Sequence record: PP526941.1
Source of the DNA: Escherichia phage vB_EcoM_ECO78
Strand: one strand, 5' to 3'
DNA: 64,000 bases
Position numbers and translations under genes: made by a program
In this document: one piece after another, positions 1-64,000 of the stretch
Position numbering within the stretch: the first letter of the stretch is position 1
How the letters are laid out: each line of letters begins with the position of its first letter
The notes under the pieces: generated by a model
Seen by the model: the letters and a program-made list of their open reading frames with translations, nothing else
Databases searched by the model: none
What the model was told of the DNA's origin: nothing

Positions 1-1433
1 CTCTTGGAAAAATTATTACTGATTCTGGTATTTTATTAGCTGAAATTGAAAATGCCGAAGCTGCTATGACAGCTGTTGACTTTCAAGCAAATCTCGAAAA
101 ATATGGAATTCCAGGAGTAGTAGCTCTTTATCCAGGCGAGTTGGGCGATAAAATCGAAATTGAAATCGTATCTAAAGCTGACTACGCAAAAGGTGCTTCT
201 GCATTACTCCCAATTTATCCAGGTGGCGGAACACGCGCATCTACTGCCAAAGCAGTGTTTGGATATGGACCACAAACTGATTCGCAGTATGCTATTATAG
301 TTCGTCGTAATGATGCTATTGTTCAAAGCGTTGTTCTTTCAACTAAGCGTGGTGAAAAAGATATTTACGATAGTAACATCTATATCGATGACTTTTTCGC
401 AAAAGGTGGCTCAGAATATATTTTTGCAACTGCACAAAACTGGCCAGAAGGCTTCTCTGGAATTTTAACTCTGTCTGGTGGATTATCATCAAATGCTGAA
501 GTAACAGCAGGAGATTTGATGGAAGCTTGGGACTTCTTTGCTGACCGTGAATCTGTTGATGTTCAGTTGTTTATTGCGGGTTCTTGTGCCGGTGAATCTT
601 TAGAAACAGCATCTACTGTCCAAAAACACGTCGTTTCAATTGGGGATGCTCGCCAAGATTGCTTAGTATTGTGCTCTCCTCCGCGTGAAACTGTAGTTGG
701 AATTCCTGTAACTCGTGCAGTAGATAATTTAGTTAACTGGAGAACTGCAGCAGGTTCATACACTGATAATAACTTTAATATCAGTTCAACCTATGCAGCA
801 ATTGATGGTAACTACAAATATCAGTATGACAAATATAATGATGTGAATCGTTGGGTTCCATTAGCAGCTGATATTGCTGGTTTATGCGCAAGAACTGATA
901 ACGTTTCTCAGACTTGGATGTCACCAGCTGGTTATAATCGTGGTCAGATTTTGAACGTTATTAAACTGGCTATTGAAACTCGCCAGGCTCAGCGCGACCG
1001 TTTATACCAAGAAGCTATCAACCCGGTAACTGGTACAGGTGGTGATGGTTACGTATTGTATGGTGATAAAACAGCTACTTCTGTTCCTTCTCCATTTGAT
1101 CGTATTAACGTTCGTCGTCTGTTTAACATGTTGAAAACGAATATCGGACGTAGTTCAAAATATCGTTTGTTCGAATTAAACAACGCGTTTACTCGTTCAT
1201 CATTCCGCACAGAAACTGCCCAGTACTTACAGGGAATTAAAGCTCTCGGTGGAATTTATGAATATCGTGTAGTTTGCGATACAACAAATAACACTCCGTC
1301 AGTAATTGATAGAAATGAGTTTGTTGCAACATTCTACATCCAACCGGCTAGAAGCATTAACTACATTACCTTAAACTTCGTAGCAACTGCTACTGGTGCA
1401 GATTTCGATGAGTTAACTGGTCTTGCAGGTTAA
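1..1433 (+). CDS. 18: tail sheath protein gp18, C-terminal part (5' end lies upstream of window)
   Basis: Frame is open from base 3 to stop at 1431-1433 with no upstream stop; sits directly upstream of gp19-gp20 as in T4; large Gly/Thr-rich structural protein. Confidence 0.85.
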   Translation, partial: LGKIITDSGILLAEIENAEAAMTAVDFQANLEKYGIPGVVALYPGELGDKIEIEIVSKADYAKGASALLPIYPGGGTRASTAKAVFGYGPQTDSQYAIIVRRNDAIVQSVVLSTKRGEKDIYDSNIYIDDFFAKGGSEYIFATAQNWPEGFSGILTLSGGLSSNAEVTAGDLMEAWDFFADRESVDVQLFIAGSCAGESLETASTVQKHVVSIGDARQDCLVLCSPPRETVVGIPVTRAVDNLVNWRTAAGSYTDNNFNISSTYAAIDGNYKYQYDKYNDVNRWVPLAADIAGLCARTDNVSQTWMSPAGYNRGQILNVIKLAIETRQAQRDRLYQEAINPVTGTGGDGYVLYGDKTATSVPSPFDRINVRRLFNMLKTNIGRSSKYRLFELNNAFTRSSFRTETAQYLQGIKALGGIYEYRVVCDTTNNTPSVIDRNEFVATFYIQPARSINYITLNFVATATGADFDELTGLAG

Positions 1434-1449
1434 TACAGTGCATTCTAAA

Positions 1450-1467
1450 GGCCTGTTTCGGCAGGCC
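1450..1467 (+). terminator. GC stem-loop with UUCG-type loop downstream of gene 18 (terminator or RNA-stability element)
   Basis: GGCCUG(U)-UUCG-(G)CAGGCC inverted repeat read in sequence; no strong U tract follows. Confidence 0.4.
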
Positions 1468-1468
1468 A

Positions 1469-1476
1469 TATAAATA
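1469..1476 (+). promoter_or_regulatory. T4-type late promoter (TATAAATA)
   Basis: Exact TATAAATA directly after the stem-loop, upstream of gene 19. Confidence 0.55.
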
Positions 1477-1527
1477 CACTATATCCTTAATTCTTTAATT
1501 CTATATGCCCTAGGTTAAACATAGGGA

Positions 1528-1535
1528 TATAAATA
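1528..1535 (+). promoter_or_regulatory. T4-type late promoter (TATAAATA) for gene 19
   Basis: Exact TATAAATA 15 nt upstream of GAGG Shine-Dalgarno and ATG at 1550. Confidence 0.6.
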
Positions 1536-1549
1536 CTACAGAGGCTAAT

Positions 1550-2041
1550 ATGTTTGTAGATGATGTAACACGAGCGTTTGAATCTGGTGATTTTGCTCGA
1601 CCTAACTTATTCCAAGTAGAAATTTCTTATCTTGGACAAAATTTTACGTTTCAATGTAAAGCTACTGCTTTACCAGCTGGTATTGTAGAAAAAATTCCAG
1701 TCGGATTTATGAACCGTAAAATTAACGTAGCAGGCGATCGTACATTCGATGACTGGACTGTTACAGTAATGAACGATGAGGCACATGATGCTCGTCAGAA
1801 GTTCGTTGATTGGCAAAGCATTGCCGCTGGGCAAGGAAACGAAATTACTGGTGGAAAACCTGCAGAGTATAAAAAGAGCGCTATCGTTCGTCAATATGCT
1901 CGTGACGCTAAAACAGTAACAAAAGAAATTGAAATTAAAGGTCTGTGGCCTACTAACGTGGGTGAACTTCAATTAGATTGGGATTCAAACAATGAAATCC
2001 AAACATTTGAAGTAACTCTTGCTCTCGATTATTGGGAATAA
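1550..2041 (+). CDS. 19: tail tube protein gp19
   Basis: 163 aa, same length as T4 gp19; synteny between 18 and 20; GAGG SD 5 nt upstream. Confidence 0.93.
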   Translation: MFVDDVTRAFESGDFARPNLFQVEISYLGQNFTFQCKATALPAGIVEKIPVGFMNRKINVAGDRTFDDWTVTVMNDEAHDARQKFVDWQSIAAGQGNEITGGKPAEYKKSAIVRQYARDAKTVTKEIEIKGLWPTNVGELQLDWDSNNEIQTFEVTLALDYWE

Positions 2042-2048
2042 AATGAAT

Positions 2049-2062
2049 GGGGAGAAATCCCC
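2049..2062 (+). terminator. stem-loop GGGGAGAAAUCCCC downstream of gene 19
   Basis: Perfect 5-bp GC stem with GAAA loop; no U tract, so may be a stability hairpin rather than a terminator. Confidence 0.35.
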
Positions 2063-2073
2063 ATCCTGCTTAA

Positions 2074-3698
<1,625 letters not shown>

Positions 3699-3699
<1 letters not shown>

Positions 3700-3947
3700 T
3701 GGAAGGTTTAATTGAAGCTATTAAATCAAACGACCTCGTAGCCGCTCGTAAATTATTTGCTGAAGCCATGGCTGCAAGAACGATTGATTTAATTAAAGAA
3801 GAAAAAATCGCTATCGCTCGTAATTTCTTAATTGAAGGTGAAGAACCTGAAGACGAGGATGATGACGAAGACGAAGATAGTGATGATAAAGACGACAAAA
3901 AAGACAAAGACTCTGATGAAGATGACGAAGACGAGGATGATGAATAA
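3699..3947 (+). CDS. 67: prohead core protein gp67 with poly-acidic C-terminal tail
   Basis: 82 aa; start overlaps gene 20 stop (TAATG); C-terminal 35 residues almost entirely D/E/K; T4 gene order 20-67-68-21. Confidence 0.8.
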
Positions 3948-4372
3948 TGCTTCTGATCCCTGAAACTCATGAATTAGTTCTCGAGAATGTCGAAGCACTT
4001 ATTCCTGAAGCACGGGGTCGCTTTGACAAATTGTCTTCTGCTTTAAATAAAGACGATATAAATACAATTGTCGAGAATATGCTTGATGATGAAACTGATT
4101 TAGCGGTTGCATTAGCTTCTATTAATGAAAATATGCCGTTAAATGAATTCATCGTTAAACATGTTTCCGCCCGTGGTGAAATTACTCGCACTAAAGACCG
4201 CAAAACGCGTGAACGTAATGCATTTCAAACCACTGGGCTGTCTAAAGCAAAACGTAGACAAATTGCTCGTAAAGCTACCAAAACGAAGATTGCCAATCCA
4301 GCAGGTCAATCTCGTGCTCAGCGTAAGCGTAAAAAAGCTCTTAAACGCCGTAAAGCATTAGGATTAAGCTAA
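3947..4372 (+). CDS. 68: prohead core protein gp68
   Basis: 141 aa; overlapping start/stop with gp67; basic C-terminus; synteny. Confidence 0.8.
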
Positions 4373-5010
4373 TGAATGAACCCCAATTACTAATTGAAAC
4401 TTGGGGTCAACCTGGCGAAATTATTGATGGCGTACCAATGCTTGAATCTCATGATGGAAAAGACTTAGGTTTAAAACCGGGTTTATACATCGAAGGAATA
4501 TTCATGCAAGCGGAAGTCGTCAATAGAAATAAACGTCTTTATCCAAAACGTATATTAGAAAAAGCGGTAAAAGACTATATTAATGAGCAAGTTTTAACTA
4601 AACAAGCTCTCGGAGAATTAAATCATCCTCCACGCGCTAATGTTGACCCAATGCAAGCCGCTATCATTATAGAAGATATGTGGTGGAAAGGAAATGACGT
4701 ATACGGACGAGCTCGTGTTATTGAAGGTGACCATGGTCCTGGAGATAAATTAGCAGCTAATATTCGTGCCGGATGGATTCCAGGAGTTTCTTCTCGTGGA
4801 TTAGGTTCATTGACTGACACAAATAAAGGTTATCGTATCGTAAACGAAGGATTCAAATTAACTGTAGGTGTTGATGCAGTATGGGGTCCAAGTGCTCCAG
4901 ATGCATGGGTAACTCCTAAGGAAATTACCGAATCACAGACGGCGGAAGCCGATACAAGTGCCGATGACGCCTATATGGCTCTCGCAGAGGCCATGAAAAA
5001 AGCGTTATAA
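4372..5010 (+). CDS. 21: prohead core protease gp21
   Basis: 212 aa, the T4 gp21 length; overlapping TAATG junction with gene 68; synteny upstream of 22-23. Confidence 0.88.
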   Translation: MNEPQLLIETWGQPGEIIDGVPMLESHDGKDLGLKPGLYIEGIFMQAEVVNRNKRLYPKRILEKAVKDYINEQVLTKQALGELNHPPRANVDPMQAAIIIEDMWWKGNDVYGRARVIEGDHGPGDKLAANIRAGWIPGVSSRGLGSLTDTNKGYRIVNEGFKLTVGVDAVWGPSAPDAWVTPKEITESQTAEADTSADDAYMALAEAMKKAL

Positions 5011-5013
5011 ATA
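5006..5013 (+). promoter_or_regulatory. T4-type late promoter (TATAAATA) for gene 22
   Basis: Exact TATAAATA overlapping the gene 21 stop codon, 28 nt upstream of the gene 22 ATG. Confidence 0.55.
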
Positions 5014-5040
5014 TTATTATCTAAACAACAGGACTACAAA

Positions 5041-5850
5041 ATGCTTAAAGAACAACTGATTGCCGAAGCGCAGAAAATTGATGCTTCCGTTGCTCTTGAT
5101 AGTATTTTCGAATCAGTTAATATTTCTCCGGAAGCAAAAGAAACTTTCGGCACTGTATTCGAAGCTACCGTCAAGCAGCACGCCGTTAAATTAGCTGAAT
5201 CTCATATCGCTAAAATTGCTGAAAAAGCAGAAGAAGAAGTAGAAAAAAATAAAGAAGAAGCCGAAGAAAAAGCTGAGAAGAAAATCGCTGAGCAAGCTTC
5301 TAAATTCATTGACCATCTTGCGAAAGAATGGCTCGCTGAAAATAAATTAGCAGTTGATAAAGGTATCAAAGCCGAACTGTTTGAATCCATGCTTGGTGGA
5401 TTAAAAGAGCTCTTTGTTGAACACAACGTTGTTGTTCCAGAAGAATCAGTTGATGTTGTAGCTGAAATGGAAGAAGAGCTGCAAGAACATAAAGAAGAAT
5501 CAGCTCGTCTGTTCGAAGAACTCAATATGCGCGACGCATATATCAATTATGTGCAGCGTGAAGTGGCATTGAGCGAAAGTACTAAAGATCTGACTGAGTC
5601 TCAAAAAGAAAAAGTCTCTGCTCTGGTCGAAGGTATGGATTATTCAGATGCATTCTCAAGTAAATTGAGTGCAATCGTAGAAATGGTGAAGAAATCTAAT
5701 AAAGATGAAAGCACTATTACTGAGAGTATAAATACTCCTGATACTGAAGCAGCCGGACTGAATTTCGTCACTGAAGCTGTAGAAGATAAAGCTGCACAGG
5801 GTGCAGAAGATATTGTAAGTGTATATGCGAAAGTCGCATCTCGTTTCTAA
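5041..5850 (+). CDS. 22: prohead scaffolding core protein gp22
   Basis: 269 aa; Glu/Lys/Ala-rich predicted coiled-coil protein; synteny directly upstream of gene 23. Confidence 0.88.
   Translation: MLKEQLIAEAQKIDASVALDSIFESVNISPEAKETFGTVFEATVKQHAVKLAESHIAKIAEKAEEEVEKNKEEAEEKAEKKIAEQASKFIDHLAKEWLAENKLAVDKGIKAELFESMLGGLKELFVEHNVVVPEESVDVVAEMEEELQEHKEESARLFEELNMRDAYINYVQREVALSESTKDLTESQKEKVSALVEGMDYSDAFSSKLSAIVEMVKKSNKDESTITESINTPDTEAAGLNFVTEAVEDKAAQGAEDIVSVYAKVASRF
5727..5734 (+). promoter_or_regulatory. TATAAATA late-promoter motif inside the 3' part of gene 22 (candidate gene 23 promoter)
   Basis: Exact TATAAATA 135 nt upstream of the gene 23 ATG; no other match nearer. Confidence 0.35.
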
Positions 5851-5868
5851 TTTTAAAGGTTAACACAA

Positions 5869-7434
5869 ATGACTATCAAAACTAAAGCTGAACTTTTGAA
5901 CAAATGGAAGCCATTACTGGAAGGTGAAGGTTTACCGGAAATTGCTAATAGCAAACAAGCGATTATCGCTAAAATCTTTGAAAACCAGGAAAAAGATTTC
6001 CAGACAGCTCCGGAATATAAAGACGAAAAAATTGCTCAGGCATTCGGTTCTTTCTTAACAGAAGCTGAAATCGGTGGTGACCATGGTTACAATGCTACTA
6101 ACATCGCTGCAGGTCAGACTTCTGGCGCAGTAACCCAGATTGGCCCAGCTGTTATGGGTATGGTACGTCGTGCTATTCCTAACCTGATTGCTTTCGATAT
6201 TTGCGGTGTTCAGCCGATGAACAGCCCGACTGGCCAGGTATTCGCACTGCGTGCAGTATATGGTAAAGACCCAATCGCTTCCGATGCTAAAGAAGCATTC
6301 CACCCAATGTATGGTCCAGATGCAATGTTCTCTGGCCAGGGTGCTGCTAAGAAATTCCCAGCTCTGGCTGCTAGCACACAAACCGTTGTAGGTGATATCT
6401 ATACTCACTTCTTCCAGGAAACTGGTACTGTGTATCTGCAAGCTTCCGCTGTAGTAACAATCGATGCTGGTGCGACTGATGCTGCTAAATTAGATGCTGA
6501 AATTAAGAAACAAATGGAAGCTGGTGCACTGGTAGAAATCGCTGAAGGTATGGCTACTTCTATCGCTGAACTTCAGGAAGGTTTCAACGGTTCTACCGAT
6601 AACCCATGGAATGAAATGGGCTTCCGTATCGATAAACAAGTTATCGAAGCTAAATCTCGTCAGCTGAAAGCTGCTTACTCTATTGAATTAGCACAAGACC
6701 TCCGCGCTGTTCACGGTATGGATGCTGATGCTGAACTGTCTGGTATTCTGGCTACAGAAATTATGCTGGAAATCAACCGCGAAGTTGTTGATTGGATTAA
6801 CTACTCAGCTCAGGTTGGTAAATCTGGTATGACCCTGACTCCAGGTTCTAAAGCTGGTGTATTTGACTTCCAGGATCCGATTGATATTCGTGGTGCTCGC
6901 TGGGCGGGTGAATCCTTTAAAGCTCTGTTGTTCCAGATTGACAAAGAAGCAGTTGAAATTGCTCGTCAGACTGGTCGCGGCGAAGGTAACTTCATTATCG
7001 CTTCCCGTAACGTAGTTAACGTTCTGGCTTCAGTTGATACTGGCATTTCTTATGCTGCACAGGGTCTGGCTACCGGCTTCAACACTGATACTACCAAGTC
7101 AGTATTTGCTGGTGTTCTGGGTGGTAAATACCGTGTATATATCGATCAGTATGCTAAACAGGATTATTTCACTGTAGGTTATAAAGGTCCGAACGAAATG
7201 GATGCTGGTATTTACTACGCTCCATATGTAGCTCTGACTCCGCTGCGTGGTTCCGATCCGAAGAACTTCCAACCAGTAATGGGATTCAAAACTCGTTACG
7301 GTATCGGTATCAACCCATTTGCAGAATCCGCTGCTCAGGCTCCGGCTTCTCGCATCCAGAGCGGTATGCCTTCTATTCTGAATAGCCTTGGTAAAAACGC
7401 TTACTTCCGCCGTGTATATGTTAAAGGTATCTAA
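5869..7434 (+). CDS. 23: major capsid protein gp23
   Basis: 521 aa; N-terminus MTIKTKAELLNKWKPLLEGEG and overall sequence recognised as T4 gp23; synteny. Confidence 0.96.
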   Translation: MTIKTKAELLNKWKPLLEGEGLPEIANSKQAIIAKIFENQEKDFQTAPEYKDEKIAQAFGSFLTEAEIGGDHGYNATNIAAGQTSGAVTQIGPAVMGMVRRAIPNLIAFDICGVQPMNSPTGQVFALRAVYGKDPIASDAKEAFHPMYGPDAMFSGQGAAKKFPALAASTQTVVGDIYTHFFQETGTVYLQASAVVTIDAGATDAAKLDAEIKKQMEAGALVEIAEGMATSIAELQEGFNGSTDNPWNEMGFRIDKQVIEAKSRQLKAAYSIELAQDLRAVHGMDADAELSGILATEIMLEINREVVDWINYSAQVGKSGMTLTPGSKAGVFDFQDPIDIRGARWAGESFKALLFQIDKEAVEIARQTGRGEGNFIIASRNVVNVLASVDTGISYAAQGLATGFNTDTTKSVFAGVLGGKYRVYIDQYAKQDYFTVGYKGPNEMDAGIYYAPYVALTPLRGSDPKNFQPVMGFKTRYGIGINPFAESAAQAPASRIQSGMPSILNSLGKNAYFRRVYVKGI

Positions 7435-7449
7435 TCTTTGACGATTTAA

Positions 7450-7465
7450 GGGACCTTCGGGTCCC
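7450..7465 (+). terminator. rho-independent terminator after gene 23
   Basis: GGGACC-UUCG-GGUCCC hairpin followed by UUUAGUUGUUUUUAU. Confidence 0.65.
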
Positions 7466-7482
7466 TTTAGTTGTTTTTATGG

Positions 7483-7490
7483 TATAAATA
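7483..7490 (+). promoter_or_regulatory. T4-type late promoter (TATAAATA) for gene 24
   Basis: Exact TATAAATA 27 nt upstream of the gene 24 ATG. Confidence 0.6.
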
Positions 7491-7517
7491 AATCATATAA
7501 ACCAAAAGGAAAGCGCA

Positions 7518-8801
7518 ATGGCTAAAATCAACGAACTTCTGCGCGAATCAACCACAACGAATAGCAACTCAATCGGTCGCCCAAATCTCGTTGCTTTGAC
7601 TCGCGCTACCACTAAATTAATATATTCTGACATTGTAGCAACGCAAAGAACTAATCAACCTGTTGCTGCTTTTTATGGTATCAAATACCTTAACCCAGAT
7701 AACGAATTTACATTTAAAACTGGTGCTACTTACGCTGGCGAAGCTGGGTATGTAGACCGAGAACAAATCACAGAATTAACAGAAGAGTCTAAATTAACTC
7801 TCAATAAAGGCGATTTATTCAAATATAATAATATCGTTTATAAAGTATTAGAAGATACACCATTTGCTGATATTGAAGAAAGCGATTTAGAATTAGCTCT
7901 TCAGATTGCAATTGTTCTTTTAAAGGTTCGTCTATTTTCTGATGCTGCAGTAACAAGCAAATTTGAAAGCTCTGATAGTGAAATTGCGGATGCTAGATTC
8001 CAGATTAATAAATGGCAAACCGCGGTTAAATCTCGTAAACTTAAAACTGGCATCACAGTTGAATTAGCACAAGATTTAGAAGCAAATGGATTCGATGCTC
8101 CTAATTTCTTGGAAGATTTGCTTGCAACCGAAATGGCAGATGAAATCAATAAAGATATTCTACAGTCTTTGATTACAGTGTCAAAACGCTATAAAGTTAC
8201 AGGAATTACTGATACTGGATTCATTGATTTGAGTTATGCATCTGCACCCGAAGCGGGTCGTTCATTATACCGAATGGTATGTGAAATGGTTTCGCATATC
8301 CAAAAAGAATCAACTTATACAGCAACGTTCTGTGTTGCTTCAGCTCGTGCTGCTGCGATTCTTGCTGCATCAGGTTGGTTAAAACATAAACCAGAAGATG
8401 ATAAATATCTTTCACAAAATGCCTATGGGTTCTTAGCTAATGGTTTACCGCTTTATTGCGATACTAACAGCCCATTAGATTATGTAATCGTTGGCGTAGT
8501 AGAAAATATCGGTGAAAAAGAAATTGTTGGATCAATTTTCTATGCTCCGTATACAGAAGGTCTCGACTTAGATGACCCTGAACATGTAGGTGCATTTAAA
8601 GTTGTGGTTGATCCAGAAAGCTTACAACCGTCTATCGGTTTATTAGTTAGATATGCTTTATCAGCAAATCCTTACACTGTAGCAAAAGATGAAAAAGAAG
8701 CAAGAATAATTGACGGTGGAGACATGGATAAAATGGCAGGTCGTTCAGATTTGTCTGTTTTATTAGGTGTTAAATTACCAAAAATTATTATCGATGAATA
8801 A
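7518..8801 (+). CDS. 24: head vertex protein gp24
   Basis: 427 aa, the T4 gp24 length; synteny after gene 23. Confidence 0.93.
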   Translation: MAKINELLRESTTTNSNSIGRPNLVALTRATTKLIYSDIVATQRTNQPVAAFYGIKYLNPDNEFTFKTGATYAGEAGYVDREQITELTEESKLTLNKGDLFKYNNIVYKVLEDTPFADIEESDLELALQIAIVLLKVRLFSDAAVTSKFESSDSEIADARFQINKWQTAVKSRKLKTGITVELAQDLEANGFDAPNFLEDLLATEMADEINKDILQSLITVSKRYKVTGITDTGFIDLSYASAPEAGRSLYRMVCEMVSHIQKESTYTATFCVASARAAAILAASGWLKHKPEDDKYLSQNAYGFLANGLPLYCDTNSPLDYVIVGVVENIGEKEIVGSIFYAPYTEGLDLDDPEHVGAFKVVVDPESLQPSIGLLVRYALSANPYTVAKDEKEARIIDGGDMDKMAGRSDLSVLLGVKLPKIIIDE

Positions 8802-8807
8802 AACAAA

Positions 8808-8823
8808 GGGACCGAAAGGTCCC
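8808..8823. terminator. bidirectional rho-independent terminator between convergent gene 24 and rnlB
   Basis: AAA-GGGACC-GAAA-GGUCCC-UUUUU palindrome with A tract on one side and T tract on the other. Confidence 0.7.
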
Positions 8824-8830
8824 TTTTTAT

Positions 8831-9835
8831 TTAGCTCACCAACTCAATCCAAGCTGGACGAAGTACATCTTGTACCATTTTAACTAATTCCTTTTTAATC
8901 AAAGAAGGATTATCTGCTTGAGTTAGAGTAATACCTTCACGAGAAGTTTCTTCCAAAATATCTTGAACAGTTAGTCCCATCACCTTTCCAAAATCATTTG
9001 GACCAATTTCGCCAATTTTAGAAATAACGTTATTTACTCGGTTCAGTGTAACATAACAAGCTAAAATTCCCAGCAATTTATTATCAGCTTCTGACAGTTC
9101 AACTTTAGCTTTAATAGGCTTATCAGACTTTTTCTTTTCGCTAAATTTAGAGTTCTTGCATTTGATGGCTACACGATTGCGATTAGGCAGCCAAGAAGGA
9201 TAACAAGGTTTCAATACATATCCTTCAGCGGTAAATACTTCGCCTTTTGCTTCAGAATTCCAAACGCATTTATTTGCATCAACTAATCCAGCGTGGTCTA
9301 CTGTAAAATTATAATCTTGGACGACAGAATCTAAATCATTTGGCAATTTAATAAGCTCTTCAAATTTACCGCGACCTAAAAGTGGAGCCATTTTAAATTT
9401 AAACGTATTACAGAATGATTCCATCATATAATCATCGACATAAGTCACATCACCACTTTCTGTAGTAACAATAATGTCAAATACATAAAAATCTTTATCG
9501 CCATAATCGACATTCTTCTGAATGCCAGGTCCAGCGAATTCGCCAAAGACTTGATAAGATACAACCGCTGAGGTTTCCATAATATCTTGTACTGCTTTAA
9601 TGGAATCAGCATAATTCTTTAGAATAATTTCATACCCAAAGAAATCTTCAGCAGGAAGAATAGGACCAGTACGTTTAGCACAAGTTACTTTATCACGCTC
9701 AATAATCAATGAGAAATTTGTGCCGTGAATCTTTTCACGAGCTACCCACTCCCCACCAGTCAATCCCAAGCTATAAAGTTTTTCAATGAATTTAGAATTG
9801 TAATGATTTTCAAGACTGCTATATTTTTTAAACAT
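8831..9835 (-). CDS. rnlB: RNA ligase 2 (Rnl2)
   Basis: 334 aa; nucleotidyltransferase KxHG motif (REKIHGTNF); T4 position 24.1. Confidence 0.9.
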
Positions 9836-9844
9836 AATTAATCC

Positions 9845-10123
9845 TCAAAATATAATTTCTAACCAATCACCATCACGCTGATCACTATTAACTTTAAAGC
9901 TGAATCCTTCTTTTCTCAGCCAATCACCAATTTCTTCAGTAATCAATTTATCACGAGCAATACAATAATAATTAAAATGTGTTTTACCTTGTTCAGCTGC
10001 TTTATTAGCAAGTTCCGAAAAATCTTTAATAAAACACTCTAGCTTAAACTGTTTACTTTTTAATGCTTTTTCGCGTAATTGATTAGCAAAAGATTCATTT
10101 TCATAAAGATCATACTGTTCCAT
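9845..10123 (-). CDS. hypothetical protein (position of T4 24.2)
   Basis: 92-aa ORF, ATG start, synteny. Confidence 0.55.
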   Translation of the reverse strand: MEQYDLYENESFANQLREKALKSKQFKLECFIKDFSELANKAAEQGKTHFNYYCIARDKLITEEIGDWLRKEGFSFKVNSDQRDGDWLEIIF

Positions 10124-10325
10124 TTTTCACCTTTTTATTAATATGTCTTTTTCTATAGACAACTTTTTCTCGAGTTTCAAATTTATTCTTAGCAGTCATA
10201 GCTCGAGCCCATAATACAGCCACTTCTTTAGCCTGTAAGTTTAATTCACGAGCAATTTCAATGAATGACTTTCCAGACTCATGAAGAGTAAACACCACAA
10301 CCTCAGTTCTCATAATCAATCTCAT
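10110..10325 (-). CDS. hypothetical basic protein (position of T4 24.3)
   Basis: 71-aa ORF overlapping the downstream gene by 14 nt. Confidence 0.5.
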   Translation of the reverse strand: MRLIMRTEVVVFTLHESGKSFIEIARELNLQAKEVAVLWARAMTAKNKFETREKVVYRKRHINKKVKNGTV

Positions 10326-10393
10326 GTTATCGAGTTGGTGCCATTATATACATCATTTTCTGATTATGTTTTGTGTGCTTTCAAAATGAAGAA

Positions 10394-10409
10394 AGGGGCC
10401 GAAGCCCCT
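10394..10409 (-). terminator. rho-independent terminator downstream of hoc
   Basis: On the minus strand: AGGGGC-UUCG-GCCCCU followed by UUCUUCAUUUUG. Confidence 0.6.
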
Positions 10410-10414
10410 TATGA

Positions 10415-11833
10415 TTATGGATAGGTATAGATGATACCAGTTTCTAAAGCAGTTTTGTGAATGATGTATCCATTACGCGATTCTTGGACATCAACTTCTG
10501 GATAATCTTTCATCATCTTCTGGAGAGTGTAACGATGCAGATAGTATTTACTATCTGGGTCTTCAGTTTTCCAATCTTTACCTTCTTCAGTCATTTTTTG
10601 AATTTCATCCATAACCCACCAACCGCACCAGATATAAGCTGAAGTACGATGTGGAAGAGGATGAACATAAGGCAATTCACCTTCTGGTTCTGGAGCAACT
10701 TTATCAGTCACTTGAACTTGACCTTCTGCTGTGATAGTTTTGCTATCATAATCAGTGGCAGTAACAGTTGCAGTAACTTCAATAGTTTGACTTCCAATAG
10801 ATGATGTATCAACGGTGTATACATTAGTTGACCCTTCTACAGGAGAAGAATCTTTCTTCCATGAATAAGTAATTTGTGCTTCTTCTGGAGCATCCGTAAC
10901 ATTAGCAGTAAATGTAGCCGAAGCATCTTGCTGAACGTTAATAGAAGGAGGAGTCAATGTAACCCGTGGATTCATTGTTTTCTTATTAACTGTCAATGAT
11001 ACTTCATTCGAAGTAACTTCCTTTTCATTGTAATTTTCAGCAGTTACTTGGGCTACGCATTTAATTCTTTTTACTCCACTTGTAGTTGGAGTATAGTTAA
11101 ATGTAGAGTTAGTTTCTCCACCAACTTGTGAATCATCTACATACCACTGATACGTAGCAGACGCTCCAACTGGTTGAGAAGCTAAGGCAGCAGTAAATTG
11201 AACTGGGGTTCCAATCACTCCAGCAGCAGGACTATCAGGAGTTACTGCCAAGGTAGTTGTCTGCGTCTTTTTATTAACAGTCAGTGACACTTCATTAGAA
11301 GTAACGCTTAGTGTATCATAATCTGTCGCGGTTACTTGAGCCACACACTTAATTGTTTTAACTCCGCTTGTGGTAGGAGTGTAATTGAATGTAGCAGAAG
11401 TTGCTTCGCCAACAGGAGAACCGTCAACGTGCCATTGATACGTAGCAGATGCACCTGGTGGCTGCGAAGCTAAAGCGGCAGTAAATTCAATAGCTGTTCC
11501 GATTACTCCAGCGTCAGGGCTATTAGGAGTTACAGCTAAGGTGGTCGTTTGTGTCTTATTTTGAACTGTGATAGTTGTAGTAGCTTCTGCTGTTTCAGCA
11601 TCAGTATCTGGAACTGTATTTGTTGCAACTACTTTAATAGTCTTTTGCCCGGCAGGTCCTTTTAGTACATAACTAAAAGTTGCTTCAGCTCCATCTTGTG
11701 GAACATCATCCACAGTCCAAGCATATGTAATAGTTCCGCCTCCAGTTTCACCACTGGGTGTAGCAGTAAACTGCTTAGTTTCATCAATAACCCCTGTCGA
11801 TGTTTTAGGAGTTATATCAACTGTAAAAGCCAT
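10415..11833 (-). CDS. hoc: highly immunogenic outer capsid protein Hoc with four tandem Ig-like domains
   Basis: 472 aa; N-terminal Ig-like domains and C-terminal capsid-binding region (ELPYVHPLPHR...IWCGWWVMDEI) recognised as Hoc; contains an internal 96-aa tandem duplication. Confidence 0.9.
   Translation of the reverse strand: MAFTVDITPKTSTGVIDETKQFTATPSGETGGGTITYAWTVDDVPQDGAEATFSYVLKGPAGQKTIKVVATNTVPDTDAETAEATTTITVQNKTQTTTLAVTPNSPDAGVIGTAIEFTAALASQPPGASATYQWHVDGSPVGEATSATFNYTPTTSGVKTIKCVAQVTATDYDTLSVTSNEVSLTVNKKTQTTTLAVTPDSPAAGVIGTPVQFTAALASQPVGASATYQWYVDDSQVGGETNSTFNYTPTTSGVKRIKCVAQVTAENYNEKEVTSNEVSLTVNKKTMNPRVTLTPPSINVQQDASATFTANVTDAPEEAQITYSWKKDSSPVEGSTNVYTVDTSSIGSQTIEVTATVTATDYDSKTITAEGQVQVTDKVAPEPEGELPYVHPLPHRTSAYIWCGWWVMDEIQKMTEEGKDWKTEDPDSKYYLHRYTLQKMMKDYPEVDVQESRNGYIIHKTALETGIIYTYP
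10979..11554 (-). repeat. in-frame tandem duplication (2 x 288 bp) inside hoc encoding two near-identical Ig-like domains
   Basis: Residues 94-189 and 190-285 of the translated protein are about 80 percent identical; the underlying DNA blocks are visibly similar. Confidence 0.8.
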
Positions 11834-11842
11834 AAGTTATCC

Positions 11843-12523
11843 TTATTTTAATGTTACGAAAGAAGAGTTGCGTGTTTCACGAATTAAAACTGATCCATCA
11901 CGGTTAATGTAATAAATTAAGCTAAATAAAGTTTGATGTGCTGACGCATGTTCAAAACTAGTTGGGTGAGATTTCCAATCAGGAGTTTCAGCAATCCATT
12001 GATAAATCCACCAAGGAACAGTACAGAATCCTGGATTTTTTCCAATCAGCTGAAGATTCGGACTAAAGTTTTCCGGAAGAGTAAATACAGACGGCTTTTC
12101 AGATTCAATAATCTCAGCTACAGCCTGTTCAAATTTTTCTTCAACAAAGGGAGTATCTTCAATCAAAATATCAGTATTTTCAGGAATTTTATCCGTTTCT
12201 ACTACTTCAATTTTAATGTCAGATTTAACCGGAGAATCAATCAGAAGTGCTGCTTCTGGATTGACTTCTTCATCGTCATATTTTAATCCCTCTGCAGCAT
12301 CAGCAGCATCAATTAAGTCTTTAATAGATAACCCATCAGTCTCTGGCATAGGTTCACTAGCGAGCTTCTGGAGGGCTTCTTCAATATCAACAACGATATT
12401 ATCAAAAGATTTATTCTTTTTGACCTTTATACCAAACTGTTCAGCATATTCAGCTAATTTAGCTTTAGCTTCTTTATTATCATCAAGAGCCTTCAGCTCT
12501 GCAATATAATCTTTATCTATCAT
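11843..12523 (-). CDS. inh: probable inhibitor of prohead protease (Inh/hoc.1 position)
   Basis: 226 aa acidic protein located between hoc and uvsW as in T4; assignment by synteny and length. Confidence 0.6.
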   Translation of the reverse strand: MIDKDYIAELKALDDNKEAKAKLAEYAEQFGIKVKKNKSFDNIVVDIEEALQKLASEPMPETDGLSIKDLIDAADAAEGLKYDDEEVNPEAALLIDSPVKSDIKIEVVETDKIPENTDILIEDTPFVEEKFEQAVAEIIESEKPSVFTLPENFSPNLQLIGKNPGFCTVPWWIYQWIAETPDWKSHPTSFEHASAHQTLFSLIYYINRDGSVLIRETRNSSFVTLK

Positions 12524-12536
12524 AATATTTCCTCAG

Positions 12537-12544
12537 TATAAATA
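12537..12544 (+). promoter_or_regulatory. TATAAATA late-promoter motif upstream of the homing endonuclease gene
   Basis: Exact TATAAATA 29 nt upstream of the ATG at 12573. Confidence 0.4.
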
Positions 12545-12572
12545 TAGATATATTTATTACTCGGAAAATAGT

Positions 12573-13190
12573 ATGTACCACTTTGTATATGAAACAACAA
12601 ATCTAATAAATGGTAAAAAGTATATAGGAAAGCACTCTACTGATGACTTGAATGATGGTTACCTTGGTTCCGGTAAGGCAATTCAGCAGGCTATAAAGAA
12701 ATATGGTGAAAACAATTTCTCTAGAACAATACTAAAAGAGTTTAAAACTTCCGAAGAAGCGTACATGTATGAAGAAGAAATTATAACTCCTGAACTAATA
12801 AAAAGCAAAAATTATTATAATATGAAACCTGGTGGAATTGGTGGAATTGTTATGACTACAGATGTTATAGCAAAGATGAAAGAATCTTCCGCTAAAAGAT
12901 TTGAAAACTCACCGGGCACGGTATTAGGTAAAACTTGTTACACTAATGGAACTAAAAATATTTTTATTAAACCTGGAGAACTTGTTCCAGAAGGATTTGT
13001 AAAAGGGATGGTTCATCCTAATAGAAAGTCCAGAAAAGGATGTAAAGTCAAACCGACTACCACAGGAACTTTTTGGGTCAATAATGGCGCAATAAATAAA
13101 TTAATACAACCAGACGGTATTATTCCCGACGGATTTATTAAAGGTCGTCTCATGAAAAGAGATTCTAAAGGCAAATTTAGTAAGGCATAA
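12573..13190 (+). CDS. segE: GIY-YIG homing endonuclease, Seg family (position corresponds to T4 segE)
   Basis: 205 aa; N-terminal GIY-YIG module (YHFVYETTNLINGKKYIGKH ... YYNMKPGG); free-standing gene inserted between inh and uvsW; stop overlaps the uvsW start. Confidence 0.65.
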   Translation: MYHFVYETTNLINGKKYIGKHSTDDLNDGYLGSGKAIQQAIKKYGENNFSRTILKEFKTSEEAYMYEEEIITPELIKSKNYYNMKPGGIGGIVMTTDVIAKMKESSAKRFENSPGTVLGKTCYTNGTKNIFIKPGELVPEGFVKGMVHPNRKSRKGCKVKPTTTGTFWVNNGAINKLIQPDGIIPDGFIKGRLMKRDSKGKFSKA

Positions 13191-13192
13191 TT

Positions 13193-14701
13193 ATGGATAT
13201 TAAAGTACATTTTCACGACTTCAGTCATGTACGCATCGATTGTGAAGAGAGCACGTTCCACGAATTAAGAGATTTCTTTTCGTTTGAGGCCGATGGATAT
13301 AGATTTAATCCTCGCTTCAGATATGGCAACTGGGATGGACGAATCCGTCTTTTAGATTATAATCGACTTCTTCCATTCGGCTTAGTCGGGCAAATTAAAA
13401 AGTTCTGCGATAACTTTGGCTATAAAGCCTGGATTGACCCACAAATTAACGAAAAAGAAGAATTATCAAGAAAAGATTTTGATGAATGGCTTTCTAAATT
13501 AGAAATCTATTCAGGAAATAAAAGAATTGAACCGCACTGGTATCAAAAAGATGCAGTGTTCGAAGGATTAGTTAATCGTCGTAGAATTCTTAATCTTCCA
13601 ACATCCGCTGGTAAATCTTTAATTCAAGCTTTGCTTGCGCGATATTATTTGGAAAATTATGAAGGTAAAATTCTTATCATTGTTCCAACAACTGCTCTGA
13701 CAACTCAGATGGCTGATGACTTTGTTGACTATCGTTTATTCAGTCATGCAATGATAAAGAAAATCGGCGGTGGAGCATCAAAAGATGATAAATATAAAAA
13801 TGATGCACCAGTCGTTGTTGGTACATGGCAAACTGTAGTAAAACAACCGAAAGAATGGTTCTCACAGTTTGGAATGATGATGAATGATGAATGCCATCTT
13901 GCTACAGGAAAAAGTATTTCATCTATCATATCAGGTTTAAATAACTGTATGTTTAAATTTGGTTTGTCTGGTTCATTACGTGATGGCAAAGCTAATATCA
14001 TGCAGTATGTTGGAATGTTTGGTGAAATATTTAAGCCAGTAACGACTTCTAAATTAATGGAAGATGGACAAGTAACTGAGCTAAAAATTAATAGTATTTT
14101 TCTTCGCTATCCCGATGAGTTCACTACTAAATTAAAGGGAAAAACTTACCAAGAAGAAATAAAAATTATCACTGGACTCAGTAAAAGAAATAAATGGATC
14201 GCTAAATTAGCTATTAAGCTTGCACAAAAAGATGAAAACGCTTTTGTCATGTTTAAACACGTATCACACGGTAAAGCTATTTTCGATTTAATTAAAAATG
14301 AATACGATAAAGTTTATTACGTATCAGGGGAAGTTGATACCGAAACCCGCAATATAATGAAAACCTTAGCTGAAAACGGTAAAGGAATAATTATAGTAGC
14401 TAGTTATGGTGTATTTTCTACCGGTATTTCAGTTAAAAATCTGCATCACGTTGTTTTAGCACACGGTGTTAAATCTAAAATTATTGTATTGCAAACAATC
14501 GGTCGTGTATTACGTAAGCATGGTTCCAAAACAATCGCAACAGTCTGGGACCTCATCGATGATTGTGGTGTTAAGCCAAAATCTGCTAATACGAAAAAGA
14601 AATACGTTCATTTGAACTATCTTTTAAAACACGGCATTGATCGTATTCAGCGCTACGCAGATGAAAAATTTAATTACGTAATGAAAACAGTTAATTTATA
14701 A
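13193..14701 (+). CDS. uvsW: UvsW recombination/repair helicase
   Basis: 502 aa; Walker A (PTSAGKS) and DEAH-like box (NDECH); synteny. Confidence 0.9.
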   Translation: MDIKVHFHDFSHVRIDCEESTFHELRDFFSFEADGYRFNPRFRYGNWDGRIRLLDYNRLLPFGLVGQIKKFCDNFGYKAWIDPQINEKEELSRKDFDEWLSKLEIYSGNKRIEPHWYQKDAVFEGLVNRRRILNLPTSAGKSLIQALLARYYLENYEGKILIIVPTTALTTQMADDFVDYRLFSHAMIKKIGGGASKDDKYKNDAPVVVGTWQTVVKQPKEWFSQFGMMMNDECHLATGKSISSIISGLNNCMFKFGLSGSLRDGKANIMQYVGMFGEIFKPVTTSKLMEDGQVTELKINSIFLRYPDEFTTKLKGKTYQEEIKIITGLSKRNKWIAKLAIKLAQKDENAFVMFKHVSHGKAIFDLIKNEYDKVYYVSGEVDTETRNIMKTLAENGKGIIIVASYGVFSTGISVKNLHHVVLAHGVKSKIIVLQTIGRVLRKHGSKTIATVWDLIDDCGVKPKSANTKKKYVHLNYLLKHGIDRIQRYADEKFNYVMKTVNL

Positions 14702-14714
14702 GGGCTTCGGCCCT
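14701..14714 (+). terminator. short GC stem-loop (GGGC-UUCG-GCCC) between uvsW and uvsW.1
   Basis: Inverted repeat overlapping the uvsW stop; no U tract. Confidence 0.3.
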
Positions 14715-14726
14715 TTGGAGAAAAAG

Positions 14727-14957
14727 ATGTTACTAGAATTTAAACAATTTCTTTATGAAGCTTCTATTGATGAATTTATGGGTAAAATTGCCTCTTGTCA
14801 AACAATAGAAGGTCTAGAAGAACTTGAAGCTTATTATAAGAAAAGAGTTAAAGAAACTGAATTAAAAGATACTGATGACATCTCCGTGAGAGATGCTTTG
14901 GCAGGAAAAAGAGCTGAATTAGAAGATTCAGACGATGAAGTAGAAGAAAGCTTTTAA
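14727..14957 (+). CDS. uvsW.1: UvsW.1-like small acidic protein
   Basis: ORF track start is a TTG; ATG at 14727 with GGAG SD gives 76 aa; synteny downstream of uvsW. Confidence 0.6.
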   Translation: MLLEFKQFLYEASIDEFMGKIASCQTIEGLEELEAYYKKRVKETELKDTDDISVRDALAGKRAELEDSDDEVEESF

Positions 14958-15012
14958 ATTAAAAAAGGCCCAACCAAAAAGGAAGGGCCAAAACTATAGA
15001 CTAAAGGTCACA

Positions 15013-15180
15013 CTATAGCAAAAGTTGTGTTTCATTTAATTGTTCTTCCGAACTTTCTGAAACTGGTAGTTCTTTAATGTAATTATAACAAGGCCCAGGA
15101 TGTACAGGACCTTTGTCTGTTTCAACAACCAATGCAGAATCGATTGGAGTTTTACAGACAACGCAAATCTTATCTGACAT
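15013..15180 (-). CDS. small Cys-rich hypothetical protein (55 aa; position of T4 uvsY.-2), not in the supplied ORF track
   Basis: Hand translation MSDKICVVCKTPIDSALVVETDKGPVHPGPCYNY...; GAGGAG SD 6 nt upstream of ATG; CxxC...C pattern. Confidence 0.5.
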   Translation of the reverse strand: MSDKICVVCKTPIDSALVVETDKGPVHPGPCYNYIKELPVSESSEEQLNETQLLL

Positions 15181-15208
15181 GATTGTCTCCTCTAAATTAT
15201 ATATCTAT

Positions 15209-15433
15209 TTATATAACTCTCATATGCATATCAATGCCCATATCTTTAGAATAAAAATATTCATCAAGATATCCGGCAAATTTTCCTTTAACATAAAGTA
15301 CATCTTCACCGCATGGGTGGTCGGCCAGGATACGAATATCCTGACGCTTGAGATTATACTTTTTCATTAAGAATTGAATTTCCGTTTCGAATTCTTCTTC
15401 ATAATTAAAAGCATCATCAATGCTATATTTCAT
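15209..15433 (-). CDS. hypothetical protein (position of T4 uvsY.-1)
   Basis: 74-aa ORF, start overlaps uvsY stop. Confidence 0.55.
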   Translation of the reverse strand: MKYSIDDAFNYEEEFETEIQFLMKKYNLKRQDIRILADHPCGEDVLYVKGKFAGYLDEYFYSKDMGIDMHMRVI

Positions 15434-15846
15434 TATTTTCCAGCCTCAAATGCTCGCATGTCTTGAATATGCTTAATAGCAAATCCGCGTGATTTAATAG
15501 CATCAAGAGCTCCGCTACAGAAATCCAATAAAATTCCCCAATATTGTAATGAAGTATCAACTTTTAAAACATCCTTATCAGCTGATAGAACTGTCTTCAT
15601 TTCTGATTTCTCATAACGGTCCATACTAAATTCATCACCATCTCCTCGTCCCGAGTAGTAGTCTAATCTAGCTTTAAGAGCAACTTTTTTCTGTGCGTCA
15701 ATTCTAAGCATTTCCTTTTTAATACTTGAATGCTTATTAAGCCATTTACTATATAACATCACATTATTAGCTGCTTCATACTGTAATTTAGTCGAATCTA
15801 TAAATACATCTTTCTTCAATTCTTCTTGAAGATCTTCTAATCTCAT
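15433..15846 (-). CDS. uvsY: recombination mediator UvsY
   Basis: 137 aa, the T4 UvsY length; synteny next to gene 25; MotA-type middle promoter upstream. Confidence 0.88.
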   Translation of the reverse strand: MRLEDLQEELKKDVFIDSTKLQYEAANNVMLYSKWLNKHSSIKKEMLRIDAQKKVALKARLDYYSGRGDGDEFSMDRYEKSEMKTVLSADKDVLKVDTSLQYWGILLDFCSGALDAIKSRGFAIKHIQDMRAFEAGK

Positions 15847-15886
15847 ATTATTCTCTATTCAATTGTTATTGGATGGACTTAGATTC

Positions 15887-15914
15887 ATTATACCACGTTT
15901 TAACGTGAAGCATT
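15887..15914 (-). promoter_or_regulatory. MotA-dependent middle promoter for uvsY (MotA box plus -10)
   Basis: Minus strand reads AATGCTTCA (matches MotA-box consensus wwTGCTTyA), 13-nt spacer, then TATAAT. Confidence 0.6.
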
Positions 15915-16311
15915 ATACCCTATTACTGGAAGCCAGTTGCAGTTTTATCTGCTCAATATCATCGGGGTTATCGATGACTGAAAAGCGTATTTCTACTATC
16001 AGAGTATAATCATCATAAACGGGTATCACATTAACTGATAATTTATCAATACGTGGCTCATAGTTTCTTACTGCGCTTTCGATGTTACGCTCAACCGTAT
16101 CAGCAGTAAGAGGAGTCATATTTTCAAAAAGCTGGTCTGATAAATCACATCCAAATTCAGGGTCAAACGGTCTTGAACCTTTTCTTGTTGTAATAATTCC
16201 CAAAAGACTGTTTTTAATTGACCTTAATCCAAGCGATCTGGAAACGTCTTTGTTCCAATCCATTTTCATTTCCGGGTCAATGTCAGAATAAAGCTTATTA
16301 ATATTTGACAT
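15913..16311 (-). CDS. 25: baseplate wedge protein gp25
   Basis: 132 aa; synteny; overlaps gene 26 stop. Confidence 0.88.
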   Translation of the reverse strand: MSNINKLYSDIDPEMKMDWNKDVSRSLGLRSIKNSLLGIITTRKGSRPFDPEFGCDLSDQLFENMTPLTADTVERNIESAVRNYEPRIDKLSVNVIPVYDDYTLIVEIRFSVIDNPDDIEQIKLQLASSNRV

Positions 16312-16937
16312 TATAGTAACTCAAAGAACTCTTTGAGGCCTCTTATTACGTGAGCATGGGTTTTTCCACACTCTGGACACTTAATTGGAACAGCCAAATA
16401 AACAGTAGGCTTTAAAAGCATATCTTTTATAGCTACAATATCTGACTCTGTGATGATAGAATATAAATCTTCCAGTTCTTTTTCATTTAAGTCTTCAACT
16501 GGAATGCTTTCCCCGTTAGCATGAATCGTTTCTATGCATGATACTATCATGTGGGCTATATTTTTATCATCAAAAATTTTAGGGTATCGGAATTTAATTT
16601 TAATGTCACCCAGTGTATACCAGAGGTCTTCTGGTGCATCTATTTGTGTATGTAATAGATTTATATGGGTTGGTATTTCAGTTCCACAGGTGCACTTCCA
16701 GGAGTTTTCGTGATTAACTTCGCCGAGAGAATGTGCCCATAAATGAATCAACAATAGTTCTGATTCTTGGCGGTTTAAATCTTTTGCATTTGTGCAGTCT
16801 TTGATTAGCTTTTTAACAATTACTTCTACAGAACCATTATTTTTGGCAGTAATAAGTTCTAGATATTCTTTAAGCGTGAATGCGCGACAATTGATTATTT
16901 TAGAACCAACTCTCACATCAAATTTGTATTCATACAT
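16311..16937 (-). CDS. 26: baseplate hub protein gp26
   Basis: 208 aa; synteny; AAGGAG SD. Confidence 0.82.
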
Positions 16938-16958
16938 ATTTAGCTCCTTTATTTATCA

Positions 16959-16970
16959 TATTTATAAATA
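16959..16970. promoter_or_regulatory. overlapping divergent T4 late promoters for gene 26 (minus) and gene 51 (plus)
   Basis: Sequence TATTTATAAATA contains TATAAATA on both strands, offset by 4 bp, in the 50-bp divergent intergenic region. Confidence 0.55.
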
Positions 16971-16987
16971 GAATAAAAGGAGCATCT

Positions 16988-17737
16988 ATGGCAAACATTA
17001 TTCGTTGTAAATTACCAGATGGTGTTCATCGTTTTAAACCATTTACGGTAGAAGATTATCGAGATTTTTTGTTAGTTCGAAACGATATAGAACATCGGTC
17101 ACCACAAGAACAAAAAGAAATAATTACTGATTTAATTGATGATTATTTTGGAGACTATCCGAAGACTTGGCAACCATTTATATTTTTGCAGGTATTTGTA
17201 GGGTCAATAGGTAAAACTAAAGTACCGGTTACATTTGTATGTCCAAAATGTAAAAAAGAAAAGACAGTTCCATTTGAAATATACCAAAAAGAATTAAAGG
17301 AACCTGTTTTTGATGTAGCTAATGTTAAAATTAAATTAAAGTTTCCTTCTGAGTTTTATGAAAATAAAGCAAAGATGATTACTGAAAATATTCATTCTGT
17401 TCAAGTAGATGAAATATGGTATGATTGGAAGGAAATTAGTGAATCAAGCCAAATAGAACTTGTTGATGCTATCGAGATAGAAACATTAGAAAAAATTCTC
17501 GATGCAATGAATCCTATTAATTTAACTCTACATATGTCATGCTGCAATAAGTACATTAAAAAATACACTGATATAGTAGACGTGTTTAAGCTATTAGTTA
17601 ACCCAGATGAGATATTTACTTTTTATCAAATTAATCACACACTCGTAAAAAGTAATTATAGCTTAAATTCAATAATGAAAATGATTCCTGCTGAGCGCGG
17701 ATTCGTATTAAAACTGATTGAGAAGGATAAACAATAA
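16988..17737 (+). CDS. 51: baseplate hub assembly protein gp51
   Basis: 249 aa; synteny; AAAGGAG SD. Confidence 0.82.
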
Positions 17738-18912
17738 TGAGTATGTTGCAACGCCCAGGATATCCAAATCTCAGCGTTAAATTATTTGATAGCTACGACG
17801 CTTGGAGTAATAATAGATTTGTTGAATTAGCTGCTACTATTACCACATTAACTATGCGGGATTCTCTTTATGGTCGAAATGAAGGAATGCTGCAGTTTTA
17901 TGATTCTAAAAACATCCATACAAAAATGGATGGAAATGAAATAATTCAGATTTCTGTAGCTAATGCAAATGATATTAATAATGTTAAAACACGAATTTAT
18001 GGATGTAAGCATTTTTCCGTGTCAGTAGATTCAAAAGGTGATAACATCATTGCTATTGAATTGGGAACTATTCATTCTATAGAAAACCTTAAATTTGGTA
18101 GGCCGTTTTTCCCTGATGCAGGTGAATCTATAAAGGAAATGCTTGGTGTCATTTATCAGGATCGCACGTTATTAACTCCAGCAATAAATGCTATAAATGC
18201 TTATGTTCCTGATATTCCATGGACTAGTACGTTTGAAAATTATTTGTCCTATGTAAGAGAAGTTGCTCTAGCTGTAGGAAGTGACAAATTTGTATTTGTG
18301 TGGCAAGACATCATGGGAGTTAACATGATGGACTATGATATGATGATAAATCAAGAACCGTATCCAATGATTGTCGGTGAGCCATCTTTAATAGGTCAAT
18401 TCATCCAAGAATTAAAATATCCATTAGCATATGATTTCGTTTGGTTGACTAAATCGAATCCTCATAAACGCGACCCAATGAAAAATGCTACTATCTATGC
18501 TCATTCATTTTTAGATTCTTCATTGCCAATGATTACTACAGGAAAGGGCGAAAACTCTATTGTGGTGTCAAGGTCAGGTGCTTATTCTGAAATGACTTAT
18601 AGGAATGGCTATGAAGAAGCTATTCGTCTTCAAACTATGGCACAATATGACGGCTATGCTAAATGTTCTACTGTCGGTAATTTTAACTTGACTCCTGGTG
18701 TTAAAATTATTTTTAATGATAGTAAAAACCAATTTAAAACAGAATTTTACGTTGATGAAGTTATCCATGAATTATCCAATAATAATTCAGTAACTCATCT
18801 ATATATGTTCACTAATGCAACGAAACTGGAAACAATAGACCCAGTTAAGGTTAAAAATGAATTTAAATCTGATACTACCACTGAAGAAAGTAGTTCTTCC
18901 AATAAGCAATAA
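17737..18912 (+). CDS. 27: baseplate hub protein gp27
   Basis: 391 aa; synteny; ATGA-coupled to gene 51. Confidence 0.88.
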
Positions 18913-19390
18913 AGAAGTTTCTATTCCTAAAATGGGTCTTAAACATTATAACATTTTAAAAGATGTTAAAGGTCCTGATGAAAATTTAAAACTTCTTATT
19001 GATTCTATTTGTCCGAATTTATCACCGGCAGAAGTTGATTTCGTTTCTATTCATTTATTGGAATTTAATGGAAAGATTAAATCTCGTAAAGAAATAGATG
19101 GTTATACTTATGACATTAATGATGTTTATGTGTGCCAAAGATTAGAATTTCAATACCAAGGAAATACATTTTATTTTAGACCTCCTGGAAAATTTGAACA
19201 ATTTTTAACGGTGAGCGATATGTTATCTAAATGCTTACTTAGGGTCAATGATGAAGTTAAAGAAATTAATTTTCTTGAGATGCCAGCATTCGTTTTAAAA
19301 TGGGCAAATGATATTTTTACAACTTTAGCAATTCCTGGCCCTAATGGTCCAATAACCGGAATTGGCAATATTATTGGATTATTTGAATGA
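18857..19390 (+). CDS. 28: baseplate hub distal subunit gp28
   Basis: 177 aa; overlaps gene 27 end by 56 nt in another frame; synteny. Confidence 0.75.
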
Positions 19391-21159
19391 AAAAGCCACA
19401 AGAAATGCAAACGATGCGTAGAAAAGTTATTTCAGATAATAAACCAACACAGGAAGCGGCTAAATCCGCTTCCAACACTTTATCTGGACTTAACGATATA
19501 TCTACGAAATTGGATGATGCTCAAGCTGCTTCTGAATTAATTGCTCAAACTGTCGAAGAAAAATCGAATGAAATAATTGGAGCAATTGACAATGTAGAAA
19601 GCGCAGTGAGTGATACTACTGCCGGTTCTGAGTTAATTGCTGAAACTGTTGAAATTGGCAACAATATTAATAAAGAAATCGGTGAATCACTCGGGAGCAA
19701 ATTAGATAAATTAACAAGTTTACTAGAGCAAAAAATTCAGACAGCTGGAATTCAACAGACTGGAACTAGTTTAGCCACGGTTGAAAGCGCTATTCCTGTT
19801 AAAGTTGTTGAGGATGATACAGCCGAATCTGTGGGTCCTTTATTACCGGCCCCCGAAGCAGTTAATAATGATCCTGATGCTGATTTTTTCCCTACCCCTC
19901 AGCCAGTTGAGCCAAAGCAAGAATCACCAGAAGAAAAACAGAAAAAAGAAGCATTTAACTTAAAATTATCTCAAGCTTTAGATAAATTAACAAAGACAGT
20001 TGATTTTGGATTTAAGAAATCTATTTCAATTACTGATAAAATATCAAGCATGCTATTTAAGTACACCGTCAGTGCTGCTATTGAAGCTGCTAAAATGACT
20101 GCAATGATATTGGCTGTTGTTGTTGGAATAGACCTTTTGATGGTGCACTTTAAATACTGGTCAGGTAAATTTTCACAAGCCTGGGACTTGTTTAGTGCAA
20201 ACTTTACTAAATTCTCTAGCGAAACCGGAACATGGGGTCCTTTATTACAGAGCATCTTTGGTTCTATTGATAAAATTCAACAATTTTGGGAAAAGGGAGA
20301 TTGGGGCGGATTGACAGCAGCTATCATAGAAGGACTCGGAAGTGTTCTTTTTAATTTAGGAGAGCTTATTCAATTAGGTATGGCTAAATTATCTGCTGCA
20401 ATTCTTCGAGTCATTCCTGGCATGAAAGACACTGCTGATGAAGTAGAAGGAAGAGCACTGGAAAATTTCCAAAATACTACTGGAGCATCTCTCAATAAAG
20501 AAGACCAGGAAAAAGTTGCAAATTATCAGTACAAAAGAATGAATGGAGACCTTGGTCCAATAGCAAAAGGATTAGACAAAATTGCGAACTGGAAAACTCG
20601 TGCATCTAACTGGATTCGTGGTGTAGATAATAAAGAAGCACTAACAACTGATGAAGAGAGAGCAGAGGAAGAAGAAAAATTAAAGCAGCTTTCTCCAGAG
20701 GAAGCTAAAATTGCTTTAATGAAAGCTAATGAAGCTCGTGCTGCGATGAATCGTTTTGAAAAATATGCTGATTCAGCTGATATGAGTAAAGACTCAACGG
20801 TTAAATCTGTTGAATCTGCCTATGAAGACCTTAAAAAACGGATGGATGACCCGGATTTAAACAATTCACCGGCAGTTAAAAAAGAACTTGCTGCTAGATT
20901 TTCTAAAATTGATGCTACTTATCAAGAGCTCAAGAAAAATCAGCCTAATGCCAAACCTGAAACTTCTGCTAAATCGCCAGAAGCAAAACAAGTCCAGGTA
21001 ATAGAAAAGAACAAAGCACAGCAAGCTCCTGTTCAACAAGCATCTCCTTCGATCAATAATACTAATAATGTTGTTAAGAAAAATACTGTCGTTCATAATA
21101 TGACACCTGTCACAAGCACAACTGCTCCTGGTGTATTTGATGCGACTGGAGTTAATTAA
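19387..21159 (+). CDS. 29: baseplate hub / tail length determinator gp29
   Basis: 590 aa; long helical Ala/Glu/Lys-rich segments; synteny. Confidence 0.88.
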   Translation: MKKPQEMQTMRRKVISDNKPTQEAAKSASNTLSGLNDISTKLDDAQAASELIAQTVEEKSNEIIGAIDNVESAVSDTTAGSELIAETVEIGNNINKEIGESLGSKLDKLTSLLEQKIQTAGIQQTGTSLATVESAIPVKVVEDDTAESVGPLLPAPEAVNNDPDADFFPTPQPVEPKQESPEEKQKKEAFNLKLSQALDKLTKTVDFGFKKSISITDKISSMLFKYTVSAAIEAAKMTAMILAVVVGIDLLMVHFKYWSGKFSQAWDLFSANFTKFSSETGTWGPLLQSIFGSIDKIQQFWEKGDWGGLTAAIIEGLGSVLFNLGELIQLGMAKLSAAILRVIPGMKDTADEVEGRALENFQNTTGASLNKEDQEKVANYQYKRMNGDLGPIAKGLDKIANWKTRASNWIRGVDNKEALTTDEERAEEEEKLKQLSPEEAKIALMKANEARAAMNRFEKYADSADMSKDSTVKSVESAYEDLKKRMDDPDLNNSPAVKKELAARFSKIDATYQELKKNQPNAKPETSAKSPEAKQVQVIEKNKAQQAPVQQASPSINNTNNVVKKNTVVHNMTPVTSTTAPGVFDATGVN

Positions 21160-21167
21160 GGAATAAT

Positions 21168-22262
21168 ATGGCAATTGTTAAAGAAATAACTACTGATTTA
21201 ATTAAAAAGTCCGGTGAGAAAATTTCAGCCGGACAGAGTACTAAATCAGAAGTAGGAACTAAAACATACACTGCCCAGTTTCCAACTGGGCGTGCTAGTG
21301 GTAATGACACTACAGGGGACTTCCAGGTAACAGATCTATATAAGAATGGATTATTATTTACTGCATACAATATGTCATCTAGGGATTCTGGAAGTCTTAG
21401 ATCAATGAGATCTAACTACTCTTCTTCATCTTCGAGTATTTTAAGTACAGCTAGAAACACTATTAGTAGTACAGTATCAAAACTATCAAATGGATTAATA
21501 TCAAATAATAATTCAGGAACAATAAGTAAAGCTCCTGTCGCAAACATTCTTTTACCGAGATCTAAATCTGATGTTGACACATCATCACATAGATTTAATG
21601 ATGTTCAAGAAAGCCTTATCAGCAGAGGCGGAGGTACTGCTACTGGTGTGCTAAGTAATATTGCTTCAACCGCAGTATTTGGGGCACTGGAAAGTATAAC
21701 ACAAGGTATAATGGCTGATAATAATGAGCAGATTTATACGACAGCCAGAAGTATGTACGGTGGTGCTGAAAATAGAACTAAAGTGTTTACATGGGATTTG
21801 ACTCCACGTTCAACAGAAGATTTAATGGCTATTATTAATATCTATCAGTATTTTAACTATTTTTCTTATGGTGAAACAGGTAAATCTCAATATGCTGCTG
21901 AAATAAAGGGGTATTTAGATGATTGGTATCGTTCTACATTAATTGAACCTTTATCTCCGGAAGACGCAGCTAAAAATAAAACACTATTTGAGAAAATGAC
22001 AGCAAGTTTAACGAACGTTCTTGTAGTTTCAAACCCGACAATTTGGATGGTGAAAAACTTTGGTGCAACATCTAAGTTTGATGGAAAAACGGAAATATTT
22101 GGTCCATGCCAAATACAGAGCATTAGATTTGATAAAACACCTAATGGTAACTTTAACGGATTAGCTATTGCTCCAAACCTCCCTAGTACATTTACTCTCG
22201 AGATTACTATGAGAGAAATTATCACGTTAAACCGTGCTTCTTTATATGCGGGGACTTTTTAA
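21168..22262 (+). CDS. 48: baseplate tail-tube cap protein gp48
   Basis: 364 aa; synteny. Confidence 0.88.
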   Translation: MAIVKEITTDLIKKSGEKISAGQSTKSEVGTKTYTAQFPTGRASGNDTTGDFQVTDLYKNGLLFTAYNMSSRDSGSLRSMRSNYSSSSSSILSTARNTISSTVSKLSNGLISNNNSGTISKAPVANILLPRSKSDVDTSSHRFNDVQESLISRGGGTATGVLSNIASTAVFGALESITQGIMADNNEQIYTTARSMYGGAENRTKVFTWDLTPRSTEDLMAIINIYQYFNYFSYGETGKSQYAAEIKGYLDDWYRSTLIEPLSPEDAAKNKTLFEKMTASLTNVLVVSNPTIWMVKNFGATSKFDGKTEIFGPCQIQSIRFDKTPNGNFNGLAIAPNLPSTFTLEITMREIITLNRASLYAGTF

Positions 22263-23227
22263 TGTATTCTTTAGAGGAATTTAATAATCAAGCAATAAAT
22301 GCAGATTTCCAACGTAATAATATGTTTAGCTGCGTTTTTGCAACAACTCCATCAACTAAAAGCTCTTCGTTGATAAGTTCAATTAGCAACTTTTCTTATA
22401 ATAACTTGGGCCTAAATTCAGATTGGTTAGGATTAACTCAAGGTGATATTAATCAGGGAATTACCACGCTAATTACAGCTGGCACACAAAAACTGATAAG
22501 AAAATCAGGGGTTAGTAAATATCTTATTGGTGCCATGAGTCAACGTACAGTTCAAAGTTTATTAGGCTCATTTACAGTTGGTACATATTTAATTGACTTC
22601 TTTAACATGGCATATAACTCATCTGGATTGATGATATACTCTGTAAAAATGCCAGAGAATAGATTATCCTATGAAACTGACTGGAACTATAATTCTCCTA
22701 ATATTCGTATAACTGGGAGAGAATTAGACCCTTTGGTTATTTCATTTAGAATGGATTCAGAAGCTTGTAACTATCGTGCAATGCAAGACTGGGTTAACTC
22801 TGTTCAAGACCCAGTAACTGGACTGCGTGCTTTGCCACAAGATGTCGAGGCAGATATTCAGGTTAATCTTCATTCTCGCAATGGATTACCTCATACTGCG
22901 GTGATGTTCACCGGATGCATTCCAATATCAGTGAGCGCTCCTGAGTTATCATATGATGGAGATAACCAAATAACTACATTTGATGTTACTTTTGCGTACA
23001 GAGTGATGCAGGCTGGAGCGGTTGATAGGCAAGCTGCGCTTGAATGGCTTGAATCTGCTGCTATAAATGGTATTCAAAGCGTTCTCGGAAATAGTGGAGG
23101 TGTTACTGGACTATCTAATTCGCTTTCACGACTTAGTAGATTAGGAGGAACTGCAGGAAGCATTTCAAACATTAACACTATGACAGGAATTGTCAATTCG
23201 CAGAGTAAAATATTAGGAGCAATATAA
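22262..23227 (+). CDS. 54: baseplate tail-tube initiator gp54
   Basis: 321 aa; synteny; ATGA-coupled to gene 48. Confidence 0.88.
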   Translation: MYSLEEFNNQAINADFQRNNMFSCVFATTPSTKSSSLISSISNFSYNNLGLNSDWLGLTQGDINQGITTLITAGTQKLIRKSGVSKYLIGAMSQRTVQSLLGSFTVGTYLIDFFNMAYNSSGLMIYSVKMPENRLSYETDWNYNSPNIRITGRELDPLVISFRMDSEACNYRAMQDWVNSVQDPVTGLRALPQDVEADIQVNLHSRNGLPHTAVMFTGCIPISVSAPELSYDGDNQITTFDVTFAYRVMQAGAVDRQAALEWLESAAINGIQSVLGNSGGVTGLSNSLSRLSRLGGTAGSISNINTMTGIVNSQSKILGAI

Positions 23228-23231
23228 CAAT

Positions 23232-23249
23232 GGGGACCTTTCGGTCCCC
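23232..23249. terminator. bidirectional rho-independent terminator between gene 54 and the convergent alt-region genes
   Basis: GGGGACC-UUUC-GGUCCCC followed by AUAUUUUUAUUU. Confidence 0.65.
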
Positions 23250-23255
23250 ATATTT

Positions 23256-23546
23256 TTATTTACGGAATGAAATGAAAGCAGCAACTGAAGCAACTAAACT
23301 GTCTTCAATATAAACTTCAATTTTTACCGGAGCTTCTGACTCAAATTTACCTGTTACTACACCCTGAAAAATACTTTCAGTCTGTTCTGGTTTTGAAAAA
23401 TTTTCAGAAGGAAAAATTCCGAACTTTTTATCTGTTCCAAAAATTTTGATAAATTCATCGTAAACTGCTTCATTAAAAGCATTATCAGCAGGAATAACGC
23501 CTTCAACTACAAGTTCTTGACCTAAAAAGCGTAAAGAAGATTTCAT
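23256..23546 (-). CDS. hypothetical protein downstream of alt
   Basis: 96-aa ORF with GAGGA SD, driven by an early-type promoter/leader cassette. Confidence 0.55.
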   Translation of the reverse strand: MKSSLRFLGQELVVEGVIPADNAFNEAVYDEFIKIFGTDKKFGIFPSENFSKPEQTESIFQGVVTGKFESEAPVKIEVYIEDSLVASVAAFISFRK

Positions 23547-23577
23547 TTTGTGTTCCTCATGTTATGTCAGTAAGACT

Positions 23578-23607
23578 ACTATAACACAACACGAGGGACT
23601 TGTAAAC
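23578..23607 (-). promoter_or_regulatory. T4 early-type promoter (copy 1 of a duplicated promoter/leader cassette)
   Basis: Minus strand: GTTTACA (-35), 17-18 nt spacer, TATAGT (-10), leader ...CAUAACAUGAGGA to ATG; near-identical to 38401-38454. Confidence 0.55.
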
Positions 23608-25664
23608 TACATTTTGAACTTTTTAGACATTCCGTTGATGTTAACCAAAGAAGCTAAGATTTGAGAAACTTCATTTTCCTCTTCTTTTGATTCTTCTACA
23701 AGGAATTGATTAAATCCAGCCATTGGACGAACTTCACCAGTTTCCATTAGATGGTCGCCATCATATACCGATTCCTCTAATTGTTCAGAAGGAGGAACGA
23801 TTGTACCTTCGATTAGATACTTGTTATAAGCAGTTTCTTTCATAAAGTACGTACTTACTTTATTAATCTTCAGTAAAATTCCACGTGGTAGAATAACTTC
23901 AGCTTCTGATGGAAATCCTGATAAATGACCTGGAACGATAACTTTGATTCGTTCAGCTCCTTTAATTACCATACCCACGCTAGTTTCAGCATCTTCATTA
24001 GCATATGTAGAATGACTACCCATATGCATCAAATCTTCTGCATCAACGGAACCTTCTCCTTCACCAGAAAATACTGCGCCGGAATCATCTAGAGCCATAT
24101 AGTTTTTACCATGCTCGCCGAAGATATTTGGTTTAAGTGATGTTGATACGAAGTTCTTGAAATAGAACATTTTATTTTCAATGTTATGACGCAAAGTTTT
24201 AAAGGTAACTTCTTGTCCGCGATAAAGCGTAGTTCCTGGAGGAAGAACTGATCCTTTGGCAAAGGCAGAATCAAGCGTCTCAATATGTTTAATAGCTCGT
24301 TCCATATATTCTTCACGGGTAGAATCTGGTTTACCCAAAAGGAACGAGTTCATTTCAACATATGAATCTGCACAATAATCTTCAATTACATCAGATTCAG
24401 CTTGAGTTAATCCTTTTGGAGTTACTTCAGTACTTGCATATTCATACGCCTGAGCGGCAGATTCATTAATCAATTTATAAATGCCATTCATTACAAATTG
24501 AATAATAGCTGTCTTTTCATCTGGCGTGGCTTTAGAACCTTTAACTAAATCATTAATAATTTTCTTAATAACATCAAAGCTATTAGAAATATTAATGTCA
24601 GCAAGATCGCTTAAAATTTTATCAGTTTTATAATCAAAGAATTCTTTATTCTTTAAATATTCTTGAGAACCTTGATATGTTATATCGCTCTGCAACTTGA
24701 TAGATGGATCACGTAAACGTGCATGGGCTAATGCAATATGATTTCGGAAGTTTTCTAGTTCATAATCGCTAGATTTAAAACGAGAAGCACTTCTCATACC
24801 ACCAATAGCTCCTTTGTTGAAGTTTGAACCAATCTGAATAACGCCAGAGTTCATCGGACCTTCTGCTTTATATACCGGAACCTTAGATTCAAACTCTTGA
24901 TATTTCTTAGCAGCGAAGCTATCACCCTGAAGTGAAGCATCAACAGTAGAATATTGAGCTTGTGCTGCTAATCGACGACTAATTTTAGTTTTCTGAATAA
25001 CAGCTTGATCAGTGCGCTTATCATTTTCTAAAGCAATAGAAGCAGCAACAGCGACAGCTTTAGGAACAGCATTACCTGTTTTAACGTCTACATAAACATC
25101 ACCAACCTTTGATTCAACTTTTGTGAATAACTCAGTTGAAATAGGAGGTACACCTGGAATGTCTTCTAAATTGGCATTTTTACGGTAAACCATAATATAT
25201 GCATACTTTTTATCATAGTCCCAGATTTCCTTTAAAAGAACATAACGACCTGCTCCTTTAGTACGTACTAAACGGTCAGCAATAACTTGCATTTGACGAG
25301 CTGCGCCATTTGTTTTACTTTTTAGTACGCGGAATAAGCATGCATCAATTTTATACTGTTTCATTGTTTGAAGAGCAGTATCAAAAACAGCATTAATGAC
25401 ACCAATTGGATTTCCACCCAAGTTTTTAAGCTTAACCAGCGATAGTTTCTCATTAACACCTATCATTACGATATGCATCATTTTATCGCCTGGCTTAACG
25501 TTTTTATTTGTATCACCGCCAGAGGTGTATGTACAAAATCTAAATCCAGGAAGCACGCTTTCTTCACCAGCTTGAATAGCAAAAATTTGAGGTATTTTAT
25601 GCTTAGGATTTAAGTTAACAACCGGCGCCGAAGCGCCGTCAAATAATTCTGTAATAAGTTCCAT
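23607..25664 (-). CDS. Alt-like ADP-ribosyltransferase, downstream paralogue
   Basis: 685 aa; N-terminus MELITELFDGASAPVVNLNPKHKIPQIF parallels the upstream Alt; C-terminal R-S-E ART signature (YRGQ...FVSTSL...SEAEVILPRG). Confidence 0.8.
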   Translation of the reverse strand: MELITELFDGASAPVVNLNPKHKIPQIFAIQAGEESVLPGFRFCTYTSGGDTNKNVKPGDKMMHIVMIGVNEKLSLVKLKNLGGNPIGVINAVFDTALQTMKQYKIDACLFRVLKSKTNGAARQMQVIADRLVRTKGAGRYVLLKEIWDYDKKYAYIMVYRKNANLEDIPGVPPISTELFTKVESKVGDVYVDVKTGNAVPKAVAVAASIALENDKRTDQAVIQKTKISRRLAAQAQYSTVDASLQGDSFAAKKYQEFESKVPVYKAEGPMNSGVIQIGSNFNKGAIGGMRSASRFKSSDYELENFRNHIALAHARLRDPSIKLQSDITYQGSQEYLKNKEFFDYKTDKILSDLADINISNSFDVIKKIINDLVKGSKATPDEKTAIIQFVMNGIYKLINESAAQAYEYASTEVTPKGLTQAESDVIEDYCADSYVEMNSFLLGKPDSTREEYMERAIKHIETLDSAFAKGSVLPPGTTLYRGQEVTFKTLRHNIENKMFYFKNFVSTSLKPNIFGEHGKNYMALDDSGAVFSGEGEGSVDAEDLMHMGSHSTYANEDAETSVGMVIKGAERIKVIVPGHLSGFPSEAEVILPRGILLKINKVSTYFMKETAYNKYLIEGTIVPPSEQLEESVYDGDHLMETGEVRPMAGFNQFLVEESKEEENEVSQILASLVNINGMSKKFKM

Positions 25665-25667
25665 GAT

Positions 25668-27764
25668 TTATCCTTGAACGAACTTGTAAGGCATGTTTGT
25701 AATATCTATGCAAGACGCAATAATTCCAAGAGATGATTCTACTTTTTGTTTAACATTTGATGAAACAAACGATGCAAAGTCAACTCTGTCTTCTATTTCA
25801 ATATCACCTGTCATTGCAACTACTTCACCGGTTTCCATTAGACGGTCACCGTCATAAATTACTGATTCGGTGAGTTCTTCCGTAGTCATAACTTCAGCTT
25901 GAATGAGTTTTGTATTATTAGATGTTGTTCCGTCATTATTAGAAGCATCAGTTATTTTATTAACTTTGACCATCAATCCGCGTGGTAGAATAACTTCAGC
26001 TTCTGTTGCTATTCCGAGACTTCCTGGATATACAACATTAACTTTATGAGCTCCATCAATTGCCCATCCTATTTGAACTTTAACGTATTCAGGATTTTCT
26101 TTATACGCTCTTATTTCGTTTGGATTAATAGTTATTCCTTCTTCATTTTTATCAACTGTCAATTCATTACGAGCTTCTGGTTCTAAAAGACCAATACCAG
26201 CATGCGTAATTCCAAAACGTCCAAAAATGATAGGAGTTAAAGAAGTAGATACAAAATTTCTGAAATAAAACACTTTATTTTTAACTAGTGCTTCGTATAT
26301 AGGAGCAGTCATGCTTTGAGCACGATAAACTGTAATGCCTTCTGGTATACGGTCACCGTTTTCAAAAGCTGAATCTAAGTTATTTATAGCAGATTCAATT
26401 TCTTTTTCACTCATTACATCATATCGTTCTGGATTGTAGCGACCCAAAAGAAGATTATTGATGTCAGTATATCCTGAACCGCAATACTCTCTAATGCCGC
26501 GCTTTTGTGATGGAGTATATTTAGAACCATCACGGGCAATAGTAATATCAATCATTGGACCTGCACCAATTCCAGAAAAGCTATAAATCATTCGTTTGAG
26601 GAATTTAGTTTTTGCTGCGTTCCAGGAATTTTTAGTTATTTCTTCCCAGACTTCATCTGGCTGTCCTTTACGGGTTTTATTATGTTTATCAAGCCAATTA
26701 TCTTTATATTCTTCAAAGAATTTATTAACAGCTGCTGCGTATTTCTCTAAACATTTTATTGAAGTAGTTGGTTCATTTTTAATCGCATTAAGAATTACAT
26801 CTTTAATTTTTTCAGAAACTTCATCAACCTCACTTTTTGAAAAGAATTTATAGTCATAGTGAAGTTCATTTGCAGTTCCTTCAGCAATAATTTTTGCTGC
26901 CTTAGTTTTAGAAGCTAATGAATTAATTCCAAGCTTCATTTCTTCTGCTTCGGGAATTAAAGGAGCGGTAGCAGGTTTATTAAAATTAGCTGCGGTAGAT
27001 TCATACTTCTGGAATAATTCACTTTCAAATCTAGAAGATTCTAATGATTGACTTTGCGCAATTGCTCTACGGGAAATTTTAACTTTAACAATAACAGCTT
27101 GGTCAGAACGTTTATCATTTTCTTGTGCAATAGATGCTGCAATTGCCTCATTTTTAGTTACTTGAGCTCCAGTATCTTTATTGATATAAACATCACCGAC
27201 CTTCGATTCAACTTTAGTAAAGAGCTCGGTACTAATTTCCGGAACTCCTGGAATGTCTTCTAGTGATACATTTTTGCGATGTATAAGAATATATGCATAC
27301 TTTTTATCATAATCCCAGAGTTCCTTAAGAAGGACGTATCTGCCACCTGAACGACTACGGATGAGCCTATCAGCAATAACTTGAATTTGTCGAGCTTGGC
27401 CAGCAGTTTTAGACTTAAGAATACGAAGCATACAAGCATCAATTTTATACTGACGCATAGTTTGCATTGCAACAGTAAAAACTGAATTGATATAATTAAT
27501 TGGGCTTGGTCCAAGACCTTTTAATTTAGCAATTGAACCTTTAGCAGTTAATGTAAAAGGAACAATATGCATCATTTTATCGCCCATCTTTAAATCACGA
27601 TTAGTATCACCTCCAGATGTATAGGTACATAAACGAAAGCCTGGTTGTTCAATTGCATCATCAACATGAACTGAAAAAATTTGCGGTATTTTCTTCTTTG
27701 GATTTAAGTTTGTAATCGGAAGAGTAGTATCTTCGTCAAATAATTCTGTAATGAGTTCCATCAT
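25668..27764 (-). CDS. alt: NAD-protein ADP-ribosyltransferase Alt (head-packaged)
   Basis: 698 aa (697 if started at the second ATG, 27761); N-terminal capsid-targeting region MELITELFDEDTT...; C-terminal ART motifs YRAQ...FVSTSL...TEAEVILPRG; late promoter upstream. Confidence 0.88.
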   Translation of the reverse strand: MMELITELFDEDTTLPITNLNPKKKIPQIFSVHVDDAIEQPGFRLCTYTSGGDTNRDLKMGDKMMHIVPFTLTAKGSIAKLKGLGPSPINYINSVFTVAMQTMRQYKIDACMLRILKSKTAGQARQIQVIADRLIRSRSGGRYVLLKELWDYDKKYAYILIHRKNVSLEDIPGVPEISTELFTKVESKVGDVYINKDTGAQVTKNEAIAASIAQENDKRSDQAVIVKVKISRRAIAQSQSLESSRFESELFQKYESTAANFNKPATAPLIPEAEEMKLGINSLASKTKAAKIIAEGTANELHYDYKFFSKSEVDEVSEKIKDVILNAIKNEPTTSIKCLEKYAAAVNKFFEEYKDNWLDKHNKTRKGQPDEVWEEITKNSWNAAKTKFLKRMIYSFSGIGAGPMIDITIARDGSKYTPSQKRGIREYCGSGYTDINNLLLGRYNPERYDVMSEKEIESAINNLDSAFENGDRIPEGITVYRAQSMTAPIYEALVKNKVFYFRNFVSTSLTPIIFGRFGITHAGIGLLEPEARNELTVDKNEEGITINPNEIRAYKENPEYVKVQIGWAIDGAHKVNVVYPGSLGIATEAEVILPRGLMVKVNKITDASNNDGTTSNNTKLIQAEVMTTEELTESVIYDGDRLMETGEVVAMTGDIEIEDRVDFASFVSSNVKQKVESSLGIIASCIDITNMPYKFVQG

Positions 27765-27784
27765 ATCCTCTCTAGTGTTTATTC

Positions 27785-27792
27785 TATTTATA
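27785..27792 (-). promoter_or_regulatory. T4-type late promoter (TATAAATA on minus strand) for alt
   Basis: Plus-strand TATTTATA 21 nt upstream of the alt ATG, directly after a terminator hairpin. Confidence 0.55.
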
Positions 27793-27797
27793 AAATT

Positions 27798-27815
27798 AAA
27801 GGCCCGAAGGCCTTT
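27798..27815 (-). terminator. rho-independent terminator separating the gene 30 early unit from alt
   Basis: AAAGGCC-CGAA-GGCCUUU hairpin followed on the minus strand by AAUUUUAUAAAUAG. Confidence 0.5.
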
Positions 27816-28002
27816 AATAATCTATTGGTAAGAGAGTACGATATATTTCAAACTTTGGACCTTTTTCATAGGCATCAAATGTTTCTGTGAATTTATTATA
27901 AGCATATGCATCTATAAATTCAATCATGATTTGTGATACAGAAGTAGAAACATCTCCACCTTCTTTTTGAGCCACGACAATTGTTTCTAAGTAAGCTTTC
28001 AT
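27814..28002 (-). CDS. small hypothetical protein ATGA-coupled to gene 30
   Basis: 62-aa ORF; its ATG overlaps the ligase TGA stop. Confidence 0.45.
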   Translation of the reverse strand: MKAYLETIVVAQKEGGDVSTSVSQIMIEFIDAYAYNKFTETFDAYEKGPKFEIYRTLLPIDY

Positions 28003-29462
28003 AAACCAGTTACCTCATGAAAATCACCAAATACATCTTCGAATGTATTAGCTTTAGTTTTATCTTCACGCAAACGAATCGCAATTGGAAGAAATAATTT
28101 AACGTAATCGGTGCGGCCATCAGATTTTAACCAACCGTTGCATTCGCACTCTAGAATTTTTCCAATATAATAATTTTGGTTTTCCATAATGCGAGTACGG
28201 TCAAGTTCATGCGATTTTACACCGGCTTTATCTTTTAAGCCTGAACCAGCATTTACTTTAATTTTTCCACACTCTGACTCAAGAATAAATCCACCCGCTT
28301 TAGTAGGGTCTTTACGGTGAGGATAAATTCCTACAATTTTTAAATCAACATCAATTACTTCTTTAAATTTATAGAGATTTTTTGAACGAGCATTTTCCCA
28401 TAATCCATCGATATTTTTGAGAATAATACCTTCAAGACCTTGGTCAATATACTTTTTATAAATTACCTTAGCTTCATCCAGGTTATTTACTACTTGGTTT
28501 TCAATTAAAATTACTTTATCATAGCCTGATGTCATTTGTTCTAGTTTAGAAAAACGTACATCATATTTCAAACGAAATGCTGGAAGACCGTATATTTCTA
28601 CCAACGGTACATAATCCCAGACCTGAAACTTCATGCATTGTGCTTCTTTTTCTGAAATAGTTCCCTTTAAAGATTTATTGGCGATGCCATTAGATGCAGT
28701 ACGTGATTCAGCTACTTCTGTGAAGTCTTTAGCTTTACTGTTTTCAGGGTGAGCATCAAAAAGAAAATCTAGGCCTTCTGGTTCCTTTTCAACTTGCTCA
28801 TGGTATACCAATTCGCCATCAATTAACACACCTTCTGGATGAATCTGGCGGGCTTCAGCAGTCATTTTGATTAATTCTTCCTTAAGAAGATCTAATCCTA
28901 GATATTCATTACCAGCTCGTGATAAAAGACGAACATCATCTAATTCATCGCCTCGGACTTCAGCAAAACACCGAGCTCCATCAGCTTTTAACTGGGCAAA
29001 GGCTGGAAATTTGATATTCTTATTAATGCCTTTTTCATCATAAGAACTTGCTAGCATTTGAGGTTGTTCAGGAATTAAACCTGGCCAAACTTTGTTTGCA
29101 ATAGATACTGAAGCACCACATTCAAGGTCTCGCATCATCACTCGACGCAAAACTTCAACATCATCTTTTTTACCGTCAGTAATATAACCTACTAATTCCT
29201 CAATTGCCGCATTTCCAGTCAATTTCCGAGTAGCTAACGTGAATTCAATGAAGTCAAGCATATCGGTAAGAGTCAACATTCCAAAACTCTGGGTAGCAAT
29301 ACCAGGTTTAGGCCATTTCTTGATATAATATTGTAACCCACGAGAATAAGTCAGACGATATACTCGTTTAAGCAATTCATTATCTTTATTCTTTTCAAGA
29401 ATTGCTTGCTTCTGCTTAGTTGAACCAATAGATGCTATTTCGTTCAGAATTTTAAGAATCAT
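27999..29462 (-). CDS. 30: ATP-dependent DNA ligase gp30
   Basis: 487 aa; adenylation motif KADG (AQLKADGARCF); sequence recognised as essentially the T4 DNA ligase. Confidence 0.96.
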   Translation of the reverse strand: MILKILNEIASIGSTKQKQAILEKNKDNELLKRVYRLTYSRGLQYYIKKWPKPGIATQSFGMLTLTDMLDFIEFTLATRKLTGNAAIEELVGYITDGKKDDVEVLRRVMMRDLECGASVSIANKVWPGLIPEQPQMLASSYDEKGINKNIKFPAFAQLKADGARCFAEVRGDELDDVRLLSRAGNEYLGLDLLKEELIKMTAEARQIHPEGVLIDGELVYHEQVEKEPEGLDFLFDAHPENSKAKDFTEVAESRTASNGIANKSLKGTISEKEAQCMKFQVWDYVPLVEIYGLPAFRLKYDVRFSKLEQMTSGYDKVILIENQVVNNLDEAKVIYKKYIDQGLEGIILKNIDGLWENARSKNLYKFKEVIDVDLKIVGIYPHRKDPTKAGGFILESECGKIKVNAGSGLKDKAGVKSHELDRTRIMENQNYYIGKILECECNGWLKSDGRTDYVKLFLPIAIRLREDKTKANTFEDVFGDFHEVTGL

Positions 29463-29728
29463 TGCTCATCCTTTAGAGTTTGGTTTACAGCTCTATTATA
29501 AATCAATTCATCATTAAGCTCAGTCAAAGACCTATGATATGTAGTTCTAACTTTATTTCCTTGCATCCAATGCTTGACGTAAATGAAACCTTGCTCTACA
29601 CATTTTTTAAAAATTCGTTCGTCTTTTTGAGCTCGGAATTCTGGATTGCATCTAAAAAATTGATTTACGTGACCATAATCACGTGTAGTATTACCTTCAT
29701 TTTCATAAATAGTGTGAACAACAAACAT
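29459..29728 (-). CDS. hypothetical protein (position of T4 30.1)
   Basis: 89 aa; ATGA-coupled upstream of gene 30. Confidence 0.55.
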   Translation of the reverse strand: MFVVHTIYENEGNTTRDYGHVNQFFRCNPEFRAQKDERIFKKCVEQGFIYVKHWMQGNKVRTTYHRSLTELNDELIYNRAVNQTLKDEQ

Positions 29729-30582
29729 TAGAATGCTCCTTGGAAAATATTATCACCACTACCACTAGTAAGTCTATTAAAATACCCTGCATCGCCGGGC
29801 TTAATATAACTCCACGTATGGAATGGATGCATCTGGTGTGAGTGCGTATAATATGGATGATATGGATTATAAGGATTAAATCCAGGAGTTCTCCAGGTAG
29901 TGTTCCAGCGAAAAGAATCGTTTTTAATCATCTTCTCAATTACATCTTTTATAGCTTTTTCACTATCAAAATTTTCTTTATTTTCCTTCAATGGAAAAAG
30001 CTTATTCTCTACATCATTCCATGTATAAACTCGCTGTGCAGTTTTTGGAATATTGTCACGCTCTCCTCGAGCCATCCAATACACAGGAACACGTAATATT
30101 TCACTCGCATGATCGCAGTGGTGAGCGAGATCGTCAATATAACAAATTACGTTATATTTCTCTTTTGCCTTTTTGAACAACTCTTCTTTTGAAGAATCAT
30201 GACCACACATCATTACTTCCGAGAAGGCACCAGGAAAAAGAGCATTCAAATTAAATTGACGATTCAACAAAGCGTCAATAGAATCACCCAATGCTGTAAC
30301 AGCTACAAAATTATAATCTTCTTTTAATTTGTTAATTACACACAGGGCATCTTTATATGGAGACAAATAACGAATAAAATCTGATCGATTGTATTTTTCA
30401 ATTAGCTTAACGCCAAGTTCTTCATCACAATTAAAGAGTTTACCTGGAGAAATAAATTTCTCATCCTGGATCATTTTTAAAATATGTTCCAACGGAAGAT
30501 TATATTTCTGAGCAAAATAAGGAAGGCCTGATTGCCAGCTTAAACATACTCCATCAATATCAGTTAAAATAGTAGGCTTCAT
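29728..30582 (-). CDS. HAD-superfamily hydrolase-like protein (position of T4 30.2)
   Basis: 284 aa; N-terminal HAD motif I ILTDIDGVCL; family assignment from motif only. Confidence 0.6.
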   Translation of the reverse strand: MKPTILTDIDGVCLSWQSGLPYFAQKYNLPLEHILKMIQDEKFISPGKLFNCDEELGVKLIEKYNRSDFIRYLSPYKDALCVINKLKEDYNFVAVTALGDSIDALLNRQFNLNALFPGAFSEVMMCGHDSSKEELFKKAKEKYNVICYIDDLAHHCDHASEILRVPVYWMARGERDNIPKTAQRVYTWNDVENKLFPLKENKENFDSEKAIKDVIEKMIKNDSFRWNTTWRTPGFNPYNPYHPYYTHSHQMHPFHTWSYIKPGDAGYFNRLTSGSGDNIFQGAF

Positions 30583-31043
30583 AGAGAGTCTCTTAATAGG
30601 TTTAACACATCAATAAATTCAGCTTCGGTTAGTATTGTATCATCTTTTGTTAGACCACTAGCCATGCTGTGCTTCAAAACTTTTCCTTTCGAGGCTTGTA
30701 ATGCATCACGAAAGCCCTTGTTTTGGATCGCTGCTTCAAAATATGCATTTGTGTATAATTCTTTCCACGCCGGGGAGTATCTTGAAAATGGAACTCCAAG
30801 CCAGAAGAGGGTCCCACGGTCCTGAGCTCTAGCATAAGCTCGTCCAGCTTGTTGGGCGGCAAGCCCGGATAACCCAAATATACGTCTTTGCTGTTCAACA
30901 TTTTTCACTTTACATCCTTGAAGGAATCCTTCGAGACCTCCAAATTGAATGCCATCCATAACGAAAGGCCATTGGGCGAAATTACTTAATGCACATGATG
31001 GCCATCTAAAATTACTTCTAATCTCTAACTCAGACATTTTCAA
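30579..31043 (-). CDS. NADAR (YbiA-like) domain protein (position of T4 30.3)
   Basis: 154 aa; resemblance to the NADAR/DUF1768 family (WPSCALSNFAQ...FxxxEx pattern); family assignment is by recollection, not search. Confidence 0.55.
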   Translation of the reverse strand: MKMSELEIRSNFRWPSCALSNFAQWPFVMDGIQFGGLEGFLQGCKVKNVEQQRRIFGLSGLAAQQAGRAYARAQDRGTLFWLGVPFSRYSPAWKELYTNAYFEAAIQNKGFRDALQASKGKVLKHSMASGLTKDDTILTEAEFIDVLNLLRDSL

Positions 31044-31236
31044 TGCTTATAATTTCAACATCAGCCCAATGACCATAGCAAGGAAGACGAAATTCAACTG
31101 GCCAGTTAGGGTCCTTTTCTAATATAATAGACTCAACTTGTGGTTCTTCGTGTTCATCAGTATACGGATTTTTATCTGTTACTTTATATGTGACCTTAAT
31201 GTACTGAATTCCAAAAATCTTATTAATTATATTCAT
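31030..31236 (-). CDS. hypothetical protein
   Basis: 68-aa ORF in the tightly packed 30.x block. Confidence 0.45.
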   Translation of the reverse strand: MNIINKIFGIQYIKVTYKVTDKNPYTDEHEEPQVESIILEKDPNWPVEFRLPCYGHWADVEIISIENV

Positions 31237-31430
31237 ACTAATTCCTTTAATCCGTAAATAGGAGATAATTCATCACCCATACGAAGGTCTTCATTTCCAT
31301 CTACCCAGGAAACAATATAAGCCTCTTTTATTTGAATACCACTCCATTTAAATGGAGATAGAACCTTAGAAATTAATCCAGGTATACCAACTCCCTTTAA
31401 TTCAACAGTTTGACCTAAAAAGAATTTCAT
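31233..31430 (-). CDS. hypothetical protein
   Basis: 65-aa ORF, ATGA-coupled. Confidence 0.45.
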   Translation of the reverse strand: MKFFLGQTVELKGVGIPGLISKVLSPFKWSGIQIKEAYIVSWVDGNEDLRMGDELSPIYGLKELV

Positions 31431-31717
31431 TAGAACCTCATCTGAAAACCGTGCGATTTAACATTACCTCCGCCAATATCAGAAATATTAATTTCACGCG
31501 CAATTGAAGGGTCAATGTCAATTTCACGATTGAGTTTAGTGATAGCTAAAGTATCGCGCCCATTTACAGTACGGAACTCTAAAGGACAAACCACATCAAC
31601 GTAGTTTTTAATCGATTCGCTAGTAGGTTGCAAATGTGCAGGAAGGTCTTTAGGTGCCTTTGAGAAAACCACTTCACAGAAATTTTTGCGGGTATCAAAA
31701 TAAGTAGTCATAAACAT
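31430..31717 (-). CDS. hypothetical protein
   Basis: 95-aa ORF; GAGGAAAA SD after an upstream hairpin. Confidence 0.5.
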   Translation of the reverse strand: MFMTTYFDTRKNFCEVVFSKAPKDLPAHLQPTSESIKNYVDVVCPLEFRTVNGRDTLAITKLNREIDIDPSIAREINISDIGGGNVKSHGFQMRF

Positions 31718-31733
31718 AACATTTTCCTCAATA

Positions 31734-31747
31734 GGGGCCGAAGCCCC
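31734..31747 (-). terminator. GC hairpin (GGGGC-UUCG-GCCCC) between two 30.x ORFs
   Basis: Inverted repeat read in sequence; weak U tract. Confidence 0.4.
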
Positions 31748-31757
31748 TCATTTATTT

Positions 31758-32123
31758 TTAAATATCAAATTCGTTAAGAACTACATCAAAGACTGCTTCC
31801 AAGTGCTCAGGTTTAGCTTTGTTACTCAGAATATGACGAATCCAAGTTTTAACTAAGAGTTTACGATTAACACCATTCCAGCAAGGATGAGTCCCTAAAT
31901 CGCGTTGACGAAAATCATCATCCAAAGCGATTTTGAAGTTGGAACCTTCCATTGTGATTGAAACCGTGATGCCATTTTCAAATCGCATATAAACGTAGTT
32001 AGGAGTCATATACTGTTCAATTTCGCATACTGATCCATTTTGATGTTTCCAAAGGCAAATAGTATCAATAGAACCTGCAATACCATTAGAAACATATTTA
32101 CGTTCAAAGTTAATGTAGTTCAT
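31758..32123 (-). CDS. hypothetical protein
   Basis: 121-aa ORF. Confidence 0.55.
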   Translation of the reverse strand: MNYINFERKYVSNGIAGSIDTICLWKHQNGSVCEIEQYMTPNYVYMRFENGITVSITMEGSNFKIALDDDFRQRDLGTHPCWNGVNRKLLVKTWIRHILSNKAKPEHLEAVFDVVLNEFDI

Positions 32124-32191
32124 TTTTATTCTCCGAGATGTTTAATTGCGGTACAGGTATATAATATCATATCCTGTACCAAAGTAAACAA

Positions 32192-32524
32192 TTATTTTAC
32201 TACTTTCCAGTGCTGCATGTCAAGTTTACCAACTTTTTTCATCTTCTCAATTAAGCGTTCTGCGCGTTGGCGAGCTGTAACATAATGCCATTCACCTAAT
32301 TCATTTTGTTCAATTTTTCCAACGATTACTGTATTCAATTCATAAATCCAACCAGTAAAGAAATTATGAACTTGAATTGTAAAGGTGAAATCTGTTCCCA
32401 TACCTTCTGTTGTTTCTACTTCAATAATATCACCTTCAACTGCCATTAAGAACCACATAGTTTCATCATATTTACCGTTGAAGCATTTAGTTTTAACTGC
32501 AGCGTTCAGATTAATTGTTTTCAT
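32192..32524 (-). CDS. hypothetical protein
   Basis: 110-aa ORF preceded by an early-type promoter and AAAGGAG SD. Confidence 0.55.
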   Translation of the reverse strand: MKTINLNAAVKTKCFNGKYDETMWFLMAVEGDIIEVETTEGMGTDFTFTIQVHNFFTGWIYELNTVIVGKIEQNELGEWHYVTARQRAERLIEKMKKVGKLDMQHWKVVK

Positions 32525-32551
32525 TTTATTCTCCTTTGTTTGTGTAAGATA

Positions 32552-32581
32552 ATACTATCACAAAGGAACCGTACTGTAAAC
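32552..32581 (-). promoter_or_regulatory. candidate T4 early-type promoter
   Basis: Minus strand GTTTAC, about 18-nt spacer, TAGTAT; lies directly downstream of a terminator hairpin. Confidence 0.4.
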
Positions 32582-32611
32582 AACTTTATGCAATCTTTGG
32601 AAAATAAAAAA

Positions 32612-32629
32612 GGACTCCCGAAGGAGTCC
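32612..32629 (-). terminator. rho-independent terminator
   Basis: GGACUCC-UUCG-GGAGUCC followed on the minus strand by UUUUUUAUUUU. Confidence 0.65.
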
Positions 32630-32634
32630 TCAAC

Positions 32635-32853
32635 TTATGCTTTCTGCTTACCAAAACGAGAAGCATCATCTCGAAGAACCGCACGTGCTCGACGCATGAT
32701 CTTCTCAACAGTTTGATTGATACGAGAGTTCGACCCACGCTTGTAGCCAGCGCGTTTAGAATCACCAACTTTCTTTTCAACTGCTTTCTTTGCTTTAGCT
32801 TGTTTTGCCATTATAAATTCTCTTTTAAATGAAAATGCAGGACTTATTGGCAT
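32635..32853 (-). CDS. small highly basic hypothetical protein
   Basis: 72-aa ORF (58 aa from the internal ATG); Lys/Arg-rich. Confidence 0.45.
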   Translation of the reverse strand: MPISPAFSFKREFIMAKQAKAKKAVEKKVGDSKRAGYKRGSNSRINQTVEKIMRRARAVLRDDASRFGKQKA

Positions 32854-32930
32854 TGCCTGCGCAAGCCCTCAAGGGGTACTTAGGTTTTGAATATTTACCG
32901 ACAGGATAACCATAAACCTCGTCAACATAA

Positions 32931-33179
32931 TTACTTCAGTGTTACCACAAAGTGACGAACTGCTTTTCGCGCAGCAGAAGCCAGAGGCTTAGCATATTTA
33001 AGTTCATCTTTTTCCTGAAGCTCAGCAGCTAATGCAGTTTGAGCAGGATTCAGATGTTTGAAATAACGCAGGATTTCAAGAGCTTCGGCTTCAACATCAA
33101 TAGATGCGCCATAGTTTTCGTGACCATTATTCCATGCGTTTCGTTGCAGTTCAAGAGCGTGTTGTAATTGTTTAATCAT
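32931..33179 (-). CDS. rIII: probable RIII lysis-inhibition accessory protein
   Basis: 82 aa, matching the T4 rIII length, and located beside gene 31; assignment by length and synteny. Confidence 0.5.
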   Translation of the reverse strand: MIKQLQHALELQRNAWNNGHENYGASIDVEAEALEILRYFKHLNPAQTALAAELQEKDELKYAKPLASAARKAVRHFVVTLK

Positions 33180-33326
33180 TTAAAAATTCTCGTTAGAGAT
33201 TAAAACTCGGTAGTCACGTTCTTCTGAATTTCATCTTCTTTCGACAGATCTCTCAGTTGTAGACTACCACATAGAATTGTTCGGTTAACTTATTATTCCG
33301 ACACCCAATTCATATTATTATTTATA

Positions 33327-33662
33327 TCACTTATAAAGACACGGAATAGCTTTATAGTGACAAGTAACGAATTTTTGTTTAATTTCTTTTGGCTGCTTAA
33401 GACCCAGAGCTACAAAAGGATGCGGAACATTTCGAATTTGACCAACTGGAAGAGAAGTCAAATCACCAACTTCGCAGAAACCTTCAGGAACATCAGGACC
33501 GACAGAGTGAACTACACACAGTTCAGGAACTTCACCTTGAACACGTTTACCAATAATAAGTCCTGATTCTGTAACTTCTTCATCACCGGCTTGTGCAGGT
33601 TCAGAAACTAAAATAACATATTCACCGACAGCACGAATTGGTAGCTGTTGTACTTCAGACAT
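33327..33662 (-). CDS. 31: co-chaperonin gp31 (GroES analogue for capsid folding)
   Basis: 111 aa; synteny near cd; N-terminus [18 protein letters not shown]. Confidence 0.85.
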
Positions 33663-33718
33663 CGTTTTTCCTTTTTGTTAACAGATGAATTAATAATAAC
33701 AAATAATTCTTAAAGCAT

Positions 33719-34027
33719 TTATTTACCGATAAATTGAAGCAAATGCTCAACTTTCATACCATTAACAGAAATCAATTTGTCAATAGAAAAACCTCGCCAT
33801 GCACCAAGTTCAACATCAAATACTGGAATCATGTCAGTAGATTCTTTCCGAGTAGATTCAGTCAATTTACCAGTTTGCATGGTTGGCATAAAGTCTGCAT
33901 CACGAGTACCTTTCATAGTACGAATAGTACCATCAGACTTTTCAAAAACTACGTTTGAAACACCCATGGACAATTTAGTTTTCAAAATTTCACGAATTGC
34001 TACTTTCTGTTCAGTTGTCAGTTTCAT
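33719..34027 (-). CDS. hypothetical protein
   Basis: 102-aa ORF between gene 31 and cd. Confidence 0.55.
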   Translation of the reverse strand: MKLTTEQKVAIREILKTKLSMGVSNVVFEKSDGTIRTMKGTRDADFMPTMQTGKLTESTRKESTDMIPVFDVELGAWRGFSIDKLISVNGMKVEHLLQFIGK

Positions 34028-34264
34028 TTATTTACCTATTACAGTTTTAATATGGGTTGTTCCACGTTCTTTAAGGGTGGAAAGCAATTTTTGGCATTTT
34101 TCTAAATCAGATTTCCAACTATACGGCCTATCAATACTAGTCCAATCAGTTTTATAATACTGTTTCCATTTAGAGAAAAAATATTTCTTATACTCTACAG
34201 CAAATGAAATGTTCTCGTTAGAATAAGAACTAATTGCTGTGAGCTGTACCAAACGAAATTTCAT
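34028..34264 (-). CDS. hypothetical protein
   Basis: 78-aa ORF, ATGA-coupled to cd. Confidence 0.5.
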   Translation of the reverse strand: MKFRLVQLTAISSYSNENISFAVEYKKYFFSKWKQYYKTDWTSIDRPYSWKSDLEKCQKLLSTLKERGTTHIKTVIGK

Positions 34265-34845
34265 TATTCACCACAGAATTCGTTGATATTTTCCCAGTTT
34301 AACTTATTCAAGTTTTTCTTAGGAACATTAAACACTTCAATACCTGCATTTCGCAGAATATCATCCCAACCAGGTTTATTTTTATCGTATGTTTCGCAAT
34401 AAACCAGCTTTTTAATTCCAGATTGAGCTATCGCTTTTGCGCAATCTGGACAAGGAGAAAGTGTTACATACATAGTAGCACCTTCAATAGAAGAACCATT
34501 TCGTGCAGCAAACAAAATTGCGTTTAGTTCAGCATGAATTTCATTTTTAGATGACCATTCCGAGTGAGCACTACGATGTTCTTTCGCCAAGACAAAACGA
34601 TCAGTTGAACCAAATGATACGCATTCAGGCTTATGACCTTGAATGATAGTATGTTTAGGCTTATTTAACAACCAACCTTGCTCAGCAGCATAATCACAAC
34701 AGTTCACACCCCCTGCGGGGGAACCATTATACCCAGTAGAAATAATACGTCCATTCTTTTCAATTACTGCTCCTACCTTCCAGGAGCAGCATTTTGATTC
34801 TTGTGATACTAAATATGCAATTTGAAGTACTGTACTCGCTTTCAT
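34264..34845 (-). CDS. cd: dCMP deaminase
   Basis: 193 aa; cytidine/deoxycytidylate deaminase zinc motifs HAELNAI and PCPDC. Confidence 0.92.
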   Translation of the reverse strand: MKASTVLQIAYLVSQESKCCSWKVGAVIEKNGRIISTGYNGSPAGGVNCCDYAAEQGWLLNKPKHTIIQGHKPECVSFGSTDRFVLAKEHRSAHSEWSSKNEIHAELNAILFAARNGSSIEGATMYVTLSPCPDCAKAIAQSGIKKLVYCETYDKNKPGWDDILRNAGIEVFNVPKKNLNKLNWENINEFCGE

Positions 34846-35180
34846 TTCATAATCACCAGATAAGCAGATTTAGCAGTTTCAACACGATAAATTTCGTGAC
34901 GAAGTTTAGTTATACTTTTAATAACAGAACTAATTATATTCTGCCCATCTTTAAAGCGGTTTTTCTTATCAATAAAAACTGCGCCAGTCATCTTTTTGTG
35001 AAGCTCAACTGGATACTTCGTCACAATAATAGCATCATACACAGAAGGATGAATACTATTCACCAGAGTATCATTCATTAAAGTTATTCTAATGAACTGT
35101 GCTGTTTCAGAATCAAGCGCTCTATGATCGCCAGTATCATTTTCAAGACAATTATCAATTATATCAGTTAAATTCATCAT
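34842..35180 (-). CDS. hypothetical protein
   Basis: 112-aa ORF. Confidence 0.5.
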   Translation of the reverse strand: MMNLTDIIDNCLENDTGDHRALDSETAQFIRITLMNDTLVNSIHPSVYDAIIVTKYPVELHKKMTGAVFIDKKNRFKDGQNIISSVIKSITKLRHEIYRVETAKSAYLVIMK

Positions 35181-35416
35181 AGTACGCCATACACCCTTTG
35201 TGCTTCAACTAATCCATCAAAATCCAGTTTAAGATGTGATATTTGATCGCCATCGCCTGGATTCACAATTACTAATACTGAACGAGGAGTTTCGTTAATA
35301 ACACGAACCGATGTTTCAGGAAATCGTTCAGAAACCTTATTTACCAATTCCTGTGCAAATAGCTTGACTTTTTCTTGGAATTCTTTAACAGTAATCGGTT
35401 TTTCACTTAGCAGCAT
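35177..35416 (-). CDS. hypothetical protein
   Basis: 79-aa ORF with GAGGAAAA SD, downstream of an early-type promoter. Confidence 0.5.
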   Translation of the reverse strand: MLLSEKPITVKEFQEKVKLFAQELVNKVSERFPETSVRVINETPRSVLVIVNPGDGDQISHLKLDFDGLVEAQRVYGVL

Positions 35417-35446
35417 TCTGTTTTCCTCATTTGTTTTGGTAGAGCT

Positions 35447-35476
35447 ATAATATCACAACTCTACCGTAAAGTAAAC
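35447..35476 (-). promoter_or_regulatory. candidate T4 early-type promoter
   Basis: Minus strand GTTTAC, 18-nt spacer, TATTAT. Confidence 0.4.
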
Positions 35477-35478
35477 TA

Positions 35479-35754
35479 TTAAATTGCTTTGAATTCTGCT
35501 GTCTGCGATTCAAAACGAATATCGCCTTTGATAACTAGCTCAGCATCAAGACCAAATACGACAATGATATGCGCGGAACCTGGATACAGTGTAATGGCAA
35601 TAGAATCCACCTGGTCTGGAAGCAAAGCGTTCAATACATGAGTCACTTGAGCATGGATTCGAAGCTCGGCTGCGTTATCAAGTTTTTCAAACATATTATT
35701 AGCGATAATTTGGCTAAACACTACTTCTACGATTTTAGAGTAAGTCGGAAACAT
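35479..35754 (-). CDS. hypothetical protein
   Basis: 91-aa ORF. Confidence 0.5.
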   Translation of the reverse strand: MFPTYSKIVEVVFSQIIANNMFEKLDNAAELRIHAQVTHVLNALLPDQVDSIAITLYPGSAHIIVVFGLDAELVIKGDIRFESQTAEFKAI

Positions 35755-35818
35755 ATTTACCTCACATAATTTTCTTCAAGACAATTAATAATATCTCAAG
35801 TTTCATGGTGCCAAGCCA

Positions 35819-37022
<1,204 letters not shown>

Positions 37023-37026
<4 letters not shown>

Positions 37027-37259
37027 TTATTTTTCTCAACCAATGATTGAATATAATCATGCAGGTCTTTAGATGCTTTGCCCCACTTATTTTGATATTC
37101 ATTTTTGAGATTAGCACGTGATTGAGCTAATAAAACATCATTAGTTGGAGGTAAAGATTCTAACCGCTGAATCTGGCGTCCATAAATCATTGCAGCCATC
37201 TCGGATTCATAAATCAATCCTTTGAGATGTTCAAATTGGTGCCATGAAATCATTTGCAT
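37023..37259 (-). CDS. hypothetical protein
   Basis: 78-aa ORF. Confidence 0.5.
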
Positions 37260-37549
37260 TTATCCTCTTTTAACTCTTGACGATAATAACATATCATAGT
37301 TTTCTGGTCATGTACATATCGTTTTACATCATTAAGCCAAATACGAAATTCCTGAGAATCTTCAAATGGCATACCGACCCAAGCTTTACCATCGATAACT
37401 TTAACTTGCCATGATAGTTTAGCTTCGTCATATGACTTTATTTGTACAGGCCAATTGGGATGAACTGTTTCTTTCTTTACTTCTAGAGGCTTTGTCGAAC
37501 AACCAACTAGAAGACCAATAGATAATATTACTGCTGATAGTTTAATCAT
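37250..37549 (-). CDS. outer-membrane spanin (o-spanin, Rz1-like lipoprotein; T4 pseT.2 equivalent)
   Basis: 99 aa; signal peptide with lipobox LLVGC; immediately downstream of and overlapping the i-spanin candidate. Confidence 0.65.
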   Translation of the reverse strand: MIKLSAVILSIGLLVGCSTKPLEVKKETVHPNWPVQIKSYDEAKLSWQVKVIDGKAWVGMPFEDSQEFRIWLNDVKRYVHDQKTMICYYRQELKEDKCK

Positions 37550-37899
37550 TTAGAAAGGTCCTGGATGTCTTCTGCGAACTTGTTGAAGGAGTTGTTGATT
37601 TGTTTTTCAACCAATCCTGGCTTATGAGCCACCACATCCGCCTTCTTTGCGTCTTTGCGCAGTTTTTCATTTTCACGCTCAATAGCAGCAATTGCCTCAC
37701 GATTTTTATTATTCATCGCATCAATATAATTATACTGAATTCGCAAATTATTTAATGCTAAGGCGTTTTCATTGGCTGTTTTTGTAATTTCAGTAACTGA
37801 TGTTTCTAATCTTTCTACCTTATTTTTTAAAATAATAGATGTTCCGCCAAATGCTATTACAAGTAATAGCAATCCAGCTGTAAAATTACTTACATGCAT
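37546..37899 (-). CDS. inner-membrane spanin (i-spanin, Rz-like; T4 pseT.3 equivalent)
   Basis: 117 aa; N-terminal transmembrane helix (AGLLLLVIAFGGTSIIL) followed by a predicted coiled coil. Confidence 0.65.
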   Translation of the reverse strand: MHVSNFTAGLLLLVIAFGGTSIILKNKVERLETSVTEITKTANENALALNNLRIQYNYIDAMNNKNREAIAAIERENEKLRKDAKKADVVAHKPGLVEKQINNSFNKFAEDIQDLSK

Positions 37900-38393
37900 A
37901 AAGTTTTAATAACCTCTATAATATCGTCTTGAGAAAGACCATTAATTAAAATATGATGTTCAGCAGGAGATTTAGAAATTTTAAAGCATGCCTCAACATC
38001 TTCTGCCATATCCGATGCACTACGATTTGGATTACTAATTCCAAGACGATGTTTTCCTGTCAAAGGATTAACGATGATATAGCATTTGCAGCTATTGATA
38101 TGAACATTGGGTTGAGTCTGATTAATGAATACTTCGCACTCATACTTAGCGAGTTGATTTTCTAAAAAGACTTTCATCTCCTCAACCGCATCAGGAAGCA
38201 TATCACGGGCTTGCTCAAGACGACGATTTCGATATTCTTTAATGGTCGTTTTCCGCTTAACTTGCTTAGCTAAATCTTTCTTAAGATCGGTGATATATCC
38301 AACTCGACGATTTCCTTTGAATACAGAAATCCCATCTGTAGTATCACCGTATGCTTCAACGACCATTTCAGTAGTAATAAGCTGCAAATCCAT
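37890..38393 (-). CDS. alc: Alc (host transcription allele-specific terminator)
   Basis: 167 aa from the second ATG (the ORF track used the first); synteny between pseT.3 and rnlA; early promoter/leader cassette upstream. Confidence 0.8.
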   Translation of the reverse strand: MDLQLITTEMVVEAYGDTTDGISVFKGNRRVGYITDLKKDLAKQVKRKTTIKEYRNRRLEQARDMLPDAVEEMKVFLENQLAKYECEVFINQTQPNVHINSCKCYIIVNPLTGKHRLGISNPNRSASDMAEDVEACFKISKSPAEHHILINGLSQDDIIEVIKTLCM

Positions 38394-38424
38394 CATAAAG
38401 TCCTCATGTTATGTCAGTAAGACT

Positions 38425-38454
38425 ACTATAACACAACACGATGGACTTGTAAAC
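38425..38454 (-). promoter_or_regulatory. T4 early-type promoter (copy 2 of the duplicated promoter/leader cassette)
   Basis: Minus strand GTTTACA, spacer, TATAGT, leader with GAGGA SD to the alc ATG; 53 of 54 nt identical to 23555-23607. Confidence 0.55.
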
Positions 38455-38457
38455 AGC

Positions 38458-40045
<1,588 letters not shown>

Positions 40046-40053
40046 AATAAAAT

Positions 40054-40067
40054 GGGCCTTGCGGCCC
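40054..40067 (-). promoter_or_regulatory. stable hairpin (GGGCC-GCAA-GGCCC) between the AAGGAG SD and the denA AUG; also a possible nrdB terminator
   Basis: Minus strand reads UAAGGAG-U-GGGCCGCAAGGCCC-AUUUUAUU-AUG; the hairpin would shorten the SD-AUG spacing from 23 to about 9 nt. Confidence 0.45.
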
Positions 40068-40072
40068 ACTCC

Positions 40073-41251
40073 TTAAAAGTATTTTTTAAAACTCATCATA
40101 ACTTTATCATCAACATCATTATCAATCTGTGCAACAAGGTAAGATGACAGTTCTACTTCTTGTGGCGCGGATTGAACATTATCAGAATTAAGATATTCAC
40201 GAATCCAAGGATATGGATGTTTAACCGGAGCATCGGTAATTGGGCATGGAAGACCACACTGTTTCATACGAGATACAGTTAAGTAATCAATAAAGCTCCA
40301 CATGCTATTTGTATTTAATCCAGGAACATCGCCATCTTTAAATAAATGAACTGCCCAATCTTTTTCTTGACGGTTAACTTCCATGAAAATATCAACTGCT
40401 TCTTGTTCACACTCTTGGGCAATTTTAACCCATTCATCGCCATCAGTGCCAAGTTGAAGTTGACGAATAATATATTGGGTGCCCTTAAGGTGTAGTTGTT
40501 CATCGCGAGCAATGAACTTCATAATCTTGGCATTACCTTCCATGATTTCCATATTCTTGTGGAAGTTAAAGGTGCATGCGAAAGATACATAAAAACGAAT
40601 AGCTTCTAAGGCATTAATAACGTGCAAACAGAGGTAAAGAGATTTCATTAGCTCACGCTTCCAATATGTCTCATGCTCAATAGCATCTTCAATAATGTCT
40701 TCGTCTGCATTAATTTCTTTTTGGTATTCGATATCAGCTTTAGCGTTTTCCCAATAACGAGTTTTAATCAGAACATCATCATAATAACGTCCAATGGATT
40801 CAGCACGTTTCATAATAGCTTCATCTAATACAATTTCATCAAATACCTTCGATGGATCAGTATAAAGATTTCGCATGATATGAGTATATGAACGACTGTG
40901 AATAGTTTCACTAAAAGTCCATGTAGCAACCCATGTATCAAGACTTGGGTCTGAAATTAATGACATAAGTACGGCAGACGGCGCACGACCCTGAATGCTA
41001 TCCAAAAGTGATTGATACTTCAGGTTGTTAGTAAAAATATTTTGCTGGTACTGAGGAAGCTTATTAAACTGTGCAGCATCCATCATCAAGTTTACTTCTT
41101 CAGGACGCCAGAAAAATGACAATTGCTTTTCGGTTAAATCTTCAAAAACTTTATGGCGTTGAATATCATAACGCGCAATACCAAGACCTGAACCGAAGAA
41201 CATAGGTTCTTTTAAAACATCAACTGGATTTGTATTAAAAACTGTGCTCAT
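40073..41251 (-). CDS. nrdB: ribonucleotide reductase small subunit NrdB, uninterrupted
   Basis: 392 aa contiguous ORF; di-iron/tyrosyl-radical RNR beta family; synteny downstream of nrdA; no intron-sized interruption. Confidence 0.92.
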   Translation of the reverse strand: MSTVFNTNPVDVLKEPMFFGSGLGIARYDIQRHKVFEDLTEKQLSFFWRPEEVNLMMDAAQFNKLPQYQQNIFTNNLKYQSLLDSIQGRAPSAVLMSLISDPSLDTWVATWTFSETIHSRSYTHIMRNLYTDPSKVFDEIVLDEAIMKRAESIGRYYDDVLIKTRYWENAKADIEYQKEINADEDIIEDAIEHETYWKRELMKSLYLCLHVINALEAIRFYVSFACTFNFHKNMEIMEGNAKIMKFIARDEQLHLKGTQYIIRQLQLGTDGDEWVKIAQECEQEAVDIFMEVNRQEKDWAVHLFKDGDVPGLNTNSMWSFIDYLTVSRMKQCGLPCPITDAPVKHPYPWIREYLNSDNVQSAPQEVELSSYLVAQIDNDVDDKVMMSFKKYF

Positions 41252-41302
41252 AAATTTTCCGCTTAGTTAATAGATAGTGACTCGTCCATGAGTCAAATTA
41301 TA

Positions 41303-43567
41303 TCATAATTTACAGGATGAACAATCTTCAGCTTTTGGAGTTTCTATTTCATAATCATCAGTACCAGAACCGTCACGGGTATTATGATAATAGAAATTTT
41401 TTCCGCCAAAATACCAAAAATACAAAAGGTCATCAATCATTATTGACATTGGAACCTTTCCTTTTGGAAAAATCTGCGGGTCATAATATGTATTTGCTGA
41501 AGCTGATTGACATACCCATTTCAGCATAATAGCTACCTGTGTAAGATAAGGTTTATTGCCTTTCTTAGCTAATTTCCACGTATAATCATAGAGGTCTATG
41601 TTATGTTCAATATTGGGCACGACTTGATTAAAGGAGCCCTCTTTTGATTCTTTAACAGAGACTGGTCCACGTGGAGGCTCGATACCGTTTGTACTGTTAG
41701 AAACTTGGGAAGATGACTCACATGGCATAAGTGCTGATAATGTGCTATTACGGATGCCAAAGAGCTTAAGGTCTTCCCGCAGCGACGACCAGTCACAAAC
41801 GTATTTTGGAGCTGCGATTTGGTCAATCTTTTTATTGTACCAGTCGATAGGTAATTCGCCTCGAGACCAACGAGTGTCTGAATAATATTCGCAAGGTCCT
41901 TTTTCTTTGGCGAGCTTAATGGATGCTTTAATGAGTCCATACTGTAATCTCTCAAATAGTTCATGTGTTAAATCGTTAGCATCTTCATAAGAAGCAAAGT
42001 TACTTGCCAGCCAAGCTGCATAGTTAGTAACACCTACACCGAGGTTACGACGCTTTTTAGCTTTTTCTGCTTCAGGAACTGGATATCCTTGGTAATCCAA
42101 AAGATTATCAAGAGCACGAACTTGAACTTCTGCCAATTCATTAATTTTATCTTGGTCTTGCCAATCGAAGTTATCCAACACAAACGCAGATAACGTACAC
42201 AATCCAATTTCGGCATCAGGGCTATTCACATCATTTGTTGGAATAGCAATTTCACAGCACAAGTTACTCTGACGAATAGGTGCCTTTTCACGAATAAACG
42301 GAGTGTAGTTATTCGTATTATCAATGAACTGTACATAAATCCTTGCTGTTCCTGAACGTTCAGTCATGAGCAATTCAAACAGTTCACGGGCTTTAATACG
42401 CTTTTTACGAATATTAGGGTCTTTTTCTGCTGCTTCGTATAATTCGCGGAAACGGTCTTGGTCTTTAAAATAAGAATAATAAAGCTCGCCACCCATTTCA
42501 TGCGGACTGAACAAAGTAATGTAATCGTTCTTTCCAAAACGTTCCATCATCAAATCATTCAGCTGAACACCATAATCCATATGACGAATGCGGTTTTCTT
42601 CTACGCCTTTGTTATTTTTCAAAACGAGAAGATTTTCAACTTCCAAATGCCAAATAGGATAATAAGCAGTAGCAGCGCCGCCACGAATTCCACCCTGTGA
42701 ACATGATTTAACTGCGGTCTGAAAATGTTTCCAAAAAGGAATAACACCAGTATGGCGTACTTCACCCATGCCAATCTTAGAACCTTCGGCACGAATCATA
42801 CCAACGTTAATACCAATTCCAGCACGTTTGGAGATATATTCAACAATCGAAGCGGAAGCCTTATTGATAGACTTCAATGAATCACCTGCCTCAATAACAA
42901 CGCATGAACTAAACTGCCGAGTTGGAGTACGACAACCAGCCATAATAGGAGTTGGCAATGAAATCTGTCGAGTAGATACCGCTTCATAAAAACGGATAAC
43001 ATGTTTTAATCTATCAACAGGTTCATCTTGATGCAATGCCATTCCAATAGCCATAAATGCAAACTGCGGAGTTTCATAAATTTGACCAGTGGTTTTATCT
43101 TTAACTAAATATTTTTCTTTTAATTGCATCGCCCCGGAATAAGTAAATTCCATATCCCGCTCGTGCTTAATTTTTGATTCTAAAAATGTAATTTCTTCTG
43201 CTGAATATTTTGACAATAATTCAGGGTCATATTTACCTTCATTTACACAATAAGAAATATGGTCAATAAATGAACGTGGTTCATACTGCCCGTAAACATG
43301 TTTACGAAGAGCAAACATTAAACAGCGTGCAGCTACATATTGATAATCAGGTTCTTCAACCGAAATAGAATTCGCAGCGGCCTTAATGACAATAGTCTGA
43401 ATATCATCAGTTGTCATTCCATCACGGAGATAAGATTTAATGTTTTCATATAATTCATAAGGATCTACTGATGTTCCCTCAGCTGCCCAAGATAAAACTT
43501 TAATAATTTTTTGTGGGTCAAAGCTCTGAGAAACACCACTACTTTTGATAACATTAATTAATTGCAT
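41303..43567 (-). CDS. nrdA: ribonucleotide reductase large subunit NrdA
   Basis: 754 aa; N-terminal ATP-cone; class I RNR alpha. Confidence 0.95.
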   Translation of the reverse strand: MQLINVIKSSGVSQSFDPQKIIKVLSWAAEGTSVDPYELYENIKSYLRDGMTTDDIQTIVIKAAANSISVEEPDYQYVAARCLMFALRKHVYGQYEPRSFIDHISYCVNEGKYDPELLSKYSAEEITFLESKIKHERDMEFTYSGAMQLKEKYLVKDKTTGQIYETPQFAFMAIGMALHQDEPVDRLKHVIRFYEAVSTRQISLPTPIMAGCRTPTRQFSSCVVIEAGDSLKSINKASASIVEYISKRAGIGINVGMIRAEGSKIGMGEVRHTGVIPFWKHFQTAVKSCSQGGIRGGAATAYYPIWHLEVENLLVLKNNKGVEENRIRHMDYGVQLNDLMMERFGKNDYITLFSPHEMGGELYYSYFKDQDRFRELYEAAEKDPNIRKKRIKARELFELLMTERSGTARIYVQFIDNTNNYTPFIREKAPIRQSNLCCEIAIPTNDVNSPDAEIGLCTLSAFVLDNFDWQDQDKINELAEVQVRALDNLLDYQGYPVPEAEKAKKRRNLGVGVTNYAAWLASNFASYEDANDLTHELFERLQYGLIKASIKLAKEKGPCEYYSDTRWSRGELPIDWYNKKIDQIAAPKYVCDWSSLREDLKLFGIRNSTLSALMPCESSSQVSNSTNGIEPPRGPVSVKESKEGSFNQVVPNIEHNIDLYDYTWKLAKKGNKPYLTQVAIMLKWVCQSASANTYYDPQIFPKGKVPMSIMIDDLLYFWYFGGKNFYYHNTRDGSGTDDYEIETPKAEDCSSCKL

Positions 43568-43884
43568 AAGTCCTCAACTTGAAAATCGTCTTTAAACAAT
43601 CGGTTAACTATATGAGCTATTATATCACCATGACACGGCTTTGGTTTACATGTGCATCCTAGCCTCATTCCACGTAAAGGCTCTAAATGTGCTTTAGTTA
43701 TTTCTCCGGATTTAATTCGACGTATAAAATCTTTTTTGAATAATTCAATGGCAGCCTCCCGGCTGCCAGCATCTTTACCGACGTAATTTCCCCAAAATGT
43801 ACCACGGTGAATATTAACATCAAAGTCGGATTTGTATTTATTCACTACCCGGCATAGACGGCCCGGTTGGTAATAATTCTTCAT
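43558..43884 (-). CDS. hypothetical Cys/His-motif protein (position of T4 nrdA.1)
   Basis: 108 aa; C-terminal [11 protein letters not shown] motif; overlaps the nrdA start by 10 nt. Confidence 0.5.
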
Positions 43885-44101
43885 ATTGTTTTTCCGTTAA
43901 AACAGTAATATCGTAGTAACAGTCAGAAGAAGTTTTAACTGTAGAAATTTTATTATCAAAATACTCACGAGTCATTTTATGAGTATAATACTTTTTACCA
44001 TAAATGATAATAGGTTGTTCTGGTCCTGGAACTTCTAACTCACTTGGGTTAGGAAGTGTAAAAAGAACAACGCCAGAAATATCTTTAAATCGTAAAATCA
44101 T
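43838..44101 (-). CDS. hypothetical protein (position of T4 nrdA.2)
   Basis: 87-aa ORF, ATGA-coupled to td. Confidence 0.45.
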
Positions 44102-44958
44102 ATTGCCATTTTCCCTTTAATTGCTGGATGCGATTCATAATTTTCAAGGATAAAATCTTTCGGTTTCATGTATTCAGTTAACCAGTAAAGCTGTGTTTCG
44201 GTGTCACAATTTCCAAACTCTATAGGCCAATCAATTTTAAGTTCACATAGTTCTTTAGGCTCACGACGTAAAATTTCTTTACATTGCTCAGTATGATTCA
44301 TATAGATGTGAGTATTACCACCAGAAAATATCAAATCTCCTGGGATAAGATTACACATCTTAGCCACAATATGCGTCAAGGCAGCGTACGAGGCAATATT
44401 GAATGGCAAGCCCAAGAAAACATCTACACTTCTTTGGTACCATTGTAAATCAAGATAACCATTACGCACATTAAACTGATAGAACATATGACAGGGCGGT
44501 AATGCCATTTGATTGATTTCAGCTGGATTCCATGCTGAAACGATTTGACGTCGATCAGTTGGTAATTTTTTAATACGATCAATAGTTTCAACTAATTGAT
44601 CCACACCACCGAAATCACGCCATTGTTTACCGTATATAGGACCAAGTTCACCACTATGATATCCTAGGTCTTTAGCCTGGTTTTCATAGTTATCGTCCCA
44701 AATAGTTTTACCTTGAATAAGACTACCATGAGTGCGAAGACGTAAATCATTAACATTGGTAGAACCGGAAATAAACCATAGAAGCTCAGCAATGCATGCA
44801 TTCCAGGCGAGCTTCTTAGTCGTTACTGCAGGAAAACCTTTAGTTAAATCCCAGCGTAATTTAGTACCGAACAAAGCAATTGTTCCTGTGCCCGTTCGGT
44901 CATCGGTTTCATAGCCGTTTTCAAGAATGTCTTTAATTAAATCTTGGTATTGTTTCAT
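44098..44958 (-). CDS. td: thymidylate synthase, uninterrupted
   Basis: 286 aa contiguous ORF; classical ThyA active-site region ([15 protein letters not shown]). Confidence 0.95.
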
Positions 44959-45002
44959 TTAGCACCTTATATAAATTATAATACATTTTATGAAGCTAAT
45001 AA

Positions 45003-45362
45003 TCAATACGGTTTAGCATCAAATTTTCTTTCAATTTCAGGCGTAAAATACAATTCTTTACCACGCTTGGAAAAGCGACCAATAATATGATAATTATTCT
45101 CATCAAACGTGATATTGCCGATATCCATAGCTTTCAACCAAATATCGATATTTCTGTCAAGCTTTATATCAAAATTCCAATATGGAGAACTATTACCAAA
45201 AATACTACAAGCGGATTCAGTGAAACAACTGCTATAAATCTTGTCTTTAGGAACTACTAATTGATAGACACCTTTAATAAACTGAGGACCCTGCCATTTT
45301 GGTTGTTTCGCGTCTTTTTCTAATAGAATAGGGTAATAATTAAAATTCATATTTTCCGCCAC
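45003..45362 (-). CDS. hypothetical protein inserted between frd and td
   Basis: 119-aa ORF with ATG start; no motif recognised. Confidence 0.55.
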   Translation of the reverse strand: MAENMNFNYYPILLEKDAKQPKWQGPQFIKGVYQLVVPKDKIYSSCFTESACSIFGNSSPYWNFDIKLDRNIDIWLKAMDIGNITFDENNYHIIGRFSKRGKELYFTPEIERKFDAKPY

Positions 45363-45370
45363 GTGTTATT

Positions 45371-46197
<827 letters not shown>

Positions 46198-46207
46198 ATT
46201 ATTTTCC

Positions 46208-46450
46208 TTAAACAGACTTTTTCACAATTTTCCAATCAACTTTAAACTGCTCGACGTCAGAATGGTAAATCCAGAATCCTGCGCTTTCTCCGTCTTCATA
46301 AAGAGGACATCCATCGCATTCATCTTCCCACCCCATATCGCGTAAAAGATGTTCAGCTTTTTCAACAAGTTCAGAATCTTTACCAATGATATTAAAATAC
46401 CATTTACCTCTAACTTCTGAATCTTTGATGCTCTGACGCTGTAATCTCAT
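46208..46450 (-). CDS. hypothetical protein (frd.x position)
   Basis: 80-aa ORF with GGAG SD, downstream of an early-type promoter. Confidence 0.5.
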   Translation of the reverse strand: MRLQRQSIKDSEVRGKWYFNIIGKDSELVEKAEHLLRDMGWEDECDGCPLYEDGESAGFWIYHSDVEQFKVDWKIVKKSV

Positions 46451-46475
46451 TTTATTCTCCTTAGTTGATAGGGTA

Positions 46476-46505
46476 ATAGTATCACACTACTACCCTTCTG
46501 TAAAC
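46476..46505 (-). promoter_or_regulatory. candidate T4 early-type promoter
   Basis: Minus strand GTTTAC, about 18-nt spacer, TACTAT. Confidence 0.4.
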
Positions 46506-46885
46506 TACTTTTTGAAAGTTTTTCGCAAAAGTTCAATGATTTCGTCGACGTTATTTTCGTCTACAATGCAGTGAATTTTTGTTACGCCAGAAACCTTGTC
46601 TTCGATTTCATCTTCTTCAGAAGTCGGTTCTTTATATTCACGAAAACAATGAAATTCATCTTCACAAATTTCTAAAAGTCTATCTTTGAGGTAAAAATGC
46701 TTTCCATTTGCGCATTCAATGTGTTTTACTGCTTTATATCCATTAGCGACGGAAACTTCTTTAACTTCAAACCATCCGCCATTATCTCGAATGGCTTTAA
46801 CTATTGATGAATTAGAACGTGGGCTATAATTAATAAATGTATCAATAAGTCTTGGAACAAGTTCATACTTTTTACCGGTATACAT
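46505..46885 (-). CDS. hypothetical protein (frd.x position)
   Basis: 126-aa ORF. Confidence 0.5.
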   Translation of the reverse strand: MYTGKKYELVPRLIDTFINYSPRSNSSIVKAIRDNGGWFEVKEVSVANGYKAVKHIECANGKHFYLKDRLLEICEDEFHCFREYKEPTSEEDEIEDKVSGVTKIHCIVDENNVDEIIELLRKTFKK

Positions 46886-46929
46886 TACGTTTTCCTCATT
46901 TTAATAGGGGCTTGATAGCCCCTTGATAA

Positions 46930-47157
46930 TTACTGTTCAATAAATCCTGTGTAAAATTCTACATCTTCAGCATCCATACCGTCGCAGTATTCATTAACCA
47001 TAAACTGTTTAAGACGATCTAAAGGACCTTCAATAACAACTGAAACATTACAATTAGGATCATTTAGTGCGCTTATGATACTAAGTTCAGGATAACGATT
47101 ACGAATAATTTCTTCAATATATTCAAAATCAACAACATCAATATCAATTTTAGCCAT
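46930..47157 (-). CDS. hypothetical acidic protein
   Basis: 75-aa ORF with AAGAGGAAAA SD. Confidence 0.5.
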
Positions 47158-47200
47158 ATTATTTTCCTCTTTAATTATCAGCAGTATTGCCGATAGTTGT

Positions 47201-47230
47201 ATAGTACCACAGTATGCTTTGGTTGTAAAC
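47201..47230 (-). promoter_or_regulatory. candidate T4 early-type promoter
   Basis: Minus strand GTTTACA, spacer, TACTAT; located just past the gene 32 terminator. Confidence 0.4.
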
Positions 47231-47261
47231 CGTTTTGTGAAAAATTTTTAAAATAAAAAAA

Positions 47262-47280
47262 GGGGACCTCTAGGGTCCCC
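47262..47280 (-). terminator. rho-independent terminator of gene 32
   Basis: GGGGACC-CUAGA-GGUCCCC followed on the minus strand by UUUUUUUAUUUU. Confidence 0.7.
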
Positions 47281-47302
47281 AATTAATTAGTAATATAATC
47301 TA

Positions 47303-48211
47303 TTAAAGGTCATTCAAAAGGTCATCCAGGTCCGTGTCATCAGCACTAGATGAACTGCCAGAGCTTGAGCTCATAAAATCATCTTCAGTTTTTGTATTGA
47401 AGTCATCAACATTGAATGCATCCAAATCATCAGCAACTTTATCAGCTTTCTTAGCAGCAGTTGCTGCGGCCCCGCCCATCACAGCAGTTCCCATGACTTG
47501 ACCGAATTTAGTGCTCAGTTCTTCAAACGATTTGAATTTATCTTTAGAAGTCATTTCAGAAAGGTCAACCATTTGTTCGAACAGTTCTTTCTGGAAAGAT
47601 TCATCGTCAATGTTTGGAATCGCAGATTGATTCAGAAATTTAGATTCATCGTAGTTACTAAATCCAGAAACTTGTTTAACTTTCAGTACAAAGTTAGCAC
47701 CTTCCCACGGACAAGTTACATCAACCGGAGTTTCACCCATTTCAACATCAACTGCAATCATTGCATTGATTTTATCCCAAATTTTCTTACCGAAACGGTA
47801 TTTAAATACTTTACCTTCATTTTCTGGAGCAGCTGGGTCTTTTACAACAAGAATGTTAGCCCAGTAAGAAGTTTTACGTTTAACAAGACTGTACTCTTTA
47901 TTGTCAGTGTTGTACAGATCATTTTTACTGATGTATTGACATACTGGGCAAGAATCGTAATCACCGTGGGTAGATGAACAGTTTTCAATATACCATTTAC
48001 CATTTTTCTTGAAACCGTGATTTACAAGAATTGCGAATGGTGCTTGTTCATCATTTTTAGACGGAAGAAAACGAATTACTGCTTGACCGTTACCCGCATT
48101 GTCGAGTTTCAGTTTCCACTCGCCTTTATCTTCAGAAGAAAAACCACCTTTATTTCCAGCCAGTTTAGCCATTTGTGCAGCGAGTTCAGCAGTAGATTTA
48201 CGTTTAAACAT
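47303..48211 (-). CDS. 32: single-stranded DNA-binding protein gp32
   Basis: 302 aa; sequence recognised as gp32 (zinc-binding region [15 protein letters not shown], acidic Ser/Asp-rich C-terminus). Confidence 0.96.
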
Positions 48212-48271
48212 TTTTATTTCCTTTTTAATTTAATTAACAGTTGGTGCTATGACGATGTATGACCTCATAGC
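48212..48271 (-). promoter_or_regulatory. gene 32 translational operator: A/U-rich unstructured leader plus 5' pseudoknot (gp32 autoregulation site)
   Basis: mRNA sense reads ...GCUAUGAGGUCAUACAUCGUCAUAGCACCAACUGUUAAUUAAAUUAAAAAGGAAAUAAAAAUG, matching the T4 operator as I recall it. Confidence 0.6.
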
Positions 48272-48294
48272 TGGTCAGTGAGATAATTATAATC

Positions 48295-48302
48295 TATTTA
48301 TA
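48295..48302 (-). promoter_or_regulatory. T4-type late promoter (TATAAATA on minus strand) upstream of gene 32
   Basis: Plus-strand TATTTATA about 85 nt upstream of the gene 32 ATG. Confidence 0.4.
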
Positions 48303-48310
48303 ATAAGCAA

Positions 48311-48964
48311 TTAATACTTACAAGATTTCACAGTTTCAATGAAAACATTTTTAGCTTTCTGTGAATCAATATTTAAAATTTTTCTATAAGCCTTTAACTT
48401 TATAGAATAATTATTCCAGACTAAATTATCAGTCTGTTCATCATGTTTATCAATTATATTTAAAAATGAATCAAGCAAGATAAACGTCTCAAACGAAATT
48501 ATGTTCGATTGCAGAAGTTTAAAAATATAACTTGACTGAACTTTTGGATTATATTCAAAGATTTCTTTAAAAGCAGAAACTTCAACTTTTTTACTAAAAT
48601 AATAAATGTTGCGAATATCTTCTTCAAACTTAAATTTAATTTGCTTTAAGCGTCCGATATATTCACGATAAAACACAAGTGCATCAGCGTCAGAGATGTC
48701 ACCAATCCAAGCATCTTGGTTAGCAACCAAATTGCTTATAAAGATTAAAGCAAGTTCCTTTAATTTATATTTTTCTGATAACTTCTGGAAAAAATACTTA
48801 TCCCTTCGCTTTTGATAAGCGGCATCAGACACCCGCATGCACCAATTATACTTAATAACATCATACTTTCCATTCATATGTTGTTTTATCATTAAGTATA
48901 ATTTATAAACTGATTTACCATCAATGTATCTTTCACCACCAGCAGGCATGCGGAGTTTAATCAT
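48311..48964 (-). CDS. 59: helicase loader gp59
   Basis: 217 aa, the T4 gp59 length; synteny between 33 and 32. Confidence 0.82.
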   Translation of the reverse strand: MIKLRMPAGGERYIDGKSVYKLYLMIKQHMNGKYDVIKYNWCMRVSDAAYQKRRDKYFFQKLSEKYKLKELALIFISNLVANQDAWIGDISDADALVFYREYIGRLKQIKFKFEEDIRNIYYFSKKVEVSAFKEIFEYNPKVQSSYIFKLLQSNIISFETFILLDSFLNIIDKHDEQTDNLVWNNYSIKLKAYRKILNIDSQKAKNVFIETVKSCKY

Positions 48965-49299
48965 AGTAGAAAATCTAATGTATTAGTTTTTTCACAACGA
49001 ACAACAGAAGGACGTAAAAGATTTTCGTCAATAGCTTCTGACTGAATTTTTTCAATTATACCCGAAGGAATAAATTTAGCAAATTGAGTTTCAGGAATAG
49101 AGTTTTCTTCCAAGAATGCTGTCGTAGCTTCAAGATAACTCATTCCAAACTCTTCTACCATTTTTTCAATAATAAATCCATTTTCTTGACGATCAAGAAG
49201 CTTTGCTATTTCATCCTTTTCTTTCTTGATTGAAAGTTCTTTTTCTGAAAGACCGGTCTCATCGACCGGACGAATATCATTTAGAGAAAACTGTGTCAT
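48961..49299 (-). CDS. 33: late transcription co-activator gp33
   Basis: 112 aa from the ATG at 49299 (the ORF track start is 3 codons further upstream); synteny. Confidence 0.75.
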   Translation of the reverse strand: MTQFSLNDIRPVDETGLSEKELSIKKEKDEIAKLLDRQENGFIIEKMVEEFGMSYLEATTAFLEENSIPETQFAKFIPSGIIEKIQSEAIDENLLRPSVVRCEKTNTLDFLL

Positions 49300-49546
49300 A
49301 AAGTTCAACTACCTCTTCAGTTTCAGCTTCAAACACATCACGGTTATCTTTATGATACAAAGCTAACAGACGATTAAACATCTTACCATCAACGCCAAGT
49401 TCATCTTTGGCACGAATTCGAATATCTTTAATCAATTCATTATAACCAGAAATTTTCAGTTTATGATCAGATGCTTCTTTAATAAATTTAGCCAAGTCTT
49501 CGCCATGGATAGCTTCATCAAATTCAACCATTTCTTTTTTAGCCAT
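49277..49546 (-). CDS. dsbA: double-stranded DNA-binding protein DsbA
   Basis: 89 aa; synteny between rnh and 33; 3' end overlaps the gene 33 start. Confidence 0.75.
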   Translation of the reverse strand: MAKKEMVEFDEAIHGEDLAKFIKEASDHKLKISGYNELIKDIRIRAKDELGVDGKMFNRLLALYHKDNRDVFEAETEEVVELYDTVFSK

Positions 49547-49554
49547 TATTCACC

Positions 49555-50472
49555 TCAAAATTCATTAATGCTATTAGTTAATTTAGAAAGACCCGCTTTT
49601 ACAAAATATGAATAAATTTTGCCACGCGGTGGTAATTTATATGAATTATAGTAATTCACAATGTTTGAAGCAATATTATCAGGAATATAATCAAAATCAA
49701 TTAGAACTAAATTTTCTTTATAACGATTATATTCAGATTCTGTGAGAAGCACCTTAGCTTGCTCACGGTCATTAGCAATAGCTTCAACGATTGAAGTTTT
49801 CATTGAAGGAGTTCGTTCACCTTCAACTCTGGTAAACCAAAAGTCAGATCGTACTTTAACTGAAGCAACGTTATCCTTTTTGTCGCCTTTAAGGATTTTA
49901 GTCATACAGTCAATTTCAGCAGAACCGCTTTTAATTTTAACCCATTTCTTATGCATCGGTGACCATTGCTTAACATTTGGATATTTGTGAAGCTGTGTAA
50001 AGTCACCATCCGACGAAATGATTAAAATCTTATGTCCTTCTAAAGAGAACTTTTTAACAAGAACAGCAATGTGGTCATCTGCTTCATACTTATCAATATC
50101 CATAACAATGTATGGCATATAAGCTTTCAATTCATCTATAACTTTATGGCTGGATTCAAAATAACCTTCCCAGTCCCAAGTAGATTCTTCTCGTGCTTTT
50201 CCACGGTTTTTCTTATAATAATACGCAAAATCACGACGCCAATATCCAGATTTCGCGTTATCAATACACAACACGATTTTAGTGTATCCAAGCGTTTTTG
50301 CTTTTTTGACATTAAACTTAATTGAGTTCAATATCAAATGACGAACCATTGATAAATTAATTTTTTCTTTATCTGGGAAGTTTACTAAAGCAGTTGAAAG
50401 CGCAATTTGACTAAAGTCAATAAAGCAAATTCCCTCTTTGTAATCTTCATCCAGCATCATTTCTAAATCCAT
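49555..50472 (-). CDS. rnh: RNase H (5'-3' exonuclease/flap endonuclease)
   Basis: 305 aa from the ATG at 50472 with GAGG SD (the ORF track start is a TTG); FEN-family acidic clusters. Confidence 0.92.
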   Translation of the reverse strand: MDLEMMLDEDYKEGICFIDFSQIALSTALVNFPDKEKINLSMVRHLILNSIKFNVKKAKTLGYTKIVLCIDNAKSGYWRRDFAYYYKKNRGKAREESTWDWEGYFESSHKVIDELKAYMPYIVMDIDKYEADDHIAVLVKKFSLEGHKILIISSDGDFTQLHKYPNVKQWSPMHKKWVKIKSGSAEIDCMTKILKGDKKDNVASVKVRSDFWFTRVEGERTPSMKTSIVEAIANDREQAKVLLTESEYNRYKENLVLIDFDYIPDNIASNIVNYYNSYKLPPRGKIYSYFVKAGLSKLTNSINEF

Positions 50473-50534
50473 ATGAACCTCGTTCAATTAGTGAGATTTC
50501 TATTATATACCATCCGAATCTTAAAGTAAACAAG

Positions 50535-50542
50535 TATAAATA
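50535..50542 (+). promoter_or_regulatory. T4-type late promoter (TATAAATA) for gene 34
   Basis: Exact TATAAATA 35 nt upstream of the gene 34 ATG. Confidence 0.6.
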
Positions 50543-50576
50543 CTTATTATTGAAAACACAATAGGAGCCCGGGAGA

Positions 50577-53500
50577 ATGGCCGAGATTAAAAGAAAGTTC
50601 AGAGCAGAAGATGGTCTGGACGCAGGTGGTGATAAAATAATCAACGTAGCTTTAGCTGATCGTACCGTAGGAACTGACGGTGTTAACGTTGATTACTTAA
50701 TTCAAGAAAACACAGTTCAACAATATGATCCAACTCGTGGATATTTAAAAGATTTTGTAATCATTTATGATAACCGCTTTTGGGCTGCTATAAATGATAT
50801 TCCAAAACCAGCAGGAGCTTTTAATAGCGGACGCTGGAGAGCATTACGTACGGACGCAAACTGGATTACAGTCTCATCTGGTTCATATCAATTAAAATCC
50901 GGTGAAGCTATTTCGGTTAACACTGCAGCTGGTAATGACATCACGTTTACTTTACCATCTTCTCCAATTGATGGTGATACTATCGTTCTCCAAGATATTG
51001 GAGGAAAACCTGGAGTTAACCAAGTTTTAATTGTAGCTCCAGTGCAAAGTATTGTAAACTTCAGAGGTGAACAAGTACGTTCAGTACTAATGACTCATCC
51101 AAAGTCACAGCTAGTTTTAATTTTTAGTAATCGTCTGTGGCAAATGTATGTTGCTGATTATAGTAGAGAAGCTATAGTTGTAACACCAGCGAATACTTAT
51201 CAAGCGCAATCAAATGATTTTATCGTACGTAGATTTACTTCTGCTGCACCGATAAATATTAAACTTCCACGATTTGCTAATCATGGCGATATTATTAATT
51301 TCGTTGATTTAGATAAACTAAATCCACTTTATCATACAATTGTTACTACATACGATGAAACGACTTCAGTACAAGAAGTTGGAACTCATTCCATTGAAGG
51401 CCGTACAACGATTGACGGTTTCTTGATGTTTGATGATAATGAGAAATTGTGGAGATTGTTTGACGGGGATAGTAAAGCGCGTTTACGTATCATAACGACT
51501 AATTCTAATATTCGTCCAAATGAAGAAGTTATGGTATTTGGTGCGAATAACGGAACAGCTCAGACAATTGAGCTTAAGCTTCCAACTAATATTTCTGTTG
51601 GTGATACTGTTAAAATTTCCATGAATTACATGAGAAAAGGACAAACAGTTAAAATCAAAGCTGCTGATGAAGATAAAATTGCTTCTTCAGTTCAATTGCT
51701 GCAATTCCCAAAACGCTCAGAATATCCACCTGAAGCTGAATGGGTTACAGTCCAAGAATTAGTTTTTAATGGTGAAACTAATTATGTTCCAGTTTTAGAG
51801 CTTGCTTATATAGAAGATTCTGATGGAAAATACTGGGTTGTACAGCAAAATGTTCCAACCGTAGAAAGAGTTGATTCTTTGAATGATTCTACTAGAGCAA
51901 GATTAGGCGTAATTGCTTTAGCTACACAAGCCCAAGCTAATGTCGATTTAGAAAATTCTCCGCAAAAAGAATTAGCAATTACTCCAGAAACATTAGCTAA
52001 CCGTACTGCTACTGAAACTCGCAGAGGTATTGCAAGAATAGCAACTACTGCTCAAGTGAATCAGAACACCACATTCTCTTTTGCTGACGATATTATCATC
52101 ACTCCTAAAAAGCTGAATGAAAGAACTGCTACAGAAACTCGCAGAGGTGTTGCTGAAATTGCTACGCAACAGGAAACTAATGCAGGAACCGATGATACTA
52201 CAATCATCACTCCTAAAAAGCTTCAAGCTCGTCAAGGTTCTGAATCATTATCTGGTATCGTAACTTTTGTATCTACTGCAGGTGCTACTCCAGCTTCTAG
52301 CCGTGAATTAAATGGTACGAATGTTTATAATAAAAACACTAATAATTTAGTTGTTTCACCTAAAGCTTTGGATCAGTATAAAGCTACTCCAACACAGCAA
52401 GGTGCAGTAATTTTAGCAGTTGAAAGTGAAGTAATTGCTGGACAAAGTCAGGAAGGATGGGCAAATGCAGTTGTAACGCCAGAAACGTTACATAAAAAGA
52501 CATCAACTGATGGAAGAATTGGTTTAATTGAAATTGCTACGCAAAGTGAAGTTAATACAGGAACTGATTATACTCGTGCAGTCACTCCTAAAACTTTAAA
52601 TGACCGTAGAGCAACTGAAAGTTTAAGTGGTATAGCTGAAATTGCTACACAAGTTGAATTCGACGCAGGCGTCGACGATACTCGTATCTCTACACCATTA
52701 AAAATTAAAACCAGATTTAATAGTACTGATCGTACTTCTGTTGTTGCTCTATCTGGATTAGTTGAATCAGGAACTCTCTGGGACCATTATACCCTTAATA
52801 TTCTTGAAGCAAATGAGACACAACGTGGTACACTTCGTGTAGCTACACAAGTTGAAGCTGCTGCAGGAACATTAGATAATGTTTTAATAACTCCTAAAAA
52901 GCTTTTAGGTACTAAATCTACCGAATCGCAAGAAGGTGTTATTAAAGTTGCAACACAGTCTGAAACTGTGACTGGAACGTCAGCAAATACTGCTGTATCT
53001 CCAAAAAATTTAAAGTGGATTGTGCAGAGTGAACCAACATGGGCTGCTACTACGGCGATAAGAGGGTTTGTTAAAACTTCATCTGGTTCAATTACATTCG
53101 TTGGTAATGATACAGTCGGTTCTACACAGGACTTAGAGTTATACGAGAAAAATAATTATGCAGTATCACCATATGAATTAAACCGCGTACTTGCTAACTA
53201 TTTGCCATTGAAAGCAAAAGCTGCAGATAGTAATTTATTGGATGGTCTAGATTCATCTCAGTTCATTCGTAGGGATATTGCCCAGACAGTTAATGGTTCA
53301 CTAACCTTAACCCAACAAACGAATCTGAGTGCCCCTCTTGTATCATCTAGTACTGCTACGTTTGGTGGTTCAGTTTCGGCAAATAGTACATTAACTATTT
53401 CTAACTCTGGAACAGCAACTCGTCTGATTTTTGAGAAAGGACCTCAAACTGGAACTAATCCAGCGCAGACGATGACTATCAGAGTTTGGGGAAATCAGTT

Positions 53501-54446
53501 TGGCGGCGGATCAGATACAACACGTTCTACTGTATTTGAAGTTGGTGATGAAACGTCTAATCATTTTTATTCTCAACGTAATAAAGCTGGTAATATAACG
53601 TTTAGCATTAATGGTACTGTGATGCCAATAAATGTTAACGCTTCAGGCACGTTGAATGCGAATGGCGTTGCAACATTCGGTCGTTCAGTTACAGCCAATG
53701 GTGAATTCATTAGCAAGTCTGCAAATGCTTTTAGAGCAATTAGTGGTGATTACGGATTCTTTATTCGTAATGATGCTGCTAATACCTATTTTATGCTCAC
53801 TGCATCCGGTGATCAGACTGGCGGATTTAATGGATTACGTCCTTTGGCTATTAATAATGCATCTGGCCAAGTAACGATTGGTGAAAGCTTAATCATTGCC
53901 AAAGGTGCTACTATAAATTCAGGTGGTTTGACTGTTAACTCGAGAATTCGTTCTCAGGGTAATAAAACATCTGATTTATATACCCGTGCACCAACATCTG
54001 ATACAGTAGGATTCTGGTCAATTGATATTAATGATTCAGCTACTTATAACCAGTTCCCAGGTTATTTTAAAATGGTTGAAAAAACTAATGAAGTGACTGG
54101 ACTTCCATACTTAGAACGTGGCGAAGAAGTTAAATCTCCTGGTACACTGACTCAGTTTGGTAATACACTTGATTCGCTTTACCAAGATTGGATTACTTAT
54201 CCAACGACGCCAGAAGCACGTACCACTCGCTGGACACGTACATGGCAGAAAACCAAAAACTCTTGGTCAAGTTTTGTTCAGGTATTTGACGGAGGTAACC
54301 CTCCTCAACCATCTGATATCGGTGCTTTACCATCTGATAATGCTACAATGGGAAATCTTACTATTCGTGATTTCTTACGAATTGGTAATGTTCGCATTGT
54401 TCCTGACCCAGTGAATAAAACGGTTAAATTTGAATGGGTTGAATAA
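50577..54446 (+). CDS. 34: long tail fibre proximal subunit gp34
   Basis: 1289 aa, the T4 gp34 length; repetitive beta-rich fibre sequence; synteny. Confidence 0.95.
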   Translation: MAEIKRKFRAEDGLDAGGDKIINVALADRTVGTDGVNVDYLIQENTVQQYDPTRGYLKDFVIIYDNRFWAAINDIPKPAGAFNSGRWRALRTDANWITVSSGSYQLKSGEAISVNTAAGNDITFTLPSSPIDGDTIVLQDIGGKPGVNQVLIVAPVQSIVNFRGEQVRSVLMTHPKSQLVLIFSNRLWQMYVADYSREAIVVTPANTYQAQSNDFIVRRFTSAAPINIKLPRFANHGDIINFVDLDKLNPLYHTIVTTYDETTSVQEVGTHSIEGRTTIDGFLMFDDNEKLWRLFDGDSKARLRIITTNSNIRPNEEVMVFGANNGTAQTIELKLPTNISVGDTVKISMNYMRKGQTVKIKAADEDKIASSVQLLQFPKRSEYPPEAEWVTVQELVFNGETNYVPVLELAYIEDSDGKYWVVQQNVPTVERVDSLNDSTRARLGVIALATQAQANVDLENSPQKELAITPETLANRTATETRRGIARIATTAQVNQNTTFSFADDIIITPKKLNERTATETRRGVAEIATQQETNAGTDDTTIITPKKLQARQGSESLSGIVTFVSTAGATPASSRELNGTNVYNKNTNNLVVSPKALDQYKATPTQQGAVILAVESEVIAGQSQEGWANAVVTPETLHKKTSTDGRIGLIEIATQSEVNTGTDYTRAVTPKTLNDRRATESLSGIAEIATQVEFDAGVDDTRISTPLKIKTRFNSTDRTSVVALSGLVESGTLWDHYTLNILEANETQRGTLRVATQVEAAAGTLDNVLITPKKLLGTKSTESQEGVIKVATQSETVTGTSANTAVSPKNLKWIVQSEPTWAATTAIRGFVKTSSGSITFVGNDTVGSTQDLELYEKNNYAVSPYELNRVLANYLPLKAKAADSNLLDGLDSSQFIRRDIAQTVNGSLTLTQQTNLSAPLVSSSTATFGGSVSANSTLTISNSGTATRLIFEKGPQTGTNPAQTMTIRVWGNQFGGGSDTTRSTVFEVGDETSNHFYSQRNKAGNITFSINGTVMPINVNASGTLNANGVATFGRSVTANGEFISKSANAFRAISGDYGFFIRNDAANTYFMLTASGDQTGGFNGLRPLAINNASGQVTIGESLIIAKGATINSGGLTVNSRIRSQGNKTSDLYTRAPTSDTVGFWSIDINDSATYNQFPGYFKMVEKTNEVTGLPYLERGEEVKSPGTLTQFGNTLDSLYQDWITYPTTPEARTTRWTRTWQKTKNSWSSFVQVFDGGNPPQPSDIGALPSDNATMGNLTIRDFLRIGNVRIVPDPVNKTVKFEWVE

Positions 54447-54454
54447 GAGGTATT

Positions 54455-55570
54455 ATGGAAAAATTTATGGCAGAGTTTGGACAAGGATATGTCCAAACGC
54501 CGTTTTTATCGGAAAGCAATTCAGTAAGATATAAAATAAGCATAGCGGGTTCTTGCCCGCTTTCTACTGCAGGGCCATACGTTAAATTTCAAGATAATCC
54601 TGTAGGAAGTCAAACATTTAGCGCAGGTCTTCATTTAAGAGTTTTTGATCCTTCCACAGGAGCATTAGTTGATAGTAAGTCATATGCTTTTTCTACTTCA
54701 AATGATACTACATCAGCTGCTTTTGTTAGTTTCATGAATTCTTTGACGAATAATCGAATTGTTGCTATATTAACTAACGGAAAGGTTAATTTTCCTCCTG
54801 AAGTAGTATCTTGGTTAAGAACCGCCGGAACGTCTGCTTTTCCATCTGATTCTATATTGTCAAGATTCGACGTATCATATGCTGCTTTTTATACTTCTTC
54901 TAAAAGAGCTATCGCATTAGAGCATGTTAAACTGAGTAATAGAAAAAGCACAGATGATTATCAAACTATTTTAGATGTAGTATTTGACAGTTTAGAAGAT
55001 GTCGGAGCTACAGGATTTCCAAGAAGAACGTATGAAAGCGTTGAGCAATTTATGTCAGCTGTTGGTGGAACTAATAACGAAATTGCGCGTCTACCAACTT
55101 CAGCTGCTATAAGTAAATTATCTGATTATAATTTAATTCCTGGTGATGTTCTTTATCTTAAAGCTCAGTTATATGCTGATGCTGATTTACTTGCACTTGG
55201 AACTACGAATATATCCATTCGATTTTATAATGCATCAAATGGATATATTTCCTCGACACATGCTGAATTTACTGGGCAAGCTGGGTCATGGGAATTAAAG
55301 GAAGATTATGTAGTTGTTCCAGAAAACGCAGTAGGATTTACGATATACGCACAGAGAACTGCACAAGCTGGCCAAGGTGGCATGAGAAATTTAAGCTTTT
55401 CTGAAGTATCAAGAAATGGCGGCATTTCAAAACCCGCTGAATTTGGCGTCAACGGTATTCGAGTTAATTATATCTGTGAATCTGCTTCACCTCCGGATAT
55501 AATGGTACTTCCTACACAAGCATCGTCTAAAACTGGTAAAGTGTTTGGGCAAGAATTTAGAGAAGTATAA
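54455..55570 (+). CDS. 35: long tail fibre hinge (knee) protein gp35
   Basis: 371 aa; synteny; AGAGG SD. Confidence 0.9.
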   Translation: MEKFMAEFGQGYVQTPFLSESNSVRYKISIAGSCPLSTAGPYVKFQDNPVGSQTFSAGLHLRVFDPSTGALVDSKSYAFSTSNDTTSAAFVSFMNSLTNNRIVAILTNGKVNFPPEVVSWLRTAGTSAFPSDSILSRFDVSYAAFYTSSKRAIALEHVKLSNRKSTDDYQTILDVVFDSLEDVGATGFPRRTYESVEQFMSAVGGTNNEIARLPTSAAISKLSDYNLIPGDVLYLKAQLYADADLLALGTTNISIRFYNASNGYISSTHAEFTGQAGSWELKEDYVVVPENAVGFTIYAQRTAQAGQGGMRNLSFSEVSRNGGISKPAEFGVNGIRVNYICESASPPDIMVLPTQASSKTGKVFGQEFREV

Positions 55571-55575
55571 ATTGA

Positions 55576-55593
55576 GGGAGCCTTCGGGTTCCC
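55576..55593 (+). terminator. rho-independent terminator after gene 35
   Basis: GGGAGCC-UUCG-GGUUCCC followed by UUUUUCUUUAU. Confidence 0.6.
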
Positions 55594-55601
55594 TTTTTCT
55601 T

Positions 55602-55609
55602 TATAAATA
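55602..55609 (+). promoter_or_regulatory. T4-type late promoter (TATAAATA) for genes 36-37-38
   Basis: Exact TATAAATA 24 nt upstream of the gene 36 ATG. Confidence 0.6.
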
Positions 55610-55632
55610 CTATTAAAATAAAGGGGCATACA

Positions 55633-56295
55633 ATGGCTGATTTAAAAGTAGGTTCAACAACCGGGGGCTCTGTCATTTGGCATCAAGGAAATTTTCCATT
55701 GAATCCAGCCGGTGACGATGTACTCTATAAATCATTTAAAATATATTCAGAATATAATAAACCACAAGCTGCTGATAACGATTTCGTTTCTAAAGCTAAT
55801 GGTGGTACTTACGCCGCGACTGTTCGATTTAATGGAGGCGTACATGTTCCTACTATAGGTAGTAGTCAACAGTGTGGTGTTTATCCAGGTAACGGTGATG
55901 CAGCTACTTTTGCTATGGCAAATATTGACATCGTTTCGTGGAATGGTATTGGTTTTAAATCATCACAAGGTTCAGCAGACCGAACTGTTGTAATTAACGC
56001 TCGTACCGGTGATATCAGCAGTAAGGGCGGTTTTTATGCAACTGGTCCTGTCCGTTCTAACGCTACTGCTCCGGTTGCAGCAAATGACCTTACTAGAAAG
56101 GACTATGTTGATGGAGCAATAAATACTGTTACGGAAAATGCGAACTCTAGAGTGTTACGATCTGGCGACACTATGACGGGTAACTTAACCGCACCAAATT
56201 TTTTCTCGCAGAATCCTGCGTCTCAACCTTCACACGTTCCACGATTTGACCAAATCGTAATTAAGGATTCTGTTCAAGATTTCGGCTATTATTAA
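55633..56295 (+). CDS. 36: long tail fibre distal connector gp36
   Basis: 220 aa; synteny. Confidence 0.9.
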
Positions 56296-56303
56296 GAGGA
56301 CTT

Positions 56304-59300
56304 ATGGCTACTTTAAAACAAATACAATTTAAAAGAAGCAAAACCGCAGGTGCACGTCCTGCTGCTTCAGTATTAGCCGAAGGTGAATTGGCTATAAACT
56401 TAAAAGATAGAACACTTTTTACTAAAGATGATTCGGGAAATATCATTGATCTAGGTATTGCTAAAGGCGGTCAAATTGATGGAAATGTGACTATCAATGG
56501 TCTTTTAAGATTAAATGGGGATTATACACAAACTGGTGGAATGACCGTAAATGGACCTATTGGTTCTACTGAAGGCGTATCCGCCTTAGTTTTTAGATCT
56601 ATGCGAGGGTCATTTTACGCAAGAGCAACAAATGATACTTCCAATGCCCATCTTTGGTTTGAAAATACAAATGGATCAGAGAGAGGGGTTTTATATTCAA
56701 AACCACAGTCTGAAAATGAAGGCGTAATTACAATGCGTGTTCGTCAAGGAACCGCTGCGGGAGCTCAAAATTCAGAATTTCATTTCATTTCTACTGATGG
56801 CGGTATCTTCCAGGCACGCAAATTAACTGCTTTAACTTCTATTAGTACACCAACTATTAGTGTTAATTTAATTAATCATGATTCTAAAGCCTTTGGACAA
56901 TACGATTCGCAATCATTAGTTCAGTATGTTTATCCTGGAACTGGTGAAACTAACGGAGTAAACTATCTTCGTAAAGTTCGAGCTAAATCAGGTGGCACTA
57001 TGTGGCATGAGCTTTGTACTGCTCAGACTGGCCAGGCTGATGAAATGTCTTGGTGGACAGGTAATACTCCATCATCTAAACAATATGGCATTCGTAATGA
57101 CGGACGAATGGCAGGCCGTAATAGCCTTGCATTAGGTACATTCACTACGGGTTTCCCGTCTAGTGATTATGGTAACGTCGGTGTAATGGGCGATAAGTAT
57201 CTTGTTCTCGGTGACACTGTAACCGGTCTGAAATATATTAAGCAAGGTGTTTATGATTTAGTTGGTGGAGGTTATTCCGTTGCATCTGTTACTCCAGATA
57301 GTTTCCGTAGTACTCGTAAAGGTATATTTGGTCGCTCAGAAGACCAAGGTGCTACATGGAACATGCCTGGAAACAACGCCGCGTTTTTATCGGTTCAAAC
57401 ACAAGCTGATGAAAACACTGCTGGAGACGGCCAGACACATATTGGCTATAACTCAGGCGGTAAAATGAACCACTATTTCCGTGGTAAAGGCAAAACTAAT
57501 ATTAATACTCAAGAAGGCATGGAAGTTAACCCGGGTATTCTTAAACTAGTAACCGGTGCTAACAGTATTAGCTTTAACGCTGCAACAGGTAATATTGATT
57601 CTACATTAGCTTTTCGTCTTAATAAAGGTATAATTATTGATGGACCTGATAATCAGGGATTCCAATTTAATGCTCCGACGGCTGTAGATGGTACTAGAAG
57701 CATATACTGGAATAGTGGCACTCGCGCAGGTCAAAACAAAAACCCTGTTACAGTTAAAGTGTGGGGTAATTCATTTAACGCATCTGGTGATCGTAGTCGT
57801 GAAACCGTTTTTGAAGTAGCTGATGGGCAAGGTTACCATTTTTATTCTCAACGCGTAGCTCCTGCACCTGGTTCGACTGTCGGGCCTATTCAACTCCGAG
57901 TTAATGGTGGTTTATTAACTTCTGGTGGTATTACTGCTTCCGGTTCTATTGTTACTGAATCAAGTTTAGTTGCAAATAATGGATTATCTGTAAATGGTCA
58001 GGCTAAATTTGGCGGAACAGCAAACGCACTAAGAATTTGGAACGCTGAATATGGTGCTATTTTCCGTCGTTCGGAAAGTAACTTTTATATTATTCCAACC
58101 AATCAAAACGAAGGCGAAAGCGGAGACATTCACAGCTCTTTGAGACCTGTGAGAATAGGATTAAACGATGGCATGGTTGGGTTAGGAAGAGATTCTTTTA
58201 TAGTAGATCAAAATAATGCTTTAACTACTATAAACAGTAACTCTCGCATTAATGCCAACTTTAGAATGCAATTAGGACAAAATGCTTATATAGATATTGA
58301 GGCTTCTGATGGAATTCGCCCAACAGGTTGTGGTTCCTTTGCATCTCAGAATGACGTAAACGTCAGAGCTCCAATTTATATGAATATAGAGCGTACTGCT
58401 ACTTCTGAATATATTCCTATTGTTAAACAGCGTTATGTGCAAGGTGATAGCACTTATTCTATTGGGACATTAATTAATCAAGGAGATTTCCGTGTTCATT
58501 ACCGCCAAGGCACCGGTACGGGTGGCACTGATTTGAGTTGGGAATTCCGTCGCACAGGCGATTTCCGCGCGGCAGGTAAAATTATTGCTGGTGCTGCTAC
58601 TCTTGGCACTGATGGTAATATCACCGGTGGTTCTGGTAACTTTGCTAACCTGAATACCACATTAAATCGTAAGGTAAATTCCGGATTTGTAACATACGGT
58701 GCAACGGCCGGATGGTACAAATTCGCTACAGTAACGATGCCACAATCTACTTCTACTGTTTCATTTACTATAACTGGTGGTAAAGGATTTAATACCGGAC
58801 TGTTTACACAATGTGCTATAACAGAAATTGTTCTTCGTACTGGTAATGACCGCCCAGCAGGTTTAAACGCCGTGATGTATACCAGAACAGCGGCAGGTCT
58901 TACTGATATTGCTGTAGTTAATACCTCAGGAAATACATATGATGTCTATGTTGAAGCTGGCACTTATGCCAACCAATTAGCTTATACCTGGCATACAGTT
59001 GATAATGCTACCGTAGAAGTTATTGGCGCTTTTGGTCCTACTCAAGACCCGGTAGATTCTTTGCCGGCTAATTATGTTAAAGGCCAAGTAGCTAACATGC
59101 TTAACAACCTGGTAGACACAGGTAAAGTAAAACGTTATGTAGCAGATTCTGAAATTGCTATTAATAACCAAACGGGTCTTCGTATTACGAGTAATTATGA
59201 TAGATCAGGTTCTAATTCCGTTTTGTTTCGAAATGACGGTGGAAGCTTCTATATTTTACTGACTGACAAAAACTCTTCAGACGGCGATAATAAAGCAACT

Positions 59301-60227
59301 GAAGGTGATTGGAATGGAAAACGACCATTTTCAATTGATATGACTGCTGGTACTGTTCGTCTTGGCGAAAATACTTCTTTTAGTAAAGATGTTACTATTG
59401 ATGGAAACATTAATTCACGAGTTAAAGTTGTCGGACAGTGGAATGTTAGCTTTTCTGATATTTCAGATGTGACTCGTGACCGTTCTGCATTTTTAGTGAA
59501 TACGGGTGGCATTTCCAATACAAGTCAATCTTATTACCCGCTATTTTCTGGATACAGTTTTTTAACTGACGCGGGTTATCGCCAATCGTTTGAATTTGGA
59601 TGGTTAGGTGTTTCTGGTACTTGGCGTCAAGGTATTATTCGCATGCGTGGTGACAACGCATCGGGGCAACAGGCTCGTTGGACTTTTGATATGGATGGAA
59701 CATTTTATGCTCCTAAATTGGCTTGCGGTTCTACCGGTGCCCTCGGTATTAACACATCCAACGGATGGGGTGGTAACTCAATTGCAATTGGTGATAGCGA
59801 TACTGGTTTTAGACAAGTAGGCGATGGGCTTTTAGAAGCGTGGGCGAACAACGTTAAAGTTGTTAGATTCACTTCGAGCGAAGTTTATTCCGAGAAAAAC
59901 GTCAATGCTCCTAACGTTTATATTCGTTCTGATGTTCGCTTGAAATCTAATTTTAAACCTATTAAAAATGCGCTCGAAAGGGTTGAGCAACTTGATGGTT
60001 TAATCTATGACAAAGCTGAATATATAGGCGGTGAACCTGTTCAAACTGAAGCGGGTATTATAGCTCAAACGTTACAAGACGTTTTACCAGAAGCTGTCCG
60101 TGAATCAGAAGATAGCAAGGGTAATAAAATACTCACTGTTTCTTCTCAAGCCCAGATTGCTCTTCTGGTTGAAGCTGTGAAAACACTTTCTGCTCGTGTA
60201 AAAGAACTTGAATCTAAACTTATGTAA
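56304..60227 (+). CDS. 37: long tail fibre distal subunit gp37, T2-type, with C-terminal intramolecular chaperone domain
   Basis: 1307 aa; conserved N-terminus; C-terminal about 99 aa begin with the SDxRLK motif typical of autocleaving intramolecular chaperone (S74-like) domains. Confidence 0.9.
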
Positions 60228-60228
60228 A

Positions 60229-60246
60229 AGAGGGCTTCGGCCCTCT
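60229..60246 (+). terminator. GC hairpin (AGAGGGC-UUCG-GCCCUCU) between genes 37 and 38
   Basis: Perfect 7-bp stem with UUCG loop followed by AAGGAUUUUUA, which contains the gene 38 SD. Confidence 0.45.
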
Positions 60247-60257
60247 AAGGATTTTTA

Positions 60258-61043
60258 ATGGCAATTGTAGGTGTTCCTGGCTGGATTGGTGAATCTGCTG
60301 TGAATGAAACTGGACAACGTTGGATGGATGCTGCGATGAAAGCTGTTCGTGTTTCAGTTCCCGGCTGGATGAGCTCAATGGCTGGACAATCTAAAGAAAT
60401 TCATTATAGCATTGGTGCTAGCAATTCTTACAATAAAGACACTCTTATTAACTGGATGAAAGCACAGGGGTCTACTCCGGTAGTAATTACTATTACAGGA
60501 AATATTGTTTCTTCATCGACAGGTCAACCATGCTTAGATTTTCCTAGCTCATTAACTAATGCATACGTGACACTTAATATCAATTCAGGCGTGCATGTTT
60601 GGGGTCGCGGCGGGAATGGTGGAAATAACTCTGCTGGCGGAGCAGGAGGAACTGCAATAAATAACGGAATTGGAACTAGATTACGTATTAATAACAATGG
60701 TGTTATCGCAGGCGGCGGTGGCGGCGGTGGCGGCGGATACTACTCTCCTTTTTCACAAATGAGATTGACTTTTGGTGGAGGAGGCGGTCGTCCATTTGGT
60801 GCGGCTGGCGGGTCTGCTAATATGGAACAGGGTGCTACTGCTGGTACTATTTCTGCGCCCGGTAAAGGGTCTGTCAACGGTATCTATAATGGCGGGAATG
60901 GTGGTGATGCCGGTGCCGCAGGAGGTAAATGTAATATTCGCGGTCAAGGATCAGAATATAATGGCGGCGCTGCTGGTAAAGCTGTTACTGGTAATGCTCC
61001 AACTTGGACTAAAGTTGGTACAATATATGGTGCAAGAGTATAA
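60258..61043 (+). CDS. 38: T2-type receptor-recognising adhesin gp38 (glycine-rich motifs)
   Basis: 261 aa; C-terminal half built from glycine-rich tracts (GRGGNGGNNSAGGAGG, GGGGGGGGGY, FGGGGGRPFGAAGG, NGGNGGDAGAAGG) separated by short variable segments. Confidence 0.85.
   Translation: MAIVGVPGWIGESAVNETGQRWMDAAMKAVRVSVPGWMSSMAGQSKEIHYSIGASNSYNKDTLINWMKAQGSTPVVITITGNIVSSSTGQPCLDFPSSLTNAYVTLNINSGVHVWGRGGNGGNNSAGGAGGTAINNGIGTRLRINNNGVIAGGGGGGGGGYYSPFSQMRLTFGGGGGRPFGAAGGSANMEQGATAGTISAPGKGSVNGIYNGGNGGDAGAAGGKCNIRGQGSEYNGGAAGKAVTGNAPTWTKVGTIYGARV
60711..60737 (+). repeat. 9-bp tandem repeat (GGCGGCGGT x3) encoding a poly-glycine tract in gp38
   Basis: Three consecutive near-identical 9-mers read directly in the sequence. 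Confidence 0.8.
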
Positions 61044-61074
61044 TTTTGAATAAATATCCTTAAAAGGAGGGTCT

Positions 61075-61731
61075 ATGGCAGCACCTAGAATATCATTTTC
61101 GCCCTCTGATATTCTGTTGGGTGTTCTAGATCGCTTGTTCAAAGATAACGCTACCGGGAAGGTTCTTGCTTCCCGGGTAGCTGTCGTAATTCTTTTGTTT
61201 ATGATGGCGATTGTTTGGTATAGGGGAGATAGTTTCTTTGAGTACTATAAGCAATCAAAGTATGAAACATACAGTGAAATTATTGAAAAGGAAAGAAATG
61301 CACGCTTTGAATCTGTCGCCCTGGAACAACTCCAGATAGTTCATATATCATCTGAGGCAGACTTTAGTGCGGTGTATTCTTTCCGCCCTAAAAACTTAAA
61401 CTATTTTGTTGATATTATAGCATATGAAGGAAAATTACCTTCAACAATAAGTGAAAAATCACTTGGAGGATATCCTGTTGATAAAACTATGGATGAATAT
61501 ACAGTTCATTTAAATGGACGTCATTATTATTCCAACTCAAAATTTGCTTTTTTACCAACTAAAAAGCCTACTCCTGAAATAAATTACATGTACAGTTGTC
61601 CATATTTTAATTTGGATAATATCTATGCTGGAACGATAACCATGTACTGGTATAGAAATGATCATATAAGTAATGACCGCCTTGAATCAATATGTTCTCA
61701 GGCGGCCAGAATATTAGGAAGGGCTAAATAA
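61075..61731 (+). CDS. t: holin T
   Basis: 218 aa; N-terminal TM segment and large periplasmic domain; sequence recognised as the T4-type holin; AAAGGAGG SD. Confidence 0.92.
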   Translation: MAAPRISFSPSDILLGVLDRLFKDNATGKVLASRVAVVILLFMMAIVWYRGDSFFEYYKQSKYETYSEIIEKERNARFESVALEQLQIVHISSEADFSAVYSFRPKNLNYFVDIIAYEGKLPSTISEKSLGGYPVDKTMDEYTVHLNGRHYYSNSKFAFLPTKKPTPEINYMYSCPYFNLDNIYAGTITMYWYRNDHISNDRLESICSQAARILGRAK

Positions 61732-62004
61732 TTATTTGTTTGTATACATCTCTAGATATCGATATACACCCTCAAAACCCTCGTTGAATTCGTCGATGAG
61801 GGTTTTCTTATCTTCTTGAGTTAATTCAGAAACAATTTTACGGAATGAATTTTGATTTAACTTTCTACCTTCATGTGTTACTCCAATCTCATTCAGAAAT
61901 GCAATAAAATTAGCGCGATTCTCAACAATATCTTCTCGGGAAAATTTAATCAAAATAGACGCAACAGTAATAATTTCACGAACTGTATCAATGTTTTTAT
62001 TCAT
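61732..62004 (-). CDS. asiA: anti-sigma-70 factor AsiA
   Basis: 90 aa; N-terminus MNKNIDTVREIITVASILIKFSREDIVENRANFIAFLNEIG recognised as AsiA; convergent with t. Confidence 0.88.
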   Translation of the reverse strand: MNKNIDTVREIITVASILIKFSREDIVENRANFIAFLNEIGVTHEGRKLNQNSFRKIVSELTQEDKKTLIDEFNEGFEGVYRYLEMYTNK

Positions 62005-62016
62005 TAACTATACCAC

Positions 62017-62169
62017 TCAATTAGTTGACTTTGTTATAATATCATCAGACGCTTGATTTGTAAACTGGTCTGTGTTATTTTCTTCAAAAATTTTTTCTAC
62101 GAATTCCTTGAACGACTTACGTTCCTGAGCTACATTGTGCTCGATTACCTTTTCAAGATTATGACTCAT
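62017..62169 (-). CDS. small hypothetical protein (50 aa), ATGA-coupled to the upstream ORF; not in the supplied ORF track
   Basis: Hand translation MSHNLEKVIEHNVAQERKSFKEFVEKIFEENNTDQFTNQASDDIITKSTN; its ATG overlaps the stop of the 92-aa ORF. Confidence 0.4.
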   Translation of the reverse strand: MSHNLEKVIEHNVAQERKSFKEFVEKIFEENNTDQFTNQASDDIITKSTN

Positions 62170-62444
62170 TCGAAATAATCTTCAATTTCATAATCATGGA
62201 CATAAATCATTATAGTTTTTAATACATCATCGATACTTTTTCCTGGAGCTGGAATTACGTAGAAATATCCTGCTTTTGAGAGGTCTTTATAAGTTCCAAT
62301 CAAGAAATCATTATTCTCGAGATGTAGTTCTTCAACTAATTCATTAACAATTGAGTGGTATAAATTTGGTAGAAACTTATATAGCTTTTCTAGAATATCA
62401 ATTTTGATTGTGTATTGAACCACAGACTGAGAATCAATAATCAT
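62166..62444 (-). CDS. arn: probable Arn (anti-restriction nuclease, McrBC inhibitor)
   Basis: 92 aa acidic protein adjacent to asiA; assignment by length and synteny. Confidence 0.55.
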   Translation of the reverse strand: MIIDSQSVVQYTIKIDILEKLYKFLPNLYHSIVNELVEELHLENNDFLIGTYKDLSKAGYFYVIPAPGKSIDDVLKTIMIYVHDYEIEDYFE

Positions 62445-62527
62445 AGACCTTCCCCTTGTGTTTCTGTTTGCGATTAGATTCTTTAAACGCTTTCTTCTTA
62501 TCCTTATGAACAGAAGCTTTATTAAAA

Positions 62528-62746
62528 TTATGTTTTGCGACTAAATTGTTCATAGTGCTGAATTACCTCTCTTAAACATTTGCATGTGAATGAAAACTTT
62601 TTAGCTACACCACATTCAAATATATGTTCTCTTAAATCACGTGTATCGGTATATCCCATCTCAACAATAAAATGCCGTATTAGATTTTTATCTTTATCGT
62701 TAAGAGAATTAAAATAATCGGATTTTGAATTAATTTCCCTGGCCAA
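62528..62746 (-). CDS. hypothetical protein
   Basis: 72-aa ORF; Cys/His-containing (CGVAKKFSFTCKC). Confidence 0.45.
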   Translation of the reverse strand: MAREINSKSDYFNSLNDKDKNLIRHFIVEMGYTDTRDLREHIFECGVAKKFSFTCKCLREVIQHYEQFSRKT

Positions 62747-63026
62747 ATTGAATCACCTTCAGTTGACGTTTTAGTTCTTTTATCATTTCTTCGTTCATCG
62801 CAATATAAAGATCGCGTAAAGCAGGTTTTAGCATTCCATTTATTGGGGAACTAAATGGACATACATAATCTTTTCCTACGAGCTTTTTGGTGAATTCCAT
62901 ATTACAGAATTGAAATGCCGGTTCATTGGTATAAATTCCCCAATTAGTTGACATCATTTTATTAGCATATTCCAGTGCCTGGATTTGATTCGTAATTCCA
63001 TCAATTTGAAACTTTTTAATATTCAT
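62730..63026 (-). CDS. hypothetical protein
   Basis: 98-aa ORF. Confidence 0.45.
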   Translation of the reverse strand: MNIKKFQIDGITNQIQALEYANKMMSTNWGIYTNEPAFQFCNMEFTKKLVGKDYVCPFSSPINGMLKPALRDLYIAMNEEMIKELKRQLKVIQFGQGN

Positions 63027-63487
63027 TAGTAAAGGTCCTCAGAGTAAAGTTCTTTTTCACTACCACCACGTTCAATACGTACTTGTCCAGCGTAAGTTGC
63101 AATAATCATTGCTTCTTCACGTGTCCAATAATTACTATATTGGTCAATAAATCCTTGGTCATCATCACAAACTTGCTGAGTAACTAATTGAGGTTTAACT
63201 ACATCTAAAACTTCTGCCATATCTTTAGAATAATGACGAGCACCTGGAATAATAAGAGTTCGTCCATCTTTTAATTTAAAACGGTTGGCTGCGCAAACAA
63301 TTCGTCGTTGATACTTTTGGTTTTCATCCCAGTACGCAGTCTGCCAACAAATTTCAGGAACTTCTTTCAGAATATCTTCTTCTGTGCATTTATAACCATG
63401 TGCTTTAAATTTTTGAACAAGACTTTCTGGAGTCTCACGAGATAAAGGAACATTCAACATTTTTAAACGATTAATAAATGGGTTCAT
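63026..63487 (-). CDS. hypothetical protein
   Basis: 153-aa ORF, ATGA-coupled. Confidence 0.5.
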
Positions 63488-63813
63488 TTAAACCATCCTT
63501 TAATACGCTGCCACAAAGTTTTCTGCTGAGTTTTGTTAACACCAATTGAACGAATAACTGGTTGAGATTCCTGGAATTCTTTATAATCGGCAAGGTAAAT
63601 TTCGTAAGCTGCATCCGTAAATGAACTTATCGCTGCCATAAAATTATTGCGAATACCTACTGGAGCATCTTTACTTTCACGAATAATCATGTATTTACCA
63701 GTCTTAATCTTTACGATAGTTCCAAGATAAGCTCCATGGTACCAAATATCCCAACCCTCTTGAGTAGGTTCTGCGCAACGACGAAGTTCATTAACAATTT
63801 CTAACTTGTTCAT
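63484..63813 (-). CDS. hypothetical protein
   Basis: 109-aa ORF. Confidence 0.5.
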
Positions 63814-63823
63814 TATTTATTCC

Positions 63824-64000
63824 TCACAGTTCAGATGCTACGGTGATTACTGCTTCAATGTTTTCTGCCGAGCGTTTAATGTCAAGATACACATTACCGT
63901 TTTTAGCGATTTTACATGACATTCCGATGTCAGTAAATTTCTGAATATGATGTTCCATCATTTTATATCCAAAAATTCGCATATTTCCATTGTTGTTAAT
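63824..64000 (-). CDS. 3' end of a gene continuing beyond the window; possibly the C-terminus of MotA
   Basis: Open minus-strand frame to the window edge ending ...NGNVYLDIKRSAENIEAVITVASEL; MotA suggested only by synteny (asiA-arn-...-motA) and weak recollection. Confidence 0.35.
   Translation of the reverse strand: MNNNGNMRIFGYKMMEHHIQKFTDIGMSCKIAKNGNVYLDIKRSAENIEAVITVASEL

Follow-up and report, generated by a model that had tools for sequence, protein, structure and literature searches.

Hoc, the outer capsid decoration protein of phage T4, is a monomer located at the centre of each gp23* hexamer; it is present in 155 copies per head, forms a fibre with a length of 180 Å, and is dispensable for growth (PMC10385173). 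The T4 protein comprises 376 aa with three Ig-like domains followed by a capsid-binding domain, a description that the original prediction for the locus studied here gave and that is confirmed both by alignment and by published work (PMC10385173, PMC11853027). Homologues of Hoc possess between 1 and 10 Ig-like domains, and the Hoc of Serratia phage Muldoon has 10 of them (PMC10385173), while that of the E. coli phage PNJ-9, with 283 aa, has one Ig domain fewer (PMC11853027). Fucosylated mucin glycans are bound by the Ig domains of Hoc (PMC9271167), and binding to mucin glycans or MUC2 has been reported for the Hoc proteins of T4, PNJ-6 and PNJ-9 (PMC9271167, PMC11853027); in PNJ-9 it is domain 2 that binds MUC2, via residues S183, L184 and T185 (PMC11853027). 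A variable number of Ig domains on a conserved capsid anchor is a known property of this family. The "bacteriophage adherence to mucus" model is built on Hoc, and display on T4 heads relies mainly on this protein as its scaffold.

The hoc gene described here is located on the minus strand of the window, i.e. the whole 64,000-nucleotide stretch of DNA of Escherichia phage vB_EcoM_ECO78 (PP526941.1) that was analysed, the first 25 kb of which show 97.2% identity to several Tequatrovirus genomes. The product of the 472-aa open reading frame matches the PHROG family "Hoc-like head decoration" (E 2e-136) and the 376-aa T4 Hoc structure entry PDB 5vf3_Z (E 1e-217), in agreement with the original prediction that the gene is hoc and encodes 472 aa. 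The gene order rnlB-24.2-24.3-hoc-inh-segE-uvsW, in which 24.2 and 24.3 are small ORFs like those of T4, is identical to the order annotated for RB3 and PhiZZ30, where hoc is likewise found between 24.3 and inh, and the genes flanking hoc are 96.4-99.5% identical to those of PhiZZ30 and RB3. The gene, its domains (with confidence values, pLDDT, from the AlphaFold2 model discussed below) and its upstream neighbour are as follows.

11843..12523, minus strand: inh, prohead protease inhibitor (PHROG 1051, E 2e-102), the immediate upstream neighbour of hoc
10415..11833, minus strand: hoc, head outer capsid (decoration) protein, 472 aa plus stop; assigned on an uninterrupted ORF, PHROG, the T4 Hoc match and synteny
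11555..11833, minus strand: Ig-like domain 1 (D1), aa 1-93; aligns with T4 Hoc 1-93; beta strands, pLDDT 83-93
11267..11554, minus strand: domain-2 unit A, aa 94-189; first tandem copy and the "extra" domain relative to T4; pLDDT 91-96
10979..11266, minus strand: domain-2 unit B, aa 190-285; second tandem copy, colinear with T4 Hoc 93-189
10691..10978, minus strand: Ig-like domain 3 (D3), aa 286-381; aligns with T4 Hoc 190-285; Pfam Ig_3/I-set at 289-373; pLDDT 85-94
10415..10690, minus strand: C-terminal capsid-binding domain, aa 382-472 plus stop; nearly identical to T4 Hoc 286-376; low AlphaFold2 confidence

When compared with T4 Hoc (PDB 5vf3 chain Z, 8t1x), the window gene has the same position, and colinearity extends over D1, D2 (corresponding to unit B), D3 and the capsid-binding domain. 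The alignment falls into two blocks, with residues 1-106 of the window protein matching T4 1-106 and residues 189-472 matching T4 93-376, from which it follows that the two proteins (472 versus 376 aa) differ by exactly one 96-aa unit of the domain-2 type: an A-type unit has been added in register ahead of B. T4, in contrast, possesses a single D2, which is of the B type and resembles A to some extent towards the 3' end. The capsid-binding region is recognised by PHROG 21694 (residues 408-472, E 1e-41). Among the Pfam families, PKD gives the best match to Hoc (32.4 bits against a gathering score of 23.5, E 9e-8), its best stretch being residues 195-267 within unit B, and Ig_2, Ig_3 and I-set match more weakly.

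The repeat search found a direct repeat inside hoc with a start-to-start spacing of 288 nt, i.e. 96 codons, in frame. The original prediction had placed two in-frame tandem units at residues 94-189 and 190-285, spanning positions 10979-11554, and these coordinates proved exact; the two 288-bp direct repeats are likewise present. It had also called the units near-identical, with about 80 percent nucleotide identity, and this overstates their likeness, since 76 of 96 residues (79%) and 213 of 288 nucleotides (74%) are identical, leaving 75 differing positions. At this level, which is near its detection limit, Tandem Repeats Finder (run over 10000-12800) reported no array of period 288. Nevertheless, the relationship between A and B is specific and well above their resemblance to the other Ig domains of Hoc: the A-B local alignment scores 381, with z = 57 relative to shuffled sequences, compared with scores of 103-124, identities of 31-40% and z values of 11-14 for the remaining Ig-domain pairs, so that the two units are much closer to each other than to the rest of the array, as had been predicted.

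Between the two units, third codon positions hold 48 of the 75 base differences, and 41 of the 61 codons that differ do so synonymously. The method of Nei and Gojobori gives a dS of about 1.55 (saturated), a dN of 0.14 and a dN/dS of 0.09. The synonymous changes are evenly distributed, including over the stretches at the unit ends where the protein sequence is identical, and the longest exact matches between A and B are 10 and 14 nt. Comparison of the orthologous D1, D3 and C-terminal domains with those of eight other phages yielded dS values of 0.06-0.37. Between phages D1 is the most variable domain (84.9-96.4% nucleotide identity, dN up to 0.115), and the C-terminal domain shows 94.9-97.8% identity and a dN of about 0-0.009.

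Hoc proteins of the same length and four-Ig architecture are encoded by Serratia phage PhiZZ30, Escherichia phages vB_EcoM_G2540 and Pu-Krd-SF4, Shigella phage SHFML-11, Yersinia phage PST and Mosigvirus moskry, the record of the latter marking the repeat as a repeat_region. These proteins are 87-96% identical to the window Hoc, with DNA identity of up to 94.9%. The order A then B, as in the window, was found in PhiZZ30, G2540 and moskry, while Pu-Krd-SF4 is B-like in both units; the SHFML-11 and PST proteins were left unsplit in the comparison of units. Longer forms follow the same principle of an Ig string on a capsid anchor, such as the 568-aa Hoc of UGKSEcP1/2 and the 664-aa Hoc of Escherichia phage slur14, whose four D2-type units consist of A, B and two further B-like units. 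Compared with the window Hoc, the proteins of variant length differ not only in the number of units but also in which domain is repeated or lost.

A duplication of another kind was found in Klebsiella phage Marfa, a phage of another genus, whose 471-aa Hoc similarly contains an in-frame tandem duplication of an Ig-like domain with copies that are 80% identical in amino acids and 76% in nucleotides, a divergence very close to that between A and B. There, however, it is the D3-type unit that is duplicated, with a period of 94 aa, which makes it an independent event. Relatives of Marfa have a 377-aa Hoc, and one contig encodes 282 aa without the middle domain. D1, D3 and the C-terminal domain are recognisable in the Klebsiella-phage proteins, and their middle domain is different.

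The distribution of Hoc lengths was established in a search of 5.8 billion protein clusters, which returned 889 Hoc relatives. Among the 120 representatives listed, 81 are 376-378 aa long, 30 are 468-472 aa and nine are 567-570 aa. The lengths 376, 472, 568 and 664 aa represent exact steps of 96 residues and correspond to one, two, three and four D2-type units. These forms are mixed among the closest genomes to the window, each of which is 97.2% identical to it over 25 kb, PhiZZ30 having the 472-aa protein and RB3 and related RB phages the 376-aa one. At the DNA level, a query with unit A found 887 places across 616 phage records, and at least two such places were present in 16 of 40 records sampled at even spacing from the 616; a 140-nt query across the junction gave a single unbroken 140-nt match in about 8-10 of 30 sampled rows. 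The count of junction-query matches by coverage (479 of 604) is unusable because half-matches of single-unit genes are joined in it as one place, and a count of whole-Hoc matches at 80% coverage is uninformative because a 376-aa gene already covers 79.7% of the query. In IMG/VR, Hoc peptides matched 21 loci, five of them close relatives, too few for a census, and INPHARED records were used instead. Based on the BLAST place counts and the 120 listed representatives, we estimate that roughly 30-40% of the database relatives carry two or more units, and the four-Ig form is thus a common allele class that is not special to this phage. The exact Hoc protein of the window was absent from a collection of 15 billion proteins, in which its best relative is 96% identical; its sequence is new, but it belongs to a known and common allele class, and variation in Ig-domain number is established for the family as a whole. 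An explicit description of the 376/472/568/664 series was not found in the limited literature searched.

The D2-type units belong to two types. In a neighbour-joining tree based on the DNA of 22 units from 13 genomes, which ignores the recombination that clearly occurs inside units, multi-unit genes contribute their first units to clade A, which also contains the single units from phages UFV13 and Sf22 and from contig L004, and their second units to clade B, which also contains those from T4, RB3 and contig L002. The same division is visible in the proteins: the A core motif P..EA (unit positions 47-51) is present in 29 of 30 first units, and the B motif Q/L..GE in most second units. Among 77 representatives of Hoc proteins of T4 length, 28 have the A core, about 40 the B core and about nine are hybrids, one hybrid among the single-unit proteins running from B to A. 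The L002 unit is of the A type over its first 48 nt and of the B type beyond, and the Sf22 unit is a B-A-B mosaic.

Mosaicism extends to the whole gene. Unit B of the window is 96.9% identical in nucleotides to the single unit of RB3, its nearest relative in the panel, and 90.3% identical to that of T4; for the other domains the nearest panel relatives are L002 for D1 (96.4%), the first unit of G2540 for unit A (97.6%), slur14 for D3 (96.9%) and RB3 for the C-terminal domain (97.8%). Compared with the other 472-aa proteins, the window Hoc is thus a new mosaic, its five domains having differing nearest relatives, and this domain-by-domain shift indicates that hoc is a domain-level mosaic that arose by recombination between relatives and in which the number of units has changed more than once. 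A diversity-generating mechanism was considered and rejected, the variation being recombinational mosaicism of shared polymorphisms; a scan of the seven neighbouring ORFs (8831-14701) revealed no reverse transcriptase among them.

We consider it likely that the window carries a functional four-Ig hoc with two old D2 paralogues, representing one state of a series of one to four units that is reshuffled by recombination. The protein is laid out as D1, D2-A, D2-B and D3 followed by the conserved capsid-binding domain, and the unit-number states segregate among Tequatrovirus phages, with at least one Mosigvirus having the 472-aa form. These states most likely arose and were mixed when co-infecting relatives underwent homologous and unequal recombination, in which 96-aa domains would be gained or lost whole and in register; each domain of hoc has a separate ancestry. 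In-register recombination of an old A-B tandem is expected to give pure A, pure B and A-to-B hybrid single units, and the three-Ig form of T4 may be a derived state. The B-to-A hybrid is at odds with an origin by mere loss of a unit from A-B, and indicates that allelic recombination or gene conversion is also at work.

A possible history, although in our opinion a clearly less probable one, is that the tandem is younger than the split between A and B: alleles of a single-unit hoc would have been joined by unequal crossover between co-infecting phages, and longer arrays would have been formed likewise. The existence of single-unit genes with an A core (UFV13, Sf22 and L004; 28 of 77 representatives) as well as with a B core (T4, RB3, L002) speaks for such a joining, as do the independent ancestries of the hoc domains, which amount to frequent intragenic recombination, and the presence of at least one B-to-A hybrid, unlike the products of simple A-B deletion. 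On the other hand, pure A, pure B and A-to-B units such as that of L002 are also obtained by in-register deletion from A-B, and nearly every two-unit gene has A first and B second with identical boundaries (A-type first units in 29 of 30), which suits a single old junction equally. Moreover, A or B units could not be recognised in any outgroup, the middle domain of the Klebsiella-phage proteins being different. The data fit either an ancient A-B tandem with repeated losses or A and B alleles that were joined later, and because the joining of alleles also fits, what the dS value dates is the split between types A and B, which need not coincide with the origin of the tandem.

Returning to the preferred account of two old paralogues, the dS of 1.55 between A and B, set against 0.06-0.37 for orthologous domains, implies that both units have been kept by purifying selection for far longer than the hoc alleles have diverged. 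Judging from these sequence comparisons, the duplication appears to be old and not fresh, with both paralogous units under purifying selection. It is accordingly very improbable that the repeat is a recent duplication peculiar to this phage whose recombining copies make the domain number fluctuate in the population: the repeat is indeed tandem, in frame and 288 nt long, and related phages do differ in steps of 96 aa, but its copies have only 74% nucleotide identity with a saturated dS and no exact run above 14 nt, the A-then-B order recurs in many independent isolates including a Mosigvirus, and in none of the sampled Hoc proteins does the identity between units of one protein exceed 85%. The efficiency of T4 recombination drops steeply under about 50 bp of homology. 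With exact runs of at most 14 nt the two units are a poor substrate for homologous recombination within this genome, contrary to the original prediction, which considered the repeats long enough for it. Its further suggestion that domain number may vary holds between related phages; within a population, however, it finds no support given the divergence of A and B, and with so little homology appreciable length polymorphism within one stock is not expected. The allele is intact and probably stable.

An artefact, either from mis-assembly of the repeat or from merging or misreading of the ORF in annotation, for which one could point to the proneness of repeats to mis-assembly and to the PM105 record, where hoc is split into several CDSs, is practically discounted by the 75 of 288 differing positions, which make the copies impossible to confuse in assembly, by the uninterrupted ORF, and by 472-aa proteins that are 87-96% identical in dozens of independently sequenced phages as well as metagenome contigs.

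Structure prediction, which had been suggested as a check on the array, gave four confident Ig-like domains. The AlphaFold2 model, built from 26 aligned 472-aa Hoc sequences, consists of four successive beta-sandwich domains with a pLDDT mostly of 85-96 across residues 1-380. A Foldseek comparison with solved structures matched four-Ig arrays (Dscam D1-4, ICAM-5 D1-4), extended rod-like repeats and the crystal structure of RB49 Hoc (3shs). A and B differ at 20 residues, 13 of which lie outside the predicted strands, non-strand positions making up 47% of the unit. The claim that this phage carries one extra domain is thus upheld by the T4 alignment and by the four domains of the model, while the longer capsid fibre that was claimed along with it is a reasonable inference, the fibre being predicted to exceed that of T4 by about one Ig module.

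Judging from its T4 homologue, the C-terminal domain would seat Hoc at the centre of each hexamer of the major capsid protein, and the Ig array would point outward. The extra domain would add about one Ig module of fibre and give Hoc two D2 surfaces of differing sequence. The MUC2-binding residues S183, L184 and T185 of PNJ-9 are equivalent to the SLT within NEVSLTVNKK, a conserved motif at the end of both window units (SLT at residues 183-185 and 279-281). The added domain is predicted to alter how far the fibre reaches and how avidly it would bind the glycans of mucus or of cell surfaces. A more far-reaching interpretation, which we regard as doubtful, is that the D2 copy number (one to four) is an evolvable "accordion" tuned by selection to mucosal or surface niches, that in these strongly recombining phages synonymous divergence alone protects the arrays from deletion, and that A and B differ in glycan specificity; if so, multi-unit fibres would be multivalent and multi-specific adhesins.

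The three-Ig Hoc of T4 is one of several natural lengths, with three, four, five or six Ig domains, that occur among very close relatives. For the window protein itself the practical message is modest; the allele belongs to a common class. The natural panel of lengths and unit types is suited for testing the effects of fibre length and valency on mucus and cell binding, immunogenicity and display geometry.

Upstream of inh-hoc on the minus strand, no exact match to the T4 late-promoter consensus TATAAATA was found; a one-mismatch sequence, AATAAATA, is located approximately 30 nt ahead of the inh start.

Amino-acid change along hoc in the window (10415-11833, minus strand) is distributed highly unequally between the domains of its product. 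In a domain-by-domain comparison with close relatives, D1 displays dN values of up to 0.115, with dN/dS of roughly 0.3-0.5, whereas dN for the capsid-binding domain is only about 0-0.009. This difference between the two ends of the coding sequence suggests that the distal Ig domain is under relaxed or diversifying selection.

The number of Ig-like domains in Hoc varies between phages. Klebsiella phage Marfa (MN044033.1; comparison locus L006, 3000-4413) encodes a Hoc with an in-frame tandem duplication of a D3-type Ig unit, whose copies have a 94-aa period and are 80% identical at the amino-acid and 76% at the nucleotide level; this duplication is an independent event. The Hoc of Marfa relatives is 377 aa long, and that of comparison locus L011, at 282 aa, is without the middle domain. 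The longest protein among the Tequatrovirus Hocs examined, of 664 aa, is that of Escherichia phage slur14 (LN881736.1; locus L026, 373-2367), which is built from units A and B plus two more B-like ones, all four of D2 type, some of them having exact runs of 35-36 nt in common, longer than those in the window hoc. In Escherichia phage vB_EcoM-PM105 (MZ234041.1; locus L027, 820-2238) the hoc frame is interrupted, since three separate CDSs are annotated across it, and the cause is either an error in sequencing or decay of the gene. Among related PM/G3 records, too, several have more than one CDS, or no annotated feature, beneath the hoc match.

Further features of the window are:

10110-10325, minus strand: 24.3-like ORF, called as 71 aa
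12573-13190, plus strand: GIY-YIG-type homing endonuclease between inh and uvsW, annotated in RB3 as segE (hoc.2)
1469, 1528, 2089, 4057, 5006, 5727 and 7483, plus strand: examples of matches to the T4 late-promoter consensus TATAAATA

The 24.3-like ORF is annotated in relatives with a length of 186-216 nt (61-71 aa) and a varying choice of start codon, a GTG start being noted in the Sf22 record. The segE position is without an annotated gene in G2540, UFV13, Sf22, moskry and slur14; the window copy is 98.9-99.5% identical to those of PhiZZ30 and RB3, above the surrounding genes.

The consensus TATAAATA occurs 19 times in the whole window versus 8.45 expected, a count attained in none of 100 shuffles, and such an excess fits a region of late structural genes. 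Upstream of inh-hoc, the minus strand has no exact copy; the only near-copy there is AATAAATA, near 12550, with one mismatch.

Follow-up and report, generated by a model that had tools for sequence, protein, structure and literature searches.

The segE gene of Escherichia phage vB_EcoM_ECO78, a T4-type free-standing homing endonuclease gene linked to a recoded uvsW 5' end

The DNA analyzed here, called the window throughout, is a 64,000-nucleotide stretch of Escherichia phage vB_EcoM_ECO78 (PP526941.1). Part of it is occupied by hoc (10415-11833) and inh (11843-12523), both on the minus strand, followed on the plus strand by an open reading frame (ORF) of 205 aa with an ATG start at 12573 and a TAA stop at 13188-13190 (12573-13190), and then by the helicase gene uvsW (13193-14701, plus strand; Pfam UvsW_N, ResIII, DEAD and Helicase_C), the 3' neighbor of the ORF and the host gene of its target site. 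A first-pass annotation, made from the letters alone, had described an ORF of this length at this place, running against the strand of hoc and inh, and it is present as described. The same annotation had the stop codon overlapping the start of uvsW. This is not the case, as the junction reads GCA TAA TT ATG GAT and a 2-nt spacer separates the TAA from the uvsW ATG at 13193. Both inh and uvsW are intact, and the ORF fills the spacer between them as a free-standing, intergenic gene outside any intron or intein. The arrangement of an intron-encoded endonuclease of the I-TevI type is not found, since no host gene is interrupted and uvsW begins 2 nt past the stop of the ORF.

The product of this ORF is identical to SegE of phage T4 (NP_049795; segE, formerly hoc.2) at 205 of 205 residues (BLASTP, E 3e-156). 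At the DNA level the two genes are 99.8% identical, the sole change being synonymous (position 12941 is C in the window and T in T4, in the codon for Tyr123). The order inh, segE, uvsW, with segE on the same strand as uvsW, matches the T4 annotation and Table 1 of PMC2988022, so the suggestion that this is the site where T4 carries segE is borne out. T4 also shares with the window the 49-nt spacer upstream of segE with its TATAAATA motif, the 2-nt spacer between segE and uvsW, and a recoded 5' end of uvsW that we call T4-type and describe below. The annotation "segE: homing endonuclease" is found between inh and uvsW in T4 and in many later-annotated phages. The window genome is nevertheless not T4: its Hoc has 472 aa compared with 376 aa in T4, its flanks are ~97-98% identical to those of T4, and over the first 24 kb of the window the closest matches are PhiZZ30 and the RB3 group, at ~97%. 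We conclude, with a probability of about 95%, that the ORF is segE, known from T4 as a free-standing gene for a GIY-YIG homing endonuclease and residing here in a different Tequatrovirus. The gene and its homing behavior were described in the 1990s and the window copy encodes the identical protein. The finding is therefore correct but ordinary, as the ORF is the well-studied T4 segE.

The catalytic domain of SegE covers roughly residues 1-90 (12573-12842, plus strand) and was delimited from Pfam PF19835, an alignment of profiles with I-TevI and an AlphaFold (AF2) model. The family-specific model PF19835 (SegE_GIY-YIG) matches the segE product with 36.5 bits against a cutoff of 25, and PHROG 314 ("homing endonuclease") matches it with an E-value of 2.6e-43. 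The generic GIY-YIG model PF01541 reaches 21.6 bits, 1 bit below its cutoff of 22.6. Across 53 diverse SegE homologues the residues Y6, K15, Y17, G19, D28, Y30, G32-S33-G34, K43, G45, N83 and G87-G88 are invariant, and E67 and H21 are each kept in at least 90%. The two motif tyrosines lie in the segments FVY6 and KY17-I-G19, which are likewise invariant in the 53 homologues and align to Y6 and Y17-V-G19 of I-TevI. A profile built from this family retrieves the I-TevI catalytic domain (1LN0 and 1MK0) with E-values of 0.02-0.03 and 25-27% identity; in that alignment Y6, Y17, G19, E67 and N83 of SegE map to Y6, Y17, G19, E75 and N90 of I-TevI, and the canonical GIY-YIG arginine of I-TevI, R27, falls within a 9-residue I-TevI insertion without a SegE counterpart.

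The AF2 model of SegE has a mean pLDDT of 84.9, with values of 93-97 over residues 1-80. In a Foldseek search its top three PDB matches are all the I-TevI catalytic domain (1MK0, 1LN0), with a probability of 1.00 and target-normalized TM scores of 0.61-0.64, every other match having an E-value above 1. The relation to I-TevI was reached through the family profile and the structure search because a single-sequence search of PDB sequences with SegE missed I-TevI and returned spurious weak matches, the best being a tail tube protein (E 0.008). The N-terminal GIY-YIG module proposed from the translation is thus confirmed by a Pfam match above cutoff and by the I-TevI fold of the model, and the core residues Y6, Y17, E67 and N83 are all conserved. 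I-TevI, the endonuclease of the td intron, has the same catalytic fold, the same Tyr-Tyr-Glu-Asn core and the same architecture of a nuclease joined to a C-terminal part that binds DNA, presumably also in SegE. Unlike SegE, whose gene is free-standing, it is encoded in a group I intron, and the similarity is weak (profile E ~0.02), with R27 unalignable.

The C-terminal part contains two repeats of ~32 aa (12915-13148, plus strand), recognized by self-comparison and by family conservation. Residues 115-146 and 161-192 are identical at 12 of 32 positions (E 1e-7) and follow the motif G-x-x-(Y/W)-x-x-N-G-x-x-N-x-x-I-x-P-x-x-x-(V/I)-P-(E/D)-G-F-(V/I)-K-G. G165, W168, G172, P185, G191 and R192 are conserved across the family, the AF2 model places beta-hairpins at residues 121-132 and 167-178, and many SegE homologues carry NUMOD3 (PF07460) in their middle region. 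Neither Foldseek nor the PDB sequence search returned a match or solved relative for the repeats. The region presumably binds DNA, as the corresponding part does in GIY-YIG homing enzymes of the same two-domain build. Among the free-standing endonucleases that T-even phages carry, T4 SegA, SegB, SegC and SegD share the SegE-type N-terminal GIY-YIG domain and the intergenic lifestyle; in tblastn comparisons they are 34-49% identical to SegE, mainly over the N-terminal half. Their C-terminal DNA-binding parts differ from that of SegE, as do their sites and targets (uvsX, the tRNA cluster, 5.1/5.3 and 23/24; PMC2988022 Table 1). No SegE paralogue was found in the 64-kb window.

An exact match to the late-promoter consensus, TATAAATA, lies on the plus strand at 12537-12544, where the first-pass annotation had placed it; the distance to the segE ATG is 28 nt and not the 29 nt given there. 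The motif is enriched in the window, occurring 19 times where 8.45 occurrences would be expected, a count attained in 0 of 100 shuffles. The motif had also been listed with the mobile element, to which it does not belong: it lies in the conserved flank outside the insert and is identical in the segE-less phages T2, RB32, RB51, CM8, RB18, RB27 and UFV11, where it precedes uvsW, indicating that segE slipped in between the motif and uvsW. The same motif is found in Mosigvirus and Gelderlandvirus relatives, preceding either uvsW or a SegE-like gene. Some T4 endonuclease genes have their start sequestered by an RNA hairpin; such a structure was considered for segE and dropped, as 12545-12640 folds no more stably than shuffled sequences do (z = -0.05). 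Expression of UvsW from a late promoter has been reported (PMC3016281), and according to Edgell's review the promoter of segE lies in the non-coding DNA upstream of it, endonuclease-specific promoters of this kind being middle or late (PMC2988022). We found neither a sigma-70-like nor a MotA-like promoter upstream of segE, no terminator-like site between segE and uvsW, and inside segE no exact late consensus, only matches with one mismatch such as AATAAATA at 13091-13098. The ribosome-binding region of uvsW lies inside the 3' end of segE.

The inh side of the same spacer also carries a promoter-like sequence. On the minus strand at 12551-12558, and 27 nt upstream of the start codon of inh, the sequence AATAAATA is one mismatch away from the late consensus and stands back-to-back with the plus-strand TATAAATA. 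Judging from these motifs, the 49-nt spacer between inh and segE may hold divergent late promoters. The old T4 entry X14869 annotates putative minus-strand promoters in this spacer.

The distribution of segE is sporadic. It is present in 158 of the 674 phage records matching the inh/uvsW flanks, always in a single copy and at 97.7-99.8% identity, and by even sampling of the match ranking we estimate that ~340 further records have both flanks and no segE, so that about one third of the Tequatrovirus-like records with both flanks carry the gene. Most relatives thus lack it, and its absence from T2, stated in the first-pass annotation, is confirmed: in two T2 records (LC348380 and PV648363) ~620 bp are cleanly missing at the site. 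The same clean empty site, with a 50-nt spacer between inh and uvsW and identical junctions, is found in T2, RB32, RB51, CM8, RB18 and RB27; in empty-site phages uvsW starts at the position where segE starts in carriers. The presence of segE is independent of the type of the neighboring hoc gene, as long and short Hoc are each seen with and without it. By ORF length, Hoc has 472-474 aa in the window and in the carriers PhiZZ30 and AR1 and also in RB27, which lacks segE, and 376 aa in T4, a carrier, and RB32, a non-carrier. The 472-aa Hoc of the window contains extra Ig-like repeat units in its translation compared with the 376-aa T4 protein; the long form is shared by PhiZZ30, RB27 and AR1. 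One of the matching records, the 32-kb MG010123.1, is labeled "Staphylococcus phage SAJK-IND"; its segE is 97.7% identical to that of the window and its T4-type uvsW tract 99.3%, and it is almost certainly a mislabeled or contaminated T4-like sequence.

A global alignment of six carriers and six non-carriers was used to set the boundaries of the unit that comes and goes. On the left, segE+ and segE- alleles are identical through 12560 (...TATTTATTAC) and split from 12561, where the carriers have the 12-nt segE leader TCGGAAAATAGT (12561-12572, plus strand). On the right, the difference continues beyond the ORF into the first 136 nt of uvsW, giving a presence/absence unit of 768 bp (12561-13328). 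Over codons 1-46 of uvsW (13193-13328, plus strand), the T4-type sequence of carriers differs from the T2-type sequence at 34 of 139 aligned nucleotides (24%), the last fixed difference being at 13328; from 13329 on, carriers and non-carriers differ by ~2%, which equals the level within each class. In these codons the two types are separated by 20 synonymous and 5 conservative changes and one codon indel. The protein has thus been kept while the DNA was recoded. The tract is tied to segE almost without exception, since the T4-type sequence (at least 95% identity) occurs in 157 records, compared with the 158 that have segE. A corresponding co-conversion signal in the left flank was considered and dropped, as the low divergence at 12243-12560 is common to the segE-less phages.

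Such linkage is what one would expect if a free-standing homing endonuclease has its target in the gene next to it. Judging from the alignments, the recoded tract is the signature of a target region that is cleavage-protected or co-converted: the carrier allele would either be protected by the sequence change or have brought its own flank along. In segE-less alleles, the target of SegE probably lies in the segment corresponding to 13193-13328. The 1997 abstract of Kadyrov et al. reportedly puts the site at the uvsW 5' end in RB30, with T4 DNA being cut less efficiently. Passages of PMC2330249 and PMC2988022, both citing Kadyrov 1997, describe T4 SegE as a site-specific endonuclease and a proven free-standing GIY-YIG homing endonuclease. 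According to the same passages and Table 1 of PMC2988022, segE of T4 homes into RB30 with an efficiency of nearly 100% and its flanks are co-converted, a process requiring intact segE and DNA homology. In these passages the target is placed in "uvsW" by PMC2988022 and between the genes hoc.1 (inh) and uvsW by PMC2330249, the latter also terming the segE region non-essential.

The events in ECO78 can be pictured from this literature. The gene would probably be transcribed late from TATAAATA at 12537-12544, in the same direction as uvsW, yielding a protein that would join the N-terminal GIY-YIG nuclease to a C-terminal region that contains the repeats and binds DNA. When a segE-less relative infects the same cell, SegE would, as described in the literature for T4, cut the genome of that relative at the uvsW 5' end or close to it. 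The break would be resected and repaired by the phage recombination machinery with the segE-carrying genome as template, and the repair would copy segE and its flank into the recipient, resulting in intronless homing, co-conversion and local marker exclusion. The uvsW 5' end of the carrier (13193-13328), with about one quarter of its bases recoded, is presumably shielded from efficient self-cleavage and would move with segE as one 768-bp cassette (12561-13328). Cleavage and homing are as reported for the identical T4 protein; our own observations are the identity with T4 SegE, the fold and core residues of a GIY-YIG enzyme, the sporadic occurrence among relatives, the bounds of the cassette, the recoded tract and the recombinant alleles described below. 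Nothing in the data contradicts the explanation by T4-segE homing, and the description of the ORF as a free-standing GIY-YIG homing endonuclease gene stands on its identity with T4 SegE, the family match, the fold and the intergenic site.

A copy of such a gene could also be a decaying, inactive remnant that persists between inh and uvsW, as decay is to be expected of homing endonuclease genes after fixation. The substitutions among segE copies are indeed not strongly biased toward synonymous changes (9 synonymous and 5 non-synonymous codons in Shigella phage SH-2, 4 and 3 in PhiZZ30), and the generic Pfam GIY-YIG model just misses its cutoff on SegE. However, the protein is that of T4, for which enzymatic activity and homing at ~100% are reported, the ORF is intact in 6 of 6 copies compared (the window and five relatives), none of these has a substitution at Y6, Y17, E67 or N83, and the gene is unfixed, being limited to about a third of the relevant records, so targets are still available. 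We therefore hold a remnant to be very improbable. Still less probable is that segE is kept mainly for its usefulness, as a first cistron organizing late uvsW expression or as a weapon excluding competitor markers: it does sit at the uvsW start of empty-site phages, having taken the position behind the conserved TATAAATA, with the uvsW ribosome-binding region in its 3' end and with neither an exact late promoter inside it nor a terminator before uvsW, but about two thirds of close relatives thrive without it, the region is called non-essential in the passages of PMC2330249, and such a role is compatible with homing and so is no true alternative to it.

The homing of segE remains by far the preferred reading. 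Some segE-less phages have a chimeric uvsW start, T2-type in the proximal part next to the empty site and T4-type in the distal part. The breakpoint lies at about nt 81-90 of uvsW in UFV05, UFV06, UFV09, UFV10, UFV11 and BCH953P4, and at about nt 101-107 in SHFML-11; three records of the BCP series match the same probe as SHFML-11 at the same 96.4% identity. The two breakpoints show recombination inside the tract, and the chimeric alleles would be an indirect trace of biased inheritance with co-conversion in mixed infections. The 24% divergence between T4-type and T2-type tracts is about that seen in uvsW between genera (25-31%), and the T4-type tract is not close to the allele of Gelderlandvirus (STP4-a) or Mosigvirus (BEU50). 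It is conceivable, if rather unlikely, that the mobile unit is a 768-bp cassette that came from outside Tequatrovirus with a foreign uvsW start, and that the segE-less chimeras may be cleavage-resistant, "immune empty" alleles. If this were true, the chimeras would be natural examples of the stage of resistance in the life cycle of a homing endonuclease, and with a SegE site somewhere in uvsW nt ~90-138 the chimeric alleles should be uncuttable.

Orthologues at the same site occur in two further genera. Gelderlandvirus STP4-a has a SegE orthologue of 64% amino acid identity at the inh-uvsW site, in the same orientation and behind TATAAATA. In Mosigvirus BEU50 the orthologue is 48% identical, again with the same site, orientation and TATAAATA, and is longer, with an extra middle segment. 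Within Mosigvirus, the first 140 nt of uvsW are 12% divergent between the carrier BEU50 and the empty-site phage mar005P1, compared with 3% further on. In the STP4-a record, uvsW is annotated as two helicase pieces (3118-5612) with an 876-nt ORF between them that overlaps both; this ORF could be an insertion in uvsW or an artefact of annotation or sequencing.

The far end of uvsW is also variable in places. The window has separate ORFs for uvsW (502 aa) and the 80-aa uvsW.1 (14715-14957), an arrangement shared with RB3 and T2; the T4 reference records annotate a single 1764-nt uvsW with a note on sequence discrepancies. Shigella phage SH-2 has an extra 693-nt ORF between uvsW and uvsW.1 (4663-5355 in that phage), and over the final ~140 nt of uvsW it departs from the window (~14543-14701) at 38 of 141 positions, compared with 2-10% in other phages. 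The arrangement has the look of another free-standing endonuclease cassette, again with a recoded flank but situated at the opposite end of uvsW.

Apart from segE, the sites of T4 homing endonucleases and introns that fall in the 64-kb window, located according to PMC2988022, are empty (regions 5869-8801, 40073-43567, 44098-44958 and 47303-48964). The gap between genes 23 and 24 is 83 nt and leaves the window without segD; genes 32 and 59 are 99 nt apart, which means that segG is missing from it as well. The td gene is an uninterrupted ORF of 286 aa, so the window has no td intron and no I-TevI. Likewise, nrdB is an uninterrupted ORF of 392 aa lying 51 nt from nrdA, which leaves no nrdB intron and no mobE in the window.

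As a discovery this locus carries little weight, its practical value being for annotation and population genetics. The window phage carries segE and lacks the other T4 endonuclease genes and introns of this 64-kb region. The survey presents a clean natural homing cassette, with a linked recoded target, recombinant segE-less alleles and orthologues at the same site in three genera, and this material could serve for mapping the recognition site of SegE and for studying the origin of resistance to a homing endonuclease.

Follow-up and report, generated by a model that had tools for sequence, protein, structure and literature searches.

Promoter-early stem-loop (PeSL) cassettes were described in T4-type phages (Arbiol et al. 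2010, PMC2839356; Comeau et al. 2014, PMC4122927), and the consensus published for their early promoters in T4 and PST is TTTACW-N17-TAYWAT (PMC2839356; PMC4122927). Another arrangement is known from the T4 genes e, soc, 49 and I-TevI, where a hairpin hides the ribosome-binding site and an internal late promoter lies inside it (PMC3014915). We looked at a 54-nt segment that occurs twice in the window, that is, in the whole stretch of 64,000 nucleotides analysed here, and compared it with these systems. The window belongs to a Tequatrovirus and is about 97.5% identical to RB32, ECML-134 and many other T4-like phages.

The preliminary description of this DNA had noted that the segment recurs about 15 kb away with a single mismatch, and pattern and repeat searches both bore this out. 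The 54-mer GTTTACAAGTCCCTCGTGTTGTGTTATAGTAGTCTTACTGACATAACATGAGGA has two matches in the window, both on the minus strand (none of 100 shuffles had any), and the same pair was recovered by the repeat search as family D10, whose members are 98% identical and 14,847 nt apart. The two copies lie as follows:

23554..23607, minus strand: cassette copy 1 (GTTTACA...GAGGA), exact match, between alt.-2 and alt.-3
38401..38454, minus strand: cassette copy 2, one mismatch, between rnlA and alc

In total, 53 of the 54 bases are identical, the sole mismatch being an A at 38442 in copy 2 for a C at 23595 in copy 1 (CCATCG vs CCCTCG). Copy 1 had been placed at 23555-23607; the end holds, and the start has to be moved to 23554 for a segment of 54 nt. 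It had also been placed downstream of alt. The gene directly upstream is in fact alt.-2, and alt lies one gene further. The genes around the two copies are:

23256..23546, minus strand: alt.-3, 96 aa, early gene of unknown function, served by copy 1
23607..25664, minus strand: alt.-2, full-length Alt-like ADP-ribosyltransferase paralog, directly upstream of copy 1
25668..27764: alt, one gene further upstream of copy 1
37890..38396, minus strand: alc, inhibitor of host transcription, served by copy 2
38458..39618, minus strand: rnlA (RNA ligase 1), directly upstream of copy 2

The last base of the TAG stop of alt.-2 is the G of the GTTTACA of copy 1, and rnlA, upstream of copy 2, ends in a TAA stop 3 nt before it. 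For alc, the start codon annotated in T4 is the second ATG (38393). The alt.-3 gene has lately gained interest as the place where T4 acquires mutations that let it escape the CmdTAC defence system (PMC11618068). Beyond the limits GTTTACA...GAGGA, the flanks of the two copies bear no relation to each other, and the duplication of a larger segment was rejected on this ground. The genes around both copies keep their order from T4 through Karamvirus and Gelderlandvirus, so that the comparison of flanks across relatives proposed in the preliminary description gave unchanged gene content at the cassette boundaries. T4 has an alt.-1/alt.-2 remnant in place of the full alt.-2; this difference falls inside the paralog, away from the cassette edge.

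A blastn search with the 54-mer (word size of 11 bases) returned 997 places in 499 phage records, corresponding to two copies per Tequatrovirus genome, T4 included. In these records no genome had a third copy, which answers the call for a search for further copies, and the same search gave no match outside Tequatrovirus. The alc copy of T4 is identical to copy 1 of the window, and the alt.-3 copy of T4 carries one G-to-A change, in the stem region described below. The duplication is thus old and fixed: T4 has it, and so does essentially every other Tequatrovirus. As the pair is found in about 499 genomes, an assembly artefact was rejected. No published description of the alc/alt.-3 repeat was found in the literature searched.

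That the identity extends far beyond what is expected of two promoters had already been pointed out, and the comparison with other cassettes confirmed it. When five other early-type cassettes of the window were anchored at the -35 element and compared over 54 bases, they had 16 to 37 bases in common with each other or with the pair (mean 23.9), as against 53 of 54 for the pair itself. A similar identity at every early promoter, which would have spoken against a duplication, was therefore not found among these five cassettes, and simple promoter consensus is excluded as the source of the identity. On this sequence comparison, the identity of the two copies is one of common descent.

The anatomy of each copy is as the preliminary description had it, with a -35 element, a -10 element and a leader running into the Shine-Dalgarno sequence of the 96-aa reading frame at one site and of alc at the other. 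Each copy contains, in order, a TTTACA -35 element, a 17-nt spacer, an extended -10 element (TGT-TATAGT), an A/C-rich leader of about 25 nt and the ribosome-binding site GAGGA, which is followed by an ATG after 4-8 nt. The promoter scan gave 10 of 12 consensus matches for both copies, with TG before the -10 element, and the 30 nt upstream of each promoter are AT-rich. The elements are located as follows, both transcription starts being placed at the usual distance of 7 nt:

23601..23606, minus strand: -35 element TTTACA of copy 1 (promoter scan)
23578..23586, minus strand: extended -10 element TGT-TATAGT of copy 1 (promoter scan)
near 23571, minus strand: predicted transcription start of copy 1, an A 7 nt downstream
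23554-23558, minus strand: ribosome-binding site GAGGA of copy 1
38448..38453, minus strand: -35 element TTTACA of copy 2 (promoter scan)
38425..38433, minus strand: extended -10 element TGT-TATAGT of copy 2 (promoter scan)
near 38418, minus strand: predicted transcription start of copy 2
38401-38405, minus strand: ribosome-binding site GAGGA of copy 2

In the T4 record NC_000866, the predicted starts of copy 2 and copy 1 correspond to positions of about 136,300 and 123,057, again on the minus strand. By sequence criteria, each copy has the features of a T4-type sigma-70 early promoter. In T4, alt.-3 and alc belong to the early class for both RNA and protein (PMC9697503), whereas T4 omics data place alt among the late genes and show the rnlA protein appearing late. 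This timing fits the cassette as an autonomous early promoter.

The most informative feature of the cassette, a hairpin between the promoter spacer and the ribosome-binding site, had escaped the preliminary description. The spacer is complementary to the leader and to the ribosome-binding site, so the whole cassette is predicted to fold as one hairpin, and since this complementarity spans the cassette, the identity of the two copies extends beyond the promoter hexamers. The predicted hairpins are:

23552..23599, minus strand: hairpin of copy 1, -23.3 kcal/mol, z = -3.5 (z = -5.1 against shuffled 5' arms)
23583-23599 and 23552-23568, minus strand: 5' arm of copy 1, in the promoter spacer, and 3' arm of copy 1, which holds GAGGA
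38398..38448, minus strand: hairpin of copy 2, -27.3 kcal/mol, z = -3.6, with a 5' arm formed by the promoter spacer and a 3' arm, GACAUAACAUGA plus GGACUU, that covers GAGGA

In both copies, the 3' arm consists of GACAUAACAUGAGGA with flanking bases, and the -10 element and the predicted start site sit in the hairpin loop. The mismatch base of copy 2 forms an unpaired bulge in the predicted fold of the alc copy, and the bulge of the alt.-3 copy lies inside the same run of C. The Tequatrovirus stem contains three G-U pairs; each variant seen in the alc copies of other Tequatroviruses either lies in the loop or the bulge or replaces a G-U by an A-U pair. A known RNA family was considered and rejected, as no Rfam family matched anywhere in the window at the gathering score.

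The pairing was then followed at the alc loci of T4, RB69, IME08, Marfa, Melville and KaAlpha and of 36 IMG/VR contigs. We observed the same fold in 25 of 28 distinct alc cassettes of diverse T4-like phages, with arm sequences that are completely different, as in these four pairs:

alc arm pair, first example: 5' TCTCCATTTGGTT, 3' AACCAAATGGAGA
alc arm pair, second example: 5' CCTCGTTTGTT, 3' AACAAACGAGG
alc arm pair, third example: 5' AACCTCTCATTTT, 3' AAAATGAGAGGTT
alc arm pair, fourth example: 5' TCCTCATTTCGTT, 3' AACGAAATGAGGA

In a swap test, which needs no alignment, the spacers of 14 clade representatives paired with their own leaders at a mean of -17.7 kcal/mol, compared to -9.4 kcal/mol with the leaders of other clades, and none of 100,000 permutations matched the observed value. 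A seed alignment with a consistent register had 96.6% of its cells paired, with compensatory changes in 4 of 13 pairs; its covariation score was reached in none of 500 shuffles, and pairing fell to 32-52% when the partner columns were slid. The covariance model R1, built from this seed, scored copy 2 (alc) at 26.8 bits and copy 1 (alt.-3) at 25.7 bits, and it also recovered the alc cassettes of other clades. When 26 alc cassettes were aligned to R1, 94.5% of the cells were paired (62% in shuffles) and all 13 pairs showed compensatory changes, figures to be read with the leaning of a model-guided alignment towards the structure of the model it was fitted to. This alignment was filtered for alc cassettes, antisense and non-alc matches being removed before pairs were counted. 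A MAFFT alignment of 27 alc cassettes placed the 3' arms in inconsistent registers and was not used for the counts. Altogether, these sequence comparisons indicate that pairing between the spacer and the ribosome-binding site is kept at alc across the Tevenvirinae despite sequence turnover.

The fold has its exceptions. The 3' arm falls exactly on the ribosome-binding site in most clades and follows its changes (GAGG, GGAG, GAGAGG). In three clades (L023/L039 and L029) it stops 2-5 nt short of it, so that hiding of the ribosome-binding site is not universal, and the long hairpin is missing from the alc cassettes of the RB69 type and of L040. By clade, a long hairpin covering or abutting the ribosome-binding site was found at alc in 12 of 14.

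At alt.-3, the long hairpin was never seen outside Tequatrovirus in the outgroups sampled (IME08, VR5, VR25, Marfa, Melville, KaAlpha, L061 and RB69). In the alt.-3 cassettes of these phages, the early promoter carries a short hairpin that lies within its spacer, for example CCACA-AGGA-TGTGG, GCAC-AAGGAA-GTGC or CATCC-ATGGAA-GGATG, and compensatory changes are found there too. The predicted energies of the two cassette types are:

alt.-3, outgroups: spacer-leader pairing -5 to -12.6 kcal/mol, local spacer hairpin -4.5 to -7.3 kcal/mol
alc, outgroups except RB69: spacer-leader pairing -15 kcal/mol or lower, local spacer hairpin 0 to -2.3 kcal/mol

On both sides, the immediate flanks of the alt.-3 cassette in T4-type phages (upstream ...AARTTCAAAATGTAG, downstream ...ATGAAATCT) are orthologous to the alt.-3 flanks in IME08. 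The alc type is confined to the interior, which runs from the -35 element to the ribosome-binding site. As the alt.-3 cassette differs in other genera, the simplest reading of these sequences is that the alc cassette replaced it, non-reciprocally, in the ancestor of Tequatrovirus. Typing of the T4 cassette by global-alignment identity was tried and gave no assignment (0.66 with the alc type and 0.69 with the alt.-3 type), so the direction of the transfer rests on architecture and parsimony. The cassette would then be native to the rnlA-alc junction, and gene conversion would have copied it over the original alt.-3 cassette, with endpoints in two motifs common to such cassettes, GTTTACA and ATGAGGA.

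After the transfer, both copies would have drifted independently under purifying selection. Within one genome the two copies differ at one position in T4 and at one in the window, and variants private to one copy reach up to 4 differences in a single Tequatrovirus genome. Three differences separate the pair L045/L011, which are separate contigs of the same metagenome. In the alt.-3 variant of L045, the 5' arm has changed and the stem extends onto the alt.-3-specific GGAAC, reaching -25.7 kcal/mol, a change which suggests selection for the hairpin at its new site. Exchanges between the same two loci also appear, from the sequences, to have taken place in VR5-like and in RB69-like phages. In the VR5-like phages, alc and alt.-3 have 32 identical nucleotides in common (ACCTTACACAAACATGAGGAGAACATTATGAA), from just after the -10 element through ATGAA, and the alc leader of the sister phages of VR5 is different. 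In RB69, alc has a spacer hairpin of the alt.-3 type, and its leader ATCAACAACAYGAGGA is also that of its own alt.-3. The literature searched contained no description of the direction or recurrence of the alc-alt.-3 exchange, of the compensatory conservation of the hairpin or of gating by promoter of origin.

What the hairpin might do is suggested by its relation to the promoter. The terminator scan gave 14 terminator-like sites within 22000-41000, none of them at 23552-23599 or 38398-38448. With no such site at or before either cassette, read-through from the upstream genes is expected; it would come from rnlA in the case of alc and from the late alt and alt.-2 in the case of alt.-3. An RNA of this kind would contain both arms, and if the hairpin forms in vivo, its ribosome-binding site would be locked in the stem. 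The RNA started at the cassette's own promoter would lack the 5' arm and could be translated freely. The energies predicted for opening the region from SD-2 to AUG+13 differ accordingly between the two RNAs:

read-through RNA: 15 kcal/mol at alt.-3, 22 kcal/mol at alc
own-promoter RNA: 4.6 kcal/mol at alt.-3, 5.6 kcal/mol at alc

Opening energies were used in place of the per-base unpaired probability, which is misleading for alt.-3: there, the probability of GAGGA is low even in the own-promoter RNA because of a weak alternative fold of -4.5 kcal/mol. On these models, the hairpin probably lets only the transcripts of its own promoter be translated, and the synthesis of Alc and Alt.-3 would be tied to the immediate-early promoter and insulated from upstream middle and late transcription. 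We give a probability of roughly 0.6 to the full reading, in which one cassette is present twice, the alc copy overwrote the alt.-3 cassette in the Tequatrovirus ancestor, and the hairpin gates translation by promoter.

With the same history of duplication, the hairpin could instead act on the upstream transcript, as an attenuator or terminator, as a stabiliser of its 3' end or as a processing site of rnlA or alt RNA. The authors of the PeSL studies read their stem-loops as terminators or attenuators, and one RB49 PeSL stem-loop lowers the expression of a downstream lacZ to the same degree as does the rrnB T1 terminator (Arbiol et al. 2010, PMC2839356), although such a drop would not separate termination from a block of translation if the construct included the ribosome-binding site. 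An action on upstream RNA would also suit the three alc clades in which the stem misses the ribosome-binding site. The same holds for two of three other sites of the window where a promoter lies in a hairpin:

35421-35476: at cd.3, z -3.5, encloses only the -10 element
32161-32189: z -4.0, encloses only the -10 element
32522-32581: z -2.7, pairing of spacer and ribosome-binding site, UUCCUUUG with CAAAGGAG

The promoter-in-hairpin design is also seen at other loci of related phages. The cassette hairpin is, however, not an intrinsic terminator in the sense of a GC-rich stem followed by a run of U, since neither stem is followed by a U tract (the sequences there are UAUGAUGG and ACACAAAAUG) and the scan flags neither site, although weak or factor-dependent attenuation may still take place. 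The close tracking of the ribosome-binding site by the 3' arm in most clades also speaks against an action on the upstream transcript, and in T4 both the RNA and the protein of alc are made despite the hairpin directly upstream. We consider an action on the upstream transcript unlikely.

Still less probable is that the inverted repeat works in the DNA, as a cruciform or as the operator of a dimeric protein that modulates or shuts off the early promoter. The mechanism of T4 early-promoter shut-off is not understood, and the repeat brackets the -10 element. The Tequatrovirus fold is more stable in the sense than in the antisense strand (-24.4 vs -15.4 kcal/mol), its three G-U pairs being C-A mismatches on the other strand. 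This argues for RNA in Tequatrovirus, although the other clades show no consistent difference between sense and antisense, several of them having no advantage of the sense strand. The arms are wholly different between clades, and between the promoters of one genome, yet stay complementary, which is the signature of base pairing and not of a protein recognition site.

It is highly improbable that the copies are nearly identical because they converged independently on a consensus covering the early promoter and the leader, or because they are still being homogenised for co-regulation, with no single old replacement: T4 early promoters do share a consensus beyond the hexamers, and cassettes of different genes or genera are 50-75% identical, but the pair agrees at 53 of 54 bases, loop and bulge positions included, where the background reaches at most 37, the cassettes of the same two genes are only 48-70% identical in other genera (VR5 excepted), so that near-identity is not required, and the Tequatrovirus variants private to one copy argue against continuing homogenisation.

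Promoter-gated translation of a cassette copied from alc to alt.-3 is thus the reading we prefer. Whether it extends to T4-like immediate-early genes in general is a more tentative matter. That these genes commonly use promoter-gated translation, kept at alc by compensatory evolution and recurring at other early genes such as the one at 32522-32581, and that conversion of cassettes rewires the gating, is a possibility to which we give somewhat less than even odds. If true, the gating would have been rewired in the ancestor of Tequatrovirus at alt.-3, and in RB69-like phages at alc, there in the opposite direction. The covarying pairing of spacer and ribosome-binding site suggests a general principle by which T4-like phages may insulate their immediate-early genes at the level of translation, and such insulation, if true, would help to explain how early protein synthesis ends while long transcripts continue. 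The locus offers a clean and datable instance in which a regulatory cassette was copied from one conserved gene to another, and this in the phage lineage that has been studied best. It lends support to the idea of recombination between PeSL cassettes, here with the regulator moving by itself. Practical gains are modest: early promoters and their leaders can be annotated better in the genomes of T4-like phages, and the two repeats of 54 nt are known as a possible source of error in assembly or primer design. The novelty is limited, as the class of cassette is known and the pair is already in the T4 reference genome.

Compared with canonical T4 early promoters (Pe), the cassette has the same GTTTACA, 17-nt spacer, TGn-extended -10 element, AT-rich upstream region and early downstream genes. 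Unlike ordinary pairs of Pe promoters, which follow a loose consensus (37 of 54 bases at most in the window), the two cassettes are 98% identical by descent.

With the PeSL cassettes, it has in common a compact intergenic position right after the upstream stop, a sigma-70-like early promoter, and a 3' end that holds the ribosome-binding site and the start codon. Its stem-loop overlaps the -10 element, and those of PeSL cassettes lie between the -35 and -10 elements, overlap one of the two, the -10 element included, or sit next to the promoter. Both copies thus combine a promoter and a stem-loop at a stop/start edge. Recombination between cassettes, a further PeSL property, was found in Tequatrovirus, in the VR5-like phages and in RB69, and the VR5 junction, located between the -10 element and the start site, falls in the interval to which Arbiol et al. 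mapped the PeSL junctions, from the -10 element to the ribosome-binding site or ATG. By these sequence features, the cassette belongs to the published PeSL class. The preliminary description had likened it to the mobile cassettes proposed to shuffle gene modules in T4-type genomes. The likeness stands at the level of sequence, and the cassette did move; the shuffling of modules does not, since no gene module changes at the boundaries. Insertions, deletions or replacements of genes were not found at the cassette edges, and unlike in PeSL shuffling, only the cassette moved, between conserved genes 15 kb apart and with no gain or loss of reading frames. Other differences lie in the hairpin: the stems are AT-rich with G-U pairs here, not GGGG...CCCC, and the 3' arm coincides with the ribosome-binding site. 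The PeSL papers leave a role in translation undiscussed, and the words 'translation', 'sequester' and 'ribosome' are absent from the one of 2010 (PMC2839356).

This last feature brings the cassette close to T4 e, soc, 49 and I-TevI. As in these genes, the ribosome-binding site is predicted to be paired in RNA started upstream, and the RNA of the internal promoter would lack the 5' strand of the hairpin. The T4 genes use late (gp55) promoters, which delay translation, whereas the cassette embeds a sigma-70 early promoter, and because the embedded promoter is early, translation is predicted to be restricted to the immediate-early period. Having no late promoter, the cassette stands outside the described set and is predicted to work like its members.

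We looked at the pairing of the -35/-10 spacer with the promoter's own leader elsewhere in the window, and such complementarity was found at three further early-type promoters.

32161-32189, minus strand: early-type promoter with spacer-leader complementarity
32522-32581, minus strand: early-type promoter with spacer-leader complementarity
35421-35476, minus strand: early-type promoter with spacer-leader complementarity

In the case of 32522-32581 (UUCCUUUG / CAAAGGAG), the ribosome-binding site falls within the 3' arm. The promoters at 50502-50531 and 62036-62065 of the window are without complementarity between spacer and leader. For T4-like genera other than Tequatrovirus, the regions upstream of alt.-3 were compared (related-phage loci L004:1595-1655, L049, L055 and L058-L067). 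A hairpin of 4-6 bp lies within the -35/-10 spacer of these outgroup alt.-3 promoters, with compensatory changes in its stems and a conserved, purine-rich loop of the form (A/T)(A/T)GGA(A/T).

In the VR25-like loci L018, L019 and L041, the early promoter is absent upstream of alc, around positions 1400-1500, and a GC-rich terminator-like hairpin (AAAAAGGGGTGTACAAGCCCCTTCTTT) stands in its place 5' of the gene. The alc match is about 740 nt long in these phages versus the usual 500 nt or so, which suggests that their alc contains an insertion.

Both cassette copies also carry a mini-ORF in the leader.

23544-23560, minus strand: leader mini-ORF of the first copy
38391-38407, minus strand: leader mini-ORF of the second copy

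In each copy, the leader AUG within cAUGAGGA starts a mini-ORF of 4-5 codons, whose UGA stop shares bases with the main gene's start codon (AUGA). Such an overlap is probably a coincidence, its chance being about 1 in 12.

Two features mark the gene downstream of the first copy.

23256-23546: alt.-3
23230-23251, both strands: perfect 9-bp GC-rich hairpin in the gap where genes 54 and alt.-3 converge

The hairpin, ATGGGGACC-TTTC-GGTCCCCAT, has a terminator-like score on either strand, and the alt.-3 transcription unit ends there. Among T4 mutants that escape the CmdTAC defence system, all are reported to have a C-terminally extended Alt.-3 (PMC11618068).

The repeat search of the window detected two groups of coding repeats.

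51978-52903: coding repeat, families D4 and D11
23607-27764, minus strand: alt/alt.-2 repeat, families D1, D3, D5, D8, D12 and D15

D4/D11 copies (25-68 nt, 68-88% identical) lie inside a late structural gene and translate roughly as ITPxxLxxRTATETRRGIAEIAT, presumably a recurring protein motif. The second group corresponds to alt and alt.-2, full-length tandem paralogs with 71-80% DNA identity, their registers lying about 2094 nt apart; D15 is a single 31-nt stretch at 94% identity. In contrast to this full-length paralog, T4 retains just two short remnants, alt.-1 and alt.-2. Despite this reduction, T4 and the phage studied here have the same 3' end adjoining the cassette.

Follow-up and report, generated by a model that had tools for sequence, protein, structure and literature searches.

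Alt is the classic virion-delivered enzyme that reprograms the host before phage gene expression. To our knowledge, nearly all experiments on Alt have been done in T4.

The T4 protein (gpAlt, NP_049811; NAD+--arginine ADP-ribosyltransferase) is carried at ~40 copies per head, is cut at its N terminus by gp21, and is injected (PMC9958956, PMC9026906). Cleavage at ITE-6 and LTE-619 has been mapped by mass spectrometry (PMC5694885), transcriptome and proteome data show late behavior of the gene (PMC9697503), and activity is lost in an E577A variant (PMC11404850), in which, by the numbering of its authors, a glutamate of the E-x-E motif is altered. In the translation used here, the E-x-E glutamates of T4 Alt are E574 and E576. 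The T4 proteins IPI-III, like Alt, combine a conserved gp21-cleaved targeting part with a variable injected cargo (PMC5694885, PMC9026906); they are unrelated to Alt in sequence, and Alt instead has a large folded N-module and is cut at both ends. T4 ModA and ModB are early, unpackaged proteins of ~200 amino acids (aa), encoded elsewhere in the genome, that lack the N-module, helical center, and propeptides and are not recognized by PF03496. A second Alt-like gene beside alt has been noted in print for T-even phages (Nolan 2006, PMC1524935; Jin 2014, PMC4177764), and the Dhakavirus phages JS10, JS98, and IME08 carry the pair AltA/AltB.

A tandem pair of full-length alt genes

We analyzed a 64,000-nucleotide (nt) stretch of Escherichia phage vB_EcoM_ECO78 (PP526941.1; here, the window). 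It belongs to a T2/RB32-like T-even phage, a Tequatrovirus, and its DNA is ~97-98% identical to RB32, T2, and many other phages. Two minus-strand open reading frames (ORFs), 27761/27764..25668 and 25664..23607, are members of the T4 Alt family over their full length. As the original prediction had it, they lie in tandem with a gap of exactly 3 nt (TAA 25670-25668, spacer ATC 25667-25665, ATG 25664) and open with a shared N terminus, MELITELFD...NLNPK.KIPQIF.

25668..27761, minus strand: upstream alt gene ("AltA-type"); 697 aa when counted from the second ATG, 698 aa for the mechanical ORF from 27764
23607..25664, minus strand: downstream alt paralogue ("AltB-type"; alt.-2 in RB32), 685 aa

The most likely start codon of the upstream gene is the second ATG (27761; 697 aa, MELITE...), because a GAGG lies 5 nt from this codon and only 2 nt from the first, and because RB32 and T2 are annotated in this way and phage Ec_O157kw has no first ATG. 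Both proteins match PHROG 802 ("Alt-like RNA polymerase ADP-ribosyltransferase") end to end (residues 1-697, E = 3.8e-273; residues 1-685, E = 4.4e-257) as well as Pfam PF03496 (ADPrib_exo_Tox; upstream E = 1.8e-37, downstream E = 5.8e-20). Together with the catalytic motifs below, these matches identify both ORFs as full-length Alt-family genes, and with 2-kb ORFs and family E values of <1e-250, chance resemblance is ruled out.

The pair is already known, with annotations in hundreds of phage genomes. The RB32 record, annotated in 2006, lists alt and alt.-2; the latter (ABI95018) is the ortholog of the downstream gene, at the same position in a locus whose DNA is 97.4% identical. RefSeq names both genes, correctly, "Alt-like RNA polymerase ADP-ribosyltransferase," JS10 names them alta and altb, and the duplication has been in print since 2006. 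The statement in the original prediction that an Alt-like neighbor had been noted was sound: the RB32 alt.-2 record says "similar to alt," and further notice comes from the T4 RefSeq note on alt.-1/alt.-2 and from the two papers cited above. The downstream gene is present in ~400 GenBank phage records at an amino acid identity of at least 95%, and its 90%-identity cluster holds 772 member sequences. These comparisons indicate that the two-gene locus is more ordinary than the original prediction allowed and that T4, rather than vB_EcoM_ECO78, is the exception. In the open-access literature, we found no functional study of the downstream paralogue, including its modification targets, and no proteomic or biochemical report on its protein. 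To the published record our analysis adds the nature of the T4 remnant, purifying selection, gp21 motifs in both copies, and a modular build with two payload lineages, A and B.

Catalytic signature and predicted fold

The upstream protein carries YRAQ (479), FVSTSL (503), and T-EAEVILPRG (587), which place its catalytic residues at R480, S505-T-S507, and E587-A-E589. The downstream protein carries YRGQ (481), FVSTSL (505), and S-EAEVILPRG (587), with R482, S507-T-S509, and E587-A-E589.

26327-26316, 26255-26238, and 26003-25977, minus strand: upstream YRAQ, FVSTSL, and EAEVILPRG
24224-24213, 24152-24135, and 23906-23880, minus strand: downstream YRGQ, FVSTSL, and EAEVILPRG

The R-S-E signature is thus complete in both copies, as had been claimed, and the catalytic Arg and Glu are kept in the downstream copy as well. 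In a five-way alignment of both proteins with T4 Alt, ModA, and ModB, a check proposed alongside that claim, the Arg, the first Ser, and both Glu residues of E-x-E are invariant, and the catalytic residues are likewise invariant across 20 diverse homologues. With ModA and ModB, the window proteins share only the R, S, and E-x-E catalytic positions; identity over the ADP-ribosyltransferase (ART) domain is only ~15%, and the window proteins, at 685 and 697 aa, are too long. Membership in the ModA/ModB family was therefore rejected. T4 Alt, in contrast, has the architecture, the R/S-T-S/E-x-E residues, and both gp21 motifs in common with the two window proteins, and its genomic position and late promoter in common with the upstream copy. 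It is the sole one of the three with known activity and targets.

In an AlphaFold model of the downstream protein (mean pLDDT, 74.6), the ART core resembles Vis, Certhrax, CDTa, C3bot, and iota Ia (Foldseek E values of 2.6e-8 to ~3e-5; target TM, 0.55-0.69 for single-domain targets), and the model also matches Alt-family models in BFVD. Weak sequence matches to CdtA and Ia were also found. By the Pfam matches and the downstream model, the window proteins have the catalytic-domain fold of the C3/iota-like R-S-E toxins (Vis, Certhrax, CDTa, iota Ia, C3bot, VIP2), and the fold and the E-x-E motif predict arginine-specific ADP-ribosylation by the pair. The toxins differ from the window ART domains in sequence (13-19% identity) and in delivery, which is by a toxin translocon rather than a phage head, and the window Alt proteins have a variable ~50-70-residue insert between S-T-S and E-x-E. 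In the downstream model, this loop (residues 528-557) has a pLDDT of <50, and substrate recognition cannot be read from the model.

Conserved termini and two payload lineages

The modules of the upstream protein, by residue, are as follows.

1-240: N-module
~241-415: helical center
~416-632: ART domain
633-697: C-terminal propeptide

The original prediction held that the central regions of the copies differ strongly, and the center is indeed the most divergent part (20-21% identity), compared with 68% for the N-module, 35-37% for the ART domain, and 43% for the C-terminal tail. Against T4 Alt, the upstream copy is ~100% identical in the N-module and 94% in the tail but only 32% in the center and 67% in the ART domain, which makes it a different payload allele; the corresponding values for the downstream copy are 68% (N-module), 19% (center), 38% (ART), and 43% (tail).

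JS10 has the same synteny as the window (30-alt.1-alta-altb-alt.-3-54), including the 3-nt gap. The upstream copy pairs with AltA (center, 68%; ART, 93%) and the downstream copy with AltB (center, 45%; ART, 59%). N-modules are 42-46% identical across Tequatrovirus and Dhakavirus, yet 65-68% identical between paralogues inside each genome. Flanking genes of the window and JS10 are 58-65% identical. From these patterns of identity, the Alt proteins have a modular build, with terminal modules that follow the phage lineage and a center plus ART payload that falls into lineages A and B. By the same comparison, the two payload lineages have been distinct since before Tequatrovirus and Dhakavirus diverged.

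Predicted gp21 processing of both proteins

27761-27744, minus strand: upstream MELITE with gp21 motif I-T-E6
25647..25664, minus strand: downstream N-terminal propeptide MELITE with the same I-T-E6 motif
25868-25866, minus strand: codon of upstream predicted C-terminal gp21 site L-T-E632, leaving a 65-residue propeptide
23607..23774, minus strand: downstream C-terminal end, with predicted gp21 site L-E-E631 (codon 23774-23772), a 54-residue acidic propeptide, and the stop

Both gp21 cleavage motifs occur at aligned positions in both copies (ITE-6, and LTE/LEE ~55-65 residues from the C terminus). The calculated mass of T4 Alt residues 7-619, 68.2 kDa, is the one published for the mature protein (PMC5694885). 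The predicted mature masses of the window proteins are ~70 kDa (upstream) and ~69 kDa (downstream).

A predicted late promoter ahead of the pair and a possibly coupled junction

27798..27815, minus strand: hairpin AAAGGCC-TTCG-GGCCTTT followed by a T-rich run, -14.2 kcal/mol, z = -3.3
27785..27792, minus strand: TATAAATA, T4-type late promoter consensus, 21 nt 5' of the first ATG (27764) and 24 nt 5' of 27761
25665..25675, minus strand: gene junction, with Shine-Dalgarno AAGGA (25675-25671) in the last upstream codons, TAA (25670-25668), and spacer ATC

The late promoter motif and the hairpin precede the upstream copy only, in agreement with the original prediction, and of the sequences ahead of the two start codons, TATAAATA at 27792-27785 is the only exact match to a late promoter. 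It directly follows the hairpin (27815-27798) and is invariant in T4, T2, JoYop, and Ec_O157kw; the hairpin is invariant in five phages. The hairpin, absent from the output of a simple terminator scan, probably terminates the early unit that lies upstream (gene 30 and alt.1). We infer late transcription of the alt pair from TATAAATA, which is a consensus match. There is no late-promoter motif between the two copies. Another exact TATAAATA lies inside the upstream gene, at 26388-26381, and may leave room for a second late start. The layout of the junction suggests translational coupling of the downstream gene, and, apart from one position, T2, JoYop, Ec_O157kw, and T4 (alt/alt.-1) have the same 81-nt junction.

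Selection on the downstream gene and its loss in T4

The 685-aa downstream ORF is intact in all five of the genomes translated. Its dN/dS is 0.024-0.048 against RB32, T2, Ec_O157kw, and JoYop, with dS up to 0.32; the upstream gene gives 0.026-0.072. By these ratios, both genes are under strong purifying selection.

T4 keeps approximately the first 115 codons of the downstream gene, frameshifted, and the last ~6, with the equivalent of window positions ~23627-25316 deleted. T4 alt.-1 starts with the same 54 residues as the downstream protein and shares the alt/alt.-1 junction. By this comparison, T4 alt.-1 and alt.-2 (NP_049810, NP_049809) are what a ~1.7-kb deletion has left of the downstream gene. 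They derive from a full-length gene, in contrast to their description in the T4 record, "an old duplication of the first part of alt." The downstream gene has been deleted in T4, F25, and sutha in at least two independent ways, leaving only fragments beside a retained upstream gene. Because it has been deleted in these phages, the gene is dispensable, at least on laboratory hosts.

Discussion

All elements of the original prediction that are open to a check by sequence were borne out. Taken together, these data favor, with a probability of roughly two in three, a reading in which the locus is the ancestral two-gene alt cassette of the T-even phages and both products are arginine ADP-ribosyltransferases that are made late, packaged in the head, and injected, and that differ in their targets. 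A single TATAAATA promoter would give one late mRNA for both genes, and the downstream gene would be translated by coupling or reinitiation, 3 nt past the upstream stop. Each protein would consist, in order, of a delivery module, a payload, and a delivery module. By analogy with T4 Alt, the ~240-aa MELITE N-module and the acidic C-terminal tail would place the proteins in the prohead core, where the prohead protease gp21 would trim the termini at I-T-E6 and at L-x-E ~55-65 residues from the C terminus. The remaining payload would be the helical region and the C3/iota-like R-S-E ADP-ribosyltransferase domain. Both mature enzymes would then be injected with the DNA and ADP-ribosylate host proteins before phage gene expression. 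The upstream enzyme would probably modify RNA polymerase alpha and other proteins, as T4 Alt does. Different host targets for the two enzymes are most likely, because the payload lineages have long been distinct and each is under strong purifying selection.

One alternative is that the downstream protein is a redundant isoenzyme that is packaged, modifies whatever Alt modifies (RNA polymerase alpha Arg265 and others), and serves dosage or backup. The two copies do share their overall architecture, E-x-E motif, and predicted processing, and T4, F25, and sutha tolerate deletion of the downstream gene while retaining only the upstream one. We nevertheless consider this unlikely: the payloads within the genome are only 21% (center) and 35% (ART) identical, and each has its own conserved counterpart in another genus and is under strong purifying selection. 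Lineages that have stayed separate over such a span speak for distinct functions. Decay of the duplicate, with the downstream ORF a pseudogene in the making as in T4, would fit the mere fragments held by T4, F25, and sutha. It is barely credible here, given an ORF intact in every translated genome and retention of all catalytic residues, and for vB_EcoM_ECO78 it is refuted by the ~400 closely matching records and the low dN/dS.

The downstream protein might instead be late-made yet stay in the producing cell, or be a core or structural protein, with late targets or none. Late synthesis is predicted in any case, and T4 Alt itself has been discussed both as an enzyme and as a protein of the core (PMC11404850). 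Such a role is quite improbable, however, for a protein with an N-module 68% identical to that of Alt, catalytic residues invariant across the 20 homologues, and both gp21 motifs at aligned positions, which have a purpose only if the protein goes into the prohead. A departure from arginine chemistry, with modification of nucleic acid, for example, or use of NAD-capped RNA as by ModB, has precedent in the repeated shift of superfamily ART domains to RNA or DNA targets (PMC11618068) and in the attachment of RNA chains to proteins by T4 ModB (bioRxiv 10.1101/2021.06.04.446905); we regard it as a long shot.

Beyond the reading of two injected enzymes with different targets, we offer tentatively, and with slightly more doubt than confidence, a broader one: that natural T-even phages inject two different ADP-ribosyltransferases, that the B-type enzyme hits time-zero targets that T4 never touches, possibly translation, stress, or defense proteins, and that Alt is a delivery chassis with an exchangeable payload. 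In this tentative scheme, the terminal modules would coevolve with, or be homogenized within, each phage's head, and payload cassettes of the two lineages would sometimes be swapped between genera. Such exchange is suggested because the upstream ART domain is so close to that of JS10 AltA (93%) against a genomic background of 58-65%.

T4, the source of most work on Alt, is a deletion mutant for the second alt gene. If the two-enzyme reading is true, the textbook T4 set of three (Alt, ModA, and ModB) would underdescribe the family. The combination of constant termini and variable payload suggests that the Alt termini could be a natural scaffold for cargo delivery via the T4 head. Should the second enzyme be packaged and act on targets of its own, natural T-even takeover, including that by many therapeutic isolates, would open with two injected modifiers.

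Tandem alt genes and their relatives

Two long alt open reading frames (ORFs) lie next to each other on the minus strand of the window, as originally predicted, separated by the spacer ATC after a TAA stop codon.

27764..25668, minus strand: upstream alt ORF, 698 aa (mechanical ORF)
25664..23607, minus strand: downstream alt ORF, 685 aa

Translation of the upstream gene probably begins at the second ATG (27761), giving a 697-aa protein beginning MELITE, because GAGG lies 5 nt from this codon and only 2 nt from the first, and because RB32 and T2 are annotated in this way and Ec_O157kw lacks the first ATG. The gene order (48, 54, then on the minus strand alt.-3, the two alt ORFs, alt.1, and gene 30, encoding DNA ligase) is that of RB32 and T2. 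A megablast search with the 4.2-kb alt region matched 539 phage records, nearly all at 90 to 99% identity (best match, 97.8%), and 277 of the 539 cover at least 80% of it. These records are almost all Tequatrovirus, including T2, RB32, RB33, SHBML-50-1, PhiZZ6, and many new isolates. The upstream orthologue in ZCEC14 (OP168898.1, 36913-41070; 100% amino acid identity) is labeled "thymidylate synthase," an evident misannotation. Separately, OR584013.1 ("Pseudomonas phage PsgM02F") encodes at 3-1892 an Alt 97% identical to the window upstream protein; its host label, Pseudomonas coronafaciens, is odd for a Tequatrovirus-like genome.

Both copies retain the transferase signature

The two proteins share an Alt-like N terminus (the MELITELFD start and NLNPK.KIPQIF) and each carries the complete R-S-E signature (YR[AG]Q, FVSTSL, and [TS]EAEVILPRG). 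Both match PF03496 (ADP-ribosyltransferase exoenzyme), and PHROG 802 (Alt-like RNA polymerase ADP-ribosyltransferase) covers both over their whole length; PF26846 is listed for homologues. Arginine-specific R-S-E transferases of the C3/iota-like fold have E-x-E rather than Q-x-E. When aligned with T4 Alt, ModA, and ModB, the downstream copy keeps the catalytic Arg and Glu. Invariant positions in the catalytic region include the Y-R arginine, the first serine of S-T-S, and both E-x-E glutamates, among others, and 20 diverse homologues likewise keep the catalytic Arg, Ser, and Glu residues without exception. One glutamate of the motif is essential in T4 Alt, as E577A is inactive (PMC11404850). 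By count of the RefSeq protein the E-x-E glutamates of T4 Alt are E574 and E576, and the published numbering is therefore offset by one.

An AlphaFold model of the downstream copy (mean pLDDT, 74.6) predicts an alpha/beta N-module (residues 1-238), an all-helical part (~245-470), and a beta-rich core (480-625). The predicted core matches Vis, Certhrax, CDTa, VIP2, C3bot, and iota Ia, as well as Alt-family models from other T4-like phages. By sequence, a PDB search gave no match at an E value of ≤1 for the downstream copy and only weak matches to CdtA and iota Ia for the upstream copy; no solved Alt structure was found. Neither protein matched NCBIfam, and Pfam returned zero matches for the isolated N-modules and only subthreshold noise (CesA, Noc2, and YtxC) for the isolated centers.

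Processing motifs are present in both proteins

T4 Alt is cut by gp21, the prohead protease, at ITE-6 and LTE-619, as determined by mass spectrometry, yielding a mature protein of 68.2 kDa (PMC5694885). Residues 7-619 of T4 Alt compute to 68.2 kDa, and this agreement with the published mass confirms our mapping of the sites. The ITE6 motif is present at the aligned position in both window copies. At the C-terminal end, LTE632 of the upstream copy predicts a mature protein of 626 aa (70.1 kDa), and LEE631 of the downstream copy predicts one of 625 aa (69.2 kDa). Because the downstream copy keeps two prohead protease sites and an N-module 68% identical to that of its neighbor, it would most simply be read as also entering the prohead, in agreement with the original prediction.

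The downstream gene is conserved, and T4 carries a remnant of it

Across the window, RB32, T2, Ec_O157kw, and JoYop, dN/dS is 0.024 to 0.048 for the downstream gene (dS up to 0.32) and 0.026 to 0.072 for the upstream gene. Constraint on the downstream gene is at least as strong as that on the upstream gene. These ratios, together with intact ORFs, rule out a pseudogene, and the downstream gene appears to be functional. It is found at ≥95% amino acid identity in 396 records (tblastn), and its protein belongs to a 90%-identity cluster of 772 member sequences.

In T4, only alt.-1 and alt.-2 lie between alt and alt.-3, and the alt.-1 translation (MELITELFDGASAPVVTLNPKHKIPQIFAIQAGEESVLPGFRFCTYTSGGDTNK...) is the N terminus of the downstream protein. 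By BLAST, T4 lacks window positions ~23627-25316, and F25 has the same deletion, given as ~23624-25319 for the two phages together; sutha has a different deletion, in which 23735-25670 is gone and the last 38 codons are left.

T4 6066-6451: downstream alt deletion locus
F25 2858-3264: downstream alt deletion locus
sutha 2909-3025: downstream alt deletion locus

Residues 1-56 of the downstream copy match PHROG 23015 (61 residues), and residues 62-117 match PHROG 15247 (67 residues). This is the stretch retained by T4 alt.-1/alt.-2, and the downstream copy matches both families far better than the upstream copy does. The T4 RefSeq note describes alt.-1/alt.-2 as "an old duplication of the first part of gene alt." Since alt.-1 matches the downstream N terminus and a stretch of ~1.7 kb is missing in T4, these sequences are instead the stump of a full-length gene, contrary to the RefSeq wording. 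Downstream alt has thus been lost at least two times independently in Tequatrovirus.

The alt genes are modular mosaics

Between the two window proteins, identity is 68% over the N-module (residues 1-238, numbered here and below by the downstream copy), 21% over the helical center (239-415), 35% over the ADP-ribosyltransferase (ART) domain (416-631), and 43% over the C-terminal propeptide. The strong difference in the central regions noted in the original prediction is borne out by the value for the helical center. Identity of the upstream copy to T4 Alt is ~100% in the N-module and 94% in the tail, falling to 32% in the center and 67% in the ART domain. The window upstream protein is a different allele from T4 Alt. 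By tblastn, 316 records carry an upstream allele at least 90% identical to the window type and 212 fall at 60 to 80%, the band of the T4-type alleles, so both alleles are common. JoYop has a T4-type upstream gene together with the downstream gene.

The Dhakavirus JS10 has the same alta-altb layout with a 3-nt gap. The window upstream copy is 68% (center) and 93% (ART) identical to AltA of JS10, while the downstream copy is 45% (center) and 59% (ART) identical to AltB. Flanking genes 48, 54, alt.-3, alt.1, and 30 are 58 to 65% identical between the window and JS10. The A-type ART domain, at 93% (78% at the DNA level over nucleotides 502-1937), far exceeds this genomic background. The N-modules, 65 to 68% identical inside one genome and 42 to 46% between the two genera, fall below it. 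Within the upstream Alt, residues 1-240 (98 to 100%) and ~641-697 (94%) are T4-like, whereas residues ~401-640 are 86 to 98% identical to JS10 AltA (window 25668-27761 against JS10 sequence 1413-3497), which makes the protein a chimera.

Because residues ~401-640 are 86 to 98% identical while the flanking genes are only 58 to 65% identical, the comparison implies that the catalytic cassette has been exchanged between genera and that at least the A payload (helical center plus ART domain) has moved between lineages. An alternative is that alt was duplicated separately in Tequatrovirus and Dhakavirus. For the payloads we reject this, since each payload type of one genus pairs with its counterpart in the other, A with A and B with B; by the same pairing, the payload duplication is older than the split of Tequatrovirus and Dhakavirus. 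The termini instead follow the phage lineage, via gene conversion or coadaptation with the head core. At an 80% identity threshold, the 120 full-length homologues listed comprise at least 11 types of payload.

Transcription of the locus

On the minus strand 5' of upstream alt, the sequence reads AAAGGCCTTCGGGCCTTTAATTTTATAAATAGAATAAACACTAGAGAGGATATGATGG, a hairpin running straight into the late-promoter consensus TATAAATA.

27815-27798, minus strand: stable hairpin, -14.2 kcal/mol, z = -3.3
27792-27785, minus strand: match to late-promoter consensus TATAAATA
26388-26381, minus strand: second exact TATAAATA, inside upstream alt, ~720 nt before the downstream start
23606-23578, minus strand: sigma-70/early-like promoter of alt.-3, TTTACA-17-TATAGT with TG, immediately past the downstream alt stop
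23256-23546, minus strand: alt.-3, 96 aa, PHROG 1739
23230-23251: strong bidirectional hairpin terminator 3' of alt.-3, shared with gene 54

The hairpin/late-promoter stretch is invariant in T4, T2, JoYop, and Ec_O157kw, and time-resolved transcriptomics and proteomics place T4 alt among the late genes (PMC9697503). At its alt late promoter, T4 (~8520-8545, against window 27780-27792) has five extra bases, AATAG, in TATAAATAGAATAGAAT, apparently a tandem duplication, which are missing from the window, T2, JoYop, and Ec_O157kw.

At the gene junction, AAGGA lies six nucleotides 5' of the downstream ATG, within the end of the upstream gene, and the junction differs at just one position across T2, JoYop, Ec_O157kw, and the T4 alt/alt.-1 boundary. 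There is no terminator directly 3' of downstream alt. Because AAGGA is the only element between the copies, with no promoter-like motif there, and a promoter next appears only before alt.-3, the simplest reading is that both alt genes would be cotranscribed, as had been proposed from the late promoter and hairpin preceding only the upstream copy. A sigma-70 promoter scan of the locus gave 16 sites versus 19 expected, showing no enrichment. A middle promoter was considered and rejected, as the sole MotA box match in the locus (25037-25029) is inside the downstream coding region and not 5' of any start codon. The internal TATAAATA is kept in T2, RB32, and Ec_O157kw (T2-type allele), where it encodes Ala-Ile-Asn, and is missing from the T4/JoYop allele. 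We treat it as a coding coincidence, although it may be used as a promoter. Mutants of the neighboring T4 Alt.-3 with a C-terminal extension evade the CmdTAC defense system (PMC11618068).

Relation to previous work

The two-gene alt feature was known previously, and its existing annotation is correct. The original prediction mentioned an Alt-like neighbor, and in the RB32 record (2006) downstream alt is indeed entered as "alt.-2 ... similar to alt." In many RefSeq genomes the two genes carry the name "Alt-like RNA polymerase ADP-ribosyltransferase," and in the JS10 and IME08 records they are called alta and altb. T4 alt.-1/alt.-2 and a full-length 44RR duplicate were listed as paralogous duplications of alt by Nolan et al. 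in 2006 (PMC1524935), and Jin et al. in 2014 noted Alt duplication in ZZ1, Ac42, JS98, and Bp7 (PMC4177764). In the open-access literature, where older T4/T2 biochemistry may be missed, we found no study testing the virion presence, activity, or targets of the second protein.

Taken together, the analysis confirms the tandem arrangement and, within the reach of sequence data, supports its interpretation. It adds that T4 retains a remnant of the downstream gene, that purifying selection on this gene is strong, that both proteins keep processing motifs at both ends, and that the payloads form lineages A and B, with termini that track the phage lineage. These points sharpen the question of the second enzyme's biology, without changing the category of the feature.

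Follow-up and report, generated by a model that had tools for sequence, protein, structure and literature searches.

The DNA analyzed here (the window, 64 kb in length) derives from a Tequatrovirus (T4-like) genome, and the flagged stretch corresponds to T4 genes 30.3, 30.2, and 30.1; many Tequatrovirus genomes are 97% identical to this region at the DNA level. The reading frames described in an initial annotation of this DNA are all present on the minus strand, with two full-length Alt genes and the ligase gene nearby (Table 1). Start and stop codons overlap throughout the 30.4/30.3/30.2/30.1/30 series, all of which is encoded on the minus strand; for example, the stop codon of 30.3 overlaps the start codon of 30.2 in an ATGA. 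Gene 30.1, on which the initial annotation is silent, sits between 30.2 and the ligase gene. The 154-aa version of 30.3 results from a TTG start at position 31043, and the ATG annotated in T4 lies two codons downstream (31037). The gene 30.2 protein begins MKPTILTDIDGV. The product of gene 30.4 had no match in the Pfam scan. At the position where the window phage has a second full-length Alt gene, T4 has only the degenerate remnants alt.-1/alt.-2.

Table 1. Genes and promoter-like site in and around the 30.3–30.1 region (positions in the window)
Feature	Position	Strand	Basis
Second full-length Alt paralogue, 685 aa	23607..25664	-	41% identity to neighboring Alt, full length
alt, protein ADP-ribosyltransferase, 698 aa	25668..27764	-	Pfam ADPrib_exo_Tox at 1.8e-37; position equals that of T4 alt
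Gene 30, ATP-dependent DNA ligase	27999..29462	-	Pfam DNA_ligase_A_M at 5.3e-33
Gene 30.1, 89 aa, DUF3045	29459..29728	-	Pfam PF11243 at 2.9e-64; 99% identity to T4 gp30.1
Gene 30.2, HAD-superfamily phosphatase (predicted), 284 aa	29728..30582	-	92% identity to T4 gp30.2
Gene 30.3 (adfN), 152 aa from ATG	30579..31037	-	Identity to T4 gp30.3; Pfam PF08010
Gene 30.4, 68-aa ORF	31030..31236	-	Stop overlaps adfN start
Sigma-70-like promoter site (best match) upstream of 30.7	32194..32223	-	TTGACA-18-TAAAAT, 11/12 positions

The sigma-70-like site upstream of 30.7 was the single strong match in the promoter scan and was called by its match to the consensus alone; promoter-like sites as a class were not in excess in the region (24, versus 22.1 ± 4.5 in shuffled sequence). 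When the minus strand between this site and gene 30 was scanned, no terminator-like sites were seen, and the site may drive a transcription unit running from 30.7 to 30.

The product of 30.3 shares 150 of its 152 residues with T4 gp30.3 and matches the Pfam family PF08010 (Phage_30_3) over its full length at 4.6e-70. The two substitutions relative to T4, S67A and I125M, are conservative and lie away from the catalytic residues, and the second is a shift to the family consensus residue among 44 homologs. The same set of homologs shows no variation at E36 and H123 and at least 90% conservation of K43; all three, whose functional roles have been described previously (PMC11825919, PMC11543638, PMC11125620), are present in the window protein. 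The C-terminal helix is of full length; it is placed at residues 138–151 in the structural model, and the alignment with T4 reaches the last residue. With 99% identity and with the functional residues and the C-terminal helix intact, the window protein is the orthologue of T4 AdfN and most probably shares its function.

Direct searches for NADAR and HAD families with the window proteins were negative. The Pfam scan gave no PF08719 (NADAR) match for gp30.3 at E ≤1, gp30.2 matched no Pfam or NCBIfam family at E ≤1, HAD and NT5C families included, the NCBIfam scan of the window proteins yielded no NADAR or HAD match, and single-sequence searches of PDB sequences with these proteins returned chance matches only. 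Homolog alignments, profiles, and structure prediction were therefore needed. The AF2 model of gp30.3 (pLDDT 93, pTM 0.88) had as its top three PDB matches in Foldseek the NADAR-type structures YbiA (2b3w), PnNADAR (8bau), and Geobacter lovleyi NADAR (8bat), with probabilities of 1.00, 1.00, and 0.99, respectively, whereas all other PDB matches had probabilities of at most 0.08. Eighteen of the 44 homologs matched the Pfam NADAR family (best 1.5e-7), and a profile built from the 44 matched Escherichia coli YbiA over the LSNF...EGF..Q motif (E 0.0047). Structure prediction and transitive homology thus place gp30.3 in the NADAR superfamily, within the phage gp30.3/AdfN clade. The NADAR-like character proposed in the initial annotation for the 154-aa frame is upheld, as is the HAD-like character proposed for the frame containing ILTDIDGV, for which a HAD fold and all catalytic motifs were found (see below); the link to each family runs through homologs, profiles, or structure, and neither protein matched in the direct profile search that the initial annotation had named as its refuting test.

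T4 gp30.3 has been described as AdfN, the anti-DarT factor NADAR (Johannesman et al. 2025, PMC11825919), a free-standing NADAR-fold DNA ADP-ribosylglycohydrolase through which T-even phages can grow on DarTG1 hosts. The T4 protein strips ADP-ribose in vitro from DarT1-modified DNA, it is impaired by E36A, by K43A, and by a C-terminal truncation of the RB69 type, and T4 becomes sensitive to DarTG1 when adfN is deleted (PMC11825919). The RB69 allele, which is 15 residues shorter at the C-terminus, is impaired. T4 gp30.3 cleaves guanine-ADP-ribose but not thymine-ADP-ribose (PMC11125620), and a His in the last strand is the marker of the phage NADAR clade (PMC11543638, PMC11125620). The suggestion that the 154-aa protein may erase guanine ADP-ribosylation made by DarT-type toxins is therefore already published for a 99%-identical protein (PMC11825919, PMC11125620). 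Because the AdfN identity and the anti-DarTG1 role are established for T4, the window contributes one more intact allele; it agrees with T4 AdfN in length (152 aa), in the slot between 30.4 and 30.2, in E36/K43/H123, and in the intact C-terminal helix, and it differs at S67A and I125M, the tested protein being that of T4.

The following mechanism has been demonstrated by experiment for the T4 protein and most probably holds for the window allele. The host DarT1 toxin ADP-ribosylates guanines of the phage DNA and thereby blocks replication. AdfN cuts the N-glycosidic bond between ADP-ribose and guanine, with E36, K43, and the phage-clade H123 as the catalytic residues, and the restored DNA permits phage replication on DarTG1 hosts; AdfN neither binds DarT1 nor acts on the thymine-ADP-ribose made by DarT2. 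T4 AdfN does not rescue uninfected cells from DarT1 toxicity, and it barely rescues T5 and Bas25 (PMC11825919, PMC11125620). These two observations imply some T-even-specific requirement; AdfN is fully active only in T-even infection, and an additional phage protein was suggested by the authors (PMC11825919). An assay for rescue of DarT toxicity, as envisaged in the initial annotation, would give a false negative because T4 AdfN fails in uninfected cells (PMC11825919, PMC11125620).

The DarTG1 systems of E. coli C7 and G. lovleyi have a NADAR antitoxin of their own, DarG1 (PDB 8bat; Schuller et al. 2023, PMC11543638). It shares the fold of gp30.3 and the chemistry of AdfN, namely the de-ADP-ribosylation of guanine in DNA, but has an Asp in the last strand where the phage clade has a His. 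Furthermore, DarG1 is encoded with its toxin and neutralizes DarT1 in uninfected cells, whereas T4 AdfN is an orphan and does not (PMC11825919, PMC11125620). E. coli YbiA (2b3w, Pfam NADAR PF08719) is the best structural match of gp30.3 (Foldseek E 2.2e-5, TM 0.67) and the sole significant profile–sequence match of its family; however, the YbiA subfamily has a Glu in the last strand and belongs to PF08719, whereas the window protein falls into the separate Pfam family PF08010. According to a HIDEN-SEQ preprint (10.1101/2025.11.20.689424), T4 Tk.4 is AdfM, a macrodomain anti-DarTG2 factor. AdfM resembles AdfN in being an orphan, antitoxin-like ADP-ribose eraser from the same phage group, with the thymine-specific DarT2 as its target, but its macrodomain fold is unrelated to that of AdfN, and it is encoded at a different locus. 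AdfN is one layer of T-even counter-defense against DarTG toxin–antitoxin immunity, and the presence and integrity of adfN predict the growth of therapeutic T4-like phages on DarTG1-carrying E. coli.

A published transposon-insertion sequencing (Tn-seq) experiment with T4 on DarTG1 bears on each gene of the block. Insertions in 30.3 were lost (log2FC −7.25, padj 0), while 30.2, with 71 insertion sites, was unaffected (log2FC −0.12, p 0.61), and 30.1 and alt were neutral (log2FC −0.01 each). Gene 30.4 was mildly depleted (log2FC −1.79, padj 0.014), which is most simply explained by a polar effect on 30.3; a less likely reading is that gp30.4 is a T-even-specific helper that AdfN needs. T4 requires gp30.2 neither to grow on K-12 nor to counter DarTG1.

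For gp30.2, no report of a function or of its biochemistry was found in the searchable literature. All four HAD motifs (I, DxD; II, Thr/Ser; III, Lys; IV, DD) are present in the protein; D8, D10, G11, and K132 are invariant among 44 homologs, and T96, D150, and D151 are at least 90% conserved. The second Asp of the DxD motif marks HAD phosphatases and not dehalogenases. The model of gp30.2 contains the Rossmannoid HAD core fold, with a five-helix C1 cap (H16–72) inserted after motif I. The NT5C-like core and the C1 cap together make up residues ~1–195, and the tail (residues ~226–284) is disordered, hypervariable, and rich in Pro, Tyr, His, and Trp. A Foldseek search gave 123 PDB matches at E ≤1e-3, and the best 50 of the 123 were HAD-superfamily proteins. 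The best PDB match of the family profile was mouse cdN (E 0.074), in which DxDGV...[F/W]xSGL was aligned. As in the NT5C type, the C1 cap is helical, and an aromatic residue for base stacking lies 8 residues beyond the nucleophile. Among the homologs, matches to the Pfam families Hydrolase (11/44), NT5C (7/44), and HAD_2 (7/44) were observed, those to Hydrolase and HAD_2 being sub-threshold and those to NT5C no better than 1.2e-4. Two remote relatives found with the gp30.2 profile (P0320 and P0340, E ~1e-21–1e-20) matched NT5C at 34.6 and 36.8 bits, above the gathering cut-off of 24.8.

Structure prediction and transitive homology thus point to gp30.2 as a genuine HAD-superfamily enzyme, and the fold closest to its model is that of the 5'(3')-deoxyribonucleotidases of the NT5C type. 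The identity of gp30.2 with cdN/mdN and bacterial NT5C-like proteins (2jao, 2i7d, 1q92, 3bwv; PF06941) is only 16–20%, and it differs from them in an additional C-terminal extension of ~90 residues that includes the disordered, hypervariable tail. We predict that gp30.2 is a Mg2+-dependent HAD phosphomonoesterase of an NT5C-like branch, in which Asp8 would form the phospho-aspartyl intermediate, Asp10 would serve as general acid/base, and the helical C1 cap would shut over the substrate, a small molecule and most probably a nucleotide. It is possible, though unlikely, that gp30.2 is a conditionally important nucleotide phosphatase with a counter-defense or pool-sanitizing role, in which it destroys either a host immune signal or trigger derived from a nucleotide or a dNMP liable to mis-incorporation.

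The gene neighborhoods of gp30.2 homologs were compared across 72 related loci. A ligase gene occurred within 600 nt of the 30.2 homolog at 64 loci, whereas a NADAR gene occurred within 6 kb at only 36; when the loci were clustered at 80% identity, the corresponding figures were 29 and 14 of 34 clusters. The HAD gene is therefore syntenic with ligase and not with the NADAR gene, although T4-like genomes are highly syntenic, and its adjacency to ligase in them may simply have been inherited vertically, with no functional tie behind it. Genes of the 30.3 and 30.2 types abut at 20 of the 72 loci, and gene 30.1 is present at 23; in one metagenomic protein (P0013), the gene 30.1 product is fused in frame to the HAD core. 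A jumbo-phage-like contig carries a distant gp30.3-type NADAR gene. None of the genes called in this 10.5-kb locus encodes a ligase, and Nudix and Thg1-like genes lie near the NADAR gene. The gene abutting it downstream was considered as a hidden gp30.2 homolog and rejected (hhalign probability 0.05, no Pfam match).

These observations allow the alternatives to be weighed. A true ADP-ribose toolkit, in which gp30.2 works with AdfN either by dephosphorylating an ADP-ribose breakdown product (ribose-5-phosphate or ADP-ribose-1''-phosphate) or as the missing T-even factor, would be consistent with the ATGA overlap, through which the two genes are coupled in translation and transcribed together, with the abutting gene pairs, and with the additional phage protein proposed for full AdfN activity (PMC11825919). 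However, the insertions in 30.2 were not depleted on DarTG1 in the Tn-seq data while those in 30.3 were lost, the HAD–ligase pair occurs at half of the related loci with no NADAR gene within 6 kb, and the NADAR gene of the jumbo-phage-like contig abuts a gene that is no gp30.2 homolog. RB69 growth is also restored by plasmid-borne adfN alone, but this argument is weak because RB69 has its own 30.2. Based on the T4 Tn-seq values and the neighborhood counts, we rejected gp30.2 as an AdfN cofactor or as a downstream ADP-ribose-processing enzyme; for DarTG1 resistance, such a partnership is largely refuted, and overall we regard it as highly improbable. The proximity of ligase could instead suggest that gp30.2 heals DNA ends as a 3'-phosphatase, as the HAD domain of T4 polynucleotide kinase/phosphatase does, and readies nicks for the adjacent ligase; polynucleotide kinase was also matched in PHROG, though weakly (E 0.0025). 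The five-helix cap argues against this role; C1-type HAD caps typically enclose small substrates, and the Pnkp phosphatase domain is capless. Moreover, the sequence links of gp30.2 lead to NT5C, and T4 already encodes PseT for DNA-end healing, making an end-healing role very unlikely. For gp30.3, the main role might be hydrolysis, in the style of a YbiA-type N-glycosidase, of soluble ADP-ribose-derived immune signals or of riboflavin-pathway intermediates, as the best single PDB match (YbiA) and the Nudix and Thg1-like neighbors in the one jumbo-phage-like contig might suggest. We consider this scarcely credible as the main role given the in vitro DNA de-ADP-ribosylation and the DarTG1-specific phenotype of the deletion and of the transposon insertions (PMC11825919, PMC11125620), and given that the catalytic residue of the last strand is His, where YbiA-subfamily proteins have Glu (PMC11125620); gp30.3 may nevertheless have a further activity beside DNA repair.

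Alt was likewise rejected as a functional partner of AdfN, because alt insertions were neutral on DarTG1 and because Alt modifies proteins whereas AdfN reverses a host-made mark on DNA. The initial annotation had proposed that this part of the genome both writes ADP-ribose on host proteins and may erase it from DNA. The mark that Alt writes on host proteins is not, however, the one that AdfN erases, which is a DNA modification made by the host; Alt is a separate ADP-ribosyltransferase, directed at proteins, and its place in the same early region is incidental. The grouping of HAD, NADAR, and Alt genes into one functional unit is likewise unsupported, as the HAD gene is syntenic with ligase and, according to the T4 Tn-seq values on DarTG1, neither 30.2 nor alt is needed for the resistance that depends on AdfN. 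Very probably, the T4 early-gene block upstream of ligase holds two unrelated enzymes, encoded by adfN and by 30.2, the latter an NT5C-like HAD phosphomonoesterase, with Alt separate from both. In most of the sampled T4-like phage lineages, the gp30.2 gene has been kept beside ligase, though it is dispensable in the laboratory.

The two ORFs upstream of the ligase gene comprise a published system, AdfN (the product of gene 30.3, gp30.3), and an ordinary, uncharacterised HAD phosphatase (gp30.2). The genome is that of a T4-like phage (Tequatrovirus), a 1.9-kb stretch of which, around these ORFs, shared 97% DNA identity with many T4-like phages of E. coli, Shigella, and Yersinia, and the T4 gene order was kept (alt / alt.1 / 30 / 30.1 / 30.2 / 30.3 / 30.4 and onward). 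The ORFs, the ligase gene, and two Alt paralogues were present as described in the initial annotation, which had missed gene 30.1 and had begun gene 30.3 at a TTG, where T4 annotates an ATG. Stop and start codons overlapped at all junctions from 30.4 through gene 30, and no terminator-like site was found on the same strand between the ligase gene and a strong promoter-like match that precedes 30.7; therefore, the 30.4-to-30 genes are most likely co-transcribed. A terminator-like hairpin 3' of 30.9 and this promoter match may be the limits of a 30.7-to-30 transcription unit.

Features of the gene 30 region (window positions)
Feature	Position	Strand	Description
Alt paralogue, full-length	23607-25664	-	41% identical to the other Alt
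Alt paralogue, full-length	25668-27764	-	41% identical to the other Alt
Gene 30 (ligase)	27999-29462	-	
Gene 30.1	29459-29728	-	89 aa, DUF3045, 99% identical to T4
Gene 30.2	29728-30582	-	284 aa, N-terminus MKPTILTDIDGV..., 92% identical to T4 gp30.2
C-terminal tail of gp30.2	29728-29905	-	~60 residues
Gene 30.3 (adfN)	30579-31037 (T4-annotated ATG); 30579-31043 (TTG)	-	150/152 identical to T4 gp30.3
T4 30.3' ORF	30674-30901	-	75 aa, other frame inside gene 30.3; also open here
Gene 30.4	31030-31236	-	68-aa ORF; stop overlaps adfN start
Sigma-70-like promoter match, strong	32194-32223	-	11/12 positions; just upstream of 30.7
Terminator-like hairpin, strong	32610-32631	-	9-bp stem GAGGACTCC...GGAGTCCTT + T-run; 3' of 30.9

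The 154-aa ORF encodes AdfN, a NADAR enzyme whose function has already been published. A Pfam scan of the window protein gave a match to PF08010 (Phage_30_3; 4.6e-70) but no direct match to NADAR, and the NADAR link was probed through homologues, a profile, and structure. Pfam NADAR was also matched by 18 of 44 diverse homologues (best 1.5e-7), and the profile of their alignment (A2) reached E. coli YbiA (2b3w; E 0.0047) across the conserved LSNF...EGFxQ segment. The AlphaFold2 model (pLDDT 93) matched exactly the three solved NADARs, namely YbiA (2b3w) and those of Phytophthora (8bau) and Geobacter lovleyi (DarG1-type, 8bat), with probabilities of 0.99–1.00, every other match being ≤0.08. Among NADARs, the gp30.3 proteins of phages form an already recognised clade whose last strand carries His in place of Glu/Asp (PMC11543638, PMC11125620). 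By these routes, the NADAR assignment in the initial annotation was right, as was the proposed erasure of guanine ADP-ribosylation: in vitro, T4 gp30.3 hydrolyses ADP-ribose on DNA when it is attached to guanine but not when it is attached to thymine (PMC11125620).

T4 gp30.3 owes the name AdfN to Johannesman et al. (PMC11825919). It is needed for T4 resistance to DarTG1, the host toxin-antitoxin system that ADP-ribosylates guanine in DNA, and is enough to rescue RB69; E36A, K43A, and an RB69-type 15-residue C-terminal truncation impair it, and it does not bind the toxin DarT1 (PMC11825919). E36, K43, H123, and the C-terminal helix were all kept in the window protein, and I125M, one of its two substitutions relative to T4, brings in the residue of the family consensus. 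Uninfected cells are not rescued from DarT1 toxicity by T4 AdfN, which also helps non-T-even phages only weakly (PMC11825919, PMC11125620), so the toxicity-rescue test first proposed would have been misleading. In an independent T4 transposon screen on DarTG1, 30.3 insertions were lost (log2FC −7.25, padj 0), and 30.2 (−0.12, p 0.61), 30.1 (−0.01), and alt (−0.01) were neutral. Mild depletion of 30.4 (log2FC −1.79, padj 0.014) was the only other significant depletion among the screen-table rows read; 30.5 (−3.0) was not significant. The simplest reading for 30.4, whose product had no family match, is a polar effect on 30.3; gp30.4 could conceivably help AdfN, whose action depends on a T-even context.

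For gp30.2, a profile check for HAD similarity came back empty (no match in Pfam or NCBIfam), PHROGs lists it as of unknown function, and no paper on its function was found in the literature searched. The HAD-like reading of the ILTDIDGV ORF was borne out by motifs, model, and sequence links. The motifs D8-x-D10-G11 (I), T96 (II), K132 (III), and D150-D151 (IV) were invariant or nearly so among 44 homologues (alignment A1), and the AlphaFold2 model was confident over residues 1–195 (pLDDT >90) and disordered over 226–284. The best PDB match of the A1 profile was mouse cdN (E 0.074), in an alignment that spanned motif I and the next [F/W]xSGL and placed the invariant W16 on a cdN Phe. Weak NT5C matches occurred in 7/44 homologues; an exhaustive profile search yielded 1357 representative relatives at E≤0.001, and two of ten relatives checked (P0320 and P0340) passed the NT5C gathering score at full length. 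The deoxyribonucleotidases (cdN, NT5C) are the closest group, but gp30.2 is divergent from them. We conclude that it is a putative HAD phosphomonoesterase of NT5C-like type that bears a C1 cap, so its substrate is probably a small molecule (nucleotide). The gene is non-essential in T4 (insertions at 72/72 sites).

Differences from T4 gp30.2 clustered in the C-terminal tail, which was disordered (pLDDT <50) and Pro/Tyr/His/Trp/Asn-rich, carried indels even relative to T4, and was missing or unrelated in many homologues of ~200 aa. The final residues GDNIFQGAF, common to T4 and vB_EcoM_ECO78, hint at a short docking motif. In a metagenomic relative of 302 aa (P0013), the HAD core was fused in frame to a gp30.1 (DUF3045) domain, which weakly suggests that the two products might act together. 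Because Asp replaces Gly in its motif I and its contig is just 1.4 kb, P0013 may stem from misassembly or from a gene in decay.

The initial annotation had grouped HAD, NADAR, and Alt as one ADP-ribosylation toolkit. We scanned 80 IMG/VR loci encoding gp30.2 relatives with profiles of gp30.2, gp30.3, gp30.1, ligase, and Alt, and counted neighbours in the 72 loci that were flanked by 3 kb or more on each side (34 clusters at 80% identity). A ligase gene lay within 600 nt of the gp30.2 homologue in 64/72 loci (29/34 clusters) and within 6 kb in 70/72, whereas a gp30.3 gene lay within 6 kb in 36/72 (14/34 clusters) and abutted it in 20/72 (9/34 clusters). Conversely, a gp30.3-type NADAR (38% identical in A2) at 5001-5468 of the 10.5-kb locus L082, on a 308-kb jumbo-phage-like ENA contig, had no gp30.2 homologue as its abutting downstream gene, and no ligase was among the called genes of the locus. 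Together with the neutral T4 screen, these results place the HAD gene with the ligase neighbourhood and speak against the toolkit; the HAD–ligase adjacency may be inherited synteny. A part for the HAD gene or Alt in the AdfN mechanism was rejected, as 30.2 and alt were neutral on DarTG1, and so was an Alt/AdfN writer–eraser pair, since Alt ADP-ribosylates host proteins and AdfN erases a host-written DNA mark. Alt and AdfN are encoded close together because of how the T4 early region is arranged.

The L082 NADAR gene was surrounded by unknown ORFs, with genes for a Nudix hydrolase and a Thg1-like protein a few kb away. T4 has a single alt and degenerate alt.-1/alt.-2 remnants, whereas the window holds two full-length Alt genes; several related loci also carried two alt copies.
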